Below are positions 1 to 64,000 of a DNA stretch of 64,000 bases, in pieces. The notes beneath the pieces were generated by a model. The model was not told where the DNA came from. It searched no databases and worked only from the letters and a program-made list of their open reading frames with translations. A program made the translations under genes and the position numbers. This stretch comes from Dehalococcoidia bacterium (GTDB lineage: Bacteria; Chloroflexota; Dehalococcoidia; Lucifugimonadales; JAGWBF01), in assembly GCA_034422875.1 (NCBI GenBank), contig DAOUJI010000098.1, positions 4,431 to 68,430 on the forward strand, in the 5' to 3' direction. How positions within the stretch are numbered: position 1 is the stretch's first letter; the number at the start of each line of letters is the position of its first letter.

Positions 1-64
1 TTCGGTTAGAATACCCGCGCATTCCCCATTGAATAACTCTAAACCGACCATCCGGAGGGACTTG

Positions 65-1258
65 ATGAAGCCGTTAGAAGGAATACGGGTGCTGGACTTG
101 ACCAGAGCGCTGGCCGGCCCCTATTGCTCCATGATGCTGGGTGACTACGGAGCCGACGTGATAAAGATAGAGGTGCCTGGAAGCGGGGACGACACACGTA
201 AGTGGGGGCCTCCATTCATAGAGGACGAAAGCGCCTACTTCCTGTCCATCAACCGGAACAAGCGCAGCCTGACCCTGAACTTCCGGCACGAAGAAGGTCC
301 AAAGATATTCCTGGAACTGGCAAAGAACGCCCACATAGTCGTGGAGAACTTCACCCCCGGCGTAACCAGCAGGCTGGGCATAGACTACGAGACGGTTAAA
401 GCTGTCAACCCCAAGATCGTTTACTGCTCAATATCCGGTTTCGGTCAGACCGGGCCCTATCGCACCAAATCGGCGTATGACCAGGTCATGCAGGGCATCG
501 GCGGCATCATGAGCCTCACCGGCGAGCCGGGAGGAGCGCCCACCAAGATGGGAATAGCCCTCACGGACATCGGAGCTGGCATGATGGGGGCCTACGCCGT
601 CATGACCGCCCTGTTCCACCAATCTCTGCACGGACTGGACGAAGGCCAGTACATCGACGTGTCCATGCTCGATCTCCAGGTAGCGTGGCTGACCTATATG
701 GCAGGCTACTATTTCGCCACAGGTGAGAACCCGGAAAAGGTCGGGGCGGCCCATCCCACCCTGGTACCCTACCAGGCCTTCCAGTGCCAGGGAGGCAAGT
801 TCATCAATATTGCCGTTGGGTCAGACCGCCTCTGGGAACGGTTTTGCAAGGCTATGAACAGGGAAGACCTGTTCGACCATCCTGACTACCGCCAGAACGG
901 CGACAGGGTGAGGAACCGTTCCCAATTAGTGGCCTTGCTCCAGGAAGAGTTCGAGAAACGGCCCGTCGACGAGTGGGTGAAAACGCTGGAAGAGGGCGGA
1001 GTCCCCTGCGGACCCATCAACGAGGTCAGCGATGTATTCACCGACCCGCAAGTCCTGCACCGGGAGATGCTGCAAGAAGCGCCGCATGCCAGCCTCGGAA
1101 CAGTGAAGGTCGCAGGCATACCCATCAAGTTCTCCGACACCCCGGGAAGCGTCGAACGGGGCGCCCCCGTACTCGGTCAGCACAACTCGGAGATACTATC
1201 GGAGTTGGGCTACACCGAGGGTGACGTCGCCCGCCTCAAGGAGGAAGGGGCCATTTAG
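65..1258 (+). CDS. Family III CoA-transferase (CaiB/BaiF-like)
   Basis: ORF 29..1258. The N-terminus GIRVLDLTRALAGPYCSMMLGDYGADVIKIE is typical of family III CoA-transferases. ATG at 65 preceded by GGAGGGA (54-60) is preferred over TTG at 29. Confidence 0.85.
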   Translation: MKPLEGIRVLDLTRALAGPYCSMMLGDYGADVIKIEVPGSGDDTRKWGPPFIEDESAYFLSINRNKRSLTLNFRHEEGPKIFLELAKNAHIVVENFTPGVTSRLGIDYETVKAVNPKIVYCSISGFGQTGPYRTKSAYDQVMQGIGGIMSLTGEPGGAPTKMGIALTDIGAGMMGAYAVMTALFHQSLHGLDEGQYIDVSMLDLQVAWLTYMAGYYFATGENPEKVGAAHPTLVPYQAFQCQGGKFINIAVGSDRLWERFCKAMNREDLFDHPDYRQNGDRVRNRSQLVALLQEEFEKRPVDEWVKTLEEGGVPCGPINEVSDVFTDPQVLHREMLQEAPHASLGTVKVAGIPIKFSDTPGSVERGAPVLGQHNSEILSELGYTEGDVARLKEEGAI

Positions 1259-1303
1259 GGCACCGGAACATTATCCCGAGGGTCAAGGCCTGTTCAGTAT
1301 TAG

Positions 1304-2296
1304 GTGACCGTCCTGTCTGAGACGGCTGTTAGAGAATCCATGACCAACGACAAGACCCGCCGCCAACCAACACCGTTCGCGAACTCATTGAGAAGGCACA
1401 TGGATGAGTGGCGTGAAGACGTTGGCAACCGTCGTCGCTCGTGGGCCAAGTGGACCGACGGCATCTATCACAACTACCGCACTTTAGCGGAGAAGTCTGT
1501 ACGAGCCGACTTTGTGAAGCTCCACGACCATCTGGCCAATACACTAAGTTCCCAGGCGTTCGCGTTCAACCTCTTTCTGCCTTTTCGAGAAGGAAGTAAG
1601 GAGAGATTGTCCGAGCGTTTCAGCCAGATGGTCGGCACTAGGCTGACCATCGACCAAGTACGCTTCGAGTGGGTGCCGCCCGGCGGATTGCTCGGCGAGT
1701 TGGATGGCGAACGTCCCGTCGGCAACGAGACGGCAACAGGGGTCGACGTGGCACTGTGGGGTTGGCTAGAGAACCGCCGCCGCGCCGCGGTCCTGGTAGA
1801 GGTCAAGCTGAGCGAGGGCAAGTTCACACATTGCTGCGGGCGTACCAGCAAAGGAAATCGGCGTAAGGACGTCTGTAACTCTGCGACGCTATTCCTGGAT
1901 GATCCCAACGCCTGTTACCTCCGGAGGCCGTTGAGAAAGAATCGAGACCGACGCTATTGGGAGATATTTTCAGGCAGCCACGGCAGCGTTCGTGATGCCT
2001 TCCCCCACGCTGACCTTGATGGTCCTTGCCCATTCGCTTACGACATGCAGCAACCCATGAGGAACCTCGCCATAGCCCAGGGTCTCGAACAAGAGGACAT
2101 AGTAGAGAATGCTTGGTTCGCACTCTGCGCGCACGACGAAAATCCGGATATCGCCGAGCATTGGGCTAACTGGAAGGGGCTCCTACCCGACCCGTCCATG
2201 GCTCCCTTGATCCCGGCTTCGGAGATCGTTGCTATCGGTGAGGCTGATGGGTTGAAGGACTGGGCCGCTTACATGCGTGCACGATACCGTCTGTAG
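1304..2296 (+). CDS. Hypothetical protein with a PD-(D/E)XK nuclease-like core
   Basis: 330-aa ORF with a GTG start. It contains GVDVAL...AAVLVEVKLSE, giving D at nt 1745-1747 and E-V-K at nt 1799-1807, the D...(D/E)xK pattern of restriction-endonuclease-fold proteins. An LSSQAFAFNLF helix lies upstream. No family name recognised. Confidence 0.55.
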   Translation: MTVLSETAVRESMTNDKTRRQPTPFANSLRRHMDEWREDVGNRRRSWAKWTDGIYHNYRTLAEKSVRADFVKLHDHLANTLSSQAFAFNLFLPFREGSKERLSERFSQMVGTRLTIDQVRFEWVPPGGLLGELDGERPVGNETATGVDVALWGWLENRRRAAVLVEVKLSEGKFTHCCGRTSKGNRRKDVCNSATLFLDDPNACYLRRPLRKNRDRRYWEIFSGSHGSVRDAFPHADLDGPCPFAYDMQQPMRNLAIAQGLEQEDIVENAWFALCAHDENPDIAEHWANWKGLLPDPSMAPLIPASEIVAIGEADGLKDWAAYMRARYRL

Positions 2297-2312
2297 GAGA
2301 ATCACGATAACG

Positions 2313-3263
2313 ATGCCAACGATCTCTTATAAACGCGCTCCCTCTAAGGGGTTGCAGGAGCTCCTGAAGCCAGGAAGGTTCTTGGCACCGCTGGTAGACC
2401 TCAACAAGCGGAAAGTCGGAGGCCACGAACACGACATGCATTTCGGAGTCGGTGACAAGGTTCATGGATATCGTGGCCTGACGAGAGTACTGACCGCTAG
2501 AAGGCTCCAGAATGGGTCTATAAGGATTACTGCCGATAAGAAGTATACTAGCCAGTCATGTGCAGCTAACCTCTTTAGGAAATGGAATACCGATGAGGCT
2601 GGCTTCAAGGGTACTCTAGATGCCTATCTGAATGACGTAGAGGTCAAACCACGATTCACCGAAGGAGAGGGTGCTGTCCAATCGCTATGGTCCCGAGTAA
2701 CGGAGCCATGGACCCCATTTGACCGCGAGGCCGCACTGGGTTTCCAGTCGGAGGCAGATCGGAAGAAGGCGAGGATGCCACCAAGAGTAAAAGACGCCCT
2801 AGATGTCCTCACCTGCCTCTATAAACGCCACACGGAAGCTGGGAAGCGATGGAGTAAGCCCAAAGCGACTGGCACCGAACTCGACCAACTTTCTGTCGAC
2901 GGGAGTGGTCGGCTGGTGCTTCTGGAACTCAAAGATGCGTCCAAACGCACCCACGAAGTCTATTATTCACCGTTCCAACTGTTGCAGTATGTCTGGGAGT
3001 GGCACAACGCGCTTGAAATGGTGCGAGACGACCTGCAGAAGCTGATTTCAGCTCGCGTGGCCGTGGGTCTGACACCTCCCAAAGTTCCCCAGCTCACCGG
3101 AGACATACGGGCCGCGATCGGTTTTGGCCCCGACTGTCGCACTCCTGAGATGAAGTGCCGCTACGACATGGTGCTGAAAATCGTCAACCAACACCTTCCG
3201 CCGGGCATGGCCGACATCGAGACGTGGGAGCATCCAACAACCGGGCCACAACAAGTGGCATGA
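2313..3263 (+). CDS. Hypothetical protein with a second, dissimilar PD-(D/E)XK nuclease-like core
   Basis: ORF 2277..3263. ATG at 2313 with AGGAG at 2295-2299 is preferred. It contains EGEGAVQSLW ... LSVDGSGRLVLLELKDAS, giving D at nt 2898-2900 and E-L-K at nt 2925-2933. It starts 16 nt after the stop of the upstream gene. Confidence 0.55.
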   Translation: MPTISYKRAPSKGLQELLKPGRFLAPLVDLNKRKVGGHEHDMHFGVGDKVHGYRGLTRVLTARRLQNGSIRITADKKYTSQSCAANLFRKWNTDEAGFKGTLDAYLNDVEVKPRFTEGEGAVQSLWSRVTEPWTPFDREAALGFQSEADRKKARMPPRVKDALDVLTCLYKRHTEAGKRWSKPKATGTELDQLSVDGSGRLVLLELKDASKRTHEVYYSPFQLLQYVWEWHNALEMVRDDLQKLISARVAVGLTPPKVPQLTGDIRAAIGFGPDCRTPEMKCRYDMVLKIVNQHLPPGMADIETWEHPTTGPQQVA

Positions 3264-3438
3264 GTACAAAACGTTTCCGGATTATGGCCTGCCCGGGATG
3301 ATAGCGGAAACGAACTTACTCTCGCTATGAAAAGAACCCTGCCCAGAGACCACACCCTATTGTCTGCTTACGTCTCCGCCATTATGATTGGGACGGCTTG
3401 AAGCCACTGGAACTGGATTAGAGGCTGGTAACCGCTTA

Positions 3439-4224
3439 ATGGACCTGGGTCTACTGGACAGGGTTGCTATAGTGGTCAATTCCAGCGATGGAATTGGCCG
3501 AGAAACGGCTCTTTCTCTCGCCCGAGAGGGAGTCAACCTGACCATAGTGTCCGACCACGAAGACGAATTGCGTCATACAGAACGGGAAATCTCAAGGGTC
3601 AGTTCCCAGCACAAGGTGCTGGCCGTACCGGGAGATACGCTCAGTTCCAACGGCGTAAGGCGAATAGTCAGAGGCACACACAACAGGTTTGGACGCATCG
3701 ACATACTGGTCAACAGCATCGGACAACAGCCCACCAAAGCCCCCTCCCTAATGGATGACCAGGAATGGGAGGACTCCCTTCAGCATAATTTCCTGAGCGT
3801 CGTCCGCATGTGCCGCGAGGTCATGCCCTACATGCAACAACAACAATGGGGAAGAATCATCAATCCTCTGTCCGCACCCGTGGGCCGCTCCTTCAAAGGC
3901 CGGGTCCTCTCCATATCCAACCCCACCGCCGTGTTGGGGTATTCCAAGATGCTGGCCGTGGAACTGGCCGCCTACAACATCACCGTGAACTCGGTGATGG
4001 CCGGAATGATAGACATAGAACCGTTAACCCCCTTCTACGAGGAGGCAGCCAACGACCAGGGAGCTTCTCTATCCGAAATCGTGAAGTCAGACATCCCTAT
4101 GCACCGCATGGGGAAGCCTGGCGAGATGGCCGACCTTATAACCTTCCTGGCTTCGGAACGCTCCAGTTACATCACTGGAGCAACGGTCCCGGTAGACGGC
4201 GGAGCCGTCCAGTTCCCCATCTAG
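3439..4224 (+). CDS. Short-chain dehydrogenase/reductase family protein (divergent motifs)
   Basis: ORF 3388..4224; the internal ATG at 3439 gives a normal SDR N-terminus (VAIVVNSSDGIGRE). SDR-like length and C-terminus (YITGATVPVDGG). The canonical TGxxxGIG reads NSSDGIG, and YxxxK is not evident (reads LGYSK). Confidence 0.7.
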   Translation: MDLGLLDRVAIVVNSSDGIGRETALSLAREGVNLTIVSDHEDELRHTEREISRVSSQHKVLAVPGDTLSSNGVRRIVRGTHNRFGRIDILVNSIGQQPTKAPSLMDDQEWEDSLQHNFLSVVRMCREVMPYMQQQQWGRIINPLSAPVGRSFKGRVLSISNPTAVLGYSKMLAVELAAYNITVNSVMAGMIDIEPLTPFYEEAANDQGASLSEIVKSDIPMHRMGKPGEMADLITFLASERSSYITGATVPVDGGAVQFPI

Positions 4225-4243
4225 TCAGACCTGAAGAGGAGCA

Positions 4244-5425
4244 ATGACCACCAACGAAGTCATCAAGGAAGCCCAACGCTTCATGCAGCAATCGTCGCCC
4301 GCTTTAGACGGGTGGCTGATTCACGACTACCACTATTCCAACCCCATCATGTGGCAAGCGCTTGGAGGCCGCATCTCCAACGTCACTCGACCATGTTGGC
4401 TCTATGTTCCGGCGTCGGGCGAACCCGTTTTCATAGTCCACCACGTGGACGCCGGACGGTTCGAGAACCTCCCTTTCCGTAAAGAGGTATTTAGCAACCG
4501 GGAAACCATGCTTGAGTCCCTAGCAACGACTCTCCCTGTCGGGAAGCGGATCGCCATGGAATATTCACCGCTGAGTTCCATCCCCAGAGTTTCCAAGGTG
4601 GACGCCGGAACGATAGAGTTGGTGCGTGATGTGGGAGTGGACGTGACCTCGTCGGCAGACCTGCTCCAACACGCTACTCAACGATGGGGAGACGCTCAAC
4701 TTGCGTCCCACAAACGCTCTGCGGAAAAGCTGGGACGCATCGTGCTGGAGGCCTTCGACCACATCGGTGAGCAGCTTTCCGCTGGCGTAACCGAACACGC
4801 AATTGCTGAATTTATTAGAGGGCGGTTTAGGGACGAAAGCATGCACTCCCCTGACGGCCCCATCGTGGCAGCCAACGGACACGCCGGAGACCCTCACTAC
4901 GAACCTCAACCAGACGGCCCTCCTTTCCAAGAAGGAGACTGGGTCCTGATCGACCTGTGGGCACGGGAGGAATCGAACAACGGTGTCTACGCCGACATCA
5001 CCTGGGTGGCATATATTGGAGACGACCCTCCACAACGCTGCCGGGAAATATTCGACATCGTGGTGGAAGCCCGCGACGCCGCCCTGGAGTTCATTCAGGA
5101 GGCCCACGCCGACGGGCGAACTGTGGAGGGGCGGGACGTGGACTATGTCGCCCGCGAGGTCATAACGGGCTACAACTACGGCGATTATTTCACCCACCGG
5201 CTGGGCCACAGTATCAGTGGCGAGGTGCACGGAGACGCCGTGAACCTGGACGGCTTCGAGACCGACGACTGGCGTACGATAATCCCGGGAATATGCTTCT
5301 CCATAGAGCCGGGCATATACTTGCCCGATTTTGGGATGCGGTCGGAGATAGACGTATACATGTCTGAGGAAGGGCCCGTGCCCACCACCCCCATCCAGCG
5401 CGAAATCGTGCTGATACCGAGCTAG
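4244..5425 (+). CDS. M24 family metallopeptidase (Xaa-Pro aminopeptidase-like)
   Basis: 393 aa. Pita-bread fold metal-ligand motifs HRLGHSISGEVHG and FSIEPGIY...RSEIDV. Confidence 0.85.
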   Translation: MTTNEVIKEAQRFMQQSSPALDGWLIHDYHYSNPIMWQALGGRISNVTRPCWLYVPASGEPVFIVHHVDAGRFENLPFRKEVFSNRETMLESLATTLPVGKRIAMEYSPLSSIPRVSKVDAGTIELVRDVGVDVTSSADLLQHATQRWGDAQLASHKRSAEKLGRIVLEAFDHIGEQLSAGVTEHAIAEFIRGRFRDESMHSPDGPIVAANGHAGDPHYEPQPDGPPFQEGDWVLIDLWAREESNNGVYADITWVAYIGDDPPQRCREIFDIVVEARDAALEFIQEAHADGRTVEGRDVDYVAREVITGYNYGDYFTHRLGHSISGEVHGDAVNLDGFETDDWRTIIPGICFSIEPGIYLPDFGMRSEIDVYMSEEGPVPTTPIQREIVLIPS

Positions 5426-5467
5426 ACCAATCTTGACGGCCTCCGTGTCCGACTCTGGGAGGCAGCA

Positions 5468-5929
5468 TTGAGCAACCGCGCAGAGACAGACCGTGGAGGC
5501 CCCAACTGCGGAACACACTATCTCGTCTCTTGCGTGAGGCTTAAGGCGCCCAACCCAGCGCCAGCCAAAGACCTGTACATTTCCGACTGGTTCCGCAAAG
5601 CCCGGGCATATGTGGAGAAGACGGGCCAGCCGTGGTCCATCCTATCGGCGAAGCACGGACTTCTTCACCCCGATACGGTCTTGGAGCCATATGATAGGAC
5701 TCTAAGGACCATGCCCATCGACCAGCGGCGAGCCTGGGCTCAACGTGTATTAACAGACATTGAGCTCAACCATGGAGGCGTCGAGTCCTTCGTGCTGCTG
5801 ACCAGTCGACGCTATCGAGAATTCCTTGAGCCAGCCCTGCGGGAGAGAGGATTTTCTGTGCAAGTTCCCCTTAAGGGACTGCGGATCGGTCAACAACTGT
5901 CCTGGTTCAAGCGCCAACTCAGCCAATGA
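5468..5929 (+). CDS. Conserved hypothetical protein (DUF6884-like by recollection)
   Basis: 153-aa ORF with a TTG start. YLVSCVRLK...AKDLYISDWFRKARAY...WSILSAKHGLLHPDTVLEPYDRTL resembles the pattern I recall for DUF6884. No function known. The start codon is uncertain. Confidence 0.5.
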   Translation: MSNRAETDRGGPNCGTHYLVSCVRLKAPNPAPAKDLYISDWFRKARAYVEKTGQPWSILSAKHGLLHPDTVLEPYDRTLRTMPIDQRRAWAQRVLTDIELNHGGVESFVLLTSRRYREFLEPALRERGFSVQVPLKGLRIGQQLSWFKRQLSQ

Positions 5930-6083
5930 TCAGCCGCGTCACTGACGCCTGCTGCTCCTACAACCTCCTGGACTAGCTCCGTCGCAGCGTCGGCGGAGCA
6001 GGCAGCAGTGACAAATCGACCTGTACTTTAATGGCTCAACAGTTATAATTGCATAAAGGCCTAGACGGACTCCAGGAGTTGGA

Positions 6084-6326
6084 ATGGTGACCACCGAGGG
6101 CAGAGTGAGCAGGCTGGAGGGAGCCTACGAACAAGTTGACCGCAGGCTAGATGACCTGAACACCCGTCTGACTGATCTAAGCAATCAGGTGGACCGCCGT
6201 TTCGAGGCCATGGACCGGCGATTCGATGTCATTGACCGACGCTTCAACAGCCTGATGGTGATTATCGCAGGCTCATGGATTACGATGATGGCGGCCATCA
6301 TCAGCAGCATTGTTATCAGCAACTGA
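6084..6326 (+). CDS. Small tail-anchored coiled-coil protein
   Basis: 80 aa. The N-terminus is a charged heptad-like region containing three tandem 7-aa repeats (VDRRFEA/MDRRFDV/IDRRFNS). The C-terminal ~22 residues are hydrophobic (LMVIIAGSWITMMAAIISSIVI). A paralog lies at 52328..52552. Confidence 0.6.
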   Translation: MVTTEGRVSRLEGAYEQVDRRLDDLNTRLTDLSNQVDRRFEAMDRRFDVIDRRFNSLMVIIAGSWITMMAAIISSIVISN

Positions 6327-6438
6327 CACCCGGCTCCAACAACACGACGTCATCTAATTTCAACGTGGTGGAACGGTGGATCGGTCGCACTCAAGCGCTG
6401 TAAAGCACCCTAGGCGCGGGAGTGAAGCTGGGCAGACA

Positions 6439-6723
6439 CTAGGTTGAGAATTGGAGTTTAACGCCGCATGCGGCTGAGACTTTTGCGAGGGTGTCGAGTC
6501 TTGGATGCCGTTGGCCTGACAAGGTACGCGACAGGGCCACGCGGTCTAGTTGGGCTTTTGCGGCGAGCATGGATACGCCTCCCTGAGCCATTGCGACATT
6601 ACGAAAAGCTTTCATAAGCAACCGGGGGTCGTCCCCCATTTCTTCAATCGCGGCATTTAAATATGCGGCGATGTCCTCAGGAGTTTTAAGATAATCGCTG
6701 GCCTTATGTTCTCTCACTGGCAT
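6439..6723 (-). CDS. higA: HigA-type antitoxin (addiction module antidote protein, HTH)
   Basis: ORF 6439..6870, trimmed to the ATG at 6723 (MPVREHKASDYLKTPEDIAAYLNAAIEE...LSRTLSGQRHPRLDTLAKVSAACGVKLQF). This matches the antidote family that follows HigB-like killers. It overlaps the toxin stop by 20 nt. Confidence 0.8.
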   Translation of the reverse strand: MPVREHKASDYLKTPEDIAAYLNAAIEEMGDDPRLLMKAFRNVAMAQGGVSMLAAKAQLDRVALSRTLSGQRHPRLDTLAKVSAACGVKLQFST

Positions 6724-7042
6724 TCCGTGTCTCCTGCTTGTATTCATTCCAAAGAGCCTGGGCGTTTCTGATGTCCCGGGCTTGCCCCCTCTTTGTTCCG
6801 CCTCCCAGCAACACCACCAGCGCTCCTCTATCGCGACCATAGTACACGCGGTAGCCGGGTCCAAAGTCAATACGAAGTTCGGAAACGCCTTTCCCTATAC
6901 CCTTATGGTCACCGAAGTCGCCCAACTCAATCCGGTCAATCCTCGTTTGGACACGGGCGCGAACTTGAGAGTTTTGGCGTCGAAACCAACGATCAAAGTA
7001 GTCTCTGCCCTCGTGGGTGACGTAATGAACGACCCGTAACAT
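6704..7042 (-). CDS. higB: HigB-like RelE/ParE-superfamily toxin (addiction module killer protein)
   Basis: 112 aa. ...RIDRIELGDFGDHKGIGKGVSELRIDFGPGYRVYYGRDRGALVVLLGGGTKRGQARDI... is the typical killer-protein pattern. The toxin-first gene order is HigBA-like. Confidence 0.8.
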   Translation of the reverse strand: MLRVVHYVTHEGRDYFDRWFRRQNSQVRARVQTRIDRIELGDFGDHKGIGKGVSELRIDFGPGYRVYYGRDRGALVVLLGGGTKRGQARDIRNAQALWNEYKQETRNASERT

Positions 7043-7048
7043 CAGACA

Positions 7049-7068
7049 GTGTAGCCTAATGGCTACAC
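7049..7068 (-). promoter_or_regulatory. Perfect 8-4-8 palindrome just upstream of higB (candidate TA operator)
   Basis: GTGTAGCC-TAAT-GGCTACAC ends 6 nt before the higB ATG (7042). On the minus strand a TATAGT -10-like hexamer abuts it. Confidence 0.45.
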
Positions 7069-7115
7069 TATATCAAGGATTTGAAATCTATAGGGCTGCG
7101 ATATCCCAGCGTAAC

Positions 7116-8681
7116 CTAGAACACCTGCTCCATGTATTCGCCGATTTCCGACAGGTGGAAGTCGGCCACCGCCACCTCTGGCGCCCACACTATCTGGTCG
7201 GAAGCCCAACGTATCGTGCCCTTGCGTTCCGCCCCAATGCCCAGGATGTTCCTCAGCACGTTGTGGATGTTCTCGTTCATGCGCAGGGTGTTTGGCTTGA
7301 TGGGAGCCGCCAGCTTGCCGTCCTTGATGACGTATGAGTCGCCAATGACCGTACCGCTGAAGTCTCCGGCTCCGATTCCGTTGACGGGATACGTGTACCA
7401 TATCCGCCCTATGTACAGGCCGTCGCCGACTCGTTGAAACAACTCCTCCTGCGAGCAGGGATCGCCGCTCTCAATGATCAGGTTGGTGGGGGTGACTCCT
7501 GGAGACGCATCGAAGTTGCGTCCTCCGCCTCTGCCGCTGCGGAAGCCGTTGCGGGGAGCCAACGCCGCGGCCGCACTCTTGGGGTCCACTCCCAACTTCT
7601 CGCTTCCCTTGGGGTCGTTAAGAAGGCGCTGGGTCTCGTAGTGGTTGGACAGAAGCCCCACGAGGGAACCTCCTTGGATCAGGTCAACCCTTCCTGTGGG
7701 CAGACCTTCGTCGGTGATGGCTTTGCTGGCCGCCAGCCCCGGCGCTGAACCGTCGTCATAGATGCTCAGTGTGTCGTGGGCTACCTGCTGGCCGAACTTC
7801 CCCATGTAGGTTGAGGCCCCGGCGTAGAACATCTCCGCATAGAGGCTCGGCATCAGAATCCACTCTAATATCTCGGTGAGGGTTTGAGGCCCAAGCACTA
7901 CGCGGTAAGCTCCTGTCTCAACCCTCTGGCCATTGACCGAGGCTATGGCGTTGCGGGCCGCGTCGCTTCCAGCTTCTCCAGTCAAGTCGACAAAACGATT
8001 TCCTACGGACCATCCGCTCCCCTTGGCAGCGGCGTCTTCCAGCATGGCAGTGGCGAAAGACATGACCAGCGTGGACTCGTCCGTCTGGACTGTGGGCATG
8101 TGAGTCGAAGCTATGGCCATCCGTTCCTGCAGCATGATGACGTCGCCGCCCAGGATGACTCCCAGGTCTCTGACCCCTTCCGGAGACCCTGCCAGGTTCA
8201 GCAAGTCCTCCGATGTTCCGATGGCCTCCAGAGCGCGCTCCACCGTCTGCCAGCCTGCCGCCACCATCTTTCCGCTGTTGACTCGCATTACCGCTGGATC
8301 ATGGTATTTAGATAACGTGGGAGCCTCTCCCGTGGGCTTGGGCAGGGACACATACTCCCTGTCCACCACAGCGCCCTGACGGGCCTTCTCCAAAGCGTTC
8401 CTCACGCCTTCCAGAGACAGGTCTGTCGGCTCACTCCCGAACCCGGTCTTGGTTCCATCTTCGGTAGGGAACGCCACACGTATCCCAAGGCCATAGGACT
8501 CCAACGACTTGGGCTCCTCCACACCGTTGCTGGGTATGCGGGACGTGTAGTTGAGCCGGACCGTCAGGTTGCCGTTGGCCGAGGCGAACACCTCGGCCTC
8601 CGATACGTCGGGTTGGGCGTTGAGATACTCCAACCCCTCTTTGACCGACTTGCTCAACCGGCTCATAGGCGTTAGGGGCAT
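7116..8681 (-). CDS. pmbA: PmbA/TldE family metallopeptidase partner
   Basis: 521 aa. TldD/PmbA-family length and C-terminal glycine-rich region. It lacks the HExxxH motif and sits immediately downstream of the TldD-like gene. Confidence 0.8.
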   Translation of the reverse strand: MPLTPMSRLSKSVKEGLEYLNAQPDVSEAEVFASANGNLTVRLNYTSRIPSNGVEEPKSLESYGLGIRVAFPTEDGTKTGFGSEPTDLSLEGVRNALEKARQGAVVDREYVSLPKPTGEAPTLSKYHDPAVMRVNSGKMVAAGWQTVERALEAIGTSEDLLNLAGSPEGVRDLGVILGGDVIMLQERMAIASTHMPTVQTDESTLVMSFATAMLEDAAAKGSGWSVGNRFVDLTGEAGSDAARNAIASVNGQRVETGAYRVVLGPQTLTEILEWILMPSLYAEMFYAGASTYMGKFGQQVAHDTLSIYDDGSAPGLAASKAITDEGLPTGRVDLIQGGSLVGLLSNHYETQRLLNDPKGSEKLGVDPKSAAAALAPRNGFRSGRGGGRNFDASPGVTPTNLIIESGDPCSQEELFQRVGDGLYIGRIWYTYPVNGIGAGDFSGTVIGDSYVIKDGKLAAPIKPNTLRMNENIHNVLRNILGIGAERKGTIRWASDQIVWAPEVAVADFHLSEIGEYMEQVF

Positions 8682-8730
8682 ATCACATCTCCCCTTTGGT
8701 ATTGGATGGCCATAAGCTGGGTGGGCAAAC

Positions 8731-10305
8731 TCACGCCGCCGGGCCAGTGAGTCGGGCGATGCCCCGCATGGTGGGTCCTCCGTTGCTCATGCGCTTGGCC
8801 TGCATGGGTTGGCCTTTTCCGCAGTTGGGCACGGGATACATCTTGAAATCGGAGCCAACGGCGTCGATGCTCATGAAGTAGTCCCTGGAGTCCGAGGTGA
8901 TGCCGCCGTCCCTGTACAACTGCCCCAACTGGCCGTTCTTTATCTCGTAGACCTTCACCGCAGTGATGCGGAAGTTTTCCCGAGCTTCCGACACGGACGG
9001 TATACGGTGGCCCGATACGTAATAGCCGTCCTCTACCTCACTGATAATCTGCTGAGGGTCTTGCGTTCCGGGTGCAAACACCGTGTTGGTCATGCGAATC
9101 AACGGAACCAGGCTGGCCTCAGTGGCGCGGGAAGAGCCGTTCGCCTCTGCCCCCAATATGGCGGCGGTCTGGCGATTGTTAAGGAACTCCTCCATGACGC
9201 CGTCCCGAATATGGTAGGCGCGCCGAGCTGGAGTGCCGTCATGGTCGTACATGAAGGACCCAAAACCCTCCATGGTGGGATCCGAGAAGGCGTTTACCAG
9301 AGGCGACGCGATGGGCTTGCCCATCTGATTGTCCTTCATGTCCCTGAAGAACCAGCTGCGCCCTGCGTAGGAGGTCTCATACTTCAACGCGCGGTCCAAC
9401 TCGGACGGATGTCCCACCACTTCGTGCACTAGAAGAGTGTTGAAATGGGGGTCGGTGACTACCGTCACTTCCTTGTCCGGGGGTTTCAACGGCGGAGCAT
9501 TGACCACCTCAACCGCATTGACCCCGAGTTGTTTGCAAAAGGAGACGAAGTCGGGCAGGACGATGGTCCCGTTGTCATAGCCCTCAGTAAGGATCTCCCA
9601 GCCCCGCTGATGTCCGGTGAAGTCATATATTTCCATTGTGCCGTGATAGGCGGCGCATATGGCCACGACGAACCCTTCAGTCTGGGCGAAGCTCTGGTCG
9701 ATGTCGGCTCCCTCGGAGCTGCAGAACAGCTCCCTCAGCATGAACGTTCCAGCCGAGGCCGCCGTATACACCACCTGGTCGCTGGCCTTGGCGGCCTTGC
9801 AGCCGTCCACCGCCATGGCCATCGCCTCTTCAAGGGACACGGACCGGGGATCAATCTGGAACGTGCCCTCGACCGTGTCATGAGCGATGGGCACGGGCGC
9901 CAGTACGGTGTTGGAAAGGCTGGCGCCTAATGCCCCCAGCCTCTTCCTGGAGGCCGCCTTCATCCTGGCGCTGGCCCTGGCCCGGTTGTGGGCCTGAGTG
10001 ATGCCTTCCATGACCACGTGGCCTATACGGTCGACGTCGGCGGCGCCGAGTATCCGGCCATAGAACCCTGGAGCGGTGACCCTGCCTCCGGAAATAACCC
10101 TGACGCCAAAATCGAACGCGTAGTCCTCTGCCGAGGCCTTCTCATTCCCGTTTTCGGCGACGGCTCCTTTTTCTTCCCGCACTTGCAGGCGGACGTCGCA
10201 GTATTCCAGCCCAGGGAGACGCTTGGCGTCATCGTTGACTATTGAGACCAGCTGGGGCCTGATTTTGTCCAGCAGACCCAGTTCCACTCTTCCAGTCATG
10301 TTCAA
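8731..10305 (-). CDS. tldD: TldD family zinc metallopeptidase
   Basis: 524 aa with the HEVVGHPSELD (HExxxH) motif. Paired with the PmbA-like gene. Confidence 0.85.
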   Translation of the reverse strand: MNMTGRVELGLLDKIRPQLVSIVNDDAKRLPGLEYCDVRLQVREEKGAVAENGNEKASAEDYAFDFGVRVISGGRVTAPGFYGRILGAADVDRIGHVVMEGITQAHNRARASARMKAASRKRLGALGASLSNTVLAPVPIAHDTVEGTFQIDPRSVSLEEAMAMAVDGCKAAKASDQVVYTAASAGTFMLRELFCSSEGADIDQSFAQTEGFVVAICAAYHGTMEIYDFTGHQRGWEILTEGYDNGTIVLPDFVSFCKQLGVNAVEVVNAPPLKPPDKEVTVVTDPHFNTLLVHEVVGHPSELDRALKYETSYAGRSWFFRDMKDNQMGKPIASPLVNAFSDPTMEGFGSFMYDHDGTPARRAYHIRDGVMEEFLNNRQTAAILGAEANGSSRATEASLVPLIRMTNTVFAPGTQDPQQIISEVEDGYYVSGHRIPSVSEARENFRITAVKVYEIKNGQLGQLYRDGGITSDSRDYFMSIDAVGSDFKMYPVPNCGKGQPMQAKRMSNGGPTMRGIARLTGPAA

Positions 10306-10333
10306 CTTCCATCCTGAAATAGGATTGGCGGCT

Positions 10334-12022
10334 CTAGCTGGTGACAGCCCCTGAGGAGGCTGAGGAAACCAGCTTAGCGTATTTAGCCAAAGCTCCGACG
10401 GAGTATTGAGGTTCAGGCGCCTGCCAGGTCTTTCGCCGTCGCTCCAACTCCTCGTCGGAGACGTTCATCTGAAGAAGCCGTCGCGGAATGTCGAGAATCA
10501 CCATGTCACCATCGTTGAGCAGCCCGATTGGCCCTCCTACCGCGGCTTCCGGGGCCACGTGGCCTGCCATGAGCCCGCGAGTGGCGCCGGAGAAGCGTCC
10601 ATCAGTCACGAGGGCTACCTGCTCGCCCAATCCCTGGCCCACCAGCGCTGCAGTCACGCCCAACATCTCCCGCATTCCGGGTCCTCCCCTGGGCCCCTCG
10701 TAGCGAATCACAACTATGTCCCCAGCTTGAATCTCCTGACGCCGAATGGCGGCGAAAGCATCTTCTTCCCGGTCGAAGACTCTCGCCGGACCAGTCTGTT
10801 GGATGTGGCCCTGGCTGGCCGAAACCTTGACGACGGCTCCTTCCGGGGCCAAGTTTCCTTTCAGGATAACCAGTCCTCCAGTGTCCGCCAGAGGCTGGCC
10901 CACCTGAGCCACAACCGGCTGGTCCTCGACGACGTCCAAAGCAGCGAGATTTTCCTCGATGGTCCGTCCCGTAACGGTAAGCTGGCTGCCGTCCAGCAGC
11001 CCCGCAGACAACAGCCGTTTCATCACCAGGGGCACGCCTCCCACGCGGTCCAGGTCCGACATGACGTAGCGTCCGCCCGGCTTCATGTCGGCGATATAGG
11101 GAGTATTGGAGCTGATGCGGTCGAAGTCGTCAATGTCCAGGTCAACCTTGGCCTCATGGGCAACGGCAAGCAGGTGCAGCACTGCGTTGGTGGAGCCTCC
11201 CATTGCCGCCACTACTGTGATGGCGTTCTCGAACGCCTGGCGGGTCATGATGTCCCGCGGCTTAATGCCCCTCTCCAGGCAGCTCATTACCGCCCGTCCA
11301 GCCTCAACGGAACTGGACAGTCTGCGCCCGTCTATGGCCGGAATCGAGGCGGCGCCCGGCAGAGACATGCCGATGGCCTCGATGGCCGCGGCCATGGTAT
11401 TGGCGGTAAACAGACCGGCACAGGAGCCTTCACCGGGACAGGCGCAGGACTCCAGTGAAGTCAGGTCGTCGGTGGACATGGCGCCCTTGGAATGGGCCCC
11501 CACGGCCTCGAACACGTCCTGAATGTTCACGTCCCTCTGGAGGAACTGCCCGGGCATGATCGAGCCGCCGTATATAAACACCGACGGTATGTTCAGCCGC
11601 GCAGCCGCCATGAGGCAACCCGGGAGGTTCTTGTCGCACCCGGCGATGGTCACGAGACCGTCGAACCGCTGGCCGAAGGCGACAACTTCGATGGAATCGG
11701 CTATGACTTCCCGGCTGATGAGGGACGCCTTCATGCCTTCGGTCCCCATAGAGATGCCGTCGCTAACGGTGATGGAGCCGAACTGGAAGGGCGTGCCCCC
11801 GGATGAAATTACTCCTTCCCTCACCGGTTCAACCAGCTTGCCCAGATGAACGTTGCAAGGAGTGATGTCGCTGGCCAGGTTGGCGATGCCGACAAAGGGC
11901 TTGTCCAGGTCTTCCCGGCTAAGCCCCATAGCCAGCAGCATCGCTCTGGCGGGCGCCCTGTCGGGACCCTCGGTGATGTCGCGGCTCTTGTGCTTCAGGG
12001 CGGCGCCGCTGGCGGTTGCCAT
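10334..12022 (-). CDS. ilvD: Dihydroxy-acid dehydratase
   Basis: ORF 10334..12079. ATG at 12022 is preceded by GGAGGA. Contains [18 protein letters not shown] and [15 protein letters not shown] (Fe-S ligand region), typical of IlvD. Confidence 0.92.
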
Positions 12023-12169
12023 AGTTCCTCCTTTGACGAGAGAGGCCCCGGAATAGCGTTTCCCAAGGGGCCGGACCACAAGAAAATGACCGTGCCATTG
12101 TCAATGAAGCTTGGAAACGTCACGCCCATTATATGTAGGTTGAGCGGGCGCCGCCACAATATGCCTGTA

Positions 12170-13132
12170 TCAGAAGGGCAATTCCTGGCCTACTCCCCGT
12201 TCACGGGCCTTCTTATAGACATGGAGGGCCGCCGCCACGTCCTCGATGGCCACTCCCTGAGACTCGAAAAGGGTCACATCCGAAGCGCCCAAACGGCCGG
12301 CCGCCTTCCTGCTCACCAGGTCCGCCAGCGTATTGACCTTGGTCCAGCGGAACGCTCCCCGCTCCGCAGGCCAGATCAGGTCACCGCACTCCGCTTTGGC
12401 CTGGTCGAGATCGTCGACGACGACAACCGATGACTTGGTCACGGTCTCCTCATCGACCTCACGCCTCAGCCAGTGGTTGCCTCCAGCCGCGTTTACGTGC
12501 GCCCCGTCCTTCAACCATTGGCCCAAGAGCACCGGGTCTCTGGAGTCCGTAATCGTAATGGCTACGTCGGCTCCGTGAACGCACTCCTCGGCGGTGTCCG
12601 CCGGAGTCACCTCGACGTCCAAACGCTGGGTCATTCTGGAGGCGAAGGCTTCGCGATTTGCCGGGTTACGGCTGAAGGCACGAATATTCTTTATAGACCG
12701 GACCGCGCATACAGCCTCCAATTGGCTCCTGGCCTGGAATCCCGTGCCGATTATCCCTACGGTCTCTGCTTGCTCGGAAGCCATTAAGCTGGTGGCCAGA
12801 CCGGAGGCTGCTCCGGTCCGTATCTGCCCCAGGTTTCCCGCCTCCATAACGGACAACAGCCCACCGTTTTCGCTGTCGTAAAGCATCATCAGGAACTTGC
12901 TTTCGCCTCGTGGAAAGGTAGTGTAGGCCTTGTAGCCGAACCCTGTCATGTCGGAGGCGACAGCAGCTGCCGACATGACGTGCAGAAAGCCCCTGGGAAG
13001 TCGAATGCGCTTGCGCGGAACGTTCTCAGCCAGTCCGTTGGAGGCGTGCATGAACGCCGTCTCCAATGCTGCAATGCACTCCTTCATGGTCAGCAGTCCC
13101 CGGACTTCGCTTTCATTCAGAAAAAGGGCCAT
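12170..13132 (-). CDS. Ornithine cyclodeaminase / mu-crystallin family protein
   Basis: 320 aa. Rossmann motif VGIIGTGFQARSQLEA and overall OCD/mu-crystallin family pattern. Confidence 0.8.
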   Translation of the reverse strand: MALFLNESEVRGLLTMKECIAALETAFMHASNGLAENVPRKRIRLPRGFLHVMSAAAVASDMTGFGYKAYTTFPRGESKFLMMLYDSENGGLLSVMEAGNLGQIRTGAASGLATSLMASEQAETVGIIGTGFQARSQLEAVCAVRSIKNIRAFSRNPANREAFASRMTQRLDVEVTPADTAEECVHGADVAITITDSRDPVLLGQWLKDGAHVNAAGGNHWLRREVDEETVTKSSVVVVDDLDQAKAECGDLIWPAERGAFRWTKVNTLADLVSRKAAGRLGASDVTLFESQGVAIEDVAAALHVYKKARERGVGQELPF

Positions 13133-13225
13133 CGAGCCTCCAGACGTCAGTCGTTATAAGGGCTTTGTCAACCGAGCGAGCGGTATAGAATAGCGTGAGG
13201 AAAGCTTCATGTCTACCGTTAGGAC

Positions 13226-14194
13226 TCAGGGACTCGTATCCGGCAGATAGGACATGAGGGCGTCGGTGGAGGTATACGTGAACTTGTACCCTGTGTCCCG
13301 TTTCAGCTTGGCAGTGCTCATTATGATTGGATGCCTTACGAAATCCAATCCCACAGAAGGCGAGTCTTTCTGAAGGCCCAGCTTCCACGTCGTCTCCACC
13401 AATCCATAGGCCATGAACGGAGGCAGGAAAACCAGCTTACGATTGGACAACTTGGCCAATCGGCTGTAGTGAATGACCCCGTCTCCAGCTACGTTGTACG
13501 TGCCTGGCAAGGGGTCGTTTATGAAACAGTGAAGTACGGAAGCAAGATCATACTCGTGGACGAACTGCAAGGGCGGGTCCGAGCCGGCAACCCCCAGAAG
13601 CGCTGGCTTGAACAGAGCGCGGGTGACGTAGTTGTCGGCCCCAGGGCCCATGACAACACAGGGTCGGAGCACCGAGACTGTAACGCCGGGGTTTTCAGCA
13701 GCGAAGGTCCCCACCAACTCCTCGGCCATTGACTTGTCCTCTGAGTATTGGAACCTCCTCAATGGACGGACGGAGGCTTCTTCCGTTATGGGTATAGGAT
13801 TGGCCCGTTGCGCTCCGTAGACGGTATGAGAACTGACGTAGACCAGGTTCTTGACCCTGGCGCCCCGACAGGCGTTCAGCACGCTTGTGAGACCCTTCAG
13901 ATTGTTGGCTCTGACCGCTTCTATCTGTTTTCGGGTCCTGCCAGGTTTCAGGATAAAGGCCAAATGCACTACCGTGTCGACATGATGGTCTCGGAACAGG
14001 TCTTCCGTGGCCTGGATGATGTCCATGCGCCGGGCGGTTACGTTGTGAAAGGGAAGGGGAAGAGGCCGATGGTCTATAGCCAGCACCCGGCCCAGTGATT
14101 CATCCTCTTCCAGTTGGGCTAACAGGTTTGTCCCCACATATCCTGAGGCGCCGGTCACTGCCACCACCGCAGGCTTAGTCACGTCTCTTGCCAT
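13226..14194 (-). CDS. NAD-dependent epimerase/dehydratase family protein
   Basis: 322 aa. The N-terminal VAVTGASGYVGTNL (GxxGxxG) is extended-SDR like. Confidence 0.8.
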   Translation of the reverse strand: MARDVTKPAVVAVTGASGYVGTNLLAQLEEDESLGRVLAIDHRPLPLPFHNVTARRMDIIQATEDLFRDHHVDTVVHLAFILKPGRTRKQIEAVRANNLKGLTSVLNACRGARVKNLVYVSSHTVYGAQRANPIPITEEASVRPLRRFQYSEDKSMAEELVGTFAAENPGVTVSVLRPCVVMGPGADNYVTRALFKPALLGVAGSDPPLQFVHEYDLASVLHCFINDPLPGTYNVAGDGVIHYSRLAKLSNRKLVFLPPFMAYGLVETTWKLGLQKDSPSVGLDFVRHPIIMSTAKLKRDTGYKFTYTSTDALMSYLPDTSP

Positions 14195-14402
14195 CTCGCT
14201 TTATTCCCAGCCTCAATCATTCAGTGGGCATTCAGTGGGTGGAAAGCTCCACCCCCAAATCTCTAGTGACGAACCCTTCGATGCCAGCCGAAACTCAGGT
14301 GAACATTCATATCACATTTGTCGCCATGTCGATAGATGTTGTGGCGGGGAATTCAGGCCCCGTTCCGCAGGGGGCGGCGGACTGTCCAGGCGGTTTCAGG
14401 TC

Positions 14403-15296
14403 TCAACGAATCACGGAAGTCGGGTTCCCCATTGGGAGCAGGCTGCGCATCCAGGAGGTGGCAGTGACCAGATACTTCTCCCTGGAAGAAAGGCTCACCC
14501 GTCCTGCGAATACGTCAAAGTTCCTGGCCTCCAACCTGTCGAGTATCTGGCTGTACAGCCGGCCCAAGACAGCAGGGCATGCCCGTTCCCTGGCTGACAG
14601 ATACGGCAGCAACTTGAAGCCACTCTCGAAATAGGTCCGGGCGCGATTCACCTGAAACCTCATGAGATTATTGAAAGGCTCGTTGATTACGCCGTCCCGG
14701 AGTTCGTCTATCGAGTAGCCGAACTCTTCCATCTCGTTAATCGGAATGTAGACCCGGCCGCGCTCCAGGTCCTCCTTGACGTCTCTGAGGATGTTGGTCA
14801 GCTGCATCGCCACGCCTAAGTCTACTGCGTGGCTTTTTGCTTGCTCGTCTGAGTAGCCGAATATCTGGATGCAGCACAGCCCAACCACCGAGGCCACCTT
14901 ATAGCAATAGTCGGTAAGCTCAACGAAGTTGTTGTAGGTGTGCTTGGTCAGGTCGGTTTCGACCCCGGCCACCACCTCCATGAAGTAGTCTTCCGGGATG
15001 CCGAAAGTTGACGCAGTGTCAGCTATGGCGGTGAACACCGGCTCGTCGGCGGGGTCGTCTATTATCCCTTGGTACGCCAGGGACAGCTTACGGCGAATCT
15101 CCGACAGGAGAGCCAGTTTCTCGGCAATGGGAATATCCTCGTCGCTGGCGTCGTCGCAGAGTCGGCAGAAGGCGTAGGAAGCGTAGATGGACCGGCGCTT
15201 TCTGGGAGGAAGCGTGATGAAAGCATAGTAGAAGTTTTTCGCCTCGCGCTTGGCTATGAGGCGACAGACATCATAGGCCAGGTCCACGTCCGCCAT
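14403..15296 (-). CDS. Squalene/phytoene synthase family protein (HpnD/HpnC/CrtB-like; exact member unresolved)
   Basis: 297 aa. Asp-rich motifs YAFCRLCDDASDE and NILRDVKEDLERGRVYIP. Located in the hopanoid cluster. Confidence 0.8.
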   Translation of the reverse strand: MADVDLAYDVCRLIAKREAKNFYYAFITLPPRKRRSIYASYAFCRLCDDASDEDIPIAEKLALLSEIRRKLSLAYQGIIDDPADEPVFTAIADTASTFGIPEDYFMEVVAGVETDLTKHTYNNFVELTDYCYKVASVVGLCCIQIFGYSDEQAKSHAVDLGVAMQLTNILRDVKEDLERGRVYIPINEMEEFGYSIDELRDGVINEPFNNLMRFQVNRARTYFESGFKLLPYLSARERACPAVLGRLYSQILDRLEARNFDVFAGRVSLSSREKYLVTATSWMRSLLPMGNPTSVIR

Positions 15297-15314
15297 GGCG
15301 CATTGGCCCCTTCA

Positions 15315-15896
15315 TCACTGGCCGATAATCTGGACCACCACTTCGCGGGGTCGTGGATGGTCCAATTCAACCACGAAGATGCTTTGCCAGGAGCCGAACA
15401 CCATGCCGCCGTTCGCTATGGGTATGGTCTCGCTGCCTCCCATCAGCAGGTGCTGGCAGTGGGCGTGGCCGTTAGGCGCCTCGTTGTCGGTCATGTTGGC
15501 AGTGCGAATCTCGAAGTCGTTGTGCCGATAGTAGGCGTTCCGCGGCGAAATGCGTTCAAGAAAGTCCTCCATGTCCTGGAGGAGGAGCGGTTCGTTCTCG
15601 TTAATCTTGATGGCGGCGGTCGTGTGCTTGGAATACACGACTACGAACCCGGTTTTCACGCCGGATTCAGCTACGCACTCCCGCACGTGAGACGTTATGT
15701 CCATGAATTCCGGAGCCCGTTCGCTGTGCACCTTTATGCAATAGGTCTTGGACGCCATAGGCCCGGCGTCGGCGCTTTCCAGCTTCTCGGGGCGTGACTC
15801 GGGGACCGAGGCATAGGCTTCAGGACCCCGCTCTTGCGGCATAGAAAACTGAGTCACTGTGTTAGGGGCGACTTCCTCAACAAATCGTTTCACCAT
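15315..15896 (-). CDS. YjbQ/UPF0047 family protein (secondary thiamine-phosphate synthase-like) with an N-terminal extension
   Basis: ORF 15315..15923. ATG at 15896 is preceded by GGAGGATAAT. The C-terminal ~140 aa (ITSHVRECV...TTAAIKINENEP...HCQHLLMG...) match the UPF0047 pattern. About 46 extra N-terminal residues. Confidence 0.75.
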   Translation of the reverse strand: MVKRFVEEVAPNTVTQFSMPQERGPEAYASVPESRPEKLESADAGPMASKTYCIKVHSERAPEFMDITSHVRECVAESGVKTGFVVVYSKHTTAAIKINENEPLLLQDMEDFLERISPRNAYYRHNDFEIRTANMTDNEAPNGHAHCQHLLMGGSETIPIANGGMVFGSWQSIFVVELDHPRPREVVVQIIGQ

Positions 15897-15928
15897 ATTA
15901 TCCTCCGCAGTTCCCGGAAACAACTCTC

Positions 15929-18004
15929 CTAGGTTCCCTTTGATGCTTTTTCCCTATATCGACCCAACGCCATCAGTGGCCATATGTTCCGATACATATG
16001 GTAGTTAATCATGAATCCGGCGGGCATTTCGGTCCCTTGATACCCGTCGTCGGTGGGCTTTGGATAACGGGCCAGCCGTTTCCCGATGCCGTAGCCAGGG
16101 AACCCTGTGCCCGTAAAGTAGGGCTCATCCCAGGAGCCGTCCGAGAGTTGTGTCTCCGCCAGATGCCTTATGCCCCGCTCGGTGGCGGGATGGTCGATTT
16201 CTCCGGCGGACATCAAGGCCAGCAAGGCCCATGATGTCTGCGACGGCGTGGACGGGCCTCGCCCCCGCCACTCCCAGTCCACGTACGATGCGCAGCTTTC
16301 TCCCCAGCCGCCGTCCGGGTTCTGGTGGGTGAGCAGCCAGTCGACGGCCTTCCTAACGTAAGGCTGGCTCATGTCCTCACCTATCGCCTCGAGAGCGGGA
16401 AGGACGGCGCCGGCGCCGTAGATGTAGTTGACGCCCCATCGCCCAAACCAGGGGCCGTCGTCTTCCTGCTCGGACCGGATGTACTCGTACCCTCTCAGGA
16501 GCGGTTCGAAGTCCTTGGTGTAACCAAGCTTGCCCAACGCTTCCAGCACATGGGCCGTCACGTCCACACTGGGTGCGTCCAGAGTTTCTCCGAAGTCGGA
16601 GAAAGGTATCTTGGCCACGTACCCAGCGTCGTTGTCCTTGTCAAAGGCCGCCCAACCCCCGTTGGAGCACTGCATTGCCAGCATCCAGTCAACGCCCTTG
16701 CGAATGGCCTGCGCCTTCCTGGACTCCCCCTCCCTGTCAAGCCGGATGTCCTTCAGGGCTATCAACACTTCCGCCGCGTCGTCCACGTCGGGATAAGTGT
16801 CGTTGGCGAATTCGAAAGCCCATCCGCCCGGCTCCACCCCCTTAACATTTACCTGCCAGTCGCCGCCGGAGGTCACTTGCTCATCAAGCATCCAGGAACC
16901 GGCGCGTTGGAGAGCCGGGTGGTCGGGAGCCATTCCAGAGTCCAATAAACCGATCGCGGCCAGACACGTGTCCCAGACCGGCGACACACAGGCCTGGACC
17001 CTCCATGTGTCGCCTTCCTCGATGCCGAACTTCTCGAAACCCTCGAAGCCCTTCTTCATCACTGGGTGGTCCATCGGCAAACCCATGTGCTTAAGGGCGA
17101 TAAGGGAGTAGACCCACGGGGGTTGAATTCCACCCCATGAACCGTCTTCCTCCTGCCGGGACATTATCCACTCCATGGCCTTTCTGATGGCGCGGTCGCG
17201 CCCCGGCTTGATAGGAAGGCCGTTGTACAGCCTAAGGACCGAATCGGCCATGAGAAGCATCGTTCGCAAAGAGAAGAGCGACTTAGGCTTGCGAAGAGAG
17301 TAGTCCGTGAGTTGGCGGCCATCCGGGTACAACTCGTCGATGGTCGCCCACTTCGGCACAGGCTTGGAGGGTTTCTCTGACAGGATAATGGTCATAGGCA
17401 CGACAGTGGCCCTCGCCCAACTGGAGAACCGGTAGATGTTGAACGGCGCCCACGTGGGGAGCAACACGATCTCAGGCAGCATGGCTGGAGTGCCTTTCCA
17501 CTCCCACTGGCCGAACAACGACAGCCAAATCTTGGTGAATATCCGCACCTGGGGCACTCCGCCCTTGCTTAATATGAAGTCCCTCGCTTTCTTCATCTCC
17601 GGGCGGTCAGCTGAAACCTCTGCCAGCTTCAGTGCAAAGTAGCATTCCACTGATGTCGACACATCTCCTGGCGCCTGGTAGTACTGTCCCCAGGAGCCGT
17701 CCTTTTGCTGGCGGCTGCGGATATGGTTAACCAGCTTGCGCCAACGCTCTTTGTCTTCGACCTCCAGGAAGTAGCTGAGCATCAGGTACTCGGCTTCCAT
17801 AGTGGGGTTGGATTCCAGCTCACCCCACCAGTATCCCTCCGGCCATTGAATCGACAGGAGGAATTTCTGGGATCGTTTGATGGTGTCGTAAGCTCTCTCC
17901 AGGAGGCTCCGTTCCGTTTTTCGGGACAGTTCGACCTTCAAGAGCGGTTTCAAGTGAAGGGCAAACAACGTGCTCTTTTCCTCTTTTCGGGATACTTCAA
18001 CCAT
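15929..18004 (-). CDS. shc: Squalene-hopene cyclase
   Basis: 691 aa. DxDD catalytic motif (PDVDDAAEV) and multiple QW-type repeats (e.g. QNPDGGWGES, QEEDGSWGG). Confidence 0.92.
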   Translation of the reverse strand: MVEVSRKEEKSTLFALHLKPLLKVELSRKTERSLLERAYDTIKRSQKFLLSIQWPEGYWWGELESNPTMEAEYLMLSYFLEVEDKERWRKLVNHIRSRQQKDGSWGQYYQAPGDVSTSVECYFALKLAEVSADRPEMKKARDFILSKGGVPQVRIFTKIWLSLFGQWEWKGTPAMLPEIVLLPTWAPFNIYRFSSWARATVVPMTIILSEKPSKPVPKWATIDELYPDGRQLTDYSLRKPKSLFSLRTMLLMADSVLRLYNGLPIKPGRDRAIRKAMEWIMSRQEEDGSWGGIQPPWVYSLIALKHMGLPMDHPVMKKGFEGFEKFGIEEGDTWRVQACVSPVWDTCLAAIGLLDSGMAPDHPALQRAGSWMLDEQVTSGGDWQVNVKGVEPGGWAFEFANDTYPDVDDAAEVLIALKDIRLDREGESRKAQAIRKGVDWMLAMQCSNGGWAAFDKDNDAGYVAKIPFSDFGETLDAPSVDVTAHVLEALGKLGYTKDFEPLLRGYEYIRSEQEDDGPWFGRWGVNYIYGAGAVLPALEAIGEDMSQPYVRKAVDWLLTHQNPDGGWGESCASYVDWEWRGRGPSTPSQTSWALLALMSAGEIDHPATERGIRHLAETQLSDGSWDEPYFTGTGFPGYGIGKRLARYPKPTDDGYQGTEMPAGFMINYHMYRNIWPLMALGRYREKASKGT

Positions 18005-18018
18005 CTCTTATTCTCTTT

Positions 18019-19002
18019 TTAACAGTAGTTGTGATCCTTGAACCACTTGACTGCTTTCTCCAAGGCGCCTTCCACCGGACTCTGGGGCAGGCCCAGCTCG
18101 TTGACAGCTTTCGCGCAGTCGACATACATGGGCTTTCGGGCCAGCTTGAGGGCTTCCACCGGAATTGCCGGCTCCCGCTTCATGAGTCCGGATTCCACTA
18201 GGCCGTCGAGATAACCTGCCGCCATAGCGACCCAGAAGGGTATCCGAACTTTCGGGGGTCTCCTTCCGGTCAACTCGGCCAGTGTTCTCAGAATCTCCTC
18301 CAGGGACATGTTCCGATTCCCTAGAAGGTAACGCTCTCCCACTCTCCCCCGTTCCAGGGCCAACACGTGGCCCTGTGCCACATCCTCGACATCCACCACG
18401 TTCAGCCCCGTGTTGACGTAGGCGGGAACTTTCCCGTTGAGGGAATCCACCACCACCTTTCCCGAGGGAGTAGGCTTTACGTCCCACGGCCCCACTGGGT
18501 AAGTCGGGTTCACCACCACCGCCGGAAACCCTTTCTCCGCCTGCTCCAGGACCGTTTGTTCCGCCATGTACTTGGACTTCTTGTAGTGGCCTGTCAGTTC
18601 GTCTAGGTCTGGATGGTCTTCTTCCGTCCCCGCTTTGTCTCTGCGGAATTTCACCGTTGAGACGGTGCTGGTGTGCACCACCCGGTCTACCTGGGCCCGG
18701 TCGGCCTCTTCCAGAACGTTCCTAGTCCCCTCGACGTTGACTTCGTAAACATGTTCCGGATTCCTTGACCAGAACGAGTAGACAGCGGCGCAATGAATGA
18801 CAGCGTTGCATCCTTCCAGGGCCGACGCCACGGACTGGCGGTCCGTCACGTCGCCATGAACTGTCTCGACGCCTGTGCCTTCTAGATTTATTAAAGTGCT
18901 CTCCGGTCTTACCAGAGCTTTTGCCTGATGCCCTCGTGTTACGAGGGCTCGGACTACGTTCCCTCCTATGAATCCGGTGGCTCCGGTCACTAATACTTTC
19001 AA
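18019..19002 (-). CDS. hpnA: Hopanoid-associated sugar epimerase (NAD-dependent epimerase family)
   Basis: 327 aa. VLVTGATGFIGGNV Rossmann motif. Position between shc and hpnG/hpnH. Confidence 0.8.
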   Translation of the reverse strand: MKVLVTGATGFIGGNVVRALVTRGHQAKALVRPESTLINLEGTGVETVHGDVTDRQSVASALEGCNAVIHCAAVYSFWSRNPEHVYEVNVEGTRNVLEEADRAQVDRVVHTSTVSTVKFRRDKAGTEEDHPDLDELTGHYKKSKYMAEQTVLEQAEKGFPAVVVNPTYPVGPWDVKPTPSGKVVVDSLNGKVPAYVNTGLNVVDVEDVAQGHVLALERGRVGERYLLGNRNMSLEEILRTLAELTGRRPPKVRIPFWVAMAAGYLDGLVESGLMKREPAIPVEALKLARKPMYVDCAKAVNELGLPQSPVEGALEKAVKWFKDHNYC

Positions 19003-19003
19003 G

Positions 19004-19735
19004 TTACGGCCTGCTCAGAGCCACGTCCCTTCTGCCATGTGTCGTCTGCGTCATTATTGAAATATAAGCTTGCAGGAACCTTTCCAAAGCACTCGCCGCT
19101 CTGGACGCCCCTGCTCCCAAAGCCATCAGAGCCGGAACATGCCAGGGATGAGTGACGGCATAAGCCAGCCCCGACACGGCCTGGCGCGCGTGTGAAACGC
19201 CTCCGATGGCCGCCACGGGCGGCGGAACACGCTGGTCTGCGGAATCCACGATCGCTCTCACGCTGATGAAAGGAACTCCGAGGCGGGATGCTTCTTTCGC
19301 AAAATAGTAGTCTTCCATGGTCACGAAAGAGGCCCCAGTGCGGTCGAACAGGTCGCGTTTGTCAGATAGAGTGCACACCGGACGGCGGGACGTATACTCG
19401 GGTAATGATCGGCAACCCGATTCCGAAGCTACGGTCTCAACGGCGTCCAGCATCTCCCGGTCGCACCCGATTGGAGGACCGCCCTCTTCATGAATCCGGG
19501 TTGCTGTCACCAAGTCCCCCGGCTTGAGGGACGGGTCCAAGCCTCCGGCGAACCCGAACGCCATGATGCAGTCCACGTTCTGTGAAGCCTCAGTCAACTG
19601 CGGCAATGAAAAGCCCGAGGGCCACGGCCCCACTCCGGTGACGATCGATTCGGCATCTACGTCGGCCAAAGCGAGTCCCCGTCGAAGGACCCTCTCCTCC
19701 CGCACCATCGGCGTCAAGAATACAGTTCGAGACAT
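19004..19735 (-). CDS. hpnG: Hopanoid-associated phosphorylase/nucleosidase (PNP/UDP family)
   Basis: 243 aa with a PNP_UDP-like pattern (AFGFAGGL...). 1-nt gap to hpnA and 3-nt gap to hpnH. Confidence 0.7.
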   Translation of the reverse strand: MSRTVFLTPMVREERVLRRGLALADVDAESIVTGVGPWPSGFSLPQLTEASQNVDCIMAFGFAGGLDPSLKPGDLVTATRIHEEGGPPIGCDREMLDAVETVASESGCRSLPEYTSRRPVCTLSDKRDLFDRTGASFVTMEDYYFAKEASRLGVPFISVRAIVDSADQRVPPPVAAIGGVSHARQAVSGLAYAVTHPWHVPALMALGAGASRAASALERFLQAYISIMTQTTHGRRDVALSRP

Positions 19736-19738
19736 ACG

Positions 19739-20827
19739 CTACCCGGCCGTAATCCCGCTCTTGCCGACAGCGCCGGACTTGATGAGGGTTACCCAATCCC
19801 TGGGACTGCTGACTGCGTTGAAGATGGTGGCCGACTCGAACCCGCAGTGCATCATGCATCCGGAGCACCTCGGGTCCCGTCCCACACCGTATTTCTCGTT
19901 CCACAACGAGGCGTCGTAAAGCTCGTCCACGTTCTGCACGTGCTCATCGGCCAGGGGATAGCAAGGCTTCCTCCAACCCATCACTGTGTAGGTCGGGTTC
20001 GACCAGGCGGTGCATTGGTATTCCCGCTTTCCCCGCAGGAAATCCAGGTAGATGGGGTTGTTGTACATCTTCAGGCCCTTGATGGCCCTTTCGTCCAGGA
20101 TTTCCTTAAAGGCGTCGTTGGATTCCTTTCTTGTGAGGAAGATGTCGTGGTCCGGGGCGTGGGTGTAGTCGTAGCCCGGCGACACCATGCAGCCTTCCAC
20201 GCCCAAGTCAGTCATCTTCTTGAAGAGGGTGTGCATGTCGTCCACGTCCACTCCCCGGTAGATGGTGGAGTTGGTGCATACCCGGTAACCCGAATCGAGA
20301 GCGACTTCGATGGCTTTGAGGGCCCTCTTGAAGACGCCCTTCCGGGCCACCGCCTCGTCATGTTTCTCTTCCATACCGTCCATGTGGACGACCCATGAGA
20401 GGTACTTGGAAGGCGGCACTTTCTTCATGACTCTTTCGAGGAGCAGTCCGTTGGTGCAGCAGTAGACGAAATACTTTCGCCGTACCAGCTCGTTGATAAT
20501 CTCGTCTATCTTGGGATGGATGGTGGGTTCTCCACCGGCTATAGAGACGATGGGGGCGCCCGACTCCTCAACGGCCCTGACGCACTCGTCGACGTCCATC
20601 ATCTTGTCCATTACAGGCTTGTACTCGTGGATGCGGCCACACCCAACGCAGGCCAGGTTGCACATCTCCAACGGTTCGAGCATCGTCACTAAGGGAAACC
20701 GCTTCTTTCCCTTTAGGCGGTTGCTGACCATGTACCAAGCCAACTTGACGGACATTACCATCGGCCTGGAAGCCCGTTTCCTAGGGCGAACGTCTATCTC
20801 TTCCTGAAGTTCTTCAACCGCCTTCAA
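19739..20827 (-). CDS. hpnH: Adenosyl-hopene transferase (radical SAM)
   Basis: 362 aa. Radical-SAM CNLACVGCG (CxxxCxxC) and conserved HpnH-like length and C-terminus. Confidence 0.88.
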   Translation of the reverse strand: MKAVEELQEEIDVRPRKRASRPMVMSVKLAWYMVSNRLKGKKRFPLVTMLEPLEMCNLACVGCGRIHEYKPVMDKMMDVDECVRAVEESGAPIVSIAGGEPTIHPKIDEIINELVRRKYFVYCCTNGLLLERVMKKVPPSKYLSWVVHMDGMEEKHDEAVARKGVFKRALKAIEVALDSGYRVCTNSTIYRGVDVDDMHTLFKKMTDLGVEGCMVSPGYDYTHAPDHDIFLTRKESNDAFKEILDERAIKGLKMYNNPIYLDFLRGKREYQCTAWSNPTYTVMGWRKPCYPLADEHVQNVDELYDASLWNEKYGVGRDPRCSGCMMHCGFESATIFNAVSSPRDWVTLIKSGAVGKSGITAG

Positions 20828-20848
20828 TGCATACGCTCCATCAACGAA

Positions 20849-21988
20849 TTATGACTGACGTTCCACCAGGAACTCAGCCATTTGCTCCAGTTCTCTCATA
20901 GCCCAGGGACTCAGACCAGCCTCCCTCGCGTGTCCAAGCGCCAGCCCGGCAGCCCTGCGGGTGTCCGACATGGAATATTCTTCAGCATTCAGTTCTGACA
21001 GAACATCAAGGACGTCGTCCACGTCCCGTTCGTCCACTTCCTCACCGCTGTACACTTCCATTAGCCTCTTTAAGGCCGGACCTTCCGCTGTTCCCAAGGC
21101 AAAGACTATAGGGAAGGACTTCTTCTTCCTTCTGATGTCGTTGCCCACAGACTTGCCGGTGTTGATCTCGTCTCCCCAGATGCCCAGGTGGTCGTCCCGT
21201 ATCTGGAAGGCGCGCCCCAGGTAAGCCCCCATCTGGGCGAAATGGTGCACGGAGTCCTCGTCGTCAGTCCCTATCAGCGCCCCCATCTCCATGCCGCACC
21301 TGATAAGGGCGCCGGTCTTGCAGGCGATCATCCCAAGATAGTCTTCCAACCTGATGTCCAGACGCCCCTCGAAGGACAGGTCCATGCATTGTCCTCGAAT
21401 CATGTCCAGGTACGCCTGTGTCAGCAAACTGGAGGCCCTGAGGACTTTTTGCTCGGGCAGTCCCGCTCCCCTTAGAGCAGACATATCCGCCAGAGAACGC
21501 ATGGCGTTTCCGGCCGTGATGGCCTGGGGCTGCCCCCACAAGACCCAGAGTGTTGGCCTGTGCCTCCGCTCCGTGTCTCCATCTTGTATGTCGTCGTGGA
21601 TAAGTGAAAAATTATGGACTAATTCAAGAGCGACTGCGGCGGGCATTGCCTGTTCCCAGCCGCCCGAATAGGCCTCGCAGGAGAACAGGCAAAGGGTGGG
21701 CCTGAGGGCCTTCCCAGCCGAAACCCGCTCTTCCAACAACTCTCCCTCTTCGTTCGCCCAACCCAGATGGTAGAGCATCATCGTGTAAAGGTCGGAGGCG
21801 TCGCCGCCTGAATCGTTCACTGGAGCGATCGAACGTCGGATTGCAATCTCCAGGTCCTCGTTGTAGCGAGAAAAGAACGAAGGAACGGAAGGCCCTACAA
21901 CGCCTTCCGCGCCGGACTTTGCTGTCTTAACCCTACCCACTCCAGCCATAAGATGTCCCAGAAAGGGATACATCGCAAGACGATGCAC
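20849..21988 (-). CDS. Polyprenyl diphosphate synthase family protein (chain length unresolved)
   Basis: 379-aa ORF. First Asp-rich motif LIHDDIQD, second IRDDHLG. The start codon is uncertain (N-terminal extension). First gene of the hopanoid cluster. Confidence 0.8.
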   Translation of the reverse strand: MHRLAMYPFLGHLMAGVGRVKTAKSGAEGVVGPSVPSFFSRYNEDLEIAIRRSIAPVNDSGGDASDLYTMMLYHLGWANEEGELLEERVSAGKALRPTLCLFSCEAYSGGWEQAMPAAVALELVHNFSLIHDDIQDGDTERRHRPTLWVLWGQPQAITAGNAMRSLADMSALRGAGLPEQKVLRASSLLTQAYLDMIRGQCMDLSFEGRLDIRLEDYLGMIACKTGALIRCGMEMGALIGTDDEDSVHHFAQMGAYLGRAFQIRDDHLGIWGDEINTGKSVGNDIRRKKKSFPIVFALGTAEGPALKRLMEVYSGEEVDERDVDDVLDVLSELNAEEYSMSDTRRAAGLALGHAREAGLSPWAMRELEQMAEFLVERQS

Positions 21989-22096
21989 GAAAGGTTAACA
22001 AAGGGGGCGCCCGCTGTCAAGCCCAATTAATTCGAACAAACGCAGGCTGTTCGTTCTTGACCGCGTGTGTCAGGGATCAGGAAGTGAAGACTGGAG

Positions 22097-22173
22097 CGTA
22101 GGGGCGACCCTTGTGGTCGCCCTCAGGTGTTGTCCAGTCGGGGGACAGGGCAACCACGAGGGTTGCCCCTACG
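22097..22173. repeat. Inverted pair of 25-nt hairpin units (REP-like intergenic element)
   Basis: GTAGGGGCGACCCTTGTGGTCGCCC (22098-22122) matches the reverse complement of 22148-22172 (GTAGGGGCAACCCTCGTGGTTGCCC). Each unit is itself an 8-bp hairpin (GGGCGACC/GGTCGCCC and GGGCAACC/GGTTGCCC). The differences between the two copies are compensatory within the stems. Confidence 0.7.
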
Positions 22174-22259
22174 ACGATACGCGCTGGTGTGCAAGGATTT
22201 CAGATTCCTCACACCGCTCCGCTAGGTTCGGAATGACATTAAGAGGAGCAGGAGATCCT

Positions 22260-23312
22260 CTACGGCTGGCCTATGACGTCTTCCAGCTTGTGCTGCTCCA
22301 CCAGCTCCCATATCTCAGCCCAAGTGTCGTCCTCGATATAGATTCCGTCCCGGCGGCGTTGCTGTTCGTTTTTGTGCTCAATCTCCCCCGGATAGAGCAC
22401 TTCTGTGAATCCCTTGGCTGGAGGCGTCTGCTTGACGTATTCGCCGAACTCCTTCAGGTCCTTCTTGAACACGTCCAGCGGACGGAAGGCATTCACGTCA
22501 AAGCAGGCCAGGAAGCAGCCGTCGTTGTGCTTTCCCTGGGGGTCTATGCCGAAACCCAGGCCCGTCAGGACCGCCGAGAGAGTCTCTACCATGAAGGAGA
22601 GGCCGTAGCCCTTGTGGCCCTGGTCTCCTCCCAGGGGCAGAATCGCCCCGCCCTGGGCGTGGTCCACTGGATTGGTGGTGGGGTTGCCCTCTTTGTCGAT
22701 AATCCAACCTAGGGGCACCTGCTCCCGCCGGTTGCGGGCCAGGGCGACCTTGCCTCCGGCCACCGCGCTGGTGGCCATGTCCAACAGCACCGTTCCCTCA
22801 AGGTCGCTGGGCATCGCCATGCAGATGGGGTTCGTCCCCAGCCGCCGCTCACGGCCGCCAAAGGGAGCAACGGACTTGGGCCCGCGGCCAGAGTCGGCGG
22901 TGATCATGCCGATCATCCCCTCGGCCGCTGCCATGGTTGGATAGGCCCCCAGGCGTCCTATGTGGCTCTGGTAGCGGATGGTCATGGCCGAGACGCCGTT
23001 GGCCTTGGCCTTCTCAATAGCCATGCCCATGGCGCGCTCAGTAACGACGAACCCGAAACCCCAGTTGCCGTTGATGCGGGCCGTGGTGGGAGTCTCGTGC
23101 TCAATTTCGAATGGAGCGCCTGGAACGATGTGCCCCTTGTGGATTCGCTCCACGTACTCTGGGATGTGTATCACGCCGTGGGAGTCGTGCCCCACGAGAT
23201 TAGCCCAAATCTGGTGCTTGGCCACGGTGCGGGCTTCTTCTTCCGGCACGCCTTCTGCGACGTAGATGTGGAAGGTCATCTTTTCTAGATAGTCATGGGG
23301 AAACACAGGCAT
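22260..23312 (-). CDS. Ldh_2 family oxidoreductase (malate/L-lactate/sulfolactate dehydrogenase type 2)
   Basis: 350 aa. Pattern ...HDSHGV..IPEY... and ...GGDQGHKGYGLSFMVE... is typical of the Ldh_2 family. Confidence 0.8.
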   Translation of the reverse strand: MPVFPHDYLEKMTFHIYVAEGVPEEEARTVAKHQIWANLVGHDSHGVIHIPEYVERIHKGHIVPGAPFEIEHETPTTARINGNWGFGFVVTERAMGMAIEKAKANGVSAMTIRYQSHIGRLGAYPTMAAAEGMIGMITADSGRGPKSVAPFGGRERRLGTNPICMAMPSDLEGTVLLDMATSAVAGGKVALARNRREQVPLGWIIDKEGNPTTNPVDHAQGGAILPLGGDQGHKGYGLSFMVETLSAVLTGLGFGIDPQGKHNDGCFLACFDVNAFRPLDVFKKDLKEFGEYVKQTPPAKGFTEVLYPGEIEHKNEQQRRRDGIYIEDDTWAEIWELVEQHKLEDVIGQP

Positions 23313-23483
23313 GTCCGTCTCCTTATGAGGGGATTTCCCGATTCTGCTCCGCCTGCGGGAAGTCTATAATGCCGCCCACCCTTTGTCCACATGAGGCCCG
23401 CTGTGTCCCCAAGGGTCGGGCCTCAGGAGGAACCCCTCAAACGGCGGATGTTCGGTTTCGGCTGCCTGCCATGCGAGAAGGAA

Positions 23484-24257
23484 TCAATGCGCTACGCCAG
23501 CTAGCCTACCAATATCTGTAGGAGCTTTCTCCCGAAAATCGTTCAAGACCGGATACTGGGTGTCGGCGTTTCTGGTAAGGTAGAGCCTCTCCTTTGTCCC
23601 CAATTCTTCGAAGTTTTCGTGAACTACGAGACTAATAAATGACAGGGGCTCCTTCTGGAACTCTAGCAGGGCTATGGCCACGTTCTTTGCTTTATCGTTG
23701 CCCAACACACCGAAGACGTAGAAGGACCGCCTATTGTGCGTTAGACGCCAGTCCACACTGATGGGATATTCAGCTAGGGGAGAATGGTCGGCGATTGGGT
23801 TAAATTGAGTCAGTTCAGTTGTGACGTATTCCTTCAAATCATCGTAAAATGCGCTGCGAACCGTCTCTCTTGTCCAATATCGCATATTACACACTTTTTG
23901 CGCACAGCCCGCAAACTGCAGAATACTTTCGTACAGCGTCTCCAGAGCGGCGTCCAGATACAGATTCCCGTCGGCATTCAGGACCCTATTGTTAATAAGA
24001 ATACTGTCGAAAATCTTCTGCTTCGTGGGAGTGTTAATATCGTAGCTGTAGGAGAGACGCATGAGTGTCATCCCGAAGTCGCAAATGCGAACGTGTCCCT
24101 CGCCTCGAGGGCTGTCCTGCAGATAGATGTCCACCATGTCCCCGTCTTCGTGGAGTATCGGCACAATCAACTGATATTGTCCCGGGCGACGCTGGTAAAT
24201 ATCAAAGCTTGCCGCCACCGTGCCATTGAGTAAGGCTCTTATGCTATCAGTGTCCAT
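23484..24257 (-). CDS. Hypothetical protein (reminiscent of DUF1828/DUF1829-type proteins; recollection only)
   Basis: 257-aa ORF in a visibly lower-GC stretch. Its ATG (24257) lies inside the 3' end of the upstream frameshifted gene (ATGGACACTGA overlap). Confidence 0.6.
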   Translation of the reverse strand: MDTDSIRALLNGTVAASFDIYQRRPGQYQLIVPILHEDGDMVDIYLQDSPRGEGHVRICDFGMTLMRLSYSYDINTPTKQKIFDSILINNRVLNADGNLYLDAALETLYESILQFAGCAQKVCNMRYWTRETVRSAFYDDLKEYVTTELTQFNPIADHSPLAEYPISVDWRLTHNRRSFYVFGVLGNDKAKNVAIALLEFQKEPLSFISLVVHENFEELGTKERLYLTRNADTQYPVLNDFREKAPTDIGRLAGVAH

Positions 24258-24740
24258 TGAAAAGCCTACCTTGCTGCAATTCAGGGAAATATTCGTTGTA
24301 ATTGGTCACGCCAATATCAACAAAGAAAGCCCTTAGGGCCGTTTCAAAAGTGGTGTATCGGTCAGTGATTTCTCTGTGCGACGCTTGCGGTTTGCTGCTT
24401 CCAGACTCTATTTCGACTGCCGTGATACGGTGGACATGCGGCTTGGCAAAGTGGCCGTCCGTCTGCTCTGTTCTCCATGTGGGCCGTTGTAGCGAACAAG
24501 AGTTATGGCACCCAACGTTGGGTCGTTGGTTTGAAAATCCAGTCCGATGGAATAGTTTTCAATGAAGTTAGTGTTCTGACGAATGAATGCTGTGAACTTT
24601 ACCCTAGGGTCCGCAACGGTTGCCAATTCCAAGTCACAACGCCTATGGGAATCCCTCTCTCTGTATCCTCTGATCGGAGCCTTACTTATGATCGTCTTGG
24701 GGAGAGCTGTCAACTCTTCAATTTGCTGATCGGTTAACAT
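24247..24740 (-). pseudogene. Frameshifted (or mis-assembled) conserved hypothetical gene, about 163 aa if repaired
   Basis: The called ORF 24408..24740 ends ...LVRYNGPHGEQSRRTATL...*. A different frame continues open as ...TDGHFAKPHVHRITAVEIESGSSKPQASHREITDRYTTFETALRAFFVDIGVTNYNEYFPELQQGRLFNGH* down to the TGA at 24247-24249. That continuation has no start codon of its own. Confidence 0.6.
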
Positions 24741-24778
24741 GGCCTGTCTATGTTCTGGGACATGATGTTACAACCACC

Positions 24779-24808
24779 ATAATACTTTCATTGTCGGGGA
24801 GGTTTCAA
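24779..24808 (-). promoter_or_regulatory. Sigma70-like promoter for the 24740->23484 operon
   Basis: Minus strand reads TTGAAA (24808-24803), an 18-nt spacer, then TATTAT (24784-24779), about 35 nt upstream of the ATG at 24740. An A/T-rich tract (AAAAAAAA) lies just upstream. Confidence 0.4.
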
Positions 24809-25041
24809 AAAAAAGGAAGTCTGTAGTCCCGTATTTTCGTACATTCAAAGAGATGTTTTCCTCTAGACGGTGGAGTCTATTGCATCCCACCCTCCGCATC
24901 GGGTTACGTTGCTCGTCCACATACTCTCCTATGGTTAGCTCGTTGCTCTATGTCGTCAAGTCTGGACAGTTGGGCCTTCAACGCAGGCTTTGACGCTGTA
25001 TGGGCAGACTGCTACTATGGACTTAGCCCCTCGTTTCTACC

Positions 25042-25644
25042 ATGCAGCTAATTCTTGTTCGACACGCCGAAACAGCCTGGAACCGGGACAACAAGTTCCT
25101 GGGAGCCACCGATGTGGAGCTTACTGACGAGGGAATCCAGCAAGCTGGCATGGTCGCTGGAGCCGTGGCCAAACTCAAGCCAGACTGCCTCATAAGCAGC
25201 CCCTTACTGAGAGCCAGGATGACCGCAGGCGCCATAGCGGAGAGGGCTGGCCTGTGTCCGTCAACTATGGACGAACTGACGGAAATCAACCTGGGAGACC
25301 TGGAAGGGCTGGAAGGCCGCGATATGAGGGAGCAATATCCCGACCTGCTGGACCAGTGGAGGAGCGACCCGTCCCCAGTATGCTTCCCAGCTGGGGAGTG
25401 CATGACAGAACTGCAGACCCGGGTGATAGCCACGATAGAGAGCTTGGAGCAAAACTACGCGGGGAAGACCGTGGCCGTAGTGACCCATAACTTCCCCATC
25501 AAAGTCGCACTGCTAGCCTACCTCGGCCTGCCTCTCTCCGGGTTCCACCGGCTCAACGTCGACCTGGCCTCCATCTCCGTTGTATCCAGCAAGTCCGGCG
25601 CCCGGCAGGTCATCAGGCTGAACGACACCTCCCACATCGACTAA
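25042..25644 (+). CDS. Histidine phosphatase family protein (phosphoglycerate mutase / alpha-ribazole phosphatase-like)
   Basis: 200 aa. N-terminal LILVRHAETAWN (RHG motif) and a later THNFPIK region. Confidence 0.85.
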   Translation: MQLILVRHAETAWNRDNKFLGATDVELTDEGIQQAGMVAGAVAKLKPDCLISSPLLRARMTAGAIAERAGLCPSTMDELTEINLGDLEGLEGRDMREQYPDLLDQWRSDPSPVCFPAGECMTELQTRVIATIESLEQNYAGKTVAVVTHNFPIKVALLAYLGLPLSGFHRLNVDLASISVVSSKSGARQVIRLNDTSHID

Positions 25645-25665
25645 GAGATAGGAGACCCCTCCCCA

Positions 25666-27099
25666 GTGTCCTCCCTGGAGGCCAGAGTCAAAGCAGCCCT
25701 TCACAGGGCGCACTATGCCTCCGGCGGCGTCAAGCTGGTTGTTGCGGTTTCCGGCGGCCCTGACTCCATGGCCCTCATGCACCTTCTGGCGTCGCTGCGG
25801 GACACGGCACGTCTGGAACTCCATATAGCCCACCTTAACCATGACTTCAGGGGAGAAGAGGCCTTTGTCGACGCACGGTTTGTGGCCGACGCCTCCGAAG
25901 CCCTGGGACTGCCCTGCACCGTCGAAGAGGACGACCCGGAAGCGTACCGGCAGGAGTCGGGCGTCAGTTCCTTTGAAGAGGCGGCCAGGGAACTGCGTTA
26001 CCGCTTCCTGGCCCGAGTCGCGGAAAACGAGGGGTCCAAGGCGGTGGCCGTGGGGCACACCGCCGACGACCTTGCCGAAACAGTCCTGATGCACCTAATC
26101 AGGGGATCTGGCCTCCATGGCCTGCGAGGCATGGAGGAGGTATCGCCTTGGGTCAGCCGCTCAGGCGCCCACCAAACGACCCTCTTCCGCCCACTGCTGG
26201 GCGCCTCCAAGCGGGAGACTGCTGACTACTGCATGGAAAACGGCATCGTGGTCAGAAAGGACCTTGGAAATGCCCTGCCCCGGTTCACCCGCAACAGAGT
26301 ACGGGGAGAACTGATGCCCGCCCTGGCCGAATACAACCCGCGCATCATCGAGTCTCTGAACCGGCTGTCCGAGACCTCAACACTAGTGATTGACTACCTG
26401 GAGAGCCAGGTTGACGTGCTCTGGGAACGGTGCATCAAAGGGGACGGCGGATGGCTCGTGATGGACGCTAACGTCCTGGCGGAGGAGCATCCCCTGGCAG
26501 CAAGACTGCTGATGCGGAGGGCCTATCTGGAACTAGCGGGAGACCCACGGCGGCTTTACCGGTCCCACGTCAGGGACATGGCTAACCTGATCGATGCCCC
26601 TCCCGGCAAGAGCATCCGCCTGCCCCGGGGCCTCTATCTCCATAGAAGCTACGACAGCTTGTGGATGGGAACCGGAGCGGAGATTCCGTGCCCCTTTCCT
26701 GAGCTCCACGACGAGACCCGACTATCCCTCCCTCAATTAGGCAGAGACGTAACGCTGGATGTCTCGGGATGGCAGCTCGAAATGGCCCGGACAGACGGGA
26801 CCAATGGGCCGTCTACGGAACCGTTCACCGTCGACCTGGACCCAGAATCTCTCGGCAGCGAGCCCATCGTCATACGCACTCGAAAGCCAGGCGACCGGTT
26901 TCAGCCGCAGGGCATGGAACAATCCAAGAAGCTCCAGGACTTCTTCGTAGACCAGAAAGTCCCACGGGCGTGGCGCGACAGGACGCCGCTGGTGGTTACA
27001 GAGCGGGCCATAGCCTGGGTGGTTGGACACCGGGTCGCCGAGTGGGCGAAAAGCCGTCCCGGCAGACCGACGCTGCGGATGTCTTTCAGAGCCCCATAA
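25666..27099 (+). CDS. tilS: tRNA(Ile)-lysidine synthetase
   Basis: 477 aa. PP-loop VAVSGGPDSMAL and a C-terminal TilS substrate-binding-like region (RTRKPGDRFQPQGM...KLQDFFVDQKVP). Confidence 0.9.
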   Translation: MSSLEARVKAALHRAHYASGGVKLVVAVSGGPDSMALMHLLASLRDTARLELHIAHLNHDFRGEEAFVDARFVADASEALGLPCTVEEDDPEAYRQESGVSSFEEAARELRYRFLARVAENEGSKAVAVGHTADDLAETVLMHLIRGSGLHGLRGMEEVSPWVSRSGAHQTTLFRPLLGASKRETADYCMENGIVVRKDLGNALPRFTRNRVRGELMPALAEYNPRIIESLNRLSETSTLVIDYLESQVDVLWERCIKGDGGWLVMDANVLAEEHPLAARLLMRRAYLELAGDPRRLYRSHVRDMANLIDAPPGKSIRLPRGLYLHRSYDSLWMGTGAEIPCPFPELHDETRLSLPQLGRDVTLDVSGWQLEMARTDGTNGPSTEPFTVDLDPESLGSEPIVIRTRKPGDRFQPQGMEQSKKLQDFFVDQKVPRAWRDRTPLVVTERAIAWVVGHRVAEWAKSRPGRPTLRMSFRAP

Positions 27100-27928
27100 G
27101 CCGGGACGGGTTGTCCTTGACCATCAAACCGACTTCCACGTCTTCAAGGCCCGCTTCCAGCAGGGTGGCGATGCCCATGCGCATCCCCTCAGGCGGCATG
27201 GGATGGAAGGCCTGGCCAAAGTCGGAGCTTATGATGCAATGTTCGGCTCCGATGGCCCTGATGGTCTCAGCTAATTGTTTGACCTCCATGCCGAACCCCA
27301 AGGGCATCATGACGTGGACGCAGTGCTCAATGTAGGCCCCCTTGGCCGCCAGGGCTATCATATCCTCGGTGGTCATGCCAGTCATAACCGTCATGGAAGT
27401 GCCGTGGGTTACGACCACCCGGTTGATGCCCATAGCCCTTGCCTCATCCACCAGTACCATGGATTCTTGCGTCGAAAGGTGGCCGGTCCCCAAAGCCATG
27501 TCATGGGCTTTGACCGATTCGAGAACCGGATAGACCTCCGGGACCAGCTTTCCCTCCTGGTCCAATATGCATATTCCGCCCGGCAGCCCCTTGCGCCGCT
27601 TGTCCGCCTGGGATGCGAAGGTGGGCATCCAGACCATTCGTGAGCCCATCCTGGCCGATGCTTCCACTGCGGCGGCGTTTATGCCTCCCACCTCTTCGTC
27701 CAGGCATACTCCTCCCATGAGAGATATTCCCGGGACGACCTTGCTTACGGTGAACGCCACAGGGTGGGTTGGGTACTCGTGGCTCTTCAACACCAGGCCC
27801 CTCATGCCCATGTCTTTGGCCATTTGAGCTATCTCGAGGGCGTCGCCACGCCGCTCCACTCTGGGGTCTGGATCGAAGTGGACATGGATATCCACCGAGT
27901 CTTCCATGAGGCGGTCAATAGAGGCCAT
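27086..27928 (-). CDS. Amidohydrolase-fold (TIM-barrel metal-dependent hydrolase-like) protein of unknown specificity
   Basis: 280 aa. N-terminal DIHVHFDPD (HxH metal motif), with later H and D residues spaced as in amidohydrolase-superfamily proteins. Convergent 14-nt overlap with the tilS end. Confidence 0.6.
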   Translation of the reverse strand: MASIDRLMEDSVDIHVHFDPDPRVERRGDALEIAQMAKDMGMRGLVLKSHEYPTHPVAFTVSKVVPGISLMGGVCLDEEVGGINAAAVEASARMGSRMVWMPTFASQADKRRKGLPGGICILDQEGKLVPEVYPVLESVKAHDMALGTGHLSTQESMVLVDEARAMGINRVVVTHGTSMTVMTGMTTEDMIALAAKGAYIEHCVHVMMPLGFGMEVKQLAETIRAIGAEHCIISSDFGQAFHPMPPEGMRMGIATLLEAGLEDVEVGLMVKDNPSRLMGL

Positions 27929-28218
27929 CGCAACTCCTTAGGCGATGGGGTTTCGGGACGCCGTTCCGAGGGCCAACGGCAAGGTGGCGTAAGAATACGG
28001 GCCGCATAAGGCATTGTCAACCGAAAACGGCGGCTCCAGCCCCTTCTCCTTCGACAACGCAGCCAGCTTTTACCGCCCTCTTTGTTAGAGGGACCGGATG
28101 ACCCCAGTGGGATATATTGAGAAACAGAGGCTGAACCGTTGGCCATCCGAACCGGTAATGTGTACCGGACCGGTATGGCACGTTGACTTCTGATATCATA
28201 ATATGCTATCAAATATAC

Positions 28219-28473
28219 GTGAGAACACGGCATCGTCGAACGCTGGAGGCGATATTCAAACGACCGACGCTATCCAACATTCGCTGGGATGACATCGAGT
28301 CGTTGTTCAAGGCCGTCGGGGCCATCGTCGAAGAAGGGGCCGGGTCCCGTGTGATAGTCAAACTAAATGATCGGGTGGCGGTCTTTCATAGGCCCCATCC
28401 TCGCAAAGAAACGGACAGAGGCTCAGTAAGATCCGTTGAGAGGTTTCTAAACGAGGCCGGAATAAGTCCTTAG
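28219..28473 (+). CDS. hicA: HicA family mRNA-interferase toxin
   Basis: ORF 28183..28473. GTG at 28219 is preferred. TLEAIF..P....IRWDDIESLFKAVGA...GSRV......VFHRPHPRKE pattern of HicA-type toxins. Followed 20 nt later by hicB. Confidence 0.7.
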   Translation: MRTRHRRTLEAIFKRPTLSNIRWDDIESLFKAVGAIVEEGAGSRVIVKLNDRVAVFHRPHPRKETDRGSVRSVERFLNEAGISP

Positions 28474-28493
28474 GGCAATCGGGAGGCTGGCAA

Positions 28494-28877
28494 ATGATGG
28501 AACATGGAGGCTATCGCGCAACGATAACTTTCGATGCCGAGGCGGGCATCTTCCACGGTGAAGTATTGGACACCCGCGACGTTATCACTTTCCAGGGGAC
28601 ATCCGTCGAAGAGCTAAGAGACGCATTCCAAGGCTCGGTCGACGAGTACCTCAGGGTGTGCAAGGAAATGGGCCGGGAGCCGGACAAACCCTTCTCCGGA
28701 AAGATTCTGCTCAGAGTCAACCCTGAGCTTCACCGTGCCGCATTTGCAACCGCCAGCGCTGAGGGGAAAAGCCTGAACTCCTGGCTGGCAGAGACCGTTG
28801 AGAACGTTGTCGGCGCCGGGCCTGAGAAAACGCCGGAAAAGGCACCGCGACAAAAGACGAAGAAACAGTCCAAGTAA
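28494..28877 (+). CDS. hicB: HicB family antitoxin (with C-terminal RHH-like DNA-binding region)
   Basis: 127 aa. YRATITFDAEAGIFHGEVLD...ITFQGTSVEELRDAFQGSVDEYLRVCKEMGREPDKPFSGKILLRV.PELHR pattern. Confidence 0.85.
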   Translation: MMEHGGYRATITFDAEAGIFHGEVLDTRDVITFQGTSVEELRDAFQGSVDEYLRVCKEMGREPDKPFSGKILLRVNPELHRAAFATASAEGKSLNSWLAETVENVVGAGPEKTPEKAPRQKTKKQSK

Positions 28878-28890
28878 CCCGTCGTCAACC

Positions 28891-29358
28891 CTACGCGTCT
28901 TTGACGGCCCTGAGGACGCGGGCCATCTCGACAGCGCCCTCGGCGGCGCTGGCGCCCAGGTTGCCGGACTTTCCGCCGGCCCGGTTGATGGCCTGCTCCA
29001 TGTTCTCGGTGGTCAGCACTCCGAACATGATTGGCACGCCCGTCTCGGTGGCGACCCGGTTGATGCCGGAGGAGGCCTGATTGGCCACCATGTCGTAGTG
29101 GCCTGTTTCTCCACGAATAATCGTGCCCAGGCAGACTACTGCGTCGTACCGCCCGGTTTGTGCCATGGTCTTGGCCGTGACCGGCAACTCGAAAGACCCC
29201 GGCACCCAGACGATGTCCACATCCTGGACTCCGTACCTGGACAGGGTCTCACGGGCGCCTTCCAGCAGTTGCTGTGTAATGAACTGGTTGAATCGGGCCA
29301 CGGCGATCCCGATGTTCAAGCCCCGACCGTCAAGGTCTCCCGACAGCTCTCTAGGCAA
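28891..29358 (-). CDS. ribH: 6,7-dimethyl-8-ribityllumazine synthase
   Basis: 155 aa. ...IGIAVARFN..IT..LL.GA...L...GV...DIVWVPGSFELP... is the canonical RibH pattern. Confidence 0.92.
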   Translation of the reverse strand: MPRELSGDLDGRGLNIGIAVARFNQFITQQLLEGARETLSRYGVQDVDIVWVPGSFELPVTAKTMAQTGRYDAVVCLGTIIRGETGHYDMVANQASSGINRVATETGVPIMFGVLTTENMEQAINRAGGKSGNLGASAAEGAVEMARVLRAVKDA

Positions 29359-29390
29359 GGTCAGTCTCCTGTTATCGGATTCTGAGGCCC

Positions 29391-30107
29391 CTATTCAGCC
29401 TCGTCGTCGTCCGCACCCGCCTCCAACACCTTGTCCACGAACTCCTCTTCTGAAACGGCCCCCACTAGCTGGGCCTTGGGTAGGACTCCAAGCTTGCTCT
29501 CCTGGGTGATGACCGTCTTGGGAACGCCACGCACCTGGTACGTCTGGGCCAAGGCGGGGAATTCCTCCACCTCGATCACGTCGGCGGTTACGTTGGCGTT
29601 CTCCAACGCTATGGCGTGTGCAATCCGCGCCACACCGGGGCAGAAGCCGCACGACGGAGTCACAAACACCCGGATATGCACTGGTTTGCTGACCTTCTTG
29701 AGCTTTCTGCGGGAGTCCATGGACAGTGGACTAACGCCCCTGGATATGGTCTTGATGCCCGCTACGATAGTTGGGAATTCGAGGCCAGCCGGCAGTCCAT
29801 AGAACTTCAGACGTCCGTCGTTGTCGTCTCCCAGAACGATGGCCGGTATCTGCTCTATCCCGTACTTCTGCCTCTCCTCCGACTGGCTGTAGACGTCCAC
29901 GATGTCCAGGTGCAGTTTGGGGGAAAGGGACGTAAGCTCTTCCATAAGCTGCTGCGTCTGTGGGCAGTATCGGCACTCCCGCCCGGGGATGGTCAGCAGC
30001 GAGGAGCCCTGGGAAAAAAGCTTGATGGTTACCTCGTTCTTGAGGTCTTTGCGGAGTTCCCTTTTCAGGGAGTCCCTGTCTTTGTCCGGAATTATGGGCA
30101 TGTCCAA
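29391..30107 (-). CDS. Two-domain thioredoxin-fold protein disulfide oxidoreductase (PDO/glutaredoxin-like)
   Basis: 238 aa with two CxxC sites (CRYCPQ and CGFCPG), one in each half. Confidence 0.75.
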   Translation of the reverse strand: MDMPIIPDKDRDSLKRELRKDLKNEVTIKLFSQGSSLLTIPGRECRYCPQTQQLMEELTSLSPKLHLDIVDVYSQSEERQKYGIEQIPAIVLGDDNDGRLKFYGLPAGLEFPTIVAGIKTISRGVSPLSMDSRRKLKKVSKPVHIRVFVTPSCGFCPGVARIAHAIALENANVTADVIEVEEFPALAQTYQVRGVPKTVITQESKLGVLPKAQLVGAVSEEEFVDKVLEAGADDDEAE

Positions 30108-30269
30108 CCCCGACTATACGCTTTGAGTTTGCCCAGTTTACACCTTAAAAATCCCTTTTTCCACCCTTGCCGTCCGCCACAACCGCCGTTGAAGGGCTCC
30201 CTGTTTTGTGCTAATTTACCCACGGACTCTCCAGGGCCAAATCTTCAACTTGTTCTTAGGCGGTGCAGC

Positions 30270-31328
30270 ATGACCCTTAACTCCGACTCCCTTGTCTCCA
30301 GCCGCGTGGACGTCGCAGGCGACTTGGATGACGCCATCGAGATGTGCTACCAGAAGGGATGGACCGACGGCCTACCCGTGGTCCCCCCAACGGAAGAGAA
30401 AGTGCTCCGGTTCCTGGAGTTCGTGGAACGCGATCCATCGGACGTCATTGGAATAGAACCGGTGCGGGGCCGTGTCGTAACTGCGGAGAAGGTGGCCATC
30501 AACGCCGTAATGGCCGGATGCAAGCAAGAGTACATGCCCATCATCATGGCCTGTGTGGAGGGAATGGTCTTGCCTGAGTACAACCTCCACGGGAGCTCCG
30601 CCAGCACGGGAGGCTCGGCGCCCCTGCTCATCATCAACGGACCCATACGACAGAAACTGGGCTTTGCCTCGGGCAACAACCTCTTCGGCCCAGGACCTGA
30701 CCGCCGCCCCAACGCCACGGTGGGCCGGGCCATCAGGATGATTCTCATCAACGTGCTGGAGAACCACCCCGGAGTCCTGGACCGCTCCACACTAGGTCAT
30801 CCCGGCAAGTACAGCTTCTGCATAGCCGAGGACGAGGAAAACAGCCCCTGGGAACCTCTCCACGTGGAAAAGGGGTTCGACGCTGACGCCAGCACGGTGA
30901 CGGTGGCCGCTTCTCACGGCCCGCAGCAAATGGGCGTAGTCTGGGAAGGGACTCCCGAGGCCATGCTCATCAACATCGCCGACACCATGCTGGGCATCAT
31001 GCCGAGGCAGGGCGAGGTCATACTGGTCATGTCGATCGAACACAGCCACCTGTACAAGGACGCGGGGTGGTCCAAGCAGCAGGTGAAGCAGTTCGTCTAC
31101 GACCACGCCTGCCGCACCCACGAAGAATACGCGCGGGTGAAGAAGGTCGACCCACCTGAGCCCGGCCAGGAGAAGGAGCTTATCCACGCCATCGAGACCC
31201 CCGACGCCCTCACCCTGATTTCCGGCGGCGGCGCGGGAGGCCCTTGGGACTGCATCATCACCCGATGGGGCCGGGGCGTCACGTCCAAGTCCATTACCAA
31301 GCAGATAGACACCAGCAAGATTCTTTAG
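30270..31328 (+). CDS. Conserved hypothetical protein (no function recognised)
   Basis: C-terminal 352 aa of the 570-aa ORF 29616..31328. The upstream part of that ORF is antisense to the PDO gene and is rejected. ATG at 30270. Sequence ...QKGWTDGLPVVPPTEEKV...AINAVMAGC...NLHGSSASTGGSAPLLIINGP... looks like a real conserved protein. Confidence 0.6.
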   Translation: MTLNSDSLVSSRVDVAGDLDDAIEMCYQKGWTDGLPVVPPTEEKVLRFLEFVERDPSDVIGIEPVRGRVVTAEKVAINAVMAGCKQEYMPIIMACVEGMVLPEYNLHGSSASTGGSAPLLIINGPIRQKLGFASGNNLFGPGPDRRPNATVGRAIRMILINVLENHPGVLDRSTLGHPGKYSFCIAEDEENSPWEPLHVEKGFDADASTVTVAASHGPQQMGVVWEGTPEAMLINIADTMLGIMPRQGEVILVMSIEHSHLYKDAGWSKQQVKQFVYDHACRTHEEYARVKKVDPPEPGQEKELIHAIETPDALTLISGGGAGGPWDCIITRWGRGVTSKSITKQIDTSKIL

Positions 31329-31374
31329 AACGAAACGTCGGGTCGGGCGAGCCTGGAAAGACCTAGTTTGGTGT

Positions 31375-31404
31375 TTGGCCGGGTGGCCCGGCAAATGGTA
31401 TAAT
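31375..31404 (+). promoter_or_regulatory. Candidate strong promoter of the selenoprotein gene
   Basis: TTGGCC (31375-31380), an 18-nt spacer, then an extended -10 TGgTATAAT (31396-31404). GGAGGAGG Shine-Dalgarno lies at about 31449-31456, before the ATG at 31461. Confidence 0.45.
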
Positions 31405-31460
31405 CCGGCGAAGAAACCGCGAACGCGAGGGCGCCGTCAAAAGACGGAAGAGGAGGCGCT

Positions 31461-32000
31461 ATGACAACCGGGCTCAGAATTCTGGACCCCACGGTGGAGG
31501 CCCTGCCCGACACCACCCTGATGGCCGAAAGGCCCAAGAACCTGAACGGGCTGAAAGTCGGCCTGCTCTCCAACGGCAAGAGGAACGCCGAAGAACTCCT
31601 GGAGGCCGTCGTAGCCCTGCTGCAGGACACCTACGAGCTTGGTGAGATTCACCGCTACAACAAGAGGGACGCCTCCAGGCCCTGCCCACAGAACATCATG
31701 GACGAGCTACTGGAGAAGTGCGACATTGCAATTGTCGCAACAGGTGATTGAGGCTCCTGCTCCTCGTGCAGTGTGCACGACGGCATCACCATCGAGAAGG
31801 CTGGAAAGCCTGCGGCGGTTATATGCACGGAACCCTTCATCCCAACCGGGCGAGCCATCGCCAAGATACGGGGCATCGAGGACTATCCCTTGTCCATAGT
31901 CCCGCACCCAGTTGGAAGCCTTGACGAGGACGGAGTCATGCTCCGCGCACGGCAGGCCCTGCCCCGCATCATGGAGATACTCCAGGGCCGGAACGTTTAG
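31461..32000 (+). CDS. UGSC-motif (seleno)protein, UGA at 31749-31751 read as selenocysteine
   Basis: ORFs 31461..31751 and 31773..32000 are in the same frame and separated only by a single TGA. Read-through gives ...DIAIVATGD-U-GSCSSCSVHDGITIEKAGKPAAVICTEPF..., 179 aa. A SECIS-like hairpin follows. The second half has no plausible independent start or RBS. Confidence 0.75.
31762..31782 (+). other. SECIS-like recoding hairpin downstream of the UGA
   Basis: TCGTGCA (31764-31770), loop GTG, TGCACGA (31774-31780), plus a possible C-G closing pair (31762/31782). The apical loop starts 19 nt after the UGA. Confidence 0.5.
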
Positions 32001-32070
32001 CCCGGCCCTTCTCCTCATACGGCTCCTCCCGCCCTAAATGTCCGTACGAGCGGAAGTGAATAGCGGCATG

Positions 32071-32112
32071 AAAGATTTGAGGCCCTGAATCAGGGCCTCA
32101 AATCTTTTTCTT
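32071..32112. terminator. Intrinsic terminator between convergent genes (stronger on + strand)
   Basis: Perfect 17-bp stem AAAGATTTGAGGCCCTG / CAGGGCCTCAAATCTTT (32071-32087 / 32091-32107) with a 3-nt loop, running into TTTTTCTTG. Confidence 0.8.
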
Positions 32113-32135
32113 GAACGTTCCTTCAAGGAGGTCCG

Positions 32136-32894
32136 CTACAGTATCTGGGACAGGAACGTTTTGGTCCGTTCTTGTTCTGGGTTGTTGAAAAAGACTGACG
32201 GCGGCGCCTGCTCGATGATTACCCCTTCGTCAAACATGATTATCCGGTCGGCGACTTCCCTGGCGAACCCCACCTCGTGGCTGACTATCAGCATGGTCAT
32301 GCCGGAATTGGCCAGCTCCCGCATCACGTCCAGCACCTCTTTAATCATCTCCGGGTCCAGCGCTGACGTCGGCTCGTCGAAGAGCATTATCTTGGGCTGC
32401 ATGGCAAGAGCCCTTGCGATCGCCACTCGTTGCTGTTGACCGCCCGACAACTCGGAAGGATATTTCTCAGACTGTTCGGGTATGCCGACCCTCTCAAGAA
32501 GCTCGTCGGCTGTTTGGTCAGCCTGTTCTTTGGGCCATTTTCTAACCTTCATAGGCGCCAGTGTGATGTTTTGCCTCACAGTAAGATGGGGAAAGAGGTT
32601 GAATGACTGGAACACCATCCCGACCTCTCGGCGGATGGCGTCGATGTTGCGCACGTCGTTGGTCAGAGGGACTCCATCTACTATGATGTCCCCCTTTTGG
32701 TGTTCTTCCAGGCGGTTAATGGTGCGTATAAAAGTGGACTTGCCTGAACCCGACGGGCCTAAAATCACTATCTTTTCGCTCCGCGCCACTGAAGTGGTCA
32801 CTCCCTTGAGCACGTGGAACTCGCCGAACCACTTGTTCACGTCGCGGCATACGATTATGGGATCCGCGCCGTTTCCACCTTCCGTCGTGGTCAT
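32136..32894 (-). CDS. Amino-acid ABC transporter ATP-binding protein (polar/general amino acid type)
   Basis: 252 aa. Walker A GPSGSGKST, signature LSGGQQQRV, Walker B MLFDEPTSALD. Confidence 0.9.
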   Translation of the reverse strand: MTTTEGGNGADPIIVCRDVNKWFGEFHVLKGVTTSVARSEKIVILGPSGSGKSTFIRTINRLEEHQKGDIIVDGVPLTNDVRNIDAIRREVGMVFQSFNLFPHLTVRQNITLAPMKVRKWPKEQADQTADELLERVGIPEQSEKYPSELSGGQQQRVAIARALAMQPKIMLFDEPTSALDPEMIKEVLDVMRELANSGMTMLIVSHEVGFAREVADRIIMFDEGVIIEQAPPSVFFNNPEQERTKTFLSQIL

Positions 32895-32931
32895 CTCTCA
32901 CTCCTTGCAGCCATGTTGACGGTCCAGGCCA

Positions 32932-34182
32932 TCACCTACGACCCACTCCAAGATTGTCCTCTATCCGCCGGCTCACGTAAGACATGGTGTACGTGAAAAT
33001 CCAGAAGACCAGCGCCAGAACGACGAACAGCTCCTTCGCGCTGGGCAGATACTCGGTGTTGCCCTGAATGAAGGCCCTGCTGAATTCGACTATGTCCAAC
33101 ATACCGATTATGTAAACGAGGCTGGTGTCTTTGAACAACGAGATGAACTGCCCGACGATGGCAGGTATGACGTTGCGGATTGCCTGAGGCAGCGAGATAA
33201 ACATGGTGGTCTGCCAGGCCGGGAGGCCCAGCGCCCGGGACGCCTCCGCCTGGCCTGGATGCAGCGCTTGAAGTCCCCCACGGATGTTCTCTGCCATATA
33301 TGCGGAGCTGAACAGTGTGATGACAATCGCTGCTCTGAGGAGAGAGTTCACCGGGAAGTCCTCGGGGAAGGCGAGCGGCACCAGGGTCTGAGACATGAAT
33401 AGCAGCGTTATTAAGGGGACTCCCCGGAACACTTCGATGAAGACCACACACAGGACCTTCACTACCGGCAGGTTGCTGCGTCTCCCAAGCGCCAGGCCGA
33501 TGCCGATGGGGAAGCTCACCACGATGCCCCCGACGGCGAGAATCAGGTTCAACATCAGTCCGCCCCAATAAATCACCGACACGGGCTGGAGACCTGGAAT
33601 CCCCGGGATTCCTCTCAACAACAACAAAGAAACGAGGAAAACCACCACCGCAGACGCCGACACCCACTGGATGGTGTTCAGAGGGGTGTACCGGGCAATC
33701 AACCAGCCAAGTCCCACTGCGGGCAGATTGGCCACCAGCAGCAGACGAACGTCCAGTCCCATACGGTCCATGCCGTAGGGAAGAAACGCAAACAACGCCA
33801 GGACAACTGCGACTAGTATTGCGAATCGTTTTGCCAGGCCGCTTCCCGCTATCCCCCAGCCCATGCCCAGCAGGACAGTCACAAGCAGTAAGGCGACCTG
33901 CGGCCTCCAAAAGCAGTTCAGGCCCGGGCACGCGAGCTCATTGTTGTACTGGCCGATTATCATCCGGCCGCCCAGAACCCCTATGACTGACCAGTCAGCG
34001 TCTACCGCTATCCATTTGATGCCGAACCACAGCGCCAAGATGGCAACGGCGCCGCTAACAAGGGTCAAGACGGCATTGAACTTGGAGTTGAACAGGTTGG
34101 CGTGGACCCACCCTAAGGCGCCTCTCTCCAACGGCGGCGGCGGTAGGGACCGACTCATTTCAACTTCAACGTTTGTCGACAT
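32932..34182 (-). CDS. Amino-acid ABC transporter permease (AapM-like)
   Basis: 416 aa, multi-TM. His/Glu/Gln/Arg-type permease EAA-like loop (EASRALGLPAWQTTMFISLPQA). Confidence 0.85.
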   Translation of the reverse strand: MSTNVEVEMSRSLPPPPLERGALGWVHANLFNSKFNAVLTLVSGAVAILALWFGIKWIAVDADWSVIGVLGGRMIIGQYNNELACPGLNCFWRPQVALLLVTVLLGMGWGIAGSGLAKRFAILVAVVLALFAFLPYGMDRMGLDVRLLLVANLPAVGLGWLIARYTPLNTIQWVSASAVVVFLVSLLLLRGIPGIPGLQPVSVIYWGGLMLNLILAVGGIVVSFPIGIGLALGRRSNLPVVKVLCVVFIEVFRGVPLITLLFMSQTLVPLAFPEDFPVNSLLRAAIVITLFSSAYMAENIRGGLQALHPGQAEASRALGLPAWQTTMFISLPQAIRNVIPAIVGQFISLFKDTSLVYIIGMLDIVEFSRAFIQGNTEYLPSAKELFVVLALVFWIFTYTMSYVSRRIEDNLGVGRR

Positions 34183-34214
34183 CGTCGTCTGCTTAGATCA
34201 TTCCTCTATAGATA

Positions 34215-35681
34215 TCAATAACGCAGGGAGCGGTTGTAGAGGTTGCCGATAAGGGAGTAAGCCAAGCTGATAGCAAGATAGGCCACCATTATTATTATGA
34301 AGATCGATATGGCCGGAGCGGTTTGAGTCATGGTCTTGCCTATGTTGGTGAGGTCTGAGTAACCAATCGCTCCGGCAAGGCTGCTGTTCTTGGTCAGGTT
34401 GAGCCACTGGCTGATAAGCGGGGGCACGATCACACGCAACGCTTGAGGGAACGTCACGTAGCGCAGGGTCTTGCTCCCTGTCAGACCAACCGACCTCCCG
34501 GCCTCGGTCTGCCCTCTCCCAACAGACTGGACCCCTGCCCGGACGATCTCTGCGATGAAGGACGACGTATAAATCACCAGTCCGACCAGCAGCGCTATAA
34601 GCCCAGCTACAATGTCGAAACCTCCCCCTATGCGTCCGAAGGTGCCCTCGTCGGGCGCAGGGTAAGAGATGCCATAGGGAGCCTCACCCGCAACGGCGCT
34701 GATAACAACCCAACCAACAGCTCCTGCCGCCACCCCAGCGGCAATCCCAGACGCCGTAGGATAGGAAGGCGACCCCGTGACGGTCTCCCGCCGGCTCAAC
34801 CAGCGATAGACAGCCATTCCGGTGGGAACGGTGACGAGCGCCAGAACCGCCAAGATGATAATTCCTCCTGGCCGGCGCCCGACCAGGTCCTGAGCCGCCC
34901 CATTTGAGACGTCGAACGGAGCCCATCCAGTCGCCAACCCGACTATCAACGCGACAACGGCTCCTATAACTATAACGGCAGCCGACGCCAACAACAGCGG
35001 GGCGCGCCTTGCCTCAGCGCCGGCGTCCCCCAAGCCCCGCCAACGATGGACCGCCATACTTGCGAAGCCGACGGCAACGGCCGTCCCCATTAAGACGCCC
35101 GCCGTCCCCAGTGCAATCCATACCGATGAACCGGCTGCAGGATTGGGGTCAATCATGGGAATCCAGATGCCGGCATTGTTGACATACAGTTTGTCCCCGA
35201 TGACGTAGCCTTCAAGCACGGGGGGCAGGATGAGTACGATATAAAACCAGAAGAATAGCTGGACCAGCAGCGGGACGTTGCGGAAGAACTCGACATAGAC
35301 CAGAGCCGCGTTGGAAACGATCCAGTTGCTGGACATGCGGGCGACGCCCACCGCGATGCCAAGGAGAGTCGCCAGAATCACGCCGATTATCGAAACCACC
35401 AGTGTGTTGCTGAAGCCAACCCAAAAGGAATACAGGAAAGAGTTCGATGGCTCGTATGGAATAAAGTGGTGTCCGACGGGCGTCGAGTATTCCCGGTCGA
35501 GGAAACCGAACCCATGTGGTATGTCCCGACCCTGGACAGCAGCTCCTATGTTGGCGAAGAACCAGACCACCAGAGCCACCACCAAGATCCCCGACACGAT
35601 CTGGGCGGTCCACTGGATGATCCGGGCATGCCTCCAAATGGGGATGCCCTGATAAGTTAGCCTGCGGGGCGTCGACTCCAT
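34215..35681 (-). CDS. Amino-acid ABC transporter permease (AapQ-like)
   Basis: 488 aa, multi-TM. EAGRSVGLTGSKTLRYVTFPQA loop and a long Ala/Gly/Val-rich central membrane insertion. Confidence 0.85.
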   Translation of the reverse strand: MESTPRRLTYQGIPIWRHARIIQWTAQIVSGILVVALVVWFFANIGAAVQGRDIPHGFGFLDREYSTPVGHHFIPYEPSNSFLYSFWVGFSNTLVVSIIGVILATLLGIAVGVARMSSNWIVSNAALVYVEFFRNVPLLVQLFFWFYIVLILPPVLEGYVIGDKLYVNNAGIWIPMIDPNPAAGSSVWIALGTAGVLMGTAVAVGFASMAVHRWRGLGDAGAEARRAPLLLASAAVIVIGAVVALIVGLATGWAPFDVSNGAAQDLVGRRPGGIIILAVLALVTVPTGMAVYRWLSRRETVTGSPSYPTASGIAAGVAAGAVGWVVISAVAGEAPYGISYPAPDEGTFGRIGGGFDIVAGLIALLVGLVIYTSSFIAEIVRAGVQSVGRGQTEAGRSVGLTGSKTLRYVTFPQALRVIVPPLISQWLNLTKNSSLAGAIGYSDLTNIGKTMTQTAPAISIFIIIMVAYLAISLAYSLIGNLYNRSLRY

Positions 35682-35760
35682 ATATGCCTACCGTCTGGCC
35701 ACATCAAACTTCGACAGATTGTATCCTATCTTCATGCTGTTTGGCGATTGCTCAGGCCAG

Positions 35761-35802
35761 GCAAGAAATAATGGGCGGCCAACTCATCGCTGGCCGCCCA
35801 TT
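35761..35802 (-). terminator. Intra-operon intrinsic terminator/attenuator after the binding-protein gene
   Basis: 12-bp stem AATGGGCGGCCA / TGGCCGCCCATT (35770-35781 / 35791-35802). On the minus strand it is followed by ATTTCTTGC. It lies between the SBP and permease genes. Confidence 0.6.
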
Positions 35803-35853
35803 TTCCCATTGGATGACTGTGTTCAGCCGTTCAATCGGCATACTGAGTCGAAC

Positions 35854-36915
35854 TTAGCGCAGAGGCGCCCCGTATATCTGGCCTCCCTTGGGACAGTCGG
35901 CGCAGGGAGCGTCAGCCCACAGTGCGTTCCTGCCGCCTTCCCGGGGCAGGTTAATCCCTCCGGCGCCCAGGTTCCGTTCGTATATCTCGCCGTAGTTCCC
36001 GACGGCCCTGATGACGTCCTGAGCCACGGTCTGCTCGAGTCCGAGGGTCTCCTGTCCGAAGGAACCCTCCGTGCCGAACAGCCGGTCGGTCTTGGTGGCG
36101 CCGGTCACGGCAGAGGGAACGTTGCCGGAAGTGACTCCATAGGCCTCCGAGTAGATGAGAATGCTCATCACTGTCTTGACGATGTCGAACCACTGCTCGT
36201 CGCCGTGAGGGACCACCGGGCCCAGGGGCTCTTCAGAGATGGTCTCCGGAAGGATGACGTGGTCTGCCGGGTTCTGGAACGCGCTTCCGATGGCCGCTAG
36301 CTGGGAACGGTCGTTGGTGAAGGCGTCACACTGTTGGCTTTCATAGGCTGCAACCACAGCGTCAGTGTCCTCGAACGGTACAACTGAAATGCCCAGGTCG
36401 TTCTGGCTGGAGAAGTCCTGGAGGTTCAGCTCCGTGGTGGTGCCCAGCGTCACGCAGACTGAGGCTCCCTTCAGGTCCAGAGCGCTTTCGACGCCGCGGT
36501 CCTTCCGGACCATGAATCCCTGTCCGTCGTAGAACATGGTCTGCACGTAGTTGCCCCATTGTGAGTCACGTGAGGTGGTCCACGTAACTGTGCGCACCAG
36601 CAGGTCAACCTCGCCCGATTGTATCGTCGGCCCCCGCTCGGCGGCGCTGATCAAGCGAATCTCTATCGCGTTGGGGTCGCCCAGGACAGCCGTGGCCACT
36701 GCGCGACATAGGTCGATGTCGAAACCCACGTTGTTTCCGGAAGCGTCAAGATAGCCGTAGCCAGGAACATCGTTTCGGCTGGCGCAGACCAGCTTCCCAC
36801 GTTCTTTCACAGTGTCAAGGCGGCTGGTGGTCTCTTCTTCCCCTCCTCCACACGCGGCCAGCGCAAGCAGCGCTACGACCAAGCCGGACAGAATAGCTAA
36901 ACTCCAAAGCCTCAT
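35854..36915 (-). CDS. Amino-acid ABC transporter substrate-binding protein (AapJ-like), lipoprotein-type signal
   Basis: ORF 35854..36930. ATG at 36915 is preceded by GGGAGGAAAC. Signal peptide with lipobox-like LALAACGG. Family-3 SBP pattern. Confidence 0.85.
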   Translation of the reverse strand: MRLWSLAILSGLVVALLALAACGGGEEETTSRLDTVKERGKLVCASRNDVPGYGYLDASGNNVGFDIDLCRAVATAVLGDPNAIEIRLISAAERGPTIQSGEVDLLVRTVTWTTSRDSQWGNYVQTMFYDGQGFMVRKDRGVESALDLKGASVCVTLGTTTELNLQDFSSQNDLGISVVPFEDTDAVVAAYESQQCDAFTNDRSQLAAIGSAFQNPADHVILPETISEEPLGPVVPHGDEQWFDIVKTVMSILIYSEAYGVTSGNVPSAVTGATKTDRLFGTEGSFGQETLGLEQTVAQDVIRAVGNYGEIYERNLGAGGINLPREGGRNALWADAPCADCPKGGQIYGAPLR

Positions 36916-37103
36916 CGTGTTTCCTCCCATCAGTTGGTTGTACCGTGCAACTTTACATACATATATAGCCAGAAGTCAATTTCTCTTGGGATGAATTTTT
37001 AGCGGCCCCGCGGGCTCCACCCTCCGGGCCGACATCAAAAGATGTTTCAGAATCGGATTTCCAGCATTGGATTCGCGGAGCGGACCGCTCCCTAATCGAA
37101 TGC

Positions 37104-37331
37104 TCAACCCATGCCGTTGAAGCCTACTATCACCTCGTCGCCATCGATGATGACAGGGGTAATTCTCTCTCCGGCCAATCGCTCCACCTCTTCCGCCGCC
37201 CCAGGAACGGTCGCCACGTCGATTTCCTGAAACTCTATTCCCCTCTTGATGAAGTCGGCCCTGGCTTCGTCAGAATAGCCGCAGTCGGGGTGGGTGTAGA
37301 TTACGATGGTCCCTATCTTTTCCTGAGCCAA
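37104..37331 (-). CDS. Glutaredoxin-like small protein (CxxS active site)
   Basis: 75 aa. IVIYTHPDCGYSDEARADFIKRGIEFQEIDV is a thioredoxin-fold pattern with CGYS instead of CPYC. Confidence 0.7.
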   Translation of the reverse strand: MAQEKIGTIVIYTHPDCGYSDEARADFIKRGIEFQEIDVATVPGAAEEVERLAGERITPVIIDGDEVIVGFNGMG

Positions 37332-37448
37332 CCGGCTCCTCCTTCAGGTTTTTGGGCAACCTCTTCCCGAACGGGCTTCATTATACGACATATAACGACA
37401 TAAAGCGCGGACGGCCCGTTCAGCTTTACCGTTCCGATATTGGAACGG

Positions 37449-40049
37449 CTATAGATTCAACCGTCGGAGACGCAGTGAGTTGGTAAGCACCGTTACAGAA
37501 CTAAAGGCCATCGCCAGGGCTGCCAGCACTGGGTTCAGGAAACCCTGCTCCCCGAAGAAGAACCCCAATCCGCCGGGCACACCCCCCAGATTATTGAATA
37601 CAGGATAGAGAACTCCAGCAGCAACGGGAATAAGGGCGACGTTGTAGAAGAACGCCCAGAACAGGTTCTGCTTAATTGTACGCATGGTCTTACGGCTTAA
37701 GGTGAACGCCGCAAGCGCCCCATGGAGGTCGCCTCTGACGAGAGTGACGTCGGCCGATTCCATGGCAACGTCGGTGCCCGTTCCCATGGCTATGCCTACG
37801 TCGGCCTGGGCTAAGGCCGGGGCGTCGTTTATGCCGTCCCCCACCATGGCGACGACACGGCCGCCAGCCTGGAAGTCTTTGACAACCTGGACCTTGTTCT
37901 CTGGAAGGACTTCAGAAACGGCCCCGTCCAAGCCCAGGCGACTAGCTACGGCATCAGCGGCGGCGGCAGTGTCCCCTGTGACCATATACACTTCCATGCC
38001 CTGCTTGCGAAGACCTGACACTATCTCCACTGCCTCAGGTTTGAGTGAATCTGCGACGCCGATAACCCCAAGAACATGACCGGCCGAACCCACAAAAACT
38101 GGCGTCTTCCCCTGCCGGGCAAGCACACCTGCGGCAGCGTCCAGGCCGCCAAGGTCAAGCTCCATGGATTGCATGTAGGATTCGCTGCCCAGATGCACTG
38201 CGGCGCCGTTTACTCTGCTCACGACCCCCTCACCGGGAACAGCGTCGAAGGCCTCTCCAGCAATGACCGATATGCCACGGTCTTTCGCCTCCGTTACGAT
38301 AGCAGCCGCAAGAGGATGCTCCGACCCCAGTTCCGCGGACGCCGCCAGCCTGAATAGCTCCTCCTCTGTGGTCCCCGACCTGACAGTCACATCAGCCACC
38401 GACGGGCGTCCAACGGTCAGAGTTCCGGTCTTGTCCAACAGAACCACGTCTACCCGATGGGCCTTTTCCAGCGCCTCGGCGTTCCGCACCAAGACCCCTG
38501 CCTCTGAACCTTTGCCGGAACCCACCATTATGGCTGTAGGGGTAGCCAGACCCAGGGCGCAGGGACAGGCGATGATCATAATCGCCACCATAACCAGTAC
38601 TGCGTGAGTCAACGCCGGGTCCGGCCCGACGATTAGCCAGACGAGAAACGACGCGAGGCTAACCGCCAACACCGAGGGTACGAAAATGGCCGCCACCCGG
38701 TCTGCAAGTCTCTGAATTGGCGCTCGGGAACCCTGGGCTTCTTCAACCATGCGGATGATTTGGGCCAGCATGGTGTCCCTGCCCACTTTCCCGGCTGTGA
38801 ACGTGAAGAAGCCAACGTTGTTTATGGTTCCTTCGTAGACCCGACTTCCTACCGTCTTCTCAACGGGCATGCTCTCGCCGGTAAGCATCGATTCGTTCAC
38901 GCTGGAGTATCCCTGGACCACCTCTCCGTCGACGGGAAGCCTTTCTCCTGGTCGTATTGCCACCACGTCTCCAGGCTGTATCCTCTCCGGCGGCATCTCG
39001 ATTTCTTCTCCGTCCCGCAACACTCGGGCCGTTCTGGGACGCAACGACATTAGACGGCTGATGGCCTCAGAGGTGCGCGCCTTGGCGCGTGTCTCAAGCA
39101 ATCGACCCAAAAGGACCAAGGCGATGATTATCGCCGCTGTGTCGAAATAGAGCTGCCTCTCAAATCCGGCGTCGGAAACAACATCGGGGGAGAAAGCATA
39201 CAGGAGCACGGATGCGACGCTGAAGAAATATGCCGTACTTGTGCCAATGGAAATCAGAGTGTGCATGTTGGCGGCGCCGCGCCTCAGGGCATGCAGCCCC
39301 GATGAGTGGAAGAGCCAACCGGCCCAGAAGAGGACGGGCGTGGCAGCAGCCCACAGCAAGTAGGGATAGAAACCCATGTCCATGAGTGGGCTGACCCAAG
39401 GGAACCCGTGGAAACTGCCCAGGAAAAGAAGGATAGCTAAGGGGCCTGCCAACACTAACCGGCGACGCAGGTCCTCGGTCTCTTCGGTTCGGGCTAGACG
39501 CGTAAGTGACACGTCTTCAGCCGATACGTCGTCGACGCGCGCCGCCTCATCTCCGTCCAGGCCCCATCCCACTCCGCCTAACGCTGTGCGAAAGTCATCC
39601 AACGTCACGACGCCGGCGACAGACTGGACCGTGGCCGTCACAGAAACCTGGCCCTCGCCGGAGACGCCCCCGTCCGACGAGAGGTCAGCCGACACAACTC
39701 CCGGAATTGTCGACAGGGCTCCTTGGACCGTGGACTCCCATCCGGCGTAGGGGGTCCCGGCAATCTCAAGTGTGCGGGTGTCAACCGGCGCCGAGTACCC
39801 GGCCATTTTCACTGCCCGCACAATGGCCGCAATGTCTATCGCGTTGTCGGCGGTCTCAACTGTGGCCTTCTCCGTAGCGAGGTTGACCGAGGCGTAGCTA
39901 ATCCCCTCGACCCGCTTCAGCGCATTCTCCACGGTGGAGACGCACCCCGCGCAGGTCATCCCGTCTATGGGCAAAGTGATGCGATTCGAAGACGTCAATG
40001 CGATCGTTCCCCAACAGCCCAATGTACCTGCAACGGTGATGGGAGTCAA
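37449..40049 (-). CDS. copA: Copper-translocating P1B-type ATPase
   Basis: 866 aa. N-terminal HMA GMTCAGC, CPC in a TM helix, DKTGTLT phosphorylation site, GDGINDAP hinge. Confidence 0.9.
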
Positions 40050-40092
40050 TTACATGTGGACGACGATCAGCGCGCGCGTCGGATTGTTGGGA

Positions 40093-40917
40093 CTATCCTT
40101 CGTTGAGGGAGGCCCAGAGAACCGGAGCCGAGGTGTCCGAGGGCTCCGTCTGTGTCGACGGTCGGTGCGTGACCAATATATGCTCGAAGTCGTCCATGGG
40201 TTTTTCCGGCACAATAGTCAGAATGCCCCAGCCCGTTTCGTCCACGCTGAGCGCCCCCATCATATGCCGGCTGTCGTCCGAACCGAGCCAAACGTCATAG
40301 TGGTCGCCGTGGGCCAGAGGAGTCAAGCCGAAGGCCATAAGTATTCCGACGCCGTCCTGGTGGGACAGAAGCAACAACGCCTTTGCCGACGGAGACTCCT
40401 GCGCCGTGTTCAGGGGAACGACCTGGCTGTAAGGGTCCGCCATGGCGTAACTGATGGAGCGTTGCTCCTCGGTCATCTCCACCAATTTATTGTCCATGTC
40501 GCCCATTTCTTGTATTCGTGCGGTAAGTTGGCTGTTCTCCTGTTCCAGGCCTCCAATCTGGTTGGACATTCCGATGGCAACGCCGATGAAAGCGGCCAAG
40601 GCCACGATCATAACCGAGGCAGCGGCGCCCAGGGCAATGTAGCCGAATGAGAATCTCCCGGCGAACCAGCTCGTCGGCTCCGGCTCACGCCTGGGAGGAG
40701 ACGGGATGCGGGCGAACAACCGGCTCTTCAGGCGGTCGGGAGGAGCCGACGGCCCGGCAGCCTCGGCCAACAACGTCACGGATTCGATTTCCAGACGAAA
40801 TGCCCTCGTACACAACGGGCATGAGTCCAGGTGCTCCTCCACTCCGGCGGCTTCCACAGCGTCCAGAGCGTTGAGGGCATAACCCGGGAGCAGTTCTTGT
40901 ACGTAGTTGCAGTCCAT
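40093..40917 (-). CDS. Anti-sigma factor (zf-HC2 N-terminus, single TM, RskA-like C-terminus)
   Basis: 274 aa. EEHLDSCPLC zinc-finger motif near the N-terminus and a central hydrophobic helix. Directly downstream of the ECF sigma gene (12-nt gap). Confidence 0.75.
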   Translation of the reverse strand: MDCNYVQELLPGYALNALDAVEAAGVEEHLDSCPLCTRAFRLEIESVTLLAEAAGPSAPPDRLKSRLFARIPSPPRREPEPTSWFAGRFSFGYIALGAAASVMIVALAAFIGVAIGMSNQIGGLEQENSQLTARIQEMGDMDNKLVEMTEEQRSISYAMADPYSQVVPLNTAQESPSAKALLLLSHQDGVGILMAFGLTPLAHGDHYDVWLGSDDSRHMMGALSVDETGWGILTIVPEKPMDDFEHILVTHRPSTQTEPSDTSAPVLWASLNEG

Positions 40918-40929
40918 CTCAAGTATGTC

Positions 40930-41565
40930 CTATGCGGACCCATCCGATTCCTGTGTCATTGCTGCCCTTAGTTTCTGAATCCCCAGCCTTGACCTGGTCT
41001 TCACCGTTCCCAGCGGTTCCCCCAACCTTGTTGCTATTTCCGACTGGGAATAGCCCTCGAAATAGGCCATCACCAGAACCCGGCGCTGCTCCTCGGGAAG
41101 CTGTCCCAAGGCTGCCAGAATCTCGTCCCTGGCAATGTTGCGGTGCGCCGCTTCCTCCGTGTTGTCTCCGGAGGCGGGGTTAAGGTCCAGAAGTTCGTGG
41201 GGAGCCGAGCTGGAAGTTTGAAGCCTCCTCTTCCGGGACTTGATTATGTCGACTATCCGGTGATGGGCGACGCTCATGAACCACGACTTGGGCGCCCCCC
41301 TGTCGGGGTTGTAGCTGGCCGCCTTCAGCCAGAGATTCAAAAATATGTCCTGAGTCGCCTCCTCAGCTAACGACTGGTCCCTGAGCATATACCTGGCCAG
41401 TGAAAAGACCGGCTGTGAGTAGCGGTCGTAGAAGGCCTCCAGGGCGTCCTTCTCGCCGTTGGCGATCAGGGTTATGAGCTGCTCGTCCCTGAGGTCGTCG
41501 TACCTAAGCACTGGCGCCTCTCGATACCGGAGACGCGAAGCCAATGCGTTGATTATTACGCACAA
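40930..41565 (-). CDS. ECF-type RNA polymerase sigma-70 family factor
   Basis: Region 2 (...QDIFLNLWLKA...) and region 4.2 HTH (SQSEIATRLGEPLGTVKTRSRLGIQKLR). The start is uncertain (TTG at 41565 or GTG at 41511). Confidence 0.85.
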   Translation of the reverse strand: MCVIINALASRLRYREAPVLRYDDLRDEQLITLIANGEKDALEAFYDRYSQPVFSLARYMLRDQSLAEEATQDIFLNLWLKAASYNPDRGAPKSWFMSVAHHRIVDIIKSRKRRLQTSSSAPHELLDLNPASGDNTEEAAHRNIARDEILAALGQLPEEQRRVLVMAYFEGYSQSEIATRLGEPLGTVKTRSRLGIQKLRAAMTQESDGSA

Positions 41566-41725
41566 ACTGCCGTTCTGGATTCGCCGGATGTCCGAAAGAC
41601 AAGACTCTACCCGTTCCTATGGATATGTTTCAGTATATCCCCGCCCTAACAGGCTGTATAGCGGAGCAACGTGAGCACGCCCGACAGCAAAACCGCAACA
41701 TAGACCATAGACTCTACGGCTCCGG

Positions 41726-42328
41726 TCAGGGACTTACGATGATGAGGTCCTTCATGCCGTCGAAGGTGGCTGGGCCGATGCCCTTCACGTCCATAGCCTG
41801 TTGAATGTCGGAGAAGGGACCGTTGAGCTCACGGTGGTCGACAATCGCGCGGGCTTTGACGTCTCCGATTCCCGGAAGCTCTTTCAGATCATCAACGGAC
41901 GCCGTGTTCAGGTCGATGAGCCCGCCTTGGGTTTGTTGGCCTCCGTCGGATTCCTCTGAGCCGGACTCCCCCAAAGCTGGCTTGCACCCGTCTTCGTCGC
42001 TGGGAAAGTGGTACCGGCCCTCGTCTTCCACCCTTAAAGCCAAATTTGCGCAGTCCAGGTCAGCGTCCCCAGATGGACCTCCGGCGGCTTCCAAAGCGTC
42101 TTGCACCCTGTCGCCGGGGTTCAAGGAATACACTCCAGGGGACGCAACCGAGCCGCTTACATAGACCTTCAACTCGGGTGTAGGCGTCAAGGTCGGCAGC
42201 ACGATTTCCACACCGCTGTCTGAAGACCTGTTCTGGACGACAACCATGGCGATGCCGCCCGACAGGGCTGCGACAGCCACTACGGCGAGGAAACCGACCA
42301 GGACTGCGTTCAAGGATAGTTTCGGCAT
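41726..42328 (-). CDS. comEA: ComEA family DNA-binding protein (TM anchor + SLBB + helix-hairpin-helix)
   Basis: ORF 41726..42520 trimmed to the ATG at 42328 (MPKLSLNAVLVGFLAVVAVAAL...). C-terminal LNTASVDDLKELPGIGDVKARAIVDHR HhH motif. Confidence 0.8.
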   Translation of the reverse strand: MPKLSLNAVLVGFLAVVAVAALSGGIAMVVVQNRSSDSGVEIVLPTLTPTPELKVYVSGSVASPGVYSLNPGDRVQDALEAAGGPSGDADLDCANLALRVEDEGRYHFPSDEDGCKPALGESGSEESDGGQQTQGGLIDLNTASVDDLKELPGIGDVKARAIVDHRELNGPFSDIQQAMDVKGIGPATFDGMKDLIIVSP

Positions 42329-42449
42329 CTGTCCCCGTTGCCTAAAATCGCTGGGGCTGATTATAATGACCCAGCCACTCAATACAATACAGTCTCCAGT
42401 CCGGCCCCACTGAGCGACGGCGGAGCCGCAAACAACGGGAGGTGACCCG

Positions 42450-43388
42450 GTGAGCCCCAATCCTACGGCCTTTCTACGAGGAGAATATGTGCCCCTTGCA
42501 GAGGCCAAAGTAGGCATCATGACCCACGCCCTCCACTACGGCACAGCCGTGTTTGAGGGGATACGGGGCAACTGGAACGCCGAGGCGGAGAGAATATACA
42601 TCTTCAGGCTCAGGGAGCATTACGAGCGTCTGCTCCGGGGCTGCAAGATGATCATGCTGGACATCCCCTACTCCCTTGACGACCTGTGCAACATCACGGT
42701 GGAGCTTGTGGAACGCTGCGGCCACGCTGAGGACTTGTACATACGGCCTCTGGCCTATAAGGCTGAGGAGCGGGTGGCCAACCTTAAGCTCCAGGACCTC
42801 TCCAGCGACTTCTGCCTCGTGGCGGTGCCTTTTGGCAGCTACCTGGGCACCGACATACTGCGTTGCTGCACCTCCTCATGGAGGCGGGTTGACGACCCCA
42901 TGATCCCGGCCCGCTTCAAGATTTCCGGAATATACGTAAACAGCATCCTGGCCAAGACGGAAGCAACCCTGGCCGGTTTCGACGAGGCGATCCTTTTGAA
43001 CCAGGACGGGCACGTGTGCGAAGGCTCCGGGGAAAACATCTTCGTGGTCATGGACGGAAAGCTGTACACGCCTCCCATCGAGGAGAATGTGCTCCCCGGC
43101 ATCACACGGGACACCATAATCCAGCTGGCCCAATCGGAGCTTGGCCTCAACGTTGTCGAGGCCAAGATAGACCGCAGCCAGCTGTATATCGCCGACGAGG
43201 TCTTTCTCACTGGCACAGCAGCCCATCTAACTCCTGTCATCGAGATAGACAACCGGAAAATCGCCGACGGCGAACCCGGCGCCATCTCCCGGAGGCTGCA
43301 GGAGCTTTACTTCGACGTAGTCGTGGGGAAGAATCCCAAGTACATCCAGTGGTGTACGCCCGCCAACCCCAAAGCCGTCAAGGTCTAG
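42450..43388 (+). CDS. ilvE: Branched-chain amino acid aminotransferase (class IV)
   Basis: 312 aa. ...HALHYGTAVFEGIRG... and ...EGSGENIFVV...LYTPP....LPGITR... patterns. Confidence 0.9.
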   Translation: MSPNPTAFLRGEYVPLAEAKVGIMTHALHYGTAVFEGIRGNWNAEAERIYIFRLREHYERLLRGCKMIMLDIPYSLDDLCNITVELVERCGHAEDLYIRPLAYKAEERVANLKLQDLSSDFCLVAVPFGSYLGTDILRCCTSSWRRVDDPMIPARFKISGIYVNSILAKTEATLAGFDEAILLNQDGHVCEGSGENIFVVMDGKLYTPPIEENVLPGITRDTIIQLAQSELGLNVVEAKIDRSQLYIADEVFLTGTAAHLTPVIEIDNRKIADGEPGAISRRLQELYFDVVVGKNPKYIQWCTPANPKAVKV

Positions 43389-43434
43389 AAAAGCCCGTGT
43401 CCCACTGAGGACGCCACACTGAGGCGACGATAAG

Positions 43435-44067
43435 TTGGACTGGCTGAACTCTCACTGGGTCATATCCGTAGCGCTGGCCTACTTGCTGGGTTCTGTCCCC
43501 TTCGCGTACTTGGCCGGAAGGGTGATCAAGGGCCAGGACATCCGCCAAGAAGGAGACCGAAACCCCGGAGCCAACAACGCCTACCGCATCATCGGACCAA
43601 GGGTGGGCGTGATCGTAGGGGCATTGGACGTAGCCAAAGGAGCAGTGGCCATCGTGGTAGCCAACGCGATAGCCGGTACGACCGAAGCAGCGATGGGCGC
43701 GGGACTGTCCGTCGTGGTTGGCCACAACTGGCCGATATTCCTCAAATTCAAGGGCGGCAGGGGAGCCGCCAGCGCTGTGGGGGTCTTCCTGGCCTTGGTC
43801 CCATACGTTGCCATGCCCCTGGGTGTCGTCGGATTCATCGTACTTAAGACGCTAAAAAGCACGACGGCGGCAGTGGCTATCATCATGATCCCAATGGCCT
43901 TGTTGGTATGGCTTGTGCTGGATGAGCCGACGTTGGCAGTCTACTCGGTAGCGCTTCCCGTGCTTATCGGCTTGCGCCATTATCAGACCACCAGAAATCA
44001 ACCTGAACCTGCCCCGGAGAACATGCCGGAAAACATGATTGACGGGGAACCAGTTCAGTCTAATTGA
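43435..44067 (+). CDS. plsY: Glycerol-3-phosphate acyltransferase PlsY
   Basis: 210 aa, TTG start. YLLGSVPFAYL, GDRNPGANN and FKGGRGAA motifs. Confidence 0.88.
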   Translation: MDWLNSHWVISVALAYLLGSVPFAYLAGRVIKGQDIRQEGDRNPGANNAYRIIGPRVGVIVGALDVAKGAVAIVVANAIAGTTEAAMGAGLSVVVGHNWPIFLKFKGGRGAASAVGVFLALVPYVAMPLGVVGFIVLKTLKSTTAAVAIIMIPMALLVWLVLDEPTLAVYSVALPVLIGLRHYQTTRNQPEPAPENMPENMIDGEPVQSN

Positions 44068-44501
44068 CCCCAGCGATGACGGGTCCCTTCGCCCTGGACT
44101 TCTTTATTCTGGCGTTCCTTATTTCTCTGGGAACTCTCCAGATGGCTGCGGCCTACCGCTCCTTGCGTGGGCTGCTTTTCGTCAGGAACAGGACAGCGGC
44201 ATTCACATTGGGGCTGGCCCTGACGTTGGCCGGATTCCTCTGGTTCTATCTATCGGAGCCTCGGAACATATCCGACACCGAGGGCGGCATTGACGGCAAC
44301 CAGTCGTCGGCTCTCTTCGCCGGTGGGGCGGGTGTCGCTGTCCTTACCACCCTGCTGCTGTCGTCTCTGTTGAACTGGTCGTTGGGTAAGAACGAGCAGA
44401 CACGAGATGGCGCCTCATATCGTCCAGGCCTGGAGGCCCTTGAGCAGACCAACTATATTCGAGCCTTCAAAGCTGCAGTCAGGAGCCTATGGGGCCGCTG
44501 A
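44064..44501 (+). CDS. Hypothetical membrane protein
   Basis: 145 aa with 3-4 hydrophobic segments. Overlaps the plsY stop. The start is uncertain (TTG at 44064 or ATG at 44076). Confidence 0.5.
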   Translation: MTPAMTGPFALDFFILAFLISLGTLQMAAAYRSLRGLLFVRNRTAAFTLGLALTLAGFLWFYLSEPRNISDTEGGIDGNQSSALFAGGAGVAVLTTLLLSSLLNWSLGKNEQTRDGASYRPGLEALEQTNYIRAFKAAVRSLWGR

Positions 44502-45079
44502 TAGAAGCCGACGAGGCAGTCGTCCTTTGGCTCAACGGGCTGGCGAACGACGTCCCGCCCCTTGGGAACGCTGTAGAGCTTCTTGTGGGAGACCACTTCA
44601 TTCCTATTCTCATATCCCTGCTCATGCTGGCGTCCTGGTTCATCGAACGTGACCCGGCAAGGCGTGAGAGGACGCAGAAAGCGGTTTTGGCTGCGATGGC
44701 TGCCATGGGCTGGGCCAGCTTTGTGGTGCTCATGCTGAACATTCCCTTCTTCCGGGACAGGCCTTTCGTAGATCACGAGCTCACCCTGCTCTTCTACCAG
44801 CCCACCGACTCCTCTTTTCCGGCCCACCCGGCGGCGGTGGGGTTCTCCATGGCCACCGCCGTGTGGCAAGGGCACCGGAAAGCGGGCGCCGTCATGTATG
44901 TGCTGGCCGCAGTCTGGGGACTGTCACGGGTGACATCCGGGGTGTTCTATCCCACGGACGTAATCGTCGGCGGGATGATTGGAGTCGTCATGGGCTATCT
45001 TACGTGGCGGTGGTTTTTGTGGATGGAACCTCTGCCAAGTCTCGTAATCAGGGCGGCTCGCCGGTTCCACCTGGCGTGA
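44489..45079 (+). CDS. PAP2 family phosphatase (undecaprenyl-diphosphatase-like)
   Basis: 196 aa. SFPAHPAA and SRVTSGVFYPTDV (PAP2 motifs 2 and 3). Confidence 0.8.
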   Translation: MGPLIEADEAVVLWLNGLANDVPPLGNAVELLVGDHFIPILISLLMLASWFIERDPARRERTQKAVLAAMAAMGWASFVVLMLNIPFFRDRPFVDHELTLLFYQPTDSSFPAHPAAVGFSMATAVWQGHRKAGAVMYVLAAVWGLSRVTSGVFYPTDVIVGGMIGVVMGYLTWRWFLWMEPLPSLVIRAARRFHLA

Positions 45080-45159
45080 TCCCAGGGCTAGGCAACTTGC
45101 TCAGACGCATCTTGTGCTCTAACATAGATTAATTCACATTCACACGGGAGCCTCGGTCA

Positions 45160-47634
45160 ATGACCCTAAAACAGGTGGAACTCAGGTACAGTCCAAAGGA
45201 AATCGACCAGAAGTGGCAGAGCCGCTGGGAGCGGGACGGCCTGCACAAAGTCAACGACGACGACCCCAGGCCCAAGTGGTACGAGTTGACCATGTACCCA
45301 TACCCCTCGGGCGACCTGCACATCGGCCACTGGTACGTGATGGCGCCGTCGGACTGTCATGCCCGGTTCCGGCGAATGCAGGGATACAACGTCCTCCATC
45401 CCATAGGTTTCGACGCTTTCGGCCTGCCTGCTGAGAACGCCGCCATCCAGAGAGGCATCCACCCCTTCACCTGGACCATGTCGAACATCGAGAAGATGCG
45501 CACACAGCTCCGTTCCCTGGGGGCTGTCTACGACTGGGACCGGGAAATCGTCTGCTGCCTCCCCGAATATTACAAGTGGAACCAGTGGTTCTTCATCAAG
45601 CTGTACGAGAATGGCCTCGCATACAGGGGCACGGCTCCTGTTGTCTGGTGCCCATCATGCCAGACTGTCCTGGCCAACGAGCAGGTGGTCAACGGACGGT
45701 GCGAGAGGTGCGAGGCACCCATCACACGCCGCGACCTCGAACAATGGTTCTTCAAAATCACCGACTACGCCGATGAGTTGCTTGATTTCAGCGGTCTGGA
45801 GGACTGGCCGGAGAAGATTCTCACCATGCAGCGCAACTGGGTGGGAAGAAGCGAGGGTGTGGACATAAGCTTCGACATCTCGCACGTGGGAGCGGACCAG
45901 GAGGAGATTCGCACCTTCACCACGCGCATCGACACAATCTATGGGGTCACCTTCCTAGTCCTCGCCCCGGAACACCCGCTGGTGCCCCAGCTGACGACGG
46001 GCGACAAGCGGGTCGAGGTGGAAGCCTACGTCGACGAGACGCGCCGGCAGACGGAAATCGCCCGGCTGTCCGCCGACAAGGAGAAGACCGGCGTATTCCT
46101 TGGCTCCTACGCGATAAACCGGCTCAACGGCGAAAGAGTTCCCCTCTTCACCGCCGACTACGCCCTGATGAGCTACGGTTCCGGCGCCGTCATGGGGGTG
46201 CCTGCCCACGACCAACGAGACTATGAGTTCGCACTAAAATACGAGCTGCCTATCCGGGTGGTGGTGGCTCCCCCTGACTGGGACGGCCAGGAACTGCCCG
46301 AGGCATTCGTGGATGAAGGGGTCATGACAGCCTCCGGCCAATTTGACGGCATGCCCAGCGCCCAGGGCAAGGAGGCCATAGGGGACTACGTGGAAGCCCA
46401 GGGTTGGGGTACGCGCGGGGTCTCATACCGCATCAGGGACTGGCTCATCTCCCGCCAGCGGTATTGGGGCACTCCCATTCCCGTGGTCTACTGCCAGAAG
46501 TGTGGAACGGTGACCGTCCCCGAGGAGGACCTGCCCGTCCTGCTGCCGGAAGACGCCGAATTCAAGCCCACAGGCGAATCTCCTCTGGCTTCCAATTCCT
46601 CCTTCGTCAACACCGAGTGTCCACGATGCGGCGGGCCGGCCCGGCGGGAGACCGACACCATGGACACCTTCGTGGACTCCTCCTGGTACATGCAACGTTT
46701 TACCGCCGCCAAATACGACGAGGGCGCTTTCGACGTCGACGTGCTTCAACAGTGGATGCCCACCAAACAGTATACGGGCGGAGCCGAGCACGCCGTCATG
46801 CACCTGCTCTACTCCCGCTTCTTCACGAAAGCCTTACGGGACATGGGAATCATCGACTTCGACGAGCCTTTTCTCAGGCTCTTCAACCAGGGAGTCATCC
46901 TTGGCGAGGACCGGGAGAAGATGAGCAAGAGCCGGGGCAACGTGGTCAACCCCGACGACTATGTAGACAATCTGGGAGCCGACTCCGTGCGCTGCTTCCT
47001 CATGTTTCTGGGGCCTTGGGACCAGGGAGGTCCCTGGAGCACTTCGGGAATCAACGGCGTCGCCCGGTGGCTCAACCGGGTGTGGGAGCTTTGTCGCAAT
47101 GACTCGTCCGACCTGGACAGGTCTCCGACAGATCCCGAAGCCGTCAAGAACACCGTACGGATGCTCCACCAGACCATCAAGAAGTGCCACAATGACCTGG
47201 ACAAGTTCAAGTTCAACACGTCCATAGCGTTCCTGATGGAGCTTTCCAACGAGATGTCCCGCCGTTGGAACGCCGCCGACCTGGACTCGGACACCTGGCG
47301 CGACTGTGTGGAGAAGTTCCTGCTCATGCTGGCGCCCTTTGCCCCACACCTGGCCGAGGAGCTATGGGAGCAGACGGGCCACGAGTACAGCGTCCACGAC
47401 CGGCTCTTCCCTCAGTGGGACGACGAGTTGGCCGCTGAGGAGGAAATCACGCTGGTGGTCCAGGTTAACGGCAAGCTGCGGGACCGTCTGCAAGTCCCCG
47501 TGGACATCACCGAGGACGACGCCAAGGAGAAGGCCATGGCCGCCCTCCGTATACGGAACCACCTGGCCGAGGGCCAGGAACCCCGCCGCGTCGTCTACGT
47601 CCCCGGCCGCCTCGTCAACGTAGTCCTGGGCTAG
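45160..47634 (+). CDS. leuS: Leucine--tRNA ligase
   Basis: 824 aa. HIGH-type motif (PSGDLHIGHWY), KMSKS (EKMSKSRGN) and the CP1 editing insertion. Confidence 0.95.
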   Translation: MTLKQVELRYSPKEIDQKWQSRWERDGLHKVNDDDPRPKWYELTMYPYPSGDLHIGHWYVMAPSDCHARFRRMQGYNVLHPIGFDAFGLPAENAAIQRGIHPFTWTMSNIEKMRTQLRSLGAVYDWDREIVCCLPEYYKWNQWFFIKLYENGLAYRGTAPVVWCPSCQTVLANEQVVNGRCERCEAPITRRDLEQWFFKITDYADELLDFSGLEDWPEKILTMQRNWVGRSEGVDISFDISHVGADQEEIRTFTTRIDTIYGVTFLVLAPEHPLVPQLTTGDKRVEVEAYVDETRRQTEIARLSADKEKTGVFLGSYAINRLNGERVPLFTADYALMSYGSGAVMGVPAHDQRDYEFALKYELPIRVVVAPPDWDGQELPEAFVDEGVMTASGQFDGMPSAQGKEAIGDYVEAQGWGTRGVSYRIRDWLISRQRYWGTPIPVVYCQKCGTVTVPEEDLPVLLPEDAEFKPTGESPLASNSSFVNTECPRCGGPARRETDTMDTFVDSSWYMQRFTAAKYDEGAFDVDVLQQWMPTKQYTGGAEHAVMHLLYSRFFTKALRDMGIIDFDEPFLRLFNQGVILGEDREKMSKSRGNVVNPDDYVDNLGADSVRCFLMFLGPWDQGGPWSTSGINGVARWLNRVWELCRNDSSDLDRSPTDPEAVKNTVRMLHQTIKKCHNDLDKFKFNTSIAFLMELSNEMSRRWNAADLDSDTWRDCVEKFLLMLAPFAPHLAEELWEQTGHEYSVHDRLFPQWDDELAAEEEITLVVQVNGKLRDRLQVPVDITEDDAKEKAMAALRIRNHLAEGQEPRRVVYVPGRLVNVVLG

Positions 47635-47750
47635 GGCCTGCCGCCCATCACAGCTCGGCCTGAGTCTGTTAACGGCCCCCATCCTCCTCCCGCCCCACCC
47701 CGTTGTATGGTAGGATTAGGCACGGAATACGTCCCCCAAGGAGATGTCCC

Positions 47751-49394
47751 ATGAAAGGCAACACGGCCATCGCCAACATCCTTAAGCTGGAAAACACCGA
47801 GTACCTGTTCTGCTATCCCGCTAACCTCCTCATCGAGGAAGCGGCCAAAGCCGACATCGAACCCATCATGTCCCGCACGGAGCGCACCACCGTCAACATG
47901 GCCGACGGCTACAGCCGCATCAGCAATGGCCGCAAGCTTGGAGTGGTCGTCACCCAATCGGGGCCGGGGGCGGAGAACGCCGTGGGAGGCATCGCCCACG
48001 CCCACGCCGAGTCTGTGCCAATCCTGGTGCTGCCGGGAGGAACGCCCAGGGGCTCTGCGGGCCAGCCTCCCGACTTCAGCGCCGTGGACAACTACCGGGG
48101 CGTCACCAAGTGGACGGCCCAAATCAACCAGACCGAACGCATCCCCGAGCTCATGCGCCGGGCCTACACGCAGCTTAAGTCCGGCCGGGGAGGACCTGTG
48201 GCCCTTGAGGTGCCCCAGGACGTGGGAGGGGACGAACTGGACGAGGCCGCCTTCGACTACAGGCCCGTCAAGGCCCTGAGAAGCATGGGAGACCCGGAGG
48301 ATGTGGCAGCAGCGGCCCGCGCCATCCTGTCAGCCAGCAGACCCGTAATATACGCCGGGCAGGGAGTCCTCTGGGCCGAGGCGTCGGACGAGCTGAAGGA
48401 GTTCGCCGAGCTAGTCAACGCCCCGGTCATGACCACCAACCCCGGCAAGAGCGCCTTCCCCGAAAACCACCCCCTCGCTCTGGGCACCGCGGCCCGCACC
48501 ATGACCAGGATGGCCAGGACCTTCATGGAGAAGTCGGACCTCATCTTTGGGATCGGCGCGGGTTTCGCCTCCAATCTGGCCAACGCATCGGTCCCCGCCG
48601 GGAAAACCCTGGTGCAGTGCACCGTCGACGTGACCGACCTGAACAAGCGGCTGCCCCTGGACCACGCCGTCGTAGGAGACGCCAAGCTGGTGCTGCAACA
48701 GCTCATCGAAGAGGTGAAGAAGCAGGCGGGGCCGGACGGCAAGAAGGGCGACGACTCGGTTGCCCAGGAGATAAAGCAGGTCAAGGACGAGTGGCTGGAG
48801 GAGTGGATGCCCCGGCTAACGTCCAACGAGGCGCCCATCAACCCCTACCGGGTCATCTGGGACTTCATGCACACCGTGGACCGCACCAAGACCATCCTGA
48901 CTCACGACTCCGGTCACCCCAGGGACCAGACCATCCCCTTCTACGAGGCCATAGTCCCCAGGGGCTACATCGGCTGGGGCAACTCCAGCCAGTTGGGATA
49001 CTCTATCGGAGTCGCCATGGGGGTGAAGCTAGGGGCCAAGGATAAGACGGTCGCCACCATCATGGGGGACGCCGCCATAGGCATGGCGGGAATGGACATC
49101 GAGACTGCCGCCCGGCACAAGATTCCCATACTCATCATGGTGCTGAACAACCACGTCCTGTCGGGCTACTCGGCCAACTACCCAGTAGCAGCCGAGAAGT
49201 ACGCATTCACCAACCTCTACGGCCAGTACGCCGACCTGGCCAAGGCCCTGGGCTCCTACAGCGAGCGAGTAGAGGACCCAGCCGAGATCGTGCCCTCCAT
49301 CAAGAGGGCACAGGCGGCTATGGACGCGGGCCAACCCGCGCTGCTGGAGTTCATGACCAAGGAGGAGAACACCCTCTCCCACCACACGCGGTAG
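47751..49394 (+). CDS. Thiamine-pyrophosphate-dependent enzyme (acetolactate synthase/sulfoacetaldehyde acetyltransferase-like)
   Basis: ORF 47703..49394. ATG at 47751 is preceded by AAGGAG. TPP-binding motif GDAAIGMAGMDIETAARHKIPILIMVLNN. Confidence 0.85.
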   Translation: MKGNTAIANILKLENTEYLFCYPANLLIEEAAKADIEPIMSRTERTTVNMADGYSRISNGRKLGVVVTQSGPGAENAVGGIAHAHAESVPILVLPGGTPRGSAGQPPDFSAVDNYRGVTKWTAQINQTERIPELMRRAYTQLKSGRGGPVALEVPQDVGGDELDEAAFDYRPVKALRSMGDPEDVAAAARAILSASRPVIYAGQGVLWAEASDELKEFAELVNAPVMTTNPGKSAFPENHPLALGTAARTMTRMARTFMEKSDLIFGIGAGFASNLANASVPAGKTLVQCTVDVTDLNKRLPLDHAVVGDAKLVLQQLIEEVKKQAGPDGKKGDDSVAQEIKQVKDEWLEEWMPRLTSNEAPINPYRVIWDFMHTVDRTKTILTHDSGHPRDQTIPFYEAIVPRGYIGWGNSSQLGYSIGVAMGVKLGAKDKTVATIMGDAAIGMAGMDIETAARHKIPILIMVLNNHVLSGYSANYPVAAEKYAFTNLYGQYADLAKALGSYSERVEDPAEIVPSIKRAQAAMDAGQPALLEFMTKEENTLSHHTR

Positions 49395-49411
49395 GGGCGT
49401 ATTTATCCGTT

Positions 49412-52246
49412 ATGCCGTCCCAACCAGGGAACATGGAGACAGTCCGTGAGGAGGTGGTCAACACTCTTCTTGCTCAGTCGCTCCGTGAGCATGGGCTGTC
49501 GGCAAGGGGAGAACGTCGTAGTCGGCAACACATTCCCGACTTACGGGTCGAGTTGAGAACCAAAGACCTTGTACTGTTGGAGTGCAAGTGGGAAGGGTCA
49601 ACAGGGCCTCTACAAGACCAACTACAAGAACGCTTGACACATTTCCCAACCGCTCTAGCCGTATGTGGCGTACTCTATCCAGACCGGTTACGACACTTCG
49701 AGAACACCAAAGAAGCGCTTGACGCCGCGACAGACCTACAGTGGTGGTTGTACGGCTCCCGCGGTGTAGCTTCATCGGACATCCGCATACGAACAGGGTC
49801 GGTGGCCGAGCTTGCCAACCATCTACGCACCCTTCCTCTGGCACTGGAGGGCATCGACCGAGTCGCGGCGGCGGCTGGCGTCATAGGATACGCCATCGAA
49901 CAGGCGGCTCAAGCAATTGGGGATCACGCCAGAATCTCCCGCCGCATCGCCGACATTATTGCCGACACAGACCAGGAGAAAAATCGCCAAGCCGCACTTC
50001 GCATAGGGTGTTTGGTCCTTTTCAACGCCATCGCATTTCAAGACCGTCTAGCTGCCGCAAACCACGATGTCCCGACTGTCAACGAATCCCAACGAGAAGG
50101 AATCTCGGGACTAAAAGACGCTTGGCGAGATATTTGTAACAACATAGACTACGTGCCTGTCTTCGAGCTAGCAGCAGACATTCTGGACGTGCTTAGTGAT
50201 GGGCCGTCCGAGTTGCATACATCAGTCACCGCTCCTCTTGTCAAAGCTATGGAAGACACCCACAGGCTGGAGGGACACGATCTGTCGGGACGGCTATTCC
50301 ACACCCTGCTAACCGACGCTAAATTCACTGGAGCCTACTACACGTCCGTCCCTGCAGCTACCCTCCTGTCCAGACTGGTGTTCCACAACTGGCCTCCGAA
50401 CATTGATTGGAAGGACCACGAGTTCCCTGCGTCACTTAACGTCGCAGACCTGGCATGCGGCACCGGTACGTTGCTAATGGCCGTGGCTTCCGAAGTCGAA
50501 CGACTGCACACCCATGCGGGAGGTCGACGCGCCGCGGATCTGCATAAAGCTATGGTAGAACAAGCGCTTCATGGTTATGACGTACAGCTTTCGGCTGTTC
50601 ATTTCGCAGCCACCAGCTTGGCCATGCTCAACCCCAACATACAGTTCGACCGAATGAATCTCTACGTGATGCCCATAGGAGCTGACAGTGCCAAAGTGTC
50701 ACTCGGGTCGCTTGATTTCCTTGGGGTTGACGAGGCAGCAGTCCAATTCGCATTATCTGCAGAAGGGATGGGAAGCAACGCACTAAGCGCGACCAGCGCC
50801 GAACAGGTGTCAGGTAGCGGTCCGAAAGGAGCCGAAGAAGGCGTAACAGCCAAGTTGCCGGACTTGGATCTGGCAATTATGAACCCTCCTTTCACACGCT
50901 CGGTAGGCGGCAACCTACTATTCGGCAGCCTGCCTCAGACAGACCGTCGGAAACTTCAGGACGAGCTATCTCGTCGATTGAAGTCACGGCAAGCATCCGC
51001 AACCGCAGGCCTTGGCGCGGCCTTTGTTGCTGCAGCTTCGCCTAAATTGCGGCCGGGCGAAGGACGATTGGCCCTAGTGCTGCCTGCCACCGTTTGCACC
51101 GGGCCATCATGGGAGCAGACTCGCTCTCTTATTGAAAAGGACTTTGTCCTAGACATGGTAATCACGTCCCACGACCCTCTGCGATGGAACTTCTCAGACA
51201 GCACTGACTTGTCCGAAGCCCTGTTAGTAGCAACTCGGCGGCCCGAGATCAACGACACCGTCGACCACCGGACTGTCTTTGTAAATCTCTGGCAAAACCC
51301 GGACGGAGTGTTGGACGCTCACAGAGTTGCCCAAGCGGTCACGTCGACCACTCCGGCTAGACTGGAAGAGGCGGGCACTGCACTACTGGAAGTTGACGGA
51401 CATCACATCGGAGAATTGTTTGCCATCCTGGAATCCAAAGTCGCCGGAACGAAGTGGGCCGGGGTGCAATTCGCTCGCGGTGACATGGTGCGCTCTGCCC
51501 TTAAGCTACTGGATGGCAGCGAAGTCTGGATCCCGGGCGAGACAGAGTCGGCCATCATTCCTTTGTGTCGCCTGGATGAACTTGGAGAAGTAGGACCCGA
51601 TAGACGTGATGTCTGGGATGGATTTGAACGAACAGACGCTGTCACAGCTTATCCGATGGTCGAGAACCACGACACGAACGCAAGAAAGCACTTGACGACC
51701 AATCCCGACAAATACCTGTCCCCACTCTCTCAAGCTCGTCCGGGCCGTCAACTGAAGCGGATCGAACAACTATGGCCAAAGGCAGGGAGACTCTTCATCG
51801 CTGAACGGCTGCGCCTTGATACCACTAGAATTATCGCCATGTGGTCGGAATCCAGAGCTCTGTCCAACGTATGGTGGCCGATCCGAGTCGAAGACAACTC
51901 GGTAGAGAAAGCACTTACCGTTTGGTTGAATTCAAGCTTGGGCTTGCTCACGATTCTGGCACGAAGGACCAGCACTGAGGGCGGATGGGTGGCTATGAAG
52001 AAAGCTGACTTGGAAGAAATGCCAGTCCTCGACGTGCGCCTCCTTGCGGAGTCGCAGCTTCAGAGTCTAACTGACTTGTTCGACTCACTGGCTGAAGAGG
52101 AATTCGAACGGCTGCCTGGAATGGACCATTGCCCGGTGCGACGAGCACTGGACGACGGAATCTCCCAAATTCTCGACCTGCCTGACCTCGCCAACCTTCG
52201 CAGTCTTCTGGCATCCGAACCAGTAGTGTCCAACAGAAGATTATAG
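49412..52246 (+). CDS. Single-chain PD-(D/E)XK nuclease + N6-adenine-type methyltransferase fusion (Type IIG/IIL restriction-modification-like)
   Basis: 944 aa. N-terminal IPDLRVEL...LVLLECKWE (D43, E57, K59; nt 49538-49588). Motif I VADLACGTGTLL (about nt 50445-50480). Motif IV NPPF (nt 50881-50892). Long C-terminal region of unknown fold. Confidence 0.6.
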   Translation: MPSQPGNMETVREEVVNTLLAQSLREHGLSARGERRSRQHIPDLRVELRTKDLVLLECKWEGSTGPLQDQLQERLTHFPTALAVCGVLYPDRLRHFENTKEALDAATDLQWWLYGSRGVASSDIRIRTGSVAELANHLRTLPLALEGIDRVAAAAGVIGYAIEQAAQAIGDHARISRRIADIIADTDQEKNRQAALRIGCLVLFNAIAFQDRLAAANHDVPTVNESQREGISGLKDAWRDICNNIDYVPVFELAADILDVLSDGPSELHTSVTAPLVKAMEDTHRLEGHDLSGRLFHTLLTDAKFTGAYYTSVPAATLLSRLVFHNWPPNIDWKDHEFPASLNVADLACGTGTLLMAVASEVERLHTHAGGRRAADLHKAMVEQALHGYDVQLSAVHFAATSLAMLNPNIQFDRMNLYVMPIGADSAKVSLGSLDFLGVDEAAVQFALSAEGMGSNALSATSAEQVSGSGPKGAEEGVTAKLPDLDLAIMNPPFTRSVGGNLLFGSLPQTDRRKLQDELSRRLKSRQASATAGLGAAFVAAASPKLRPGEGRLALVLPATVCTGPSWEQTRSLIEKDFVLDMVITSHDPLRWNFSDSTDLSEALLVATRRPEINDTVDHRTVFVNLWQNPDGVLDAHRVAQAVTSTTPARLEEAGTALLEVDGHHIGELFAILESKVAGTKWAGVQFARGDMVRSALKLLDGSEVWIPGETESAIIPLCRLDELGEVGPDRRDVWDGFERTDAVTAYPMVENHDTNARKHLTTNPDKYLSPLSQARPGRQLKRIEQLWPKAGRLFIAERLRLDTTRIIAMWSESRALSNVWWPIRVEDNSVEKALTVWLNSSLGLLTILARRTSTEGGWVAMKKADLEEMPVLDVRLLAESQLQSLTDLFDSLAEEEFERLPGMDHCPVRRALDDGISQILDLPDLANLRSLLASEPVVSNRRL

Positions 52247-52327
52247 TGCTCCGTCGCGTTATTACGGGGCATAAGTTGGTATGATTACGTAGAAATTATA
52301 CGACGTAGCTAATATCTAGAAACTTCG

Positions 52328-52552
52328 ATGTCGGATGGAATGACAGAAGAGCGGGTCAGTCACCTCGAAGGGGCGTCCGGGCAGTGGGCTACCAAGGCGG
52401 ACCTCGCTGGATTAGAAACCAGACTGACCAAAGATATCGGCGACTTGAGGGCGGAACTGAAGGGCGACATCAGCAGCGTCATCAAGTGGATGGCCATGCT
52501 GCAACTCGCCGGGTTGGCAGCCATCGCCGCCATCATGGGGTTCCTGGCCTAG
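52328..52552 (+). CDS. Small tail-anchored coiled-coil protein (paralog of 6084..6326)
   Basis: 74 aa. N-terminal EERVSHLEGASGQ (compare EGRVSRLEGAYEQ in the other copy). C-terminal hydrophobic WMAMLQLAGLAAIAAIMGFLA. Confidence 0.55.
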   Translation: MSDGMTEERVSHLEGASGQWATKADLAGLETRLTKDIGDLRAELKGDISSVIKWMAMLQLAGLAAIAAIMGFLA

Positions 52553-52576
52553 AGACACCCCTTTTCTAACTATCCA

Positions 52577-53359
52577 TTAGTCCCAGGCGGACTGGTCCTG
52601 GCCCGAATACTGGCGCATGGTCATGCCGCCGTCGATTACGAGCATGTGCCCTGTGATGTAGTCGGCCTCGTCGGATGACAGAAAGACCACTCCGTTGGCC
52701 TGGTCCAGCGGCTCGGCCACCCGGCCCAGAGGCACCGTTTTCTTGGTGTGCTCGTCTATCCTGGGGCTTTGGAGCCTGGGGTCGATGTTGGTGCGGGTCC
52801 CGCCCGGAGCAATGCAGTTGACGTTGATGCCGTACTTGGCCAGGTCGGCCGCCGCCGCACGGGTCAGCATGTACACTCCGCCTTTGGACGCAGCGTAAGC
52901 AGTCTGGTTTTCAGAGATCACCATGGAGTTGACCGAGGCGGTGTTGACGATTTTCCCCTTGCGTCCCTGGTGTACCATTTGCTTTGCCGCAGCCTGTATG
53001 CCCAGGAAAACGCCCTTCAGGTTCACCGCTATCATGCGGTCCCATTCGTCCTCGGTCTGCTCCAGCACTGAGGCCCAACTAGCGACACCCGCGTTGTTGA
53101 CCATGATGTCCAGACTGCCGTATGTCTCCACGGCGGCGGCCACCAGGCCTTCAACATCGGCCTTCTTGGAGACGTCCGCCGTCACGCCAATGGCCTGGCC
53201 ACCTACGTCGTTTATCTCGTTGACGGTAGCCTGGAGGCCCTCCTCAGACCAGTCCGCCAGGACCAGCCGGGCGCCCTCCTGATTGAAGCGGCGGGACACT
53301 CCCCGGCCTATGCCGCTGCCGGCTCCTGTGACAATAGCTGTCTTGCCCTCAAGTCGCAT
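52577..53359 (-). CDS. SDR family oxidoreductase (classical)
   Basis: ORF 52577..53413 trimmed to the ATG at 53359. TGAGSGIGRG, NNAG and YAASKGG (YxxxK). Confidence 0.88.
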   Translation of the reverse strand: MRLEGKTAIVTGAGSGIGRGVSRRFNQEGARLVLADWSEEGLQATVNEINDVGGQAIGVTADVSKKADVEGLVAAAVETYGSLDIMVNNAGVASWASVLEQTEDEWDRMIAVNLKGVFLGIQAAAKQMVHQGRKGKIVNTASVNSMVISENQTAYAASKGGVYMLTRAAAADLAKYGINVNCIAPGGTRTNIDPRLQSPRIDEHTKKTVPLGRVAEPLDQANGVVFLSSDEADYITGHMLVIDGGMTMRQYSGQDQSAWD

Positions 53360-53388
53360 CCGCTTAACTCCGTAGCTTTGTACCCAGA

Positions 53389-55698
53389 TTACTTGCCCTC
53401 TTTTGACTCCCACACCGCATCCAGAATGGTCCCTGGAGCCATCGGGAGCTTGTGCATCCTGACTCCCGTTGCGTGGTAAACGGCGTTGGCTATGGCTCCC
53501 GGAGGAGGCACTATGGGCACCTCACCGACGCCTCGTGCACCATATGGGTGACCGGGGTTGTGGCACTCGATCATCACCGTCTCAATCATCGGCAGGTCGA
53601 GAGCGGTGGGCATCCGGTAGTCCAGGAAGGACGAGTTGGCCATCTGGCCCTGGTCGTTGAAGTAATACTCCTCGGTGAGCGCCCATCCTATGCCCTGGGA
53701 AGCGCCGCCTTGCATCTGCCCTTCCACATAGCTGGGGTGGATGGCCTTGCCCACATCCTGGAAGGTGGTATAGCGCAGAACGTCCACCTTGCCGGTGTCT
53801 GGGTCCACTTCCACATCCACCATGTGGAGGGCGAAGGAGGGACCTTGTCCGGCGGGACTCAAGCTGGCCCGGCCTACAACGGGTCCTCCCGTGGCATTCA
53901 ACCTTGCCGCCATCTCCTTGAAGGTCATCTTCAGTTCGGGGTCCGACTTGTGAGCGACTAAGCCATCGCTGTAAGTCACGTCATCGGACGAAACGTCCCA
54001 TATACGAGCGGCCCGTTCTAGCATCTGCCGCTTGATGTCGTTGGCCGCTTCGTAGGAGGCCCAGCCGGTCATAAAGGCAACCGAGCTCCCTCCGGTGATT
54101 TTGGTGTATCCGATGGAGTCCGTGTCCCCGACAGTGGGCTTGACATCCTCAGCCGAGATGCCCAGTTCCTCCGCCACGTGCATGGCCGCCACAGCCCGGG
54201 TGCCGCCAATGTCCACGGAGCCTTCAACCAGGCTCACGGTGCCGTCGGAGTTGACGCTGGCCACAGCGCTGGCAGGCCCCGTTGTGTTGCCCCAGAAACC
54301 CACGGCCACTCCCCGGCCCTGGTTGGGTCTGGTGAGGGGAGTCTTGTAGTGGTCGTGCTCCTTGGCCGTCTGGAGGATTTCAGGGTAGCCAGTCATGGGA
54401 AGCTGTGGACCCGTGATACGTCGGGTGCCTTCCTTGGCTCCGTTGAGAACGCGGAACTCTATCGGGTCCATGCCGATTTTCTCGCATATCTGGTCCATCA
54501 CCTGCTCGACAGCAAAGCCCGCGCCGCCCACGCCAGGCGCCCTATACGCCAGCACCTTGGGCATGTTGGTGATAACGTCCAGTCCTTCGGCCCGGGCGTT
54601 CTCCAGGTCGTAGGGCGTGAATACGTTCTGGGTTCCGCCCATGACCGGAGAGCCGGGGTATGCGCCCGCCTGGTATGCCAGGTATGCGTTGGCCGCAGTA
54701 ATCTTGCCTTCGTTGGTGGCGCCTATTTTCACCTTCATGTATGAGCCTGACGTGGGGCCGGATGTTTCGAATACTTCCGTCCGTGAGAGGCTGGCCTTAA
54801 CCGGGCGGCCCGTCTTCCTGGAAAGGATGGCCACCACCGGCTCCAGTATGACGTGGAGCTTAGCCCCGAATCCGCCGCCGATCTCCATAGGGGTCACTTT
54901 CACCTTGGACCGCGGCAGATTCAGGAGTCCCGCCAACTGGTCCCGGATGTTGAAGTGCCCCTGGCTACTGCCCCATACGGTCAGGGAACCGTCGGGACTC
55001 CATTGGGCGGTGGCGCTCTGAGGCTCGATAAATCCCTGGTGCACGGGCTGCGTCTCGAACTCCTGCTCGATGATTATGTCAGCCTCTTTGAATCCCTTCT
55101 CAACGTCGCCAATCTCGTATACGAAGTGGTTGGCCACATTAGTCGATTCGGTGTCATCGGAGTCGTCCCGGAGACCGCCCGGCCTCAGCCCGGGGTTGGA
55201 CAGGTTGGCCAGTCGCTCATGAATTTTAGGTGCGTCTTCCTTCATGGCGTCGCGCACGTTTATTGCGAAGGGAAGGACCTCGTAGTCCACCTCGATGAGC
55301 TTCAGCGCCTCTTCGGCTTCATGGAGGCTGGTGGCGGCCACCGCCGCTACGGCGTGGCCTTTGTAGAGGGCCTTGTCGGAGGCCATAGCCTGGTTGCTCA
55401 GGAATTTCATGTTTATCATGGAGCCTTCGCCCAGGTCGGCCACTTTCCCCGACGGCTGGGGGAAGTCGGCGCCGGTCACCACAGCCTTAACCCCAGGAAG
55501 AGCCAGGGCTTTGCTGGTGTCGATGGACTTGATGCGCGCGTGGGCGTGGGGGCTCCTTAAGACTCTCGCATACAGAAGACCCGGCAGATTGACGTCCGCT
55601 CCGTATCTGGCCCTGCCGGTCACCTTGTCGGGACCGTCGTGCCGCACCGGTCGCGTCCCGATTACTTTGAGGTCTTGCACCTTAGCTTCAGTAGCCAT
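53389..55698 (-). CDS. Xanthine dehydrogenase/aldehyde oxidase/CO-dehydrogenase family molybdopterin-binding large subunit
   Basis: 769 aa. N-terminal ...GTRPVRHDGPDKVTGRARYGAD... and a C-terminal ...GARGVGEVPIVPPPGAIANAV... pattern. Confidence 0.88.
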   Translation of the reverse strand: MATEAKVQDLKVIGTRPVRHDGPDKVTGRARYGADVNLPGLLYARVLRSPHAHARIKSIDTSKALALPGVKAVVTGADFPQPSGKVADLGEGSMINMKFLSNQAMASDKALYKGHAVAAVAATSLHEAEEALKLIEVDYEVLPFAINVRDAMKEDAPKIHERLANLSNPGLRPGGLRDDSDDTESTNVANHFVYEIGDVEKGFKEADIIIEQEFETQPVHQGFIEPQSATAQWSPDGSLTVWGSSQGHFNIRDQLAGLLNLPRSKVKVTPMEIGGGFGAKLHVILEPVVAILSRKTGRPVKASLSRTEVFETSGPTSGSYMKVKIGATNEGKITAANAYLAYQAGAYPGSPVMGGTQNVFTPYDLENARAEGLDVITNMPKVLAYRAPGVGGAGFAVEQVMDQICEKIGMDPIEFRVLNGAKEGTRRITGPQLPMTGYPEILQTAKEHDHYKTPLTRPNQGRGVAVGFWGNTTGPASAVASVNSDGTVSLVEGSVDIGGTRAVAAMHVAEELGISAEDVKPTVGDTDSIGYTKITGGSSVAFMTGWASYEAANDIKRQMLERAARIWDVSSDDVTYSDGLVAHKSDPELKMTFKEMAARLNATGGPVVGRASLSPAGQGPSFALHMVDVEVDPDTGKVDVLRYTTFQDVGKAIHPSYVEGQMQGGASQGIGWALTEEYYFNDQGQMANSSFLDYRMPTALDLPMIETVMIECHNPGHPYGARGVGEVPIVPPPGAIANAVYHATGVRMHKLPMAPGTILDAVWESKEGK

Positions 55699-55810
55699 GT
55701 CGTGTCATACCTCCACAGGAAATCTGGGCCATTTTACCATACCGCATTTCCGTGCGCGCCGTAGCCGTCCCGGGTTGCGCTGGGTGGGACGTGCATATAA
55801 GAGGCCGCCC

Positions 55811-55848
55811 CTAAAAGGAAAGAGCGGCTTGGACCAAGCCGCTCTTTC
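55811..55848 (-). terminator. Intrinsic terminator after the betaine-binding protein gene
   Basis: 13-bp perfect stem GAAAGAGCGGCTT / AAGCCGCTCTTTC (55818-55830 / 55836-55848) with a 5-nt loop. On the minus strand it is followed by CTTTTAG. Confidence 0.7.
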
Positions 55849-55878
55849 GTCCGTTTCGGGCAGTGCAACTAGGGTAAA

Positions 55879-56943
55879 TTAACCCTCATTGGCCAGTGCA
55901 GACCTGACCTTTTCGGCCGCCTCTGGCGTCACCCACTGCGTCCAAATATCGTTGTTCTGCAGGAACCAAATAGCAGCGTCCTGACTTTCAGCATCCGGGT
56001 TGGCGTCAAGCCACTGGAAGATGGACTTGTAGACAGGGACACTGAACTCCCACTTTTGAAGCATCCCTATGACGTCCGGGGCACGTGGAAGCAGGCTCTT
56101 GTTAACGGCCACTAAAACGAGGGAGTCATCAAAGGCGCAAGCCTTGTCAGCCTCCCAGCATTCCATTGAATAGGGAGGTTCTTCCAGGCGGACCAAGTCC
56201 AACTTAAGGGCGGGGTCGCCAGTGCCCCACATGTAGCCGAGCCACGGCTCTTCCCTTTCATAGGCGCCGAATATCTCGGCGAACATCGCGTCCTGAGAGC
56301 CTGGGTTTAAAACGTGGAGGTCGTCAGCAAGTCCATAGGCCTCAATCTGAGCGCGCCCTACCGCCTCGCAGGACCAATCAACAAGACACCCGACTAGGCG
56401 AGCCTTGCCCCGGCTGTCAGGAGTGGAGAAAAGTTCCTGGAATTCGGGCTTCTTCAGGTCCTGGGGAGTTTTGAGGTCAGGATTTGCGTCGGCAATGTAT
56501 TTCGGCACGACGAAGGTGCTCTGCCAGTCTCCCACCAAGCTGGTGCCGACCGACACTACTTCTCCGAGTTGAACAGCTTCTTCCCATCCAAGCGATTGGT
56601 TAGGCAGCCAAATTTCAAGGGTCACGTGGATGTCGCCTGCTACCAGACCCTCAAAATTGGGGAGAGTGCCTCCCAAAACGGCATCGGTCGGATAGCCATA
56701 GCCATGCTCTACAATGTACTGGGCAATCCGGTTCTGGACTTGGGCGCTGGTCCAGTTGAGGTCGGAAAAGACGATAGTCTCTTTAGGCGGTTCGGGAGTG
56801 GCCGTGGGTTGGGGTGTGGCCGTGGGCTCGGCCGGGACGGGTGTTGCCGTAGGGTCTTCGCCCGCGCATCCTACAGCCGCCAACGAGACGATAAATAGGG
56901 CCGCCAGGAGAAAGCCCCACTTTAGAGCTATGAATCGGCGCAT
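55879..56943 (-). CDS. Glycine betaine/proline-type ABC transporter substrate-binding lipoprotein
   Basis: 354 aa. Signal peptide with SLAAVGCAG lipobox and a Pro/Thr-rich linker (PTATPVPAEPTATPQPTATPEPP). OpuAC-like body. Confidence 0.8.
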   Translation of the reverse strand: MRRFIALKWGFLLAALFIVSLAAVGCAGEDPTATPVPAEPTATPQPTATPEPPKETIVFSDLNWTSAQVQNRIAQYIVEHGYGYPTDAVLGGTLPNFEGLVAGDIHVTLEIWLPNQSLGWEEAVQLGEVVSVGTSLVGDWQSTFVVPKYIADANPDLKTPQDLKKPEFQELFSTPDSRGKARLVGCLVDWSCEAVGRAQIEAYGLADDLHVLNPGSQDAMFAEIFGAYEREEPWLGYMWGTGDPALKLDLVRLEEPPYSMECWEADKACAFDDSLVLVAVNKSLLPRAPDVIGMLQKWEFSVPVYKSIFQWLDANPDAESQDAAIWFLQNNDIWTQWVTPEAAEKVRSALANEG

Positions 56944-57068
56944 ATTGTCGACCTCCTAAAATTGTTGCAACCTATTGACTGGGCGCTACTCTTTTACTAG
57001 GTTTCGTCTTGGTTGTCAACTTTGCCGGTGTTTCCTGCCTTGGATTTAGCTCCACCAGACTCAACGCC

Positions 57069-58145
57069 CTAGTTCCCACCGGACAATGCCTGTTCCCTGG
57101 ATTTGGCCATCGCTTGAGTGATTCTGTCGATCACGACAGCGATAAAGACAATGGCCAGCCCACCTATAAGGGCATTGCCAGCCTCCCTGCGTCCTAGAGC
57201 CCGCAGCACGACTTCGCCAAGGCCGCCAGCAGCCACCAGAGACGCCACAACAACCATAGAAAGGGCGAGCATCGTGGTCTGGTTCACTCCAGCCATAATA
57301 GTCGGGAGAGCCATCGGGATCTGAACTTTAACAAGGAGCTGCGTCGGGGTGGCGCCGAATGAGCGGGCCGCCTCCACTGTCTGTGGCGAGACCTGCCTGA
57401 TTCCCAGGTTGGTCAGCCGTATCACCGGGGGCATTGCGTATATCACGGTAGCCATGACACCCGGCATTGTTCCCAAGCCGAACAGGAGAACGGCAGGCAC
57501 CAGATAAACAAAGCTGGGCATGGTCTGAGCGCCGTCCAGGACGGGTCTCATAATGTTGTCTGCCCAGCGACTTCGAGCTCCCAGAACACCAAGCGGTATT
57601 CCGATCATAAGGCATATGACCACCGATACGACAATTAAGGCGATGGTCTCCATTGCACTTGCCCACAAGCTTTCAGGGTTGTCAGGGAGTCTGCCCATAA
57701 GCCCGATCAACAGCAAGGCAGCGCTGGCGAACAAGGCCAAGCTCGGTCCGGAAACGCGCCAAGCCAAAAGGCCCACGGCAACCAGAATGGCTGGCCAGGG
57801 AACCCACCGCAGACCGTCTTCCAGATGCACCATCACCTTGAGCACAGCTTCCTTAATTCCGTCGAACAACCAGTCGAGATTGGCAGTCAACCAATCGACC
57901 GCTTCATCTATTCCGCTTCCGATGGTCCGCCCCCAGGCGACTGGGAAGCCCAAGTCGTGCCCCCATCCCGCGGATGCGATGGCTCCTACCACCACCACCA
58001 AGACTGCCGCGATGGGCGCCCATATCCGGAAGGGAGCTTTGGAAAACCTGTTTAACAGGTCCTCAACCTTCACTGGAATACTAGTTGGCGCAGTAGGTTG
58101 GTCTTGGGTCTCGAGGTCTTCCTCGCCTTGGACGGCGTTAGCCAC
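57069..58145 (-). CDS. Glycine betaine/proline-type ABC transporter permease
   Basis: 358 aa, multi-TM. EAARSFGATPTQLLVKVQIPMALP loop. Confidence 0.85.
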   Translation of the reverse strand: MANAVQGEEDLETQDQPTAPTSIPVKVEDLLNRFSKAPFRIWAPIAAVLVVVVGAIASAGWGHDLGFPVAWGRTIGSGIDEAVDWLTANLDWLFDGIKEAVLKVMVHLEDGLRWVPWPAILVAVGLLAWRVSGPSLALFASAALLLIGLMGRLPDNPESLWASAMETIALIVVSVVICLMIGIPLGVLGARSRWADNIMRPVLDGAQTMPSFVYLVPAVLLFGLGTMPGVMATVIYAMPPVIRLTNLGIRQVSPQTVEAARSFGATPTQLLVKVQIPMALPTIMAGVNQTTMLALSMVVVASLVAAGGLGEVVLRALGRREAGNALIGGLAIVFIAVVIDRITQAMAKSREQALSGGN

Positions 58146-58212
58146 AGGATGCCTCCTGAAAAGGGGTCGTCACGACCGGAAGTAAGAGCGGGCCGACGGT
58201 GGAGTCGAAGAG

Positions 58213-59472
58213 CTACTGGTCCTCTGAGATGGCCTCTGCGAGTGCATAGCGGTGCACAACGCCCATCAGCTTCCCGTCTTCATCCACCACCGGGATAGGA
58301 TAGTTGCTGGACATGCAGATCGGGATTAGTTGTTCCAGAGCAACATCGTTGGAGATGGGTTCCGGGTCGGTGTAAAGGTAACGCTCGATATGGTCTCCCA
58401 GCTTGTCCACGCCTGCTTGCAAAGCTGCGTGGGCTTGTTCGATAGTGAGCATTCCCAGGTAGTTGTCGTCATCGTCAAGCACCAAAGCCAAGTCGGTGGC
58501 ATCTCCACGCATAGCCTGGAGAGCATCCTGGGGGCCCTTGCGGCACTGGATGACCGTTGAGGGTTCCTCCATCACGTGGTTGGCTGTGAGAATGGACTCC
58601 TTACGGACGTCCTGAGTGAACTCGGCGACGTAATCGTCTTCGGGGCTGAGCACGATATCTTCAGGCTGGCCTATCTGCACCACGGCCCCGTCACGCATTA
58701 TCGCGATGCGATCACCCAGCTTCAGCGCCTCGGCCAGGTCGTGGGTGATAAACACAATAGTCTTGTTGAGCTCCTTCTGAAGCCGAACGAGTTCGTCCTG
58801 CATATGCCTACGAATAAGGGGGTCCAGCCCGCTGAAGGGCTCGTCCATCAGCAGTATGTCAGGGTCCATTGCCAACGCCCTGGCCAGTCCAACCCTCTGC
58901 TGCATGCCGCCGCTCAACTCTCTGGGATACGACCGTTCCCAGCCGTCCAGGCCCACCAGCTCCAGCATCTCCATAGTCTTGGAGTATCTCTCCGACTTTT
59001 CGATTCCCCGGATCTCCAGTCCCCAGGAGGCGTTGTCAATTACGTTGCGGTGAGGGAGAAGGCCGTAATGCTGGAACACCATAGCCACTTTCCCCCGGCG
59101 GAACTCAGTCAGCCTCTGGTCATCGGCCTTGATGATGTCCTCTCCGTCCACAACGATCTCGCCGGCGGTGGGCTCGATGAGCCGTGTGAGGCAACGGACC
59201 AGGGTCGATTTGCCGCTGCCCGACAGACCCATAACGACAAATGTTTCTCCCTGGTGGACGTCGAAGGTGACCTGCTGAAGTGCGATAACCAGCCCCAGGT
59301 TCTCCTGAATATCGCGTTTGCCTAAGCCGACGTTTTCAGAGATGAGGGCCTGCTGAGGGTTTCTTCCGTAGACCTTCCACAGGTCCTTGACCGAGATAGT
59401 AGGATCACTCAGTCCGTTGGAGCCACCATTTCGGTTCTCAACATACGTCCTGCCTGGAGCTTCTACCGCCAT
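58213..59472 (-). CDS. Glycine betaine/proline-type ABC transporter ATP-binding protein with tandem CBS domains
   Basis: ORF 58213..59538 trimmed to the ATG at 59472 (GGGAGC upstream). Walker [19 protein letters not shown], Walker [15 protein letters not shown]-like C-terminus. Confidence 0.88.
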
Positions 59473-59608
59473 AGCGCTCCCTTCCCTTCCTATGGATAGT
59501 CCGGTCGGTTGACGAGCCACAGCCTGGCCGCGACCCATGGGTTGAAAAAGGTTAGCTTATTCTAACATGAAATCGCCTATATGGGTTTGAGCGGCGCCAG
59601 GCCAGGGC

Positions 59609-59881
59609 CTAGCCCAACGGCCTTACCACCACTTTGAATCTTCGGGATCCGCATGTGGGCGACAATTCGGAATACTCGATAACCGTGCCTTTCTTACCGC
59701 CATTAAGGCCAGTCACTTCGGAGCCTACATCAGGCGTCGCTTCAGCGGCGTCTACACTTAGCTGTCCCATCGGCTGGTTCTCCTCCGAGACCACGAACCA
59801 GGTGGCTTTGGCTCCTTGGACCATGCGGGCTCCTTCATCAAATTGGGTCGGACAAACGGGTCTTAATCCAGTAGCTGTCAT
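59609..59881 (-). CDS. Small hypothetical protein
   Basis: 90-aa ORF whose ATG overlaps the stop of the upstream dehydrogenase gene (ATGA, 59878-59881). No recognisable family. Confidence 0.35.
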   Translation of the reverse strand: MTATGLRPVCPTQFDEGARMVQGAKATWFVVSEENQPMGQLSVDAAEATPDVGSEVTGLNGGKKGTVIEYSELSPTCGSRRFKVVVRPLG

Positions 59882-60933
59882 GGAGTCATGACATACAACA
59901 TGTGCTCATCACCCAACCATTCCTTGCGTCCATCCACGAAGTCCTCCATGGAATAGGACCTTATGGCTGTCCCGCCCATCCAGTTCAGCTTCATGCGCCC
60001 CATCTCGACCAGGTCCAATGTCCGGTCATAGTCGGCCCCCAGGCATGTCCTGGAGGTTATCAGGCTGCTTTCGGTGTTGAACAGCTTCAGTATGTCTATC
60101 GTTATAGAGCCGCCGACGCCCCAGTGCCCCACCTGGACTATGCGGCTGCAAGGTGCAAGCATTTCCAGCATCTGGTTGTTGTAGTTTCCAGGTATCCCGG
60201 CGCATTCCATCACCACGTCGGCGCCCCGGCCGCCGGTTTCGTCCATGACGGCCTCAACAACGTTCTCGGTGGACGGGTCCACGATGACGTCGAATCCCAG
60301 GTCCGCCGCCGACTGGCGCGCCAGGCCTCTGGGGTCCACCGCAATGATTCTGCCCCCTGAAATACTGGCCATCTGCGCCGCAAAGGCGCCAATCTGGCCC
60401 ACTCCCAGCACCACCACCGTTTCGCCGGGGCCAACCTTGGCCCGCCTTTCGGCAGCGTGGACGCCAATGGCGCATGGTTCAACCATAGCCGCCTCTTCCA
60501 TAGTCATGTAGTCCGGAATCTGGAAAGCGAGAACTGAGGGCACGGCCATGTAGTCCTGGTATCCCGCAAGGTGGACCCTCTCCCTTGGAGTGGGGCAGTT
60601 GTTCTCGAATCCCGAGGTGCAGTAGCGGCACCGCTTGCATCCCATGTTATGCAGAACGGCCACTCTATCGCCCGGTTCGCAGTTGACCACTCCCGCCCCA
60701 ACTTCCTCCACCACACCGGCGACTTCGTGGCCTTTGCCTCCCAGCCAGGGAAGAGTGGCCGTCTCTTCCGGGCTTAGAAGCTCTCCGGCCTCCTTCTCGA
60801 ACCTGCGTTCGGAGCCGCAGAAGCCCACTCCTCCGATTTTTATCAACGCTTCCCCAGGTCTTGGTTCAGGAGTCGGAGCGTCCTCCATGGTCCACTGGGA
60901 GCCCCCTCTGTATACCCATGCTCGGTTTGCCAT
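59878..60933 (-). CDS. Zinc-binding medium-chain alcohol/polyol dehydrogenase family protein
   Basis: 351 aa. GHEVAGVVEEVG zinc motif, structural-zinc Cys cluster (CKRCRYCTSGFENNC) and GVGQIGAFAAQ Rossmann motif. Confidence 0.88.
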   Translation of the reverse strand: MANRAWVYRGGSQWTMEDAPTPEPRPGEALIKIGGVGFCGSERRFEKEAGELLSPEETATLPWLGGKGHEVAGVVEEVGAGVVNCEPGDRVAVLHNMGCKRCRYCTSGFENNCPTPRERVHLAGYQDYMAVPSVLAFQIPDYMTMEEAAMVEPCAIGVHAAERRAKVGPGETVVVLGVGQIGAFAAQMASISGGRIIAVDPRGLARQSAADLGFDVIVDPSTENVVEAVMDETGGRGADVVMECAGIPGNYNNQMLEMLAPCSRIVQVGHWGVGGSITIDILKLFNTESSLITSRTCLGADYDRTLDLVEMGRMKLNWMGGTAIRSYSMEDFVDGRKEWLGDEHMLYVMTP

Positions 60934-61080
60934 GGCAGCCTCCTGTTACAGGCTTGCGGTTTAGGTCATAAAGCAGGTGCAAGCTATATCAAGATTTCGC
61001 GTAGTTCGATTCAGCGCGCGGCTGATATGGCCGCCGGCGCAACAGATTGGGGCATTGGTTTTCGGCCAGCCGTCGGAAGC

Positions 61081-61166
61081 TGGTGCCGAAGGTCGGATTC
61101 GAACCGACACGGGGTTGCCCCCACCGGTTTTTGAGACCGGCGCGTCTACCATTCCGCCACTTCGGC
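61081..61166 (-). tRNA. tRNA-Leu (anticodon CAA), type II with long variable arm, CCA encoded
   Basis: The reverse complement GCCGAAGTGGCGGAATGGTAGACGCGCCGGTCTCAAAAACCGGTGGGGGCAACCCCGTGTCGGTTCGAATCCGACCTTCGGCACCA folds by hand into a cloverleaf. 7-bp acceptor GCCGAAG/CTTCGGC, anticodon stem CCGGT/ACCGG with loop CTCAAAA, variable stem GGGG/CCCC, T arm GTCGG-TTCGAAT-CCGAC. Confidence 0.9.
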
Positions 61167-61248
61167 GTAGACCAATAGTTTCGGGCCTTGTCTTTGCACT
61201 ATATCCGGTTTCCTCTACTTTTTCCATCCAAAAGCGGGATTAATAGAA

Positions 61249-61282
61249 AGCCGGGCCCTGTACCCAGGGGCCCGGCTTTTTT
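61249..61282 (-). terminator. Intrinsic (bidirectional-looking) terminator between cysH-like gene and tRNA-Leu
   Basis: 10-bp GC-rich stem AGCCGGGCCC / GGGCCCGGCT (61249-61258 / 61268-61277). TTTTTT follows on the plus strand and TTCTATTA on the minus strand. Confidence 0.7.
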
Positions 61283-61305
61283 GTCCAATTGGGTTTGTGA
61301 GTGGT

Positions 61306-62031
61306 CTAGGAACTCTTGGGTTCTATCGCCATCTTGAGGGGGCGGGTGTGGATTCCACACTCGCCGCCGCACTTGCTGGTGCCCACCCACCGGCCGGCCC
61401 TCTCGTCGGGGCCACTGGAGATGCGGGTGCAGGGGGCGCAGCCCAGGGAACGGTAGCCCTCGATGTACAGAGGGTTCACTGGAACCTGGTGGAGCGCGAT
61501 ATACTGCCACACTTCTCGCTCGTGCCAAATCAGGATGGGGTTAAGCTTTATCAGGCCCTCGTCCCTCTCCTCGATTTCCTGGAAGTCGGTCCGGGTGCGG
61601 CCTTCCGTGCACCGCAAACCGGTCACCCAACACTCCACGTCCATGTCCTGGACCGCTTGCCTTGTGGGGAGCACCTTGAGGTTGTAGCAACAGAGGTCCG
61701 GGTCGTAGGAGTAGAGCGCTTCCGGCTGCTCGGAGTCGTTCTTGAAGACCTGCAGCTCAGGGTACTGGGCCACCTGCTCGTGCATGAAGTTGACGGTCTC
61801 AGCAGGCTTGTACCGCGTGGTTACGATGAATCCTGGGATGTTGGCGCTGACCCGCTTGGCCAGGTGCCAGACCACCACAGAGTCCTTACCCAGGCTGTTG
61901 GCTACCACCATCTTGTCGCCGAACTTCTGGTATCCGTCGTTGATCAGGTCCAGTGACCTCTCAACCTTCTGGGCGAAATGCAGACCATCCACCAGTTCTA
62001 CAACGTTTTCCGTGCTTGGGCTAATGCTCAT
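61306..62031 (-). CDS. cysH: Adenylyl-/phosphoadenylyl-sulfate reductase (thioredoxin-dependent, Fe-S type)
   Basis: 241 aa. PAPS-reductase fold, Cys-Cys (DPDLCCYNLK) plus CxxC (GCAPCTR) cluster ligands, and a C-terminal ECGIH catalytic motif. Confidence 0.85.
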   Translation of the reverse strand: MSISPSTENVVELVDGLHFAQKVERSLDLINDGYQKFGDKMVVANSLGKDSVVVWHLAKRVSANIPGFIVTTRYKPAETVNFMHEQVAQYPELQVFKNDSEQPEALYSYDPDLCCYNLKVLPTRQAVQDMDVECWVTGLRCTEGRTRTDFQEIEERDEGLIKLNPILIWHEREVWQYIALHQVPVNPLYIEGYRSLGCAPCTRISSGPDERAGRWVGTSKCGGECGIHTRPLKMAIEPKSS

Positions 62032-62142
62032 GATTCGTACCTCTGTCGGGCGTTCTCCCTCTTAAGATTTGTTTGCCGGAACGGACTTTTGATCCTACCC
62101 CTTGCGCGATTGTGCTCCGATTCGCCCTGCCTCAAAAATAGA

Positions 62143-62183
62143 AACTGCGCTCGCCTTGGCCTGACGGGCGCAGATTATGATTC
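62143..62183 (-). terminator. Terminator-like hairpin inside the 5' leader of the cysH-like gene (possible attenuator)
   Basis: Minus strand reads CTGCGC-(17 nt)-GCGCAG (plus coordinates 62178-62183 / 62155-62160) followed by TTTCTATTTTTG, about 110 nt upstream of the ATG at 62031. Confidence 0.4.
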
Positions 62184-62346
62184 AGGAACCAGCGACTCGT
62201 AACCTGCCCCTCTATTGGGGGCGGGTACACAAGTGGTGCAGATCGTCTCCGAACCGAGCGAGAAACATCGCTGAAAAGCATACCACGTCTGCTGGAAATG
62301 TCAACGAAGACCGCACCAAACCGGGACCGGGTCATCCGAAAGCAAT

Positions 62347-62374
62347 CAGGCCGCCCCGGTGATGGGGCGGCCTG
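62347..62374 (-). terminator. Hairpin after the CysO/MoaD-like gene
   Basis: 11-bp stem CAGGCCGCCCC / GGGGCGGCCTG with a 6-nt loop. On the minus strand it is followed by ATTGCTTTCGG (weak U tract). Confidence 0.5.
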
Positions 62375-62403
62375 AAACTCTGGTCATGCTTTTGGCGGGC
62401 GGC

Positions 62404-62667
62404 TCAGCCGCCGCCGATGGCCGGTACGAAGTGGACCTCGCTGCTCTCCCCCACCTTTTCCAGAATGCCCATGTTGGCTATTTCGCCGTCCACGGCCACC
62501 TGGATGTTGGAGCGGATGTTACCGTCCTCCACCAGCCGCTCTTTCATACCCGGGAACTGTTCCTCAAGCCGCTCGACGACCTGGCGGACGTTGGAGGCTT
62601 CCATGTCCACCTGTTTAACGCCGTCAGTCAGCTTCTGGAGCATGGTGGGTATGAACACCGTGGGCAT
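62404..62667 (-). CDS. MoaD/ThiS/CysO family ubiquitin-like sulfur-carrier protein
   Basis: 87 aa. N-terminal VFIPTMLQKLTDGVKQV and a C-terminal ...VHFVPAIGGG (Gly-Gly terminus). Confidence 0.8.
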   Translation of the reverse strand: MPTVFIPTMLQKLTDGVKQVDMEASNVRQVVERLEEQFPGMKERLVEDGNIRSNIQVAVDGEIANMGILEKVGESSEVHFVPAIGGG

Positions 62668-62670
62668 TGC

Positions 62671-64000
62671 TTAGCCGCCGTTCTTCTCCCACAAGGCTTC
62701 CAGGACTGCGCCGGGGCTCATGGGCAGGACCTTCATCCTGACACCCACGGCGTCGTATATGGCGTTAGCGATGGCTGCCATGGGCGGGACTATGGGTATC
62801 TCGCCCACTCCCTTGGCTCCGTAGCGGTGGCCTGGGTTGGCCTGCTCGACGATGATGGTGTCAATCATGGGCAGGTCCAGGCTGGTGGGCATCCGGTAGT
62901 CGAGGAGGCTGGAGTTGACCATCTGGCCGTTGTCGTTCATGTAGTATTCCTCGTTGAGCGCCCAGCCTATTCCCTGGACCACTCCGCCCTGCATCTGCCC
63001 TTCCACGTAGGAGGGATGGATGGCCTTTCCTGCGTCCTGCACTGCGGTGTAGCGGAGAATGTCCACCTTGCCAGTGTCCGGGTCCACCTCTACGTCCACG
63101 ATGTGAGTCCCTACTGATACGGCCTGCCCAGTGGGCTCCACGCTGGCCGCGGATGTGACCCCGCCGCCGGTGCCGATAAGCCGTCCGGCAAGCTCCTTGA
63201 AGGTCATCTTGAGCTCAGGGTCGGCGCCATGAGTGAATACGCCCTTGGAGTACTGGACGTTCTCTACGTCCGTGTCCCATATCTTGGCGGCCCGCTCGAT
63301 CATCTGCCGCTTCACGTCTTCGGCTGCGTCAATGGCCGCCCATCCGGTGGCGAACGCTGTCCGGCTGCCTCCGGTGACCGCCGTGTAGCCCACGGAGTCG
63401 GTGTCGGCCACGGTCGGCTTGATGTCGGTGTAGGGCAGTTCCAGGGCCTCGGCCGCCTGCATGGCGATGGACGCCCTCGTGCCGCCGATGTCCACAGAGC
63501 CTTCCAGCATGCTTATGGTGCCATCAGGTTCCACAGTGAGAGTGGCGCTGGACTGAAGGTTGGCGTTGCCCCAGAACCCCGTGGCCACGCCCCGGCCCCG
63601 GTTCTTTCCTTCCAGTTTGGTCTTGTAGTGGTCGTGGTCCATCAGGGCATTGATGCACTCCACCTGCGTGACGTTGCGGAGGACCGGCCCCTCGATCTTG
63701 CGGGTGCCGTCCCTGGCCGCGTTCTTGAGCCGGAACTCCAACGGGTCCACGCCTATCTTCTCGCATATCTCGTCCACCACCGTTTCCACTGCGAAGGACG
63801 CCTGGGGCGACCCCGGCGCGCGGTAGGCAGCCGTCTTGGGCTTGTTGGTGACTACGTCATAGGCGTCAGTGCGACCGTTGGGGAAGTCGTAGGCCGAGAA
63901 GCCGCAGGTTGCGGCGGCACCCACGGGAGAGCCGGGGAACGCTCCGGCCTCAAAGGCGTACTCGGCCTGCATGGCGGTCAGCATCCCGTCATTGGTGGCT
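62671..64000 (-). CDS. Xanthine dehydrogenase family molybdopterin-binding large subunit, paralog of 53389..55698 (5' end outside window)
   Basis: The reading frame stays open to nt 64000 (...ATNDGMLTAMQAEYAFEAGAFPGSP...). It aligns residue-for-residue with the C-terminal ~440 aa of the other copy. The stop lies 3 nt before the carrier-protein gene. Confidence 0.85.
   Translation of the reverse strand, partial: ATNDGMLTAMQAEYAFEAGAFPGSPVGAAATCGFSAYDFPNGRTDAYDVVTNKPKTAAYRAPGSPQASFAVETVVDEICEKIGVDPLEFRLKNAARDGTRKIEGPVLRNVTQVECINALMDHDHYKTKLEGKNRGRGVATGFWGNANLQSSATLTVEPDGTISMLEGSVDIGGTRASIAMQAAEALELPYTDIKPTVADTDSVGYTAVTGGSRTAFATGWAAIDAAEDVKRQMIERAAKIWDTDVENVQYSKGVFTHGADPELKMTFKELAGRLIGTGGGVTSAASVEPTGQAVSVGTHIVDVEVDPDTGKVDILRYTAVQDAGKAIHPSYVEGQMQGGVVQGIGWALNEEYYMNDNGQMVNSSLLDYRMPTSLDLPMIDTIIVEQANPGHRYGAKGVGEIPIVPPMAAIANAIYDAVGVRMKVLPMSPGAVLEALWEKNGG

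Follow-up and report, generated by a model that had tools for sequence, protein, structure and literature searches.

Analysis of the 64,000-nt window, that is, the whole stretch of Dehalococcoidia bacterium DNA examined here, revealed two adjacent genes, A and B, whose products are a functional, co-inherited and co-evolving pair of dissimilar nuclease-like proteins, as indicated by their adjacency, by fusions in both orders and by their correlated divergence. We judge the chances to be about even that A-B is a two-subunit, methylase-free nuclease defence module in which a conserved effector (A) acts with a variable NucS/Shedu-like partner (B); the case for a role in defence is circumstantial. 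The features of the locus are as follows.

1340..2296, + strand: gene A, predicted PD-(D/E)XK nuclease, Pfam REase-ARP / PDDEXK_13, 318 aa (Pfam matches, homologue lengths)
1304..2296, + strand: gene A from the alternative start GTG 1304, 330 aa (ORF reading)
1745..1807, + strand: catalytic core of A, with D136 (1745-1747), E154 (1799-1801) and K156 (1805-1807) on strands 135-142 and 148-156 of the AF2 model
1829..2128, + strand: Cys-rich insert of A linking strand 3 to the Q-helix, a putative Zn or Fe-S site (conservation)
2295..2299, + strand: AGGAG ribosome-binding site for B, overlapping the A stop codon, 13 nt before ATG 2313 (read from the sequence)
2313..3263, + strand: gene B, predicted NucS/Shedu-like PD-(D/E)XK nuclease with an extra N-terminal domain, 316 aa (fold and conserved residues)
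2313..2660, + strand: N-terminal alpha/beta domain of B (aa 1-116), with two helices, a four-stranded meander and linker helices (AF2 model)
2667..2690, + strand: helix alpha-1 of the B nuclease core, EGEGAVQSLW (E119, G120, Q123, W126), helix 119-126 in the model
2739..2876, + strand: most variable segment of B, a helical insert (aa 143-188)
2883..2933, + strand: catalytic strands of B, with D191 (2883-2885), E205 (2925-2927) and K207 (2931-2933) on strands 190-196 and 201-207 of the model
2976..2990, + strand: Q222-L-L-Q-Y226 of B, a QxxxY motif that opens the long helix following strand 3 (helix 219-251 in the model)

A and B lie on the same strand, with a CoA_transf_3 gene (29-1258) on one side and an SDR gene (3388-4224) on the other, and the TAG stop codon of A (2294-2296) is separated from the ATG start codon of B (2313) by 16 nt. 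This agrees with an earlier, sequence-only reading of the window, which had described two co-oriented genes with a 16-nt gap and an AGGAG before the second. Its length for B (316 aa) also stood, whereas its 330-aa form of A gave way to a start that is most probably ATG 1340, because homologues are 318 aa long and cover 96% of the 330-aa form, and the syntenic relative is likewise called as 318 aa. Judged from the hundreds of homologues of each and from dN/dS values against the relative of 0.19 for A and 0.21–0.35 for B, both ORFs are genuine genes. The GC content of A and B together was 0.563, at the 10th percentile of the window (mean 0.586, sd 0.021), and the pair does differ in composition from its flanks in the direction proposed earlier, but mildly. 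GC3 was 0.67 in A and 0.60 in B, compared with 0.75 in the CoA-transferase and TldD-like genes and 0.66–0.69 in the SDR and M24 genes directly downstream of the pair. Promoter and terminator scans gave counts not above those in shuffled sequence, and the search for flanking repeats marking a mobile element returned only short matches of a kind often due to chance. A HigB/HigA-like pair and a PDC-M57A-like gene were observed within 4 kb of A-B.

Pfam searches placed A in two families, PF22558 (REase-ARP; 79 bits, 5.8e-22, nearly the whole model covered) and PF20796 (PDDEXK_13; 68 bits, 1.1e-18), each with a cut-off of 27 bits. It had been thought that neither protein could be given a family name; this proved too cautious for A and held for B, which matched no sequence family. 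D136 and K156 were invariant among 75 A homologues and E154 was at least 90% conserved, so the D...ExK motif originally read at 1745-1747 and 1799-1807 was correctly placed. The AF2 model of A (pLDDT 89.5) has an order of secondary-structure elements that, judged by eye, fits the PD-(D/E)XK core. A Foldseek search of this model against PDB and BFVD returned no neighbour at E≤0.001, with weak matches below that threshold including MspI, Cas4-like ACE1, NucS, alkaline exonuclease, UL24 and RecU; the nuclease assignment of A thus rests on the Pfam matches and the motif. The insert that follows strand 3 is conserved as strongly as the catalytic core (0.77) and carries five invariant Cys residues: C165 (1832), C179 (1874), C192 (1913), C230 (2027) and C263 (2126). 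The sequence-only reading had singled out this Cys-rich segment as a metal-binding or sensor insert; its conservation is clear and the Cys residues are compatible with a putative Zn or Fe-S site. A has hundreds of homologues, and its subfamily is well conserved, at 60–89% identity.

For B, the nuclease assignment comes from structure. None of its 332 homologues has a Pfam domain or an informative name, and the family comprises 663 clusters at 50% identity, all annotated as 'hypothetical'. Sequence searches with B gave no match in Pfam, NCBIfam, PADLOC, PHROGs or PDB sequences, and none in Pfam or PADLOC even at E≤1. The AF2 model of B (pLDDT 96.7) was compared with PDB using Foldseek, which ranked SduA (8ps5_A) first with E=7.8e-4 and a probability of 0.99, followed by NucS, SfsA, FokI, AdnA, EndoMS, Exo5 and Vsr, nearly all of them PD-(D/E)XK nucleases. 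On this model, B has a PD-(D/E)XK nuclease fold. Both products had been described as nuclease-like, and this was borne out through Pfam for A and through the fold and the invariant catalytic residues for B; that the two are dissimilar was confirmed by an hhalign probability of 0.7%.

D191, E205 and K207 of B were invariant in alignments of 30 and 95 sequences. The catalytic Asp had been placed at D196 (2898-2900), which is about 90% conserved and is replaced by Asn in P0063. D191 is the more likely candidate, because it is invariant and aligns with D160 of NucS in a profile alignment against PDB that is itself non-significant (E=1.4); the ExK part of the motif as first read (2925-2933) was retained. 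The EGEGAVQSLW segment, previously taken for a helix of the kind seen in restriction-fold enzymes, is indeed modelled as a helix; Q123 and W126 were invariant in both alignments, and E119 and G120 were invariant among 30 sequences and at least 90% conserved among 95. Q222 was invariant and Y226 at least 90% conserved in the QxxxY motif, which is also found in RecB/Cas4/NucS-type nucleases. The N-terminal domain of B matched no Pfam family and may be a recognition, sensor or dimerisation domain. Mean column conservation was 0.39 in the helical insert (143-188) and 0.78 in the core. Of the two partners, A is the more conserved; B varies more, and has both an additional N-terminal domain and the strongly variable helical insert.

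To assess the distribution of the pair, we performed a pattern-based scan of 185,579 species genomes, which yielded 36 B loci, a rare and patchy occurrence. A adjoined B in 20 of these loci, which span at least seven phyla and include Chloroflexota, Binatia, Acidobacteriota, Myxococcota, and Alpha- and Gammaproteobacteria; conversely, B lay directly downstream of A in nine of the 13 evaluable A loci. The two proteins were fused in a single ORF in the order B-A in L010, L018, L028 and P0241, and in the opposite order, A-B, in P0300. Pairwise-identity matrices of A and B were correlated (r=0.78), a value that none of 2000 Mantel permutations reached. One genome carries two paralogous copies of the pair that are 75% identical. 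IS elements lie inside or beside the module in some loci, decayed relics are also present, and one of the two genes often looks decayed, although some seemingly broken copies may be assembly artefacts. Searches of IMG/VR viral contigs, INPHARED phages and PLSDB plasmids found neither A nor B, and the pair is chromosomal. None of the outcomes that would have spoken against the sequence-only reading was observed: both proteins are assigned nuclease folds, gene order around them differs from genome to genome, and their homologues do co-occur. Its idea of a two-component defence system fared unevenly, in that the pairing is supported by adjacency, fusions and correlated divergence, whereas defence is circumstantial, with no PADLOC match and mostly housekeeping neighbours.

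A relative (L055) carries the pair at the same site with 88.5% DNA identity, which indicates that the pair has been vertically inherited for some time. DNA identity to this relative fell to 0.58–0.59 across nt 2550-2850, within B, compared with 0.91–0.99 in the flanking genes. The dS of B was 0.72–0.75, about twice that of the flanks, against 0.14–0.33 for A and the flanking genes, which suggests that the B allele alone was replaced. We also considered B in L055 as a pseudogene and rejected this, as the apparent split consists of 10 consecutive N.

A beta-CASP-like MBL/RMMBL protein takes the place of A in six B loci; its family is very large, with over 7,600 members. Downstream of three of the four members sampled from this family, and in the same orientation, lay the gene for a different protein of about 300 aa with a D..ExK motif. 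The genes of this size adjoining other A or MBL genes were examined as possible B homologues and rejected, as HMM and hhalign comparisons were non-significant; their products share nothing with B beyond the D..ExK motif, and one is a PDDEXK_4 protein.

Family searches with 121 flanking proteins from 35 loci gave one Type II methyltransferase match (MTase_II) and two Methyltransf_11 matches of the small-molecule type. The absence of a methyltransferase from this locus, remarked on at the outset, thus extends to the homologous loci, where none is conserved near the pair. The sole NPPF motif in the window lies in a 944-aa ORF 46 kb from the pair, which had no Pfam methylase match. Searches of A, B, a B-A fusion and the MBL partner against PADLOC-DB v2.0.0 gave no match to any defence model. 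Most genes flanking the pair in homologous loci are housekeeping genes, so defence-island enrichment is weak, and the contexts vary; some neighbours are defence-like, namely Dsr1, PDC-S11, PDC-S44 and a SmaI-like restriction enzyme. The SmaI-like gene, upstream of B in L032, was weighed as another possible partner but is more probably part of a separate Type II system.

Traits common among conflict systems are the rarity and patchiness of the pair, its varied contexts, the lack of a conserved methyltransferase, the paralogous copies, the IS elements and relics, the displacement of A by the MBL protein, the defence-like neighbours and the replacement of B. In the explanation that we prefer, A and B would be subunits of one nuclease machine that moves between genomes as a two-gene cassette and acts against invading DNA independently of a methylase. 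B would serve for recognition or licensing and, in the manner of Shedu SduA or NucS, would read some property of the DNA, for example a free end, a branch or mismatch, or a modification. A would be the conserved effector, and a Cys-ligated metal site within the insert would stabilise it. Each subunit might cut one strand to give a double-strand break, or target engagement by B might switch on A. Self DNA would be spared because it lacks the feature recognised by B, not because it is methylated. The effector slot could be filled by an unrelated nuclease, the beta-CASP-like MBL protein, and the partner slot could be exchanged by recombination. The assignment of the sensor role to B and the effector role to A is drawn from their relative conservation, and we propose it provisionally.

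Several other functions could be envisaged for such a pair. A Type IV-like restriction system, in which the N-terminal domain of B reads a modified base or glucosylated DNA and A-B cuts only modified, foreign DNA, would suit the lack of a methyltransferase conserved beside the pair, with the N-terminal domain and the fast-evolving insert of B as candidate readers, and it would be a special case of the defence module set out above, not an alternative to it. We consider it improbable, as A and B matched no Type IV model in PADLOC and, in Pfam and PADLOC, no known modified-base reader domain or related component (SRA, EVE/ASCH/PUA, YTH, Mrr, McrB, GmrSD). Nothing speaks specifically for the Type IV interpretation first put forward, and SduA and NucS, the closest folds to B, are described as reading DNA ends or structure, not modifications. 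A contribution to host DNA repair or recombination, with B and its partner processing mismatches, flaps or broken ends, appears unlikely even though B resembles the repair nucleases NucS/EndoMS, Exo5, AdnA and Vsr. The pair is also chromosomal and was found in none of the phage and plasmid collections, A adjoins an OGG-type glycosylase gene in one locus, and the beta-CASP proteins found in place of A fall within a group of nucleases that process DNA ends. Against this stand the sparse, patchy distribution across phyla without conserved synteny, the two diverged copies in one genome, the IS disruptions and relics, the replacement of the B allele with a dS twice that of the flanks, and the displacement of A in other loci, all of which would be unusual for a housekeeping repair gene.

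The compact two-gene operon with its 16-nt gap, the horizontal transfer, the frequent decayed appearance of one of the two genes and the nearby HigB/HigA-like and PDC-M57A-like genes would also be expected of a selfish, toxin-antitoxin-like addiction cassette, in which one nuclease would be toxic and the other would counteract it or be required to render it harmless, stabilising the cassette in the genome. This is very unlikely in our view, because the catalytic residues are invariant in both proteins, so that neither resembles a simple inhibitor, the stable fusions, known in either order, are hard to square with an antitoxin whose turnover rate differs from that of its toxin, and there was no plasmid match. 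Finally, two different PD-(D/E)XK subunits encoded side by side recall a BbvCI-type orphan, a heterodimeric Type II restriction enzyme with its methyltransferase gene elsewhere in the genome, possibly the 944-aa NPPF ORF 46 kb away. Such an enzyme is scarcely to be expected here: apart from one belonging to the separate SmaI-like system, no linked methyltransferase was found in 35 loci, the NPPF ORF lacks a Pfam methylase match, and the MBL displacement and the variable partner do not fit a sequence-specific restriction-modification pair.

Among known systems, Shedu is one of the closest to the proposed defence module. SduA is the best structural neighbour of B, the PD-(D/E)XK core is C-terminal and the N-terminal region variable in both, and neither has a methylase. 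However, B lacks a Pfam DUF4263 or PADLOC match, and its TM-scores to SduA are low (0.25), so the similarity is limited to the core. Shedu is described as a single-gene homotetramer, but B occurs next to, or in one polypeptide with, another nuclease to which it is unrelated. Restriction-modification systems and transposable elements are frequent neighbours of Shedu genes (bioRxiv 10.1101/2023.08.10.552793).

NucS/EndoMS shares with B the order of an N-terminal domain followed by a C-terminal PD-(D/E)XK domain, the QxxxY motif after strand 3, and catalytic strands ('vDxlavDxxGxlvllELK') in the same register, with D191, E205 and K207 of B set against residues 155-182 of P. abyssi NucS. B nevertheless has no Pfam NucS match, and the PDB profile match (E=1.4) covers only the 28-residue catalytic strands. 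The N-terminal domain of NucS is a half-barrel, whereas that of B is a four-stranded meander with helices, and NucS works in repair on its own, unlike B with its partner A. The Type IIT enzymes BbvCI, Bpu10I and BslI consist of two different PD-(D/E)XK subunits encoded by adjacent genes, each presumed to cut one strand, and BbvCI-type heterodimeric enzymes come with cognate methyltransferases; no methyltransferase is linked to A-B, and no sequence similarity to these enzymes was detected. AddAB and AdnAB are hetero-oligomers with two RecB-type nuclease sites, and AdnA is among the fold matches of B, but A and B lack a helicase or ATPase domain. A Cys cluster beside the nuclease core occurs in AddB and Cas4, but with different spacing, the Cys residues of A being spread through the insert after strand 3.

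A literature search under the names REase-ARP, PF22558, PF20796 and PDDEXK_13 found no publications. 'ARP' in the Pfam name presumably refers to the REase effector of ARG/rhodanese-phosphatase conflict systems of Iyer et al. (2022), in which a fast-evolving REase was predicted as the effector (Viruses 14:1977, PMC9503650). In those systems, the REase gene adjoins a gene for ARG, rhodanese-phosphatase or both, and a Nudix or WYL regulator is often present (PMC9503650), whereas the A-B locus has no ARG, rhodanese-phosphatase, Macro, NADAR, Nudix or WYL gene and has the CoA-transferase and SDR genes instead. These gene types were also absent from the 25 most frequently matched of the 87 families to which the 121 flanking proteins gave matches. 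Moreover, the A subfamily pairs with B and is well conserved, not fast-evolving.

It is possible, although we offer this tentatively, that the pair is one case of a larger, unnamed class of methylase-free two-nuclease immune modules, in which a conserved executioner (REase-ARP or beta-CASP-like MBL) is followed by a diverse NucS/Shedu-like partner of about 300 aa that would set recognition and be swapped between strains by recombination or fused to the executioner. Should A-B turn out to serve in defence, the known forms of immunity that need no methylase would be joined by a small two-gene nuclease module that divides clearly into a conserved effector, bearing a conserved Cys cluster of putative metal role, and a variable partner, and the natural fusions in some genomes would suit structural work. 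A first insight into the function of the B family (about 660 clusters at 50% identity) would follow as well, and perhaps into that of the very large MBL-fold family, whose genes are arranged in the same way. Most carriers are uncultured Chloroflexota, Binatia, Myxococcota and sponge-symbiont lineages, and screens built on E. coli and Bacillus cover the defence repertoires of these groups poorly. In the window itself, the pair sits among metabolic genes.

Two co-oriented open reading frames, A and B (316 aa, 2313-3263), lie between a family III CoA-transferase gene (29-1258) and a short-chain dehydrogenase (SDR) gene (3388-4224). The tandem layout described in the sequence-only reading, with a 16-nt gap and an AGGAG before the second gene, was borne out:

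2294-2296, + strand, TAG stop codon of A, read from the sequence
2295-2299, + strand, AGGAG before B, read from the sequence
2313, + strand, ATG start codon of B, from which the N-termini of homologues align

A had been read as a 330-aa protein starting at GTG 1304; because its homologues have 318 aa (covering 96% of that form) and A is also called as 318 aa in L055, a syntenic relative of the window, the start is most likely ATG 1340. The dip in GC and codon character was present but only mildly atypical (A+B GC 0.563 vs. window mean 0.586, the 10th percentile among 2-kb windows). GC3 was 0.67 in A and 0.60 in B; the CoA-transferase and TldD-like genes reached 0.75, and the SDR and M24 genes 0.66-0.69.

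Pfam analysis matched A to REase-ARP (PF22558, 79 bits) and PDDEXK_13 (PF20796, 68 bits), far above the cut-off of 27 bits for both. Among 75 homologues, D136 and K156 were invariant and E154 was at least 90% conserved; these are the core residues originally proposed (nt 1745-1747 and 1799-1807). The Cys-rich segment, suggested to bind metal or act as a sensor, contains five cysteines invariant in the same homologues (C165, C179, C192, C230, and C263) in an insert as conserved as the catalytic core, and these cysteines may form a metal site. The AF2 model of A was good (pLDDT 89.5); neither PDB nor BFVD gave a significant structural neighbour, and weak matches included PD-(D/E)XK proteins. The name REase-ARP probably alludes to the REase effector of the ARG/rhodanese-phosphatase systems, predicted to counter viral ADP-ribosylation (Iyer et al. 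2022, PMC9503650). A belongs to a described Pfam family, predicted to be a conflict-system effector in a genomic context different from the A-B pairing; ARG/rhodanese-phosphatase genes were absent from the A-B locus in the window.

B represents an unnamed family. Searches of Pfam, NCBIfam, PADLOC, PHROGs, and PDB sequences gave no match. Close homologues nevertheless numbered 332, a library of 1.84 billion proteins yielded 663 clusters at 50% identity, and every named homologue is labelled "hypothetical protein". The AF2 model was very confident (pLDDT 96.7, pTM 0.92), and its best Foldseek match in PDB was the Shedu nuclease SduA (8ps5_A, E=7.8e-4, probability 0.99), followed by the PD-(D/E)XK enzymes NucS, SfsA, FokI, AdnA, EndoMS, Exo5, and Vsr. 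TM-scores were low, and the structural likeness is therefore limited to the core. Invariant or near-invariant residues were E119 (helix 119-126), D191 (strand 190-196), E205-x-K207 (strand 201-207), and, early in the following helix, Q222...Y226. A non-significant profile search (E=1.4) aligned "vDqlavdsegrLvllELK" of B with residues 155-182 of P. abyssi NucS, placing D191 opposite NucS D160. Because D191 is (near-)invariant and in register with that residue, it (nt 2883-2885) is more likely the catalytic Asp than D196, the earlier candidate, which is Asn in one homologue. The core is preceded by an alpha/beta domain of ~116 aa matching no known kind; within the core, conservation across the family is lowest in a helical insert (aa 143-188). 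As had been claimed, the two proteins are dissimilar, with no detectable relationship (hhalign probability 0.7%). The claim of a PD-(D/E)XK-like pair also held, through Pfam for A and through fold and conserved residues for B; judged from sequences and models, A and B are nucleases from different families, both apparently active.

The co-occurrence survey proposed earlier supported the pairing. Scanning 185,579 species genomes yielded 36 B loci judged real, several from sponge-associated bins, in Dehalococcoidia and other Chloroflexota, Binatia, Bryobacterales, Nitrospinota, Myxococcota, and Alpha- and Gammaproteobacteria. A adjoined B in 20 of these 36, in the order A-B in 16 and B-A in 4, and one further locus retained a 23-aa remnant of A. 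When the search started from A, B lay directly downstream in 9/13 evaluable metagenome loci. At the four B-A loci the genes share one reading frame, as single ORFs in L010, L018, and L028 and with a frameshift within B in L033. Fusion proteins occurred in both orders (P0241, B-A, 650 aa; P0300, A-B, 617 aa), and the fusions L010 7989-9908 and L028 ~7995-9899 are paralogues, 75% identical and about 131 kb apart in the same Dehalococcoidia genome (OZ244723.1). Pairwise identities of A and B were correlated across 24 loci (r=0.78; 0/2000 permutations as high), A being the more conserved partner (mean identity 0.59 vs. 0.47). A and B are thus co-inherited, co-evolving, and sometimes fused.

Comparison with L055, which is 88.5% identical to the window across 6 kb and shares its gene order (CoA-transferase, A, B, SDR, M24 peptidase), revealed uneven divergence. 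DNA identity was 0.91-0.99 in flanking genes, 0.86-0.95 in A, and 0.58-0.72 in most of B; synonymous divergence was 0.14-0.33 in the flanks and A vs. 0.72-0.75 in each half of B, with a dN/dS of 0.21-0.35 for B. The simplest reading of this one genome pair is that a diverged allele replaced B alone and was maintained under purifying selection. An apparent split of B in L055 was rejected as a real break, the gap being a run of 10 N; the apparent frameshifts in several copies call for the same caution.

The gene slots of the pair accept different proteins. In 6 B loci, the upstream co-oriented gene encodes, instead of A, a 415-467-aa beta-CASP-like metallo-beta-lactamase-fold (MBL) protein with Lactamase_B_2 and RMMBL domains. 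Loci with this family (~415 aa) were as follows:

L036, 6675-7922, MBL gene
L019, L022, L023, L029, and L035, MBL genes
L057-L060, MBL genes

With more than 7,600 matches at E<=1e-10, the best 69-84% identical, this is a very large and strongly conserved family. In 3/4 sampled members, a same-strand gene for ~300-350 aa follows; these partners are not B homologues, yet carry a D...E[AV]K motif in strand-like context, and one is PDDEXK_4. The fourth is accompanied by a NucS-like gene in the opposite orientation. After A, L047 and L048 likewise carry a non-B protein with "VDLWGCSPDGRVAHLIELK". Homology of the MBL- and A-linked ~300-aa genes to B was rejected, as profile comparisons were not significant and the resemblance is at motif level alone. 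The exchanged proteins had no PADLOC match except weak candidate-family ones for two (PDC-S26, PDC-S11, Cas4). An MBL protein with a diverse D..ExK partner of ~300 aa, B among them, may be a general two-nuclease architecture. A Pfam-less family of ~190-260 aa adjoins B at L014 7129-7923, L015 1615-2244, L007 8961-9524, and L013 10464-11090; its similarity to REase_DpnII-MboI is sub-threshold (E=0.01-0.08), and it is a possible third type of nuclease partner. At L032 6130-7826, directly upstream of B, lies a SmaI-like Type II restriction enzyme (PF17411 7e-7; PADLOC REase_II 2e-20), preceded by an ORF that we guess from its sequence to be a methyltransferase; this recalls Shedu genes, reported often inside restriction-modification loci.

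Flanks of the pair varied between genomes, and the 121 flanking proteins from 35 loci included a single recurrent family, the MBL-fold protein. Defence-like neighbours were few (Dsr1, PDC-S11, PDC-S44, PDC-S05), two proteins were transposases, and the remainder were housekeeping. Searches of IMG/VR, of INPHARED phages, and of PLSDB plasmids detected neither gene of the pair. An IS element lies within B at L017 and another adjoins B at L005. L037 7495-8285, on a contig labelled as a Klebsiella pneumoniae MAG, retains only short side-by-side pieces, residues 72-121 of A and 104-182 of B, by sequence a decayed relic of the pair; the contig, by impression unusually GC-rich for Klebsiella, may be mis-binned. 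At L002 6287-7788, a ~1.5-kb insert encoding a collagen-repeat and trypsin-like protein interrupts A.

We give roughly even odds to A-B being a defence module in which the two proteins would form a heteromeric nuclease. The variable, domain-rich B would set target recognition; Shedu and NucS suggest, by analogy, a DNA end or structure as the target. Cleavage would be supplied by the conserved A, or by the MBL protein in its place. Such a module would fall among methylase-independent PD-(D/E)XK nuclease defence, itself a known kind; neither PADLOC v2 nor the literature within reach of our search showed the pairing of A with B, their fusions, or the MBL alternative. Modification-dependent (Type IV-like) restriction, as first suggested, would be a special case of the defence reading; no positive evidence for it was found, and in the PADLOC v2 check recommended earlier neither A nor B matched. 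The absence of a cognate methyltransferase was upheld, none being linked to the pair (one Type II match and two of small-molecule type among the 121 neighbours), and an orphan heterodimeric Type II enzyme is less likely than a defence module. A role in DNA repair, a field in which housekeeping nucleases had been named as the competing explanation, and an addiction cassette are likewise less likely.

Further features of the window were as follows:

5468-5929, + strand, DUF6884 protein (Pfam 9e-50; PADLOC candidate PDC-M57A 1e-36; weakly DpdC)
6439-7042, - strand, Gp49/HigB-like gene (PF05973) overlapping an HTH "addiction module antidote" gene (PF21716 + HTH_3)
29616-31328, + strand, 570-aa ORF without a Pfam match at E<=0.001
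49412-52246, + strand, 944-aa ORF with an N6-methylase-like "NPPF" motif at nt 50882

The 944-aa ORF, flanked by TPP enzyme and molybdopterin oxidoreductase genes, had no Pfam match at E<=0.001 and no PDB sequence match; this large orphan protein is possibly a divergent methyltransferase. The overlapping genes at 6439-7042 are a probable toxin-antitoxin pair. The DUF6884 gene showed DNA identity of 0.73-0.80 to L055 vs. ~0.95 for its neighbours, and an extra GIY_YIG_3 gene is inserted beside it in L055; this site, 2 kb from the A-B pair, seems to be a second spot that is variable and defence-like.

Follow-up and report, generated by a model that had tools for sequence, protein, structure and literature searches.

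Proteins with a U-G-S-C motif were described as "UGSC-containing protein" by Zhang and Gladyshev (PMC1976440, PMC2398784). By abundance, the family was ranked within the top five or six selenoprotein families of ocean and freshwater metagenomes, the GOS counts being 255 for Sec forms and 21 for Cys forms, and its fold was called "likely Trx-like" (PMC2398784). A fusion of UGSC with an unknown domain, "Unknown_1", was also published in 2008 (PMC2398784). In a 2026 review, nearly all bioinformatically identified prokaryotic selenoproteins, UGSC being listed, were still regarded as largely uncharacterized, and a consensus model of the bacterial SECIS (bSECIS) with four constraints was quoted (PMC13188914). 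Members of the family have about 180 aa and a SECIS directly 3' of the UGA. In aquatic organisms of the Chloroflexota type the Sec form prevails, in Actinomycetota the Cys form. A second group of relevance comprises the protein B selenoproteins GrdB, GrdH, GrdF and PrdB (TIGR01917, TIGR01918, TIGR04483), in which the motif U-x-x-C-x-x-C is shared with UGSC residue for residue. Reductases of the GrdB/PrdB type belong to amino-acid-fermenting clostridia, unlike the hosts of UGSC, which are Actinomycetota, Alphaproteobacteria and SAR202-type Chloroflexota.

Here, a UGSC gene of an uncultured Dehalococcoidia bacterium was analyzed in a window of 64,000 nt, which is the whole stretch of DNA studied. 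At a probability of roughly 85%, the gene is decoded with Sec and its product serves as the redox module of the enzyme of 352 aa that is encoded next to it.

Results

Gene structure, family membership and expression signals

The preliminary description had joined two called ORFs, 31461..31751 and 31773..32000, into one gene. Both were found to share the same frame with TGA 31749-31751 as the sole interruption, and 31461..32000 is a single gene of 179 codons broken only by this TGA. The read-through product of 179 aa, also as described, contains ...IVATGD-U-GSCSSCSVHDGITIEK... and ends at TAG 31998-32000. The second half was correctly said to have no RBS and a start within a hairpin: no Shine-Dalgarno sequence was found upstream of its GTG (31773), whose first G is the last base of the hairpin loop and whose TG opens the 3' arm. 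As had been foreseen for standard gene callers, the public annotation of the source scaffold ends the UGSC gene at 96 aa and contains, in addition, a spurious ORF on the opposite strand. UGSC orthologs are likewise truncated in databases, where they stand as fragments of 96-99 aa. These entries are gene-caller truncations, since an in-frame conserved continuation of 79-82 codons was found at every corresponding locus, and no homolog truly ending at GD was found.

With Sec entered as Cys in the HMM scans, the read-through protein scored 147.2 bits against NCBIfam NF041046 (cut-off 125) and 190.1 bits against Pfam PF24696 (UGSC, cut-off 25), and its GD-U-GSC lies at the conserved U/C-G-S-C column of the family. 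The assignment to the "UGSC family (seleno)protein" in the preliminary description agrees with the curated models, and the copy in the window shows no essential difference from the family. The Sec-decoded UGSC gene is a correct finding, but not a new one, because the family was catalogued before.

A near-consensus extended -10 promoter was recovered upstream of the gene, with the hexamers TTGGCC (31375-80) and TATAAT (31399-31404) giving 10/12 matches and TG at 31396-97. Both hexamers were invariant among the window and the related loci L001 and L004; L004 is rearranged, and its similarity to the window sets in shortly before the -35 box. A Shine-Dalgarno sequence was indeed present, but it had been given as GGAGGAGG, and the correct sequence is AGAGGAGG (GAGGAGG, 31450-56). 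The hairpin beyond the 3' end of the gene is likely a bidirectional intrinsic terminator for UGSC and the convergent ABC ATPase gene, and it was absent from the list of a rule-based scan. The features are collected in Table 1.

Table 1. Features of the UGSC locus (positions within the window)
Feature	Position	Strand	Details and evidence
Conserved partner gene; product of 352 aa from a family without annotation	30270..31328	+	Adjacency and fusions; putative catalytic subunit that UGSC would serve
Sigma-70-type promoter of the UGSC gene	31375..31404	+	-35 TTGGCC, 18-nt spacer, extended -10 TGgTATAAT
Shine-Dalgarno GAGGAGG	31450..31456	+	4 nt before ATG; read from the sequence; kept in L001 and L004
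UGSC-family selenoprotein gene	31461..32000	+	179 codons including Sec97, stop TAG; NF041046 and PF24696 scores
UGA, almost certainly the Sec codon (Sec97, first residue of U-G-S-C-S-S-C)	31749..31751	+	Column conservation; alignment with the catalytic Sec of GrdB
SECIS hairpin	31764..31780	+	7-bp stem UCGUGCA/UGCACGA, loop GUG, UGA-to-loop 19 nt; conservation and covariation
18-bp perfect hairpin with U-run	32070..32108	.	-32 kcal/mol, z = -8.25; between UGSC and the convergent ABC ATPase gene

Conservation of the UGA column and Sec machinery

At the UGA column, TGA was retained in 47/47 loci of Chloroflexota and Dormibacterota with protein identities of 33-98%, a count in which some regions are included twice, and TGC or TGT (Cys) was present in 23 loci of Actinomycetota and Alphaproteobacteria. 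The search for Cys homologs aligned to the UGA, proposed earlier as a check, was thereby successful, with CGSC found in proteins P0003 and P0012-14 in addition to the 23 genomic loci. At the level of the alignment, the alternation of the column between TGA and Cys codons only can be read as the classic Sec/Cys signature. An ORF of 79-82 codons was located 3' of the TGA in 29/29 Sec-form genes examined; in these genes the share of substitutions at codon position 3 was 54% downstream of the TGA and 52% upstream in the same frame. The Cys forms of UGSC were single polypeptides.

The genetic code of the window is the standard one, as TGA terminates 17 of its 50 called genes. A tRNA-Sec (8/5 form, anticodon UCA) was detected in five MAGs with TGA-form UGSC orthologs, at a distance of 0.1-1.2 kb from the UGSC gene in three of the five. 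No selA, selB, selC or selD was found within the 64-kb window or in roughly 7 kb of adjoining scaffold (some 6 kb upstream, 1.7 kb downstream). No matches to E. coli SelA, SelB and SelD were given by tblastn against the window and 0.86 Mb of loci, whose short flanks make this null result uninformative. Exact-match tRNA-Sec patterns did not have the four closest genomes (OZ240207, OZ244780, CBDCZB01 and CBDEGP01) among their matches, so the Sec machinery of this lineage rests on inference.

The SECIS hairpin

The hairpin was located exactly as first described, with the stem TCGTGCA (31764-31770)/TGCACGA (31774-31780), the loop GTG (31771-31773) and 19 nt from UGA to loop. It agreed with the published bSECIS model in all four constraints, having a loop of 3 nt that starts with GU, a stem of 7 bp, a spacing of 19 nt and an energy of -8.9 kcal/mol. 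The resemblance to the E. coli fdhF SECIS (UGA, 18 nt, UGCA-GGUC-UGCA) that had been pointed out proved to be real: both elements lie within the coding sequence immediately 3' of the UGA, and in both the apical loop opens with G-U and is surrounded by UGCA...UGCA. The differences are a UGA-to-loop distance of 19 nt here versus 18 nt in fdhF, a loop of 3 nt (GUG/GUA) versus GGUC, and a perfect 7-bp stem versus a stem with a bulged U. UGSC also differs from fdhF in having no conserved extended lower helix, and a conserved lower SECIS helix was not supported by RNAalifold.

Folded alone, the 21-nt hairpin gave -8.9 kcal/mol with z = -2.4. The folding statistics of 42-65-nt segments of this sequence were not significant (z = -0.4 to -0.8) and were therefore set aside as evidence either way. 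An Rfam gathering scan of the window returned tRNA-Leu only, and no general bacterial SECIS model fired. The hairpin is short and unremarkable on single-sequence folding, and it is the comparative evidence that is decisive. The entropy at the third positions of hairpin codons +5 to +9 was 0, compared with a gene mean of 1.19 bits, and the least third-position variation in the gene (lowest 6-codon stretch) coincided with the hairpin. Pairing was kept in 97.2% of alignment cells, with two-sided changes in 4/7 pairs (L045, L052 and L064), and the observed pairing and covariation were matched by 0/500 shuffles. While the hairpin register was paired at 6-7 of 7 positions in 30/30 Sec forms, 7/7 pairs occurred in 0/23 Cys forms and 6 pairs in 2/23.

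Homology to reductase Sec domains and predicted fold

Profile comparison identified UGSC as a homolog, in stand-alone form, of the Sec domain at the C terminus of protein B from glycine/betaine/sarcosine/D-proline reductase. The hhalign comparison of UGSC with a GrdB segment, whose identity as TIGR01917 was confirmed by a score of 296.7 bits, gave a probability of 91.7% and an E value of 7.8e-7 with Sec on Sec. U-G-S-C-S-S-C of UGSC (Sec97-GS-C-SS-C) was aligned on U-G-T-C-T-R-C of GrdB, the E(K/R)AG-P-(I)CT and PHP-G motifs of the two proteins were aligned as well, and their HMM matches were reciprocal. Among 54 members of the UGSC family, 25 matched GrdB and 13 matched PrdB. The read-through protein itself scored 23.8 bits against TIGR01917 (cut-off 602.2), 18.8 bits against TIGR01918 (cut-off 65.45) and 14.8 bits against the PrdB model TIGR04483 (cut-off 300), with alignments that cover only residues 72-153. 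Full membership in the reductase selenoprotein B families was rejected on account of these scores far below the cut-offs, and the protein was taken as a remote Sec-domain homolog. GrdB/PrdB and UGSC are alike in the need for a second protein. Of the 431 positions in the GrdB model, however, UGSC spans no more than about 80-100; it lacks the N-terminal part of about 280 residues, and no GrdA, GrdC, GrdD, GrdE or PrdA gene was present nearby in the Pfam lists for the window.

The AF2 model of the Cys-form homolog P0003, which was used as a stand-in for the window protein, reached a pLDDT of 91.5 and is built of repeated beta-alpha units whose strands form a parallel sheet. Its top-ranking PDB matches were flavodoxin-like domains with a TM of about 0.5, and no thioredoxin-fold protein was among the 50 PDB matches listed. 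A flavodoxin/Rossmann-like fold is predicted for UGSC, with Sec placed where strand 3 meets helix 3. The thioredoxin fold was contradicted by the parallel-sheet sandwich of this model and by its flavodoxin-like neighbours. UGSC resembles the U/CxxC redoxins of thioredoxin fold (Prx-like and Trx-like selenoproteins) in the U/CxxC pair at a strand-to-helix junction, but is predicted to be a sandwich of the other type, and no sequence similarity to the Trx and Prx families was found in the Pfam and NCBIfam scans. Sequence searches of the PDB with UGSC and the 352-aa partner, as single sequences and as profiles, gave nothing significant.

The 352-aa partner

Of 72 UGSC loci retrieved, a number that counts some regions twice, 64 had the partner gene next to UGSC in the same orientation, and this arrangement was found in four phyla and in either gene order. 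It was the sole recurrent neighbour of UGSC, and no further conserved neighbours of the pair were found. In the window, UGSC has its own promoter and is separated from the partner gene by 132 nt; in the close relative L004 the two genes no longer adjoin. All 54 aligned members of the partner family were compared with Pfam and NCBIfam at permissive thresholds without a match, and no similarity was seen to the N-terminal part of GrdB as represented by an unvalidated query. The AF2 model of the partner (pLDDT 92) had no close fold neighbour in the PDB. Class I fumarate hydratase and Toblerone-fold hydrolases were considered as folds and rejected as weak (TM <= 0.3). The residues D33, C84, R153 and E187 were invariant in 69 copies, with Cys84 within Ala-Gly-Cys84.

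Natural fusions were found in the forms UGSC+partner, partner+UGSC, AhpC/TSA+partner and UGSC+partner+FeThRed_B, from which "Unknown_1" is presumably the partner family. The AhpC/TSA CxxC domain occupies the N-terminal place that UGSC takes in other partner fusions, and one UGSC-partner fusion has the catalytic domain of ferredoxin:thioredoxin reductase (FTR), as in FTR relays. The fusions with AhpC/TSA and FTR domains suggest that these modules do the same job as UGSC, namely to bring reducing equivalents to a client enzyme. The earlier remark that the protein is presumably redox-active is backed by the fusion partners and by the homology to the Sec domain of GrdB/PrdB. The partner family contains 7,418 clusters and UGSC gave 434 hits in a search of another kind; as the partner family is apparently larger than the UGSC family, many partners probably use other redox modules.

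Discussion

On the established bacterial mechanism, in which the hairpin recruits SelB, the UGA would be read as Sec97: by analogy, SelB-GTP-Sec-tRNASec would bind the loop of the hairpin and deliver Sec to the UGA in the A site. Sec97 and Cys100 may then cycle between selenol/thiol and selenenylsulfide, and UGSC would act as a dedicated redox module for the enzyme encoded by the partner gene. The active site of the partner would be formed by the invariant Cys84, Asp33, Arg153 and Glu187, and electrons may enter through donors of the thioredoxin or ferredoxin:thioredoxin-reductase type.

It is very improbable that the UGA is a true stop, which would leave a pseudogene or split gene with an N-terminal fragment of 96 residues and possibly a separately initiated C-terminal fragment. 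Such a reading would be in keeping with the public gene calls, which terminate at the UGA, and with a window devoid of visible Sec machinery. It is opposed by the TGA that all 47 Chloroflexota/Dormibacterota loci share at a single column, with identities down to 33%, by the coding-type in-frame substitution pattern 3' of it, by fusion proteins that end precisely at ...GD or resume after GD, and by tRNA-Sec adjoining the orthologs; moreover, the second half has no RBS, the only candidate start lies inside the hairpin, and the Cys forms are unbroken. Equally little credence is given to reading of the UGA without selenium, either by a reassigned code (TGA = Trp/Gly) or by hairpin-stimulated suppression with near-cognate tRNA-Trp or tRNA-Cys. 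Hairpins located 3' can in general stimulate read-through, and one database homolog, P0001, has W at the column, but this W is best explained by a pipeline with code 4, and TGA closes genes in the window as in the standard code. Furthermore, the column holds TGA or Cys codons only, the hairpin fits the SelB-type SECIS model, and related MAGs carry tRNA-Sec. The hairpin could also be thought to have no RNA function and to consist of self-complementary codons of the conserved peptide (S/T)CS(V/M)HD. Its sequence is partly fixed by (S/T)-C-S-(V/M)-H, the palindrome xCG TGC Axx xTG CAC G being partly a consequence of the amino acids, and the Cys-form L054 (peptide TCTMHD) has the similar hairpin CGTGCA-CGA-TGCACG. 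However, Ser, Cys, Ser, Val and His were each encoded by one codon (TCG, TGC, AGT, GTG and CAC) in 18/18 Dehalococcoidia sequences, in which the flanking Ser/Gly codons varied freely, and Cys-form genes with the same residues used other codons and lost the pairing. In L052 and L064 the peptide was altered (AASVAD and TSWLVHD) and the pairing retained through double substitutions, and in L045 the change of His to Gln was accompanied by a compensating synonymous Ser change, which makes a purely peptide-driven hairpin highly doubtful. The in-frame UGA is almost certainly a genuine selenocysteine codon.

For the chemistry, a GrdB-like course is conceivable, in which the substrate is activated on the partner, Sec97 forms a selenoether by attack on a substrate carbon, and Cys100 resolves this to a selenenylsulfide; a C-N or C-X bond would be cleaved reductively, and the partner would be the subunit that binds the substrate. 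The homology of Sec on Sec and UxxCxxC on UxxCxxC to GrdB/PrdB, the obligatory second subunit (compare GrdE and PrdA) and the invariant Ala-Gly-Cys84 speak in its favour, and Cys84 could in principle be a Cys-derived pyruvoyl cleavage site like that of GrdE/PrdA. We consider this course unlikely nevertheless: the partner is unlike every NCBIfam model, glycine and proline reductase components included, and unlike the N-terminal part of GrdB; domains of the GrdA, GrdC, GrdD or PrdA type were not found in the Pfam lists for the window; and the third Cys is missing from Actinomycetota forms (CGSCSATT). The replacement of UGSC by an ordinary AhpC/TSA CxxC redoxin in some fusions is better accommodated by a generic relay.

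The chances appear evenly divided that UGSC and the 352-aa protein together constitute a widespread, undescribed two-component (seleno)thiol-dependent enzyme. Its catalytic subunit would have no solved fold relative and would come from a family with some 7,400 sequence clusters, its redox modules (UGSC, AhpC/TSA-like and small CxxC domains) would be interchangeable, and some lineages would be wired to ferredoxin via an FTR-like domain; the Sec domain of the clostridial glycine/proline reductases would either have given rise to UGSC or have descended from it. The present analysis adds evidence that, in a conserved enzyme system of two genes, UGSC is the redox module that bears the selenium. The homology to GrdB/PrdB, the flavodoxin-like fold, the partner and the fusions lead to a testable hypothesis of a two-subunit reductase with candidate catalytic residues. 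If the two-component reading is true, finding the substrate would reveal the role of a selenoprotein family that ranks among the most abundant in aquatic metagenomes.

Gene structure and family membership

The two ORFs of the UGSC gene were found to share one frame, in which the TGA at 31749-31751 was the sole break. The read-through product (...CDIAIVATGD-U-GSCSSCSVHDGITIEKAGKPAAVICTEPF..., stop TAG 31998-32000) contained 179 residues, as the preliminary description had proposed. Its remark on the second ORF was also borne out, since the GTG start consisted of the final loop base and two stem bases of the hairpin, with no Shine-Dalgarno sequence upstream. The claimed extended -10 promoter was confirmed as TATAAT preceded by TG; a Shine-Dalgarno sequence was present as well, but its letters had been given as GGAGGAGG, one base off from the actual AGAGGAGG. 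The hairpin at 32070-32108 (-32 kcal/mol, z = -8.25) separated the convergent UGSC and ABC-ATPase genes, and was not detected by a rule-based terminator scan.

Locations of the UGSC gene, its signals, tRNA-Sec genes in related loci (L) and fusions among public protein homologs (P)
Sequence	Position	Strand	Feature
Window	30270..31328	+	Partner gene, 352 aa, co-directional with UGSC gene
Window	31375..31404		Sigma-70-type promoter of UGSC gene (TTGGCC, 18 nt, TATAAT, TG upstream)
Window	31450-56		Ribosome-binding site, GAGGAGG
Window	31461..31751	+	UGSC gene, first ORF, 96 codons, ATG start
Window	31764-70 / 31774-80, loop 31771-73		SECIS-like hairpin, TCGTGCA / TGCACGA, loop GTG, 7-bp stem
Window	31773..32000	+	UGSC gene, second ORF, frame identical to first
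Window	31707..32018	-	Antisense ORF, 103 aa, publicly called, covers C-terminal half of UGSC gene
Window	32070..32108		Likely bidirectional terminator, 18-bp perfect hairpin then U-run, end of UGSC unit
L038	5656..5753		tRNA-Sec, 119 nt from UGSC gene
L046	6637..6734		tRNA-Sec, about 1 kb from UGSC gene
L047	6503..6600		tRNA-Sec, about 1 kb from UGSC gene
P0297, P0330, P0339, P0353, P0357, P0393			UGSC + partner
P0261, P0268			Partner + N-terminal UGSC half ending ...GD (Sec form cut at UGA)
P0271, P0275			C-terminal UGSC half + partner
P0303, P0323, P0372			AhpC/TSA CxxC redoxin + partner
P0315			UGSC + partner + ferredoxin:thioredoxin reductase (FTR) catalytic domain (PF02943, E 1.4e-16)

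The window belongs to the ENA metagenome scaffold ERZ23495130 scaffold_353 (150.6 kb), whose nearest relatives were Dehalococcoidia MAGs. The predicted mishandling by gene callers was observed there: the public UGSC call (PF24696) ended at the UGA with 96 aa, and the antisense ORF called opposite to the second half of the gene is almost certainly spurious. Elsewhere in the window, a single-strand hopanoid-type cluster (about 12170..21988, -) carried squalene/phytoene synthase, squalene-hopene cyclase (15929..18004), a radical-SAM protein with DUF3463, a PNP_UDP-family protein, epimerases and polyprenyl synthase, and a 944-aa ORF (49412..52246, +; 937-944 aa in public records) had no Pfam match.

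With Sec entered as Cys, the UGSC protein reached 147.2 bits on the NCBIfam model 'UGSC family (seleno)protein' (NF041046), for which the curated cut-off is 125, and scored 190.1 bits against Pfam PF24696 'UGSC' (cut-off 25), in agreement with the family identity proposed in the preliminary description. Both the initial observation and its interpretation were correct. The family has been on record since 2007-2008 (PMC1976440, PMC2398784) and is counted among the prokaryotic selenoproteins of largely uncharacterized function (PMC13188914, a 2026 review). The window gene adds one member to this curated selenoprotein family, which by itself would not surprise a specialist because the family is already known.

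Decoding of the UGA

The Sec column was compared across 72 related loci from species-representative genomes, some regions of which were fetched twice. It was TGA in 47/47 loci of Chloroflexota (Dehalococcoidia, SAR202) and Dormibacterota, at 33-98% protein identity, and TGC or TGT in 23/23 loci of Actinomycetota and Alphaproteobacteria. Full-length database homologs aligned CGSC at the Sec position, so that Cys homologs sought at this column were found in both sets. Homologs ending at GD were also encountered, and these entries of 96-99 aa are truncations because their C-terminus lies exactly at ...GD. In one full-length public entry, P0001, the Sec column was occupied by Trp (GD-W-GSC), most likely because an annotation pipeline translated TGA under genetic code 4.

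An ORF of 79-82 codons followed the TGA in all 29 Sec-form genes examined, and codon position 3 took 54% of the substitutions downstream of the TGA vs 52% upstream. These results indicated that the region after the TGA is translated in the UGSC frame. The 50 publicly called window genes stopped at TAG (22), TGA (17) or TAA (11); TGA is thus in regular use as a stop codon in this organism, which means that the code is standard and that the UGA at 31749-31751 requires a local signal.

In the bacterial SECIS model, the apical loop has 3-9 nt and includes a G at one of its first two positions, with G or U as the usual next base, the upper stem has 4-16 bp, the UGA-to-loop distance is 16-37 nt and the MFE is <= -7.5 kcal/mol (PMC13188914). 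The window hairpin, with the stem, loop and spacing that had been described, fell within all four constraints (loop GUG, 7 bp, 19 nt, -8.9 kcal/mol). Single-sequence folding of longer segments gave no significance (z = -0.4 to -0.8), and the SECIS case rests on the comparison of relatives. The mean third-position entropy of 18 Dehalococcoidia UGSC genes was 1.19 bits, and it was 0 at codons +5 to +9 (TCG/ACG TGC AGT GTG/ATG CAC), the most constrained 6-codon window within the gene; the Gly/Ser codons immediately before this stretch were freely variable. Across 31 distinct Sec-form sequences, 97.2% of hairpin cells were paired, with two-sided changes at 4/7 stem pairs. The observed pairing and covariation were matched by 0/500 shuffles, and slid registers paired at only 3-66%. 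In L045 (CCUGCA-GUA-UGCAGG) a synonymous Ser change compensated a His-to-Gln change, in L052 (CGGCCA-GUG-UGGCCG) the peptide was altered to AASVAD, L064 formed GUCGUGG-CUUGU-CCACGAC, and the L038 hairpin included a G-U wobble pair. As a control, the window register was paired 6-7/7 in 30/30 Sec forms; among 23 Cys forms, 7/7 pairing occurred in none and 6/7 in two. L054, a Cys-form locus of uncultured Actinomycetes, carried CGTGCA-CGA-TGCACG at the SECIS register (about 5277..5325), which is either the remnant of a Sec-to-Cys switch that took place recently or a side effect of the TCTMHD codons. The proposed resemblance to E. coli fdhF held: TGA-CACGGCCCATCGGTTGCA-GGTC-TGCACC was present in the fdhF gene of 5,419/5,426 E. 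coli genomes, placing a G-starting loop with UGCA...UGCA flanks 18 nt from the UGA, compared with 19 nt in the window.

No Sec machinery was found within the 64-kb window or about 7 kb of additional scaffold. ARAGORN identified a 98-nt tRNA-Sec (anticodon UCA, 8-bp acceptor, 5-bp T stem) in fetched loci, and selC is physically linked to the UGSC selenoprotein gene, at a distance of 0.1-1.2 kb, in three Chloroflexota MAGs (L038, L046, L047). Pattern scans detected tRNA-Sec in >110 loci, almost all of which belonged to Chloroflexota genomes, and a complete scan placed tRNA-Sec together with TGA-form UGSC in five MAGs (OZ252049, JBJLGX01, PBDP01, CAYPDR01, VFFS01). The exact-match patterns did not recover the four genomes nearest to the window. 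We infer that the Sec machinery exists in the window lineage. Of the tRNA-Sec copies in two further loci (L105 2847..2941 and 7155..7252; L177 1853..1947, contig CBDFJT010000002.1), one was complete and the others retained the 3' part alone, with unrelated sequence on the 5' side, which is the arrangement that integration of an element into selC leaves behind (att-site duplication).

Homology to selenoprotein B

The window UGSC protein gave sub-threshold matches to TIGR01917, the model of glycine reductase selenoprotein B (GrdB), with E 1.9e-5 and residues 72-153 aligned to model positions 321-397, as well as to the PrdB model, and 25/54 and 13/54 family members matched GrdB and PrdB, respectively. 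Conversely, a GrdB C-terminal segment, validated as TIGR01917 (296.7 bits, model 282-430), matched the UGSC model with E 7.3e-8. The hhalign comparison (91.7% probability, E 7.8e-7) placed ATGD-U-GSCSSC on LTST-U-GTCTRC, which matches Sec to the catalytic Sec and the two UxxCxxC motifs to each other, and further aligned EKAGKPAAVICT with ERAGIPVVHICT and PHPVGS with PHPLGN. UGSC is thus homologous to the Sec domain of protein B and exists as a stand-alone protein, without being a member of the protein B family (24 bits vs cut-off 602). The literature searched named the two families separately and drew no connection between them.

Modelled with AlphaFold, the Cys-form homolog P0003 (pLDDT 91.5) was a beta-alpha-beta sandwich with the Sec/Cys position between strand 3 and helix 3, and its best PDB neighbours were flavodoxin-like domains (TM about 0.5). 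The modelled fold is not the thioredoxin fold suggested in 2008 (PMC2398784).

A conserved partner gene

A homolog of the 352-aa partner, which had no match among Pfam or NCBIfam models, adjoined UGSC on the same strand in 64/72 fetched loci from four phyla, upstream in most and downstream in nine. No other neighbour recurred across these loci. L064 (5001..10295, a groundwater Chloroflexi MAG) carried two tandem UGSC-partner pairs, the first UGSC copy having TGA, the divergent motif U-G-T-C-T-S-W, and a CUUGU loop closed by a stem of 7 bp. The divergent neighbour in the window (29391..30107, -) was a two-domain protein disulfide oxidoreductase (PDO) that scored 225 bits on TIGR02187; the short name of this model, 'PDO_seleno_TRX', implies that the family includes selenoproteins, and the window copy was all-Cys (CRYC, CGFC motifs). 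In L004 (2700..6000), a 96%-identical relative, the partner and PDO genes had given way to a transposase-like ORF plus a luciferase-like oxidoreductase, and similarity restarted just upstream of the UGSC -35 box; a transposase-like insertion has parted UGSC from the partner there.

The AlphaFold model of the partner was confident (pLDDT 92.3, pTM 0.92) but had no convincing solved relative among PDB structures, the best match being class I fumarate hydratase (E 1.8e-3, TM 0.29). Asp33, Cys84, Arg153 and Glu187 were invariant in 69 copies, and Cys184 was kept in 65. At E <= 1e-3, an exhaustive profile search retrieved 7,418 cluster representatives, and many long members were natural fusions, in which all modules joined to the partner were thiol/selenol redox modules. 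The 'UGSC/Unknown_1'-type fusion noted in 2008 (PMC2398784) does exist, and from these fusions Unknown_1 is most likely the partner family.

Discussion

A two-component model is proposed, in which SelB-dependent insertion of Sec would occur at UGA 31749 and Sec97 and Cys100 would cycle between selenol-thiol and selenenylsulfide. UGSC may deliver reducing equivalents to the putative Cys84 active site of the partner, or resolve an intermediate there, and may be re-reduced by thioredoxin-type or FTR-type donors. Three caveats apply to the window locus: UGSC has its own conserved promoter, the pair has been split by the insertion in L004, and the UGSC family appears to be far smaller than that of the partner. 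The main mechanistic rival is protein-B-type chemistry, where Sec would attack a carbon of a partner-held substrate, as the homology of UGSC to GrdB would suggest; however, an ordinary AhpC/TSA domain is interchangeable with UGSC and no Grd or Prd companion is present, and we regard such chemistry as rather unlikely. The remaining interest lies in the function of the UGSC family, for which the two-component model is concrete and testable and names candidate catalytic residues.
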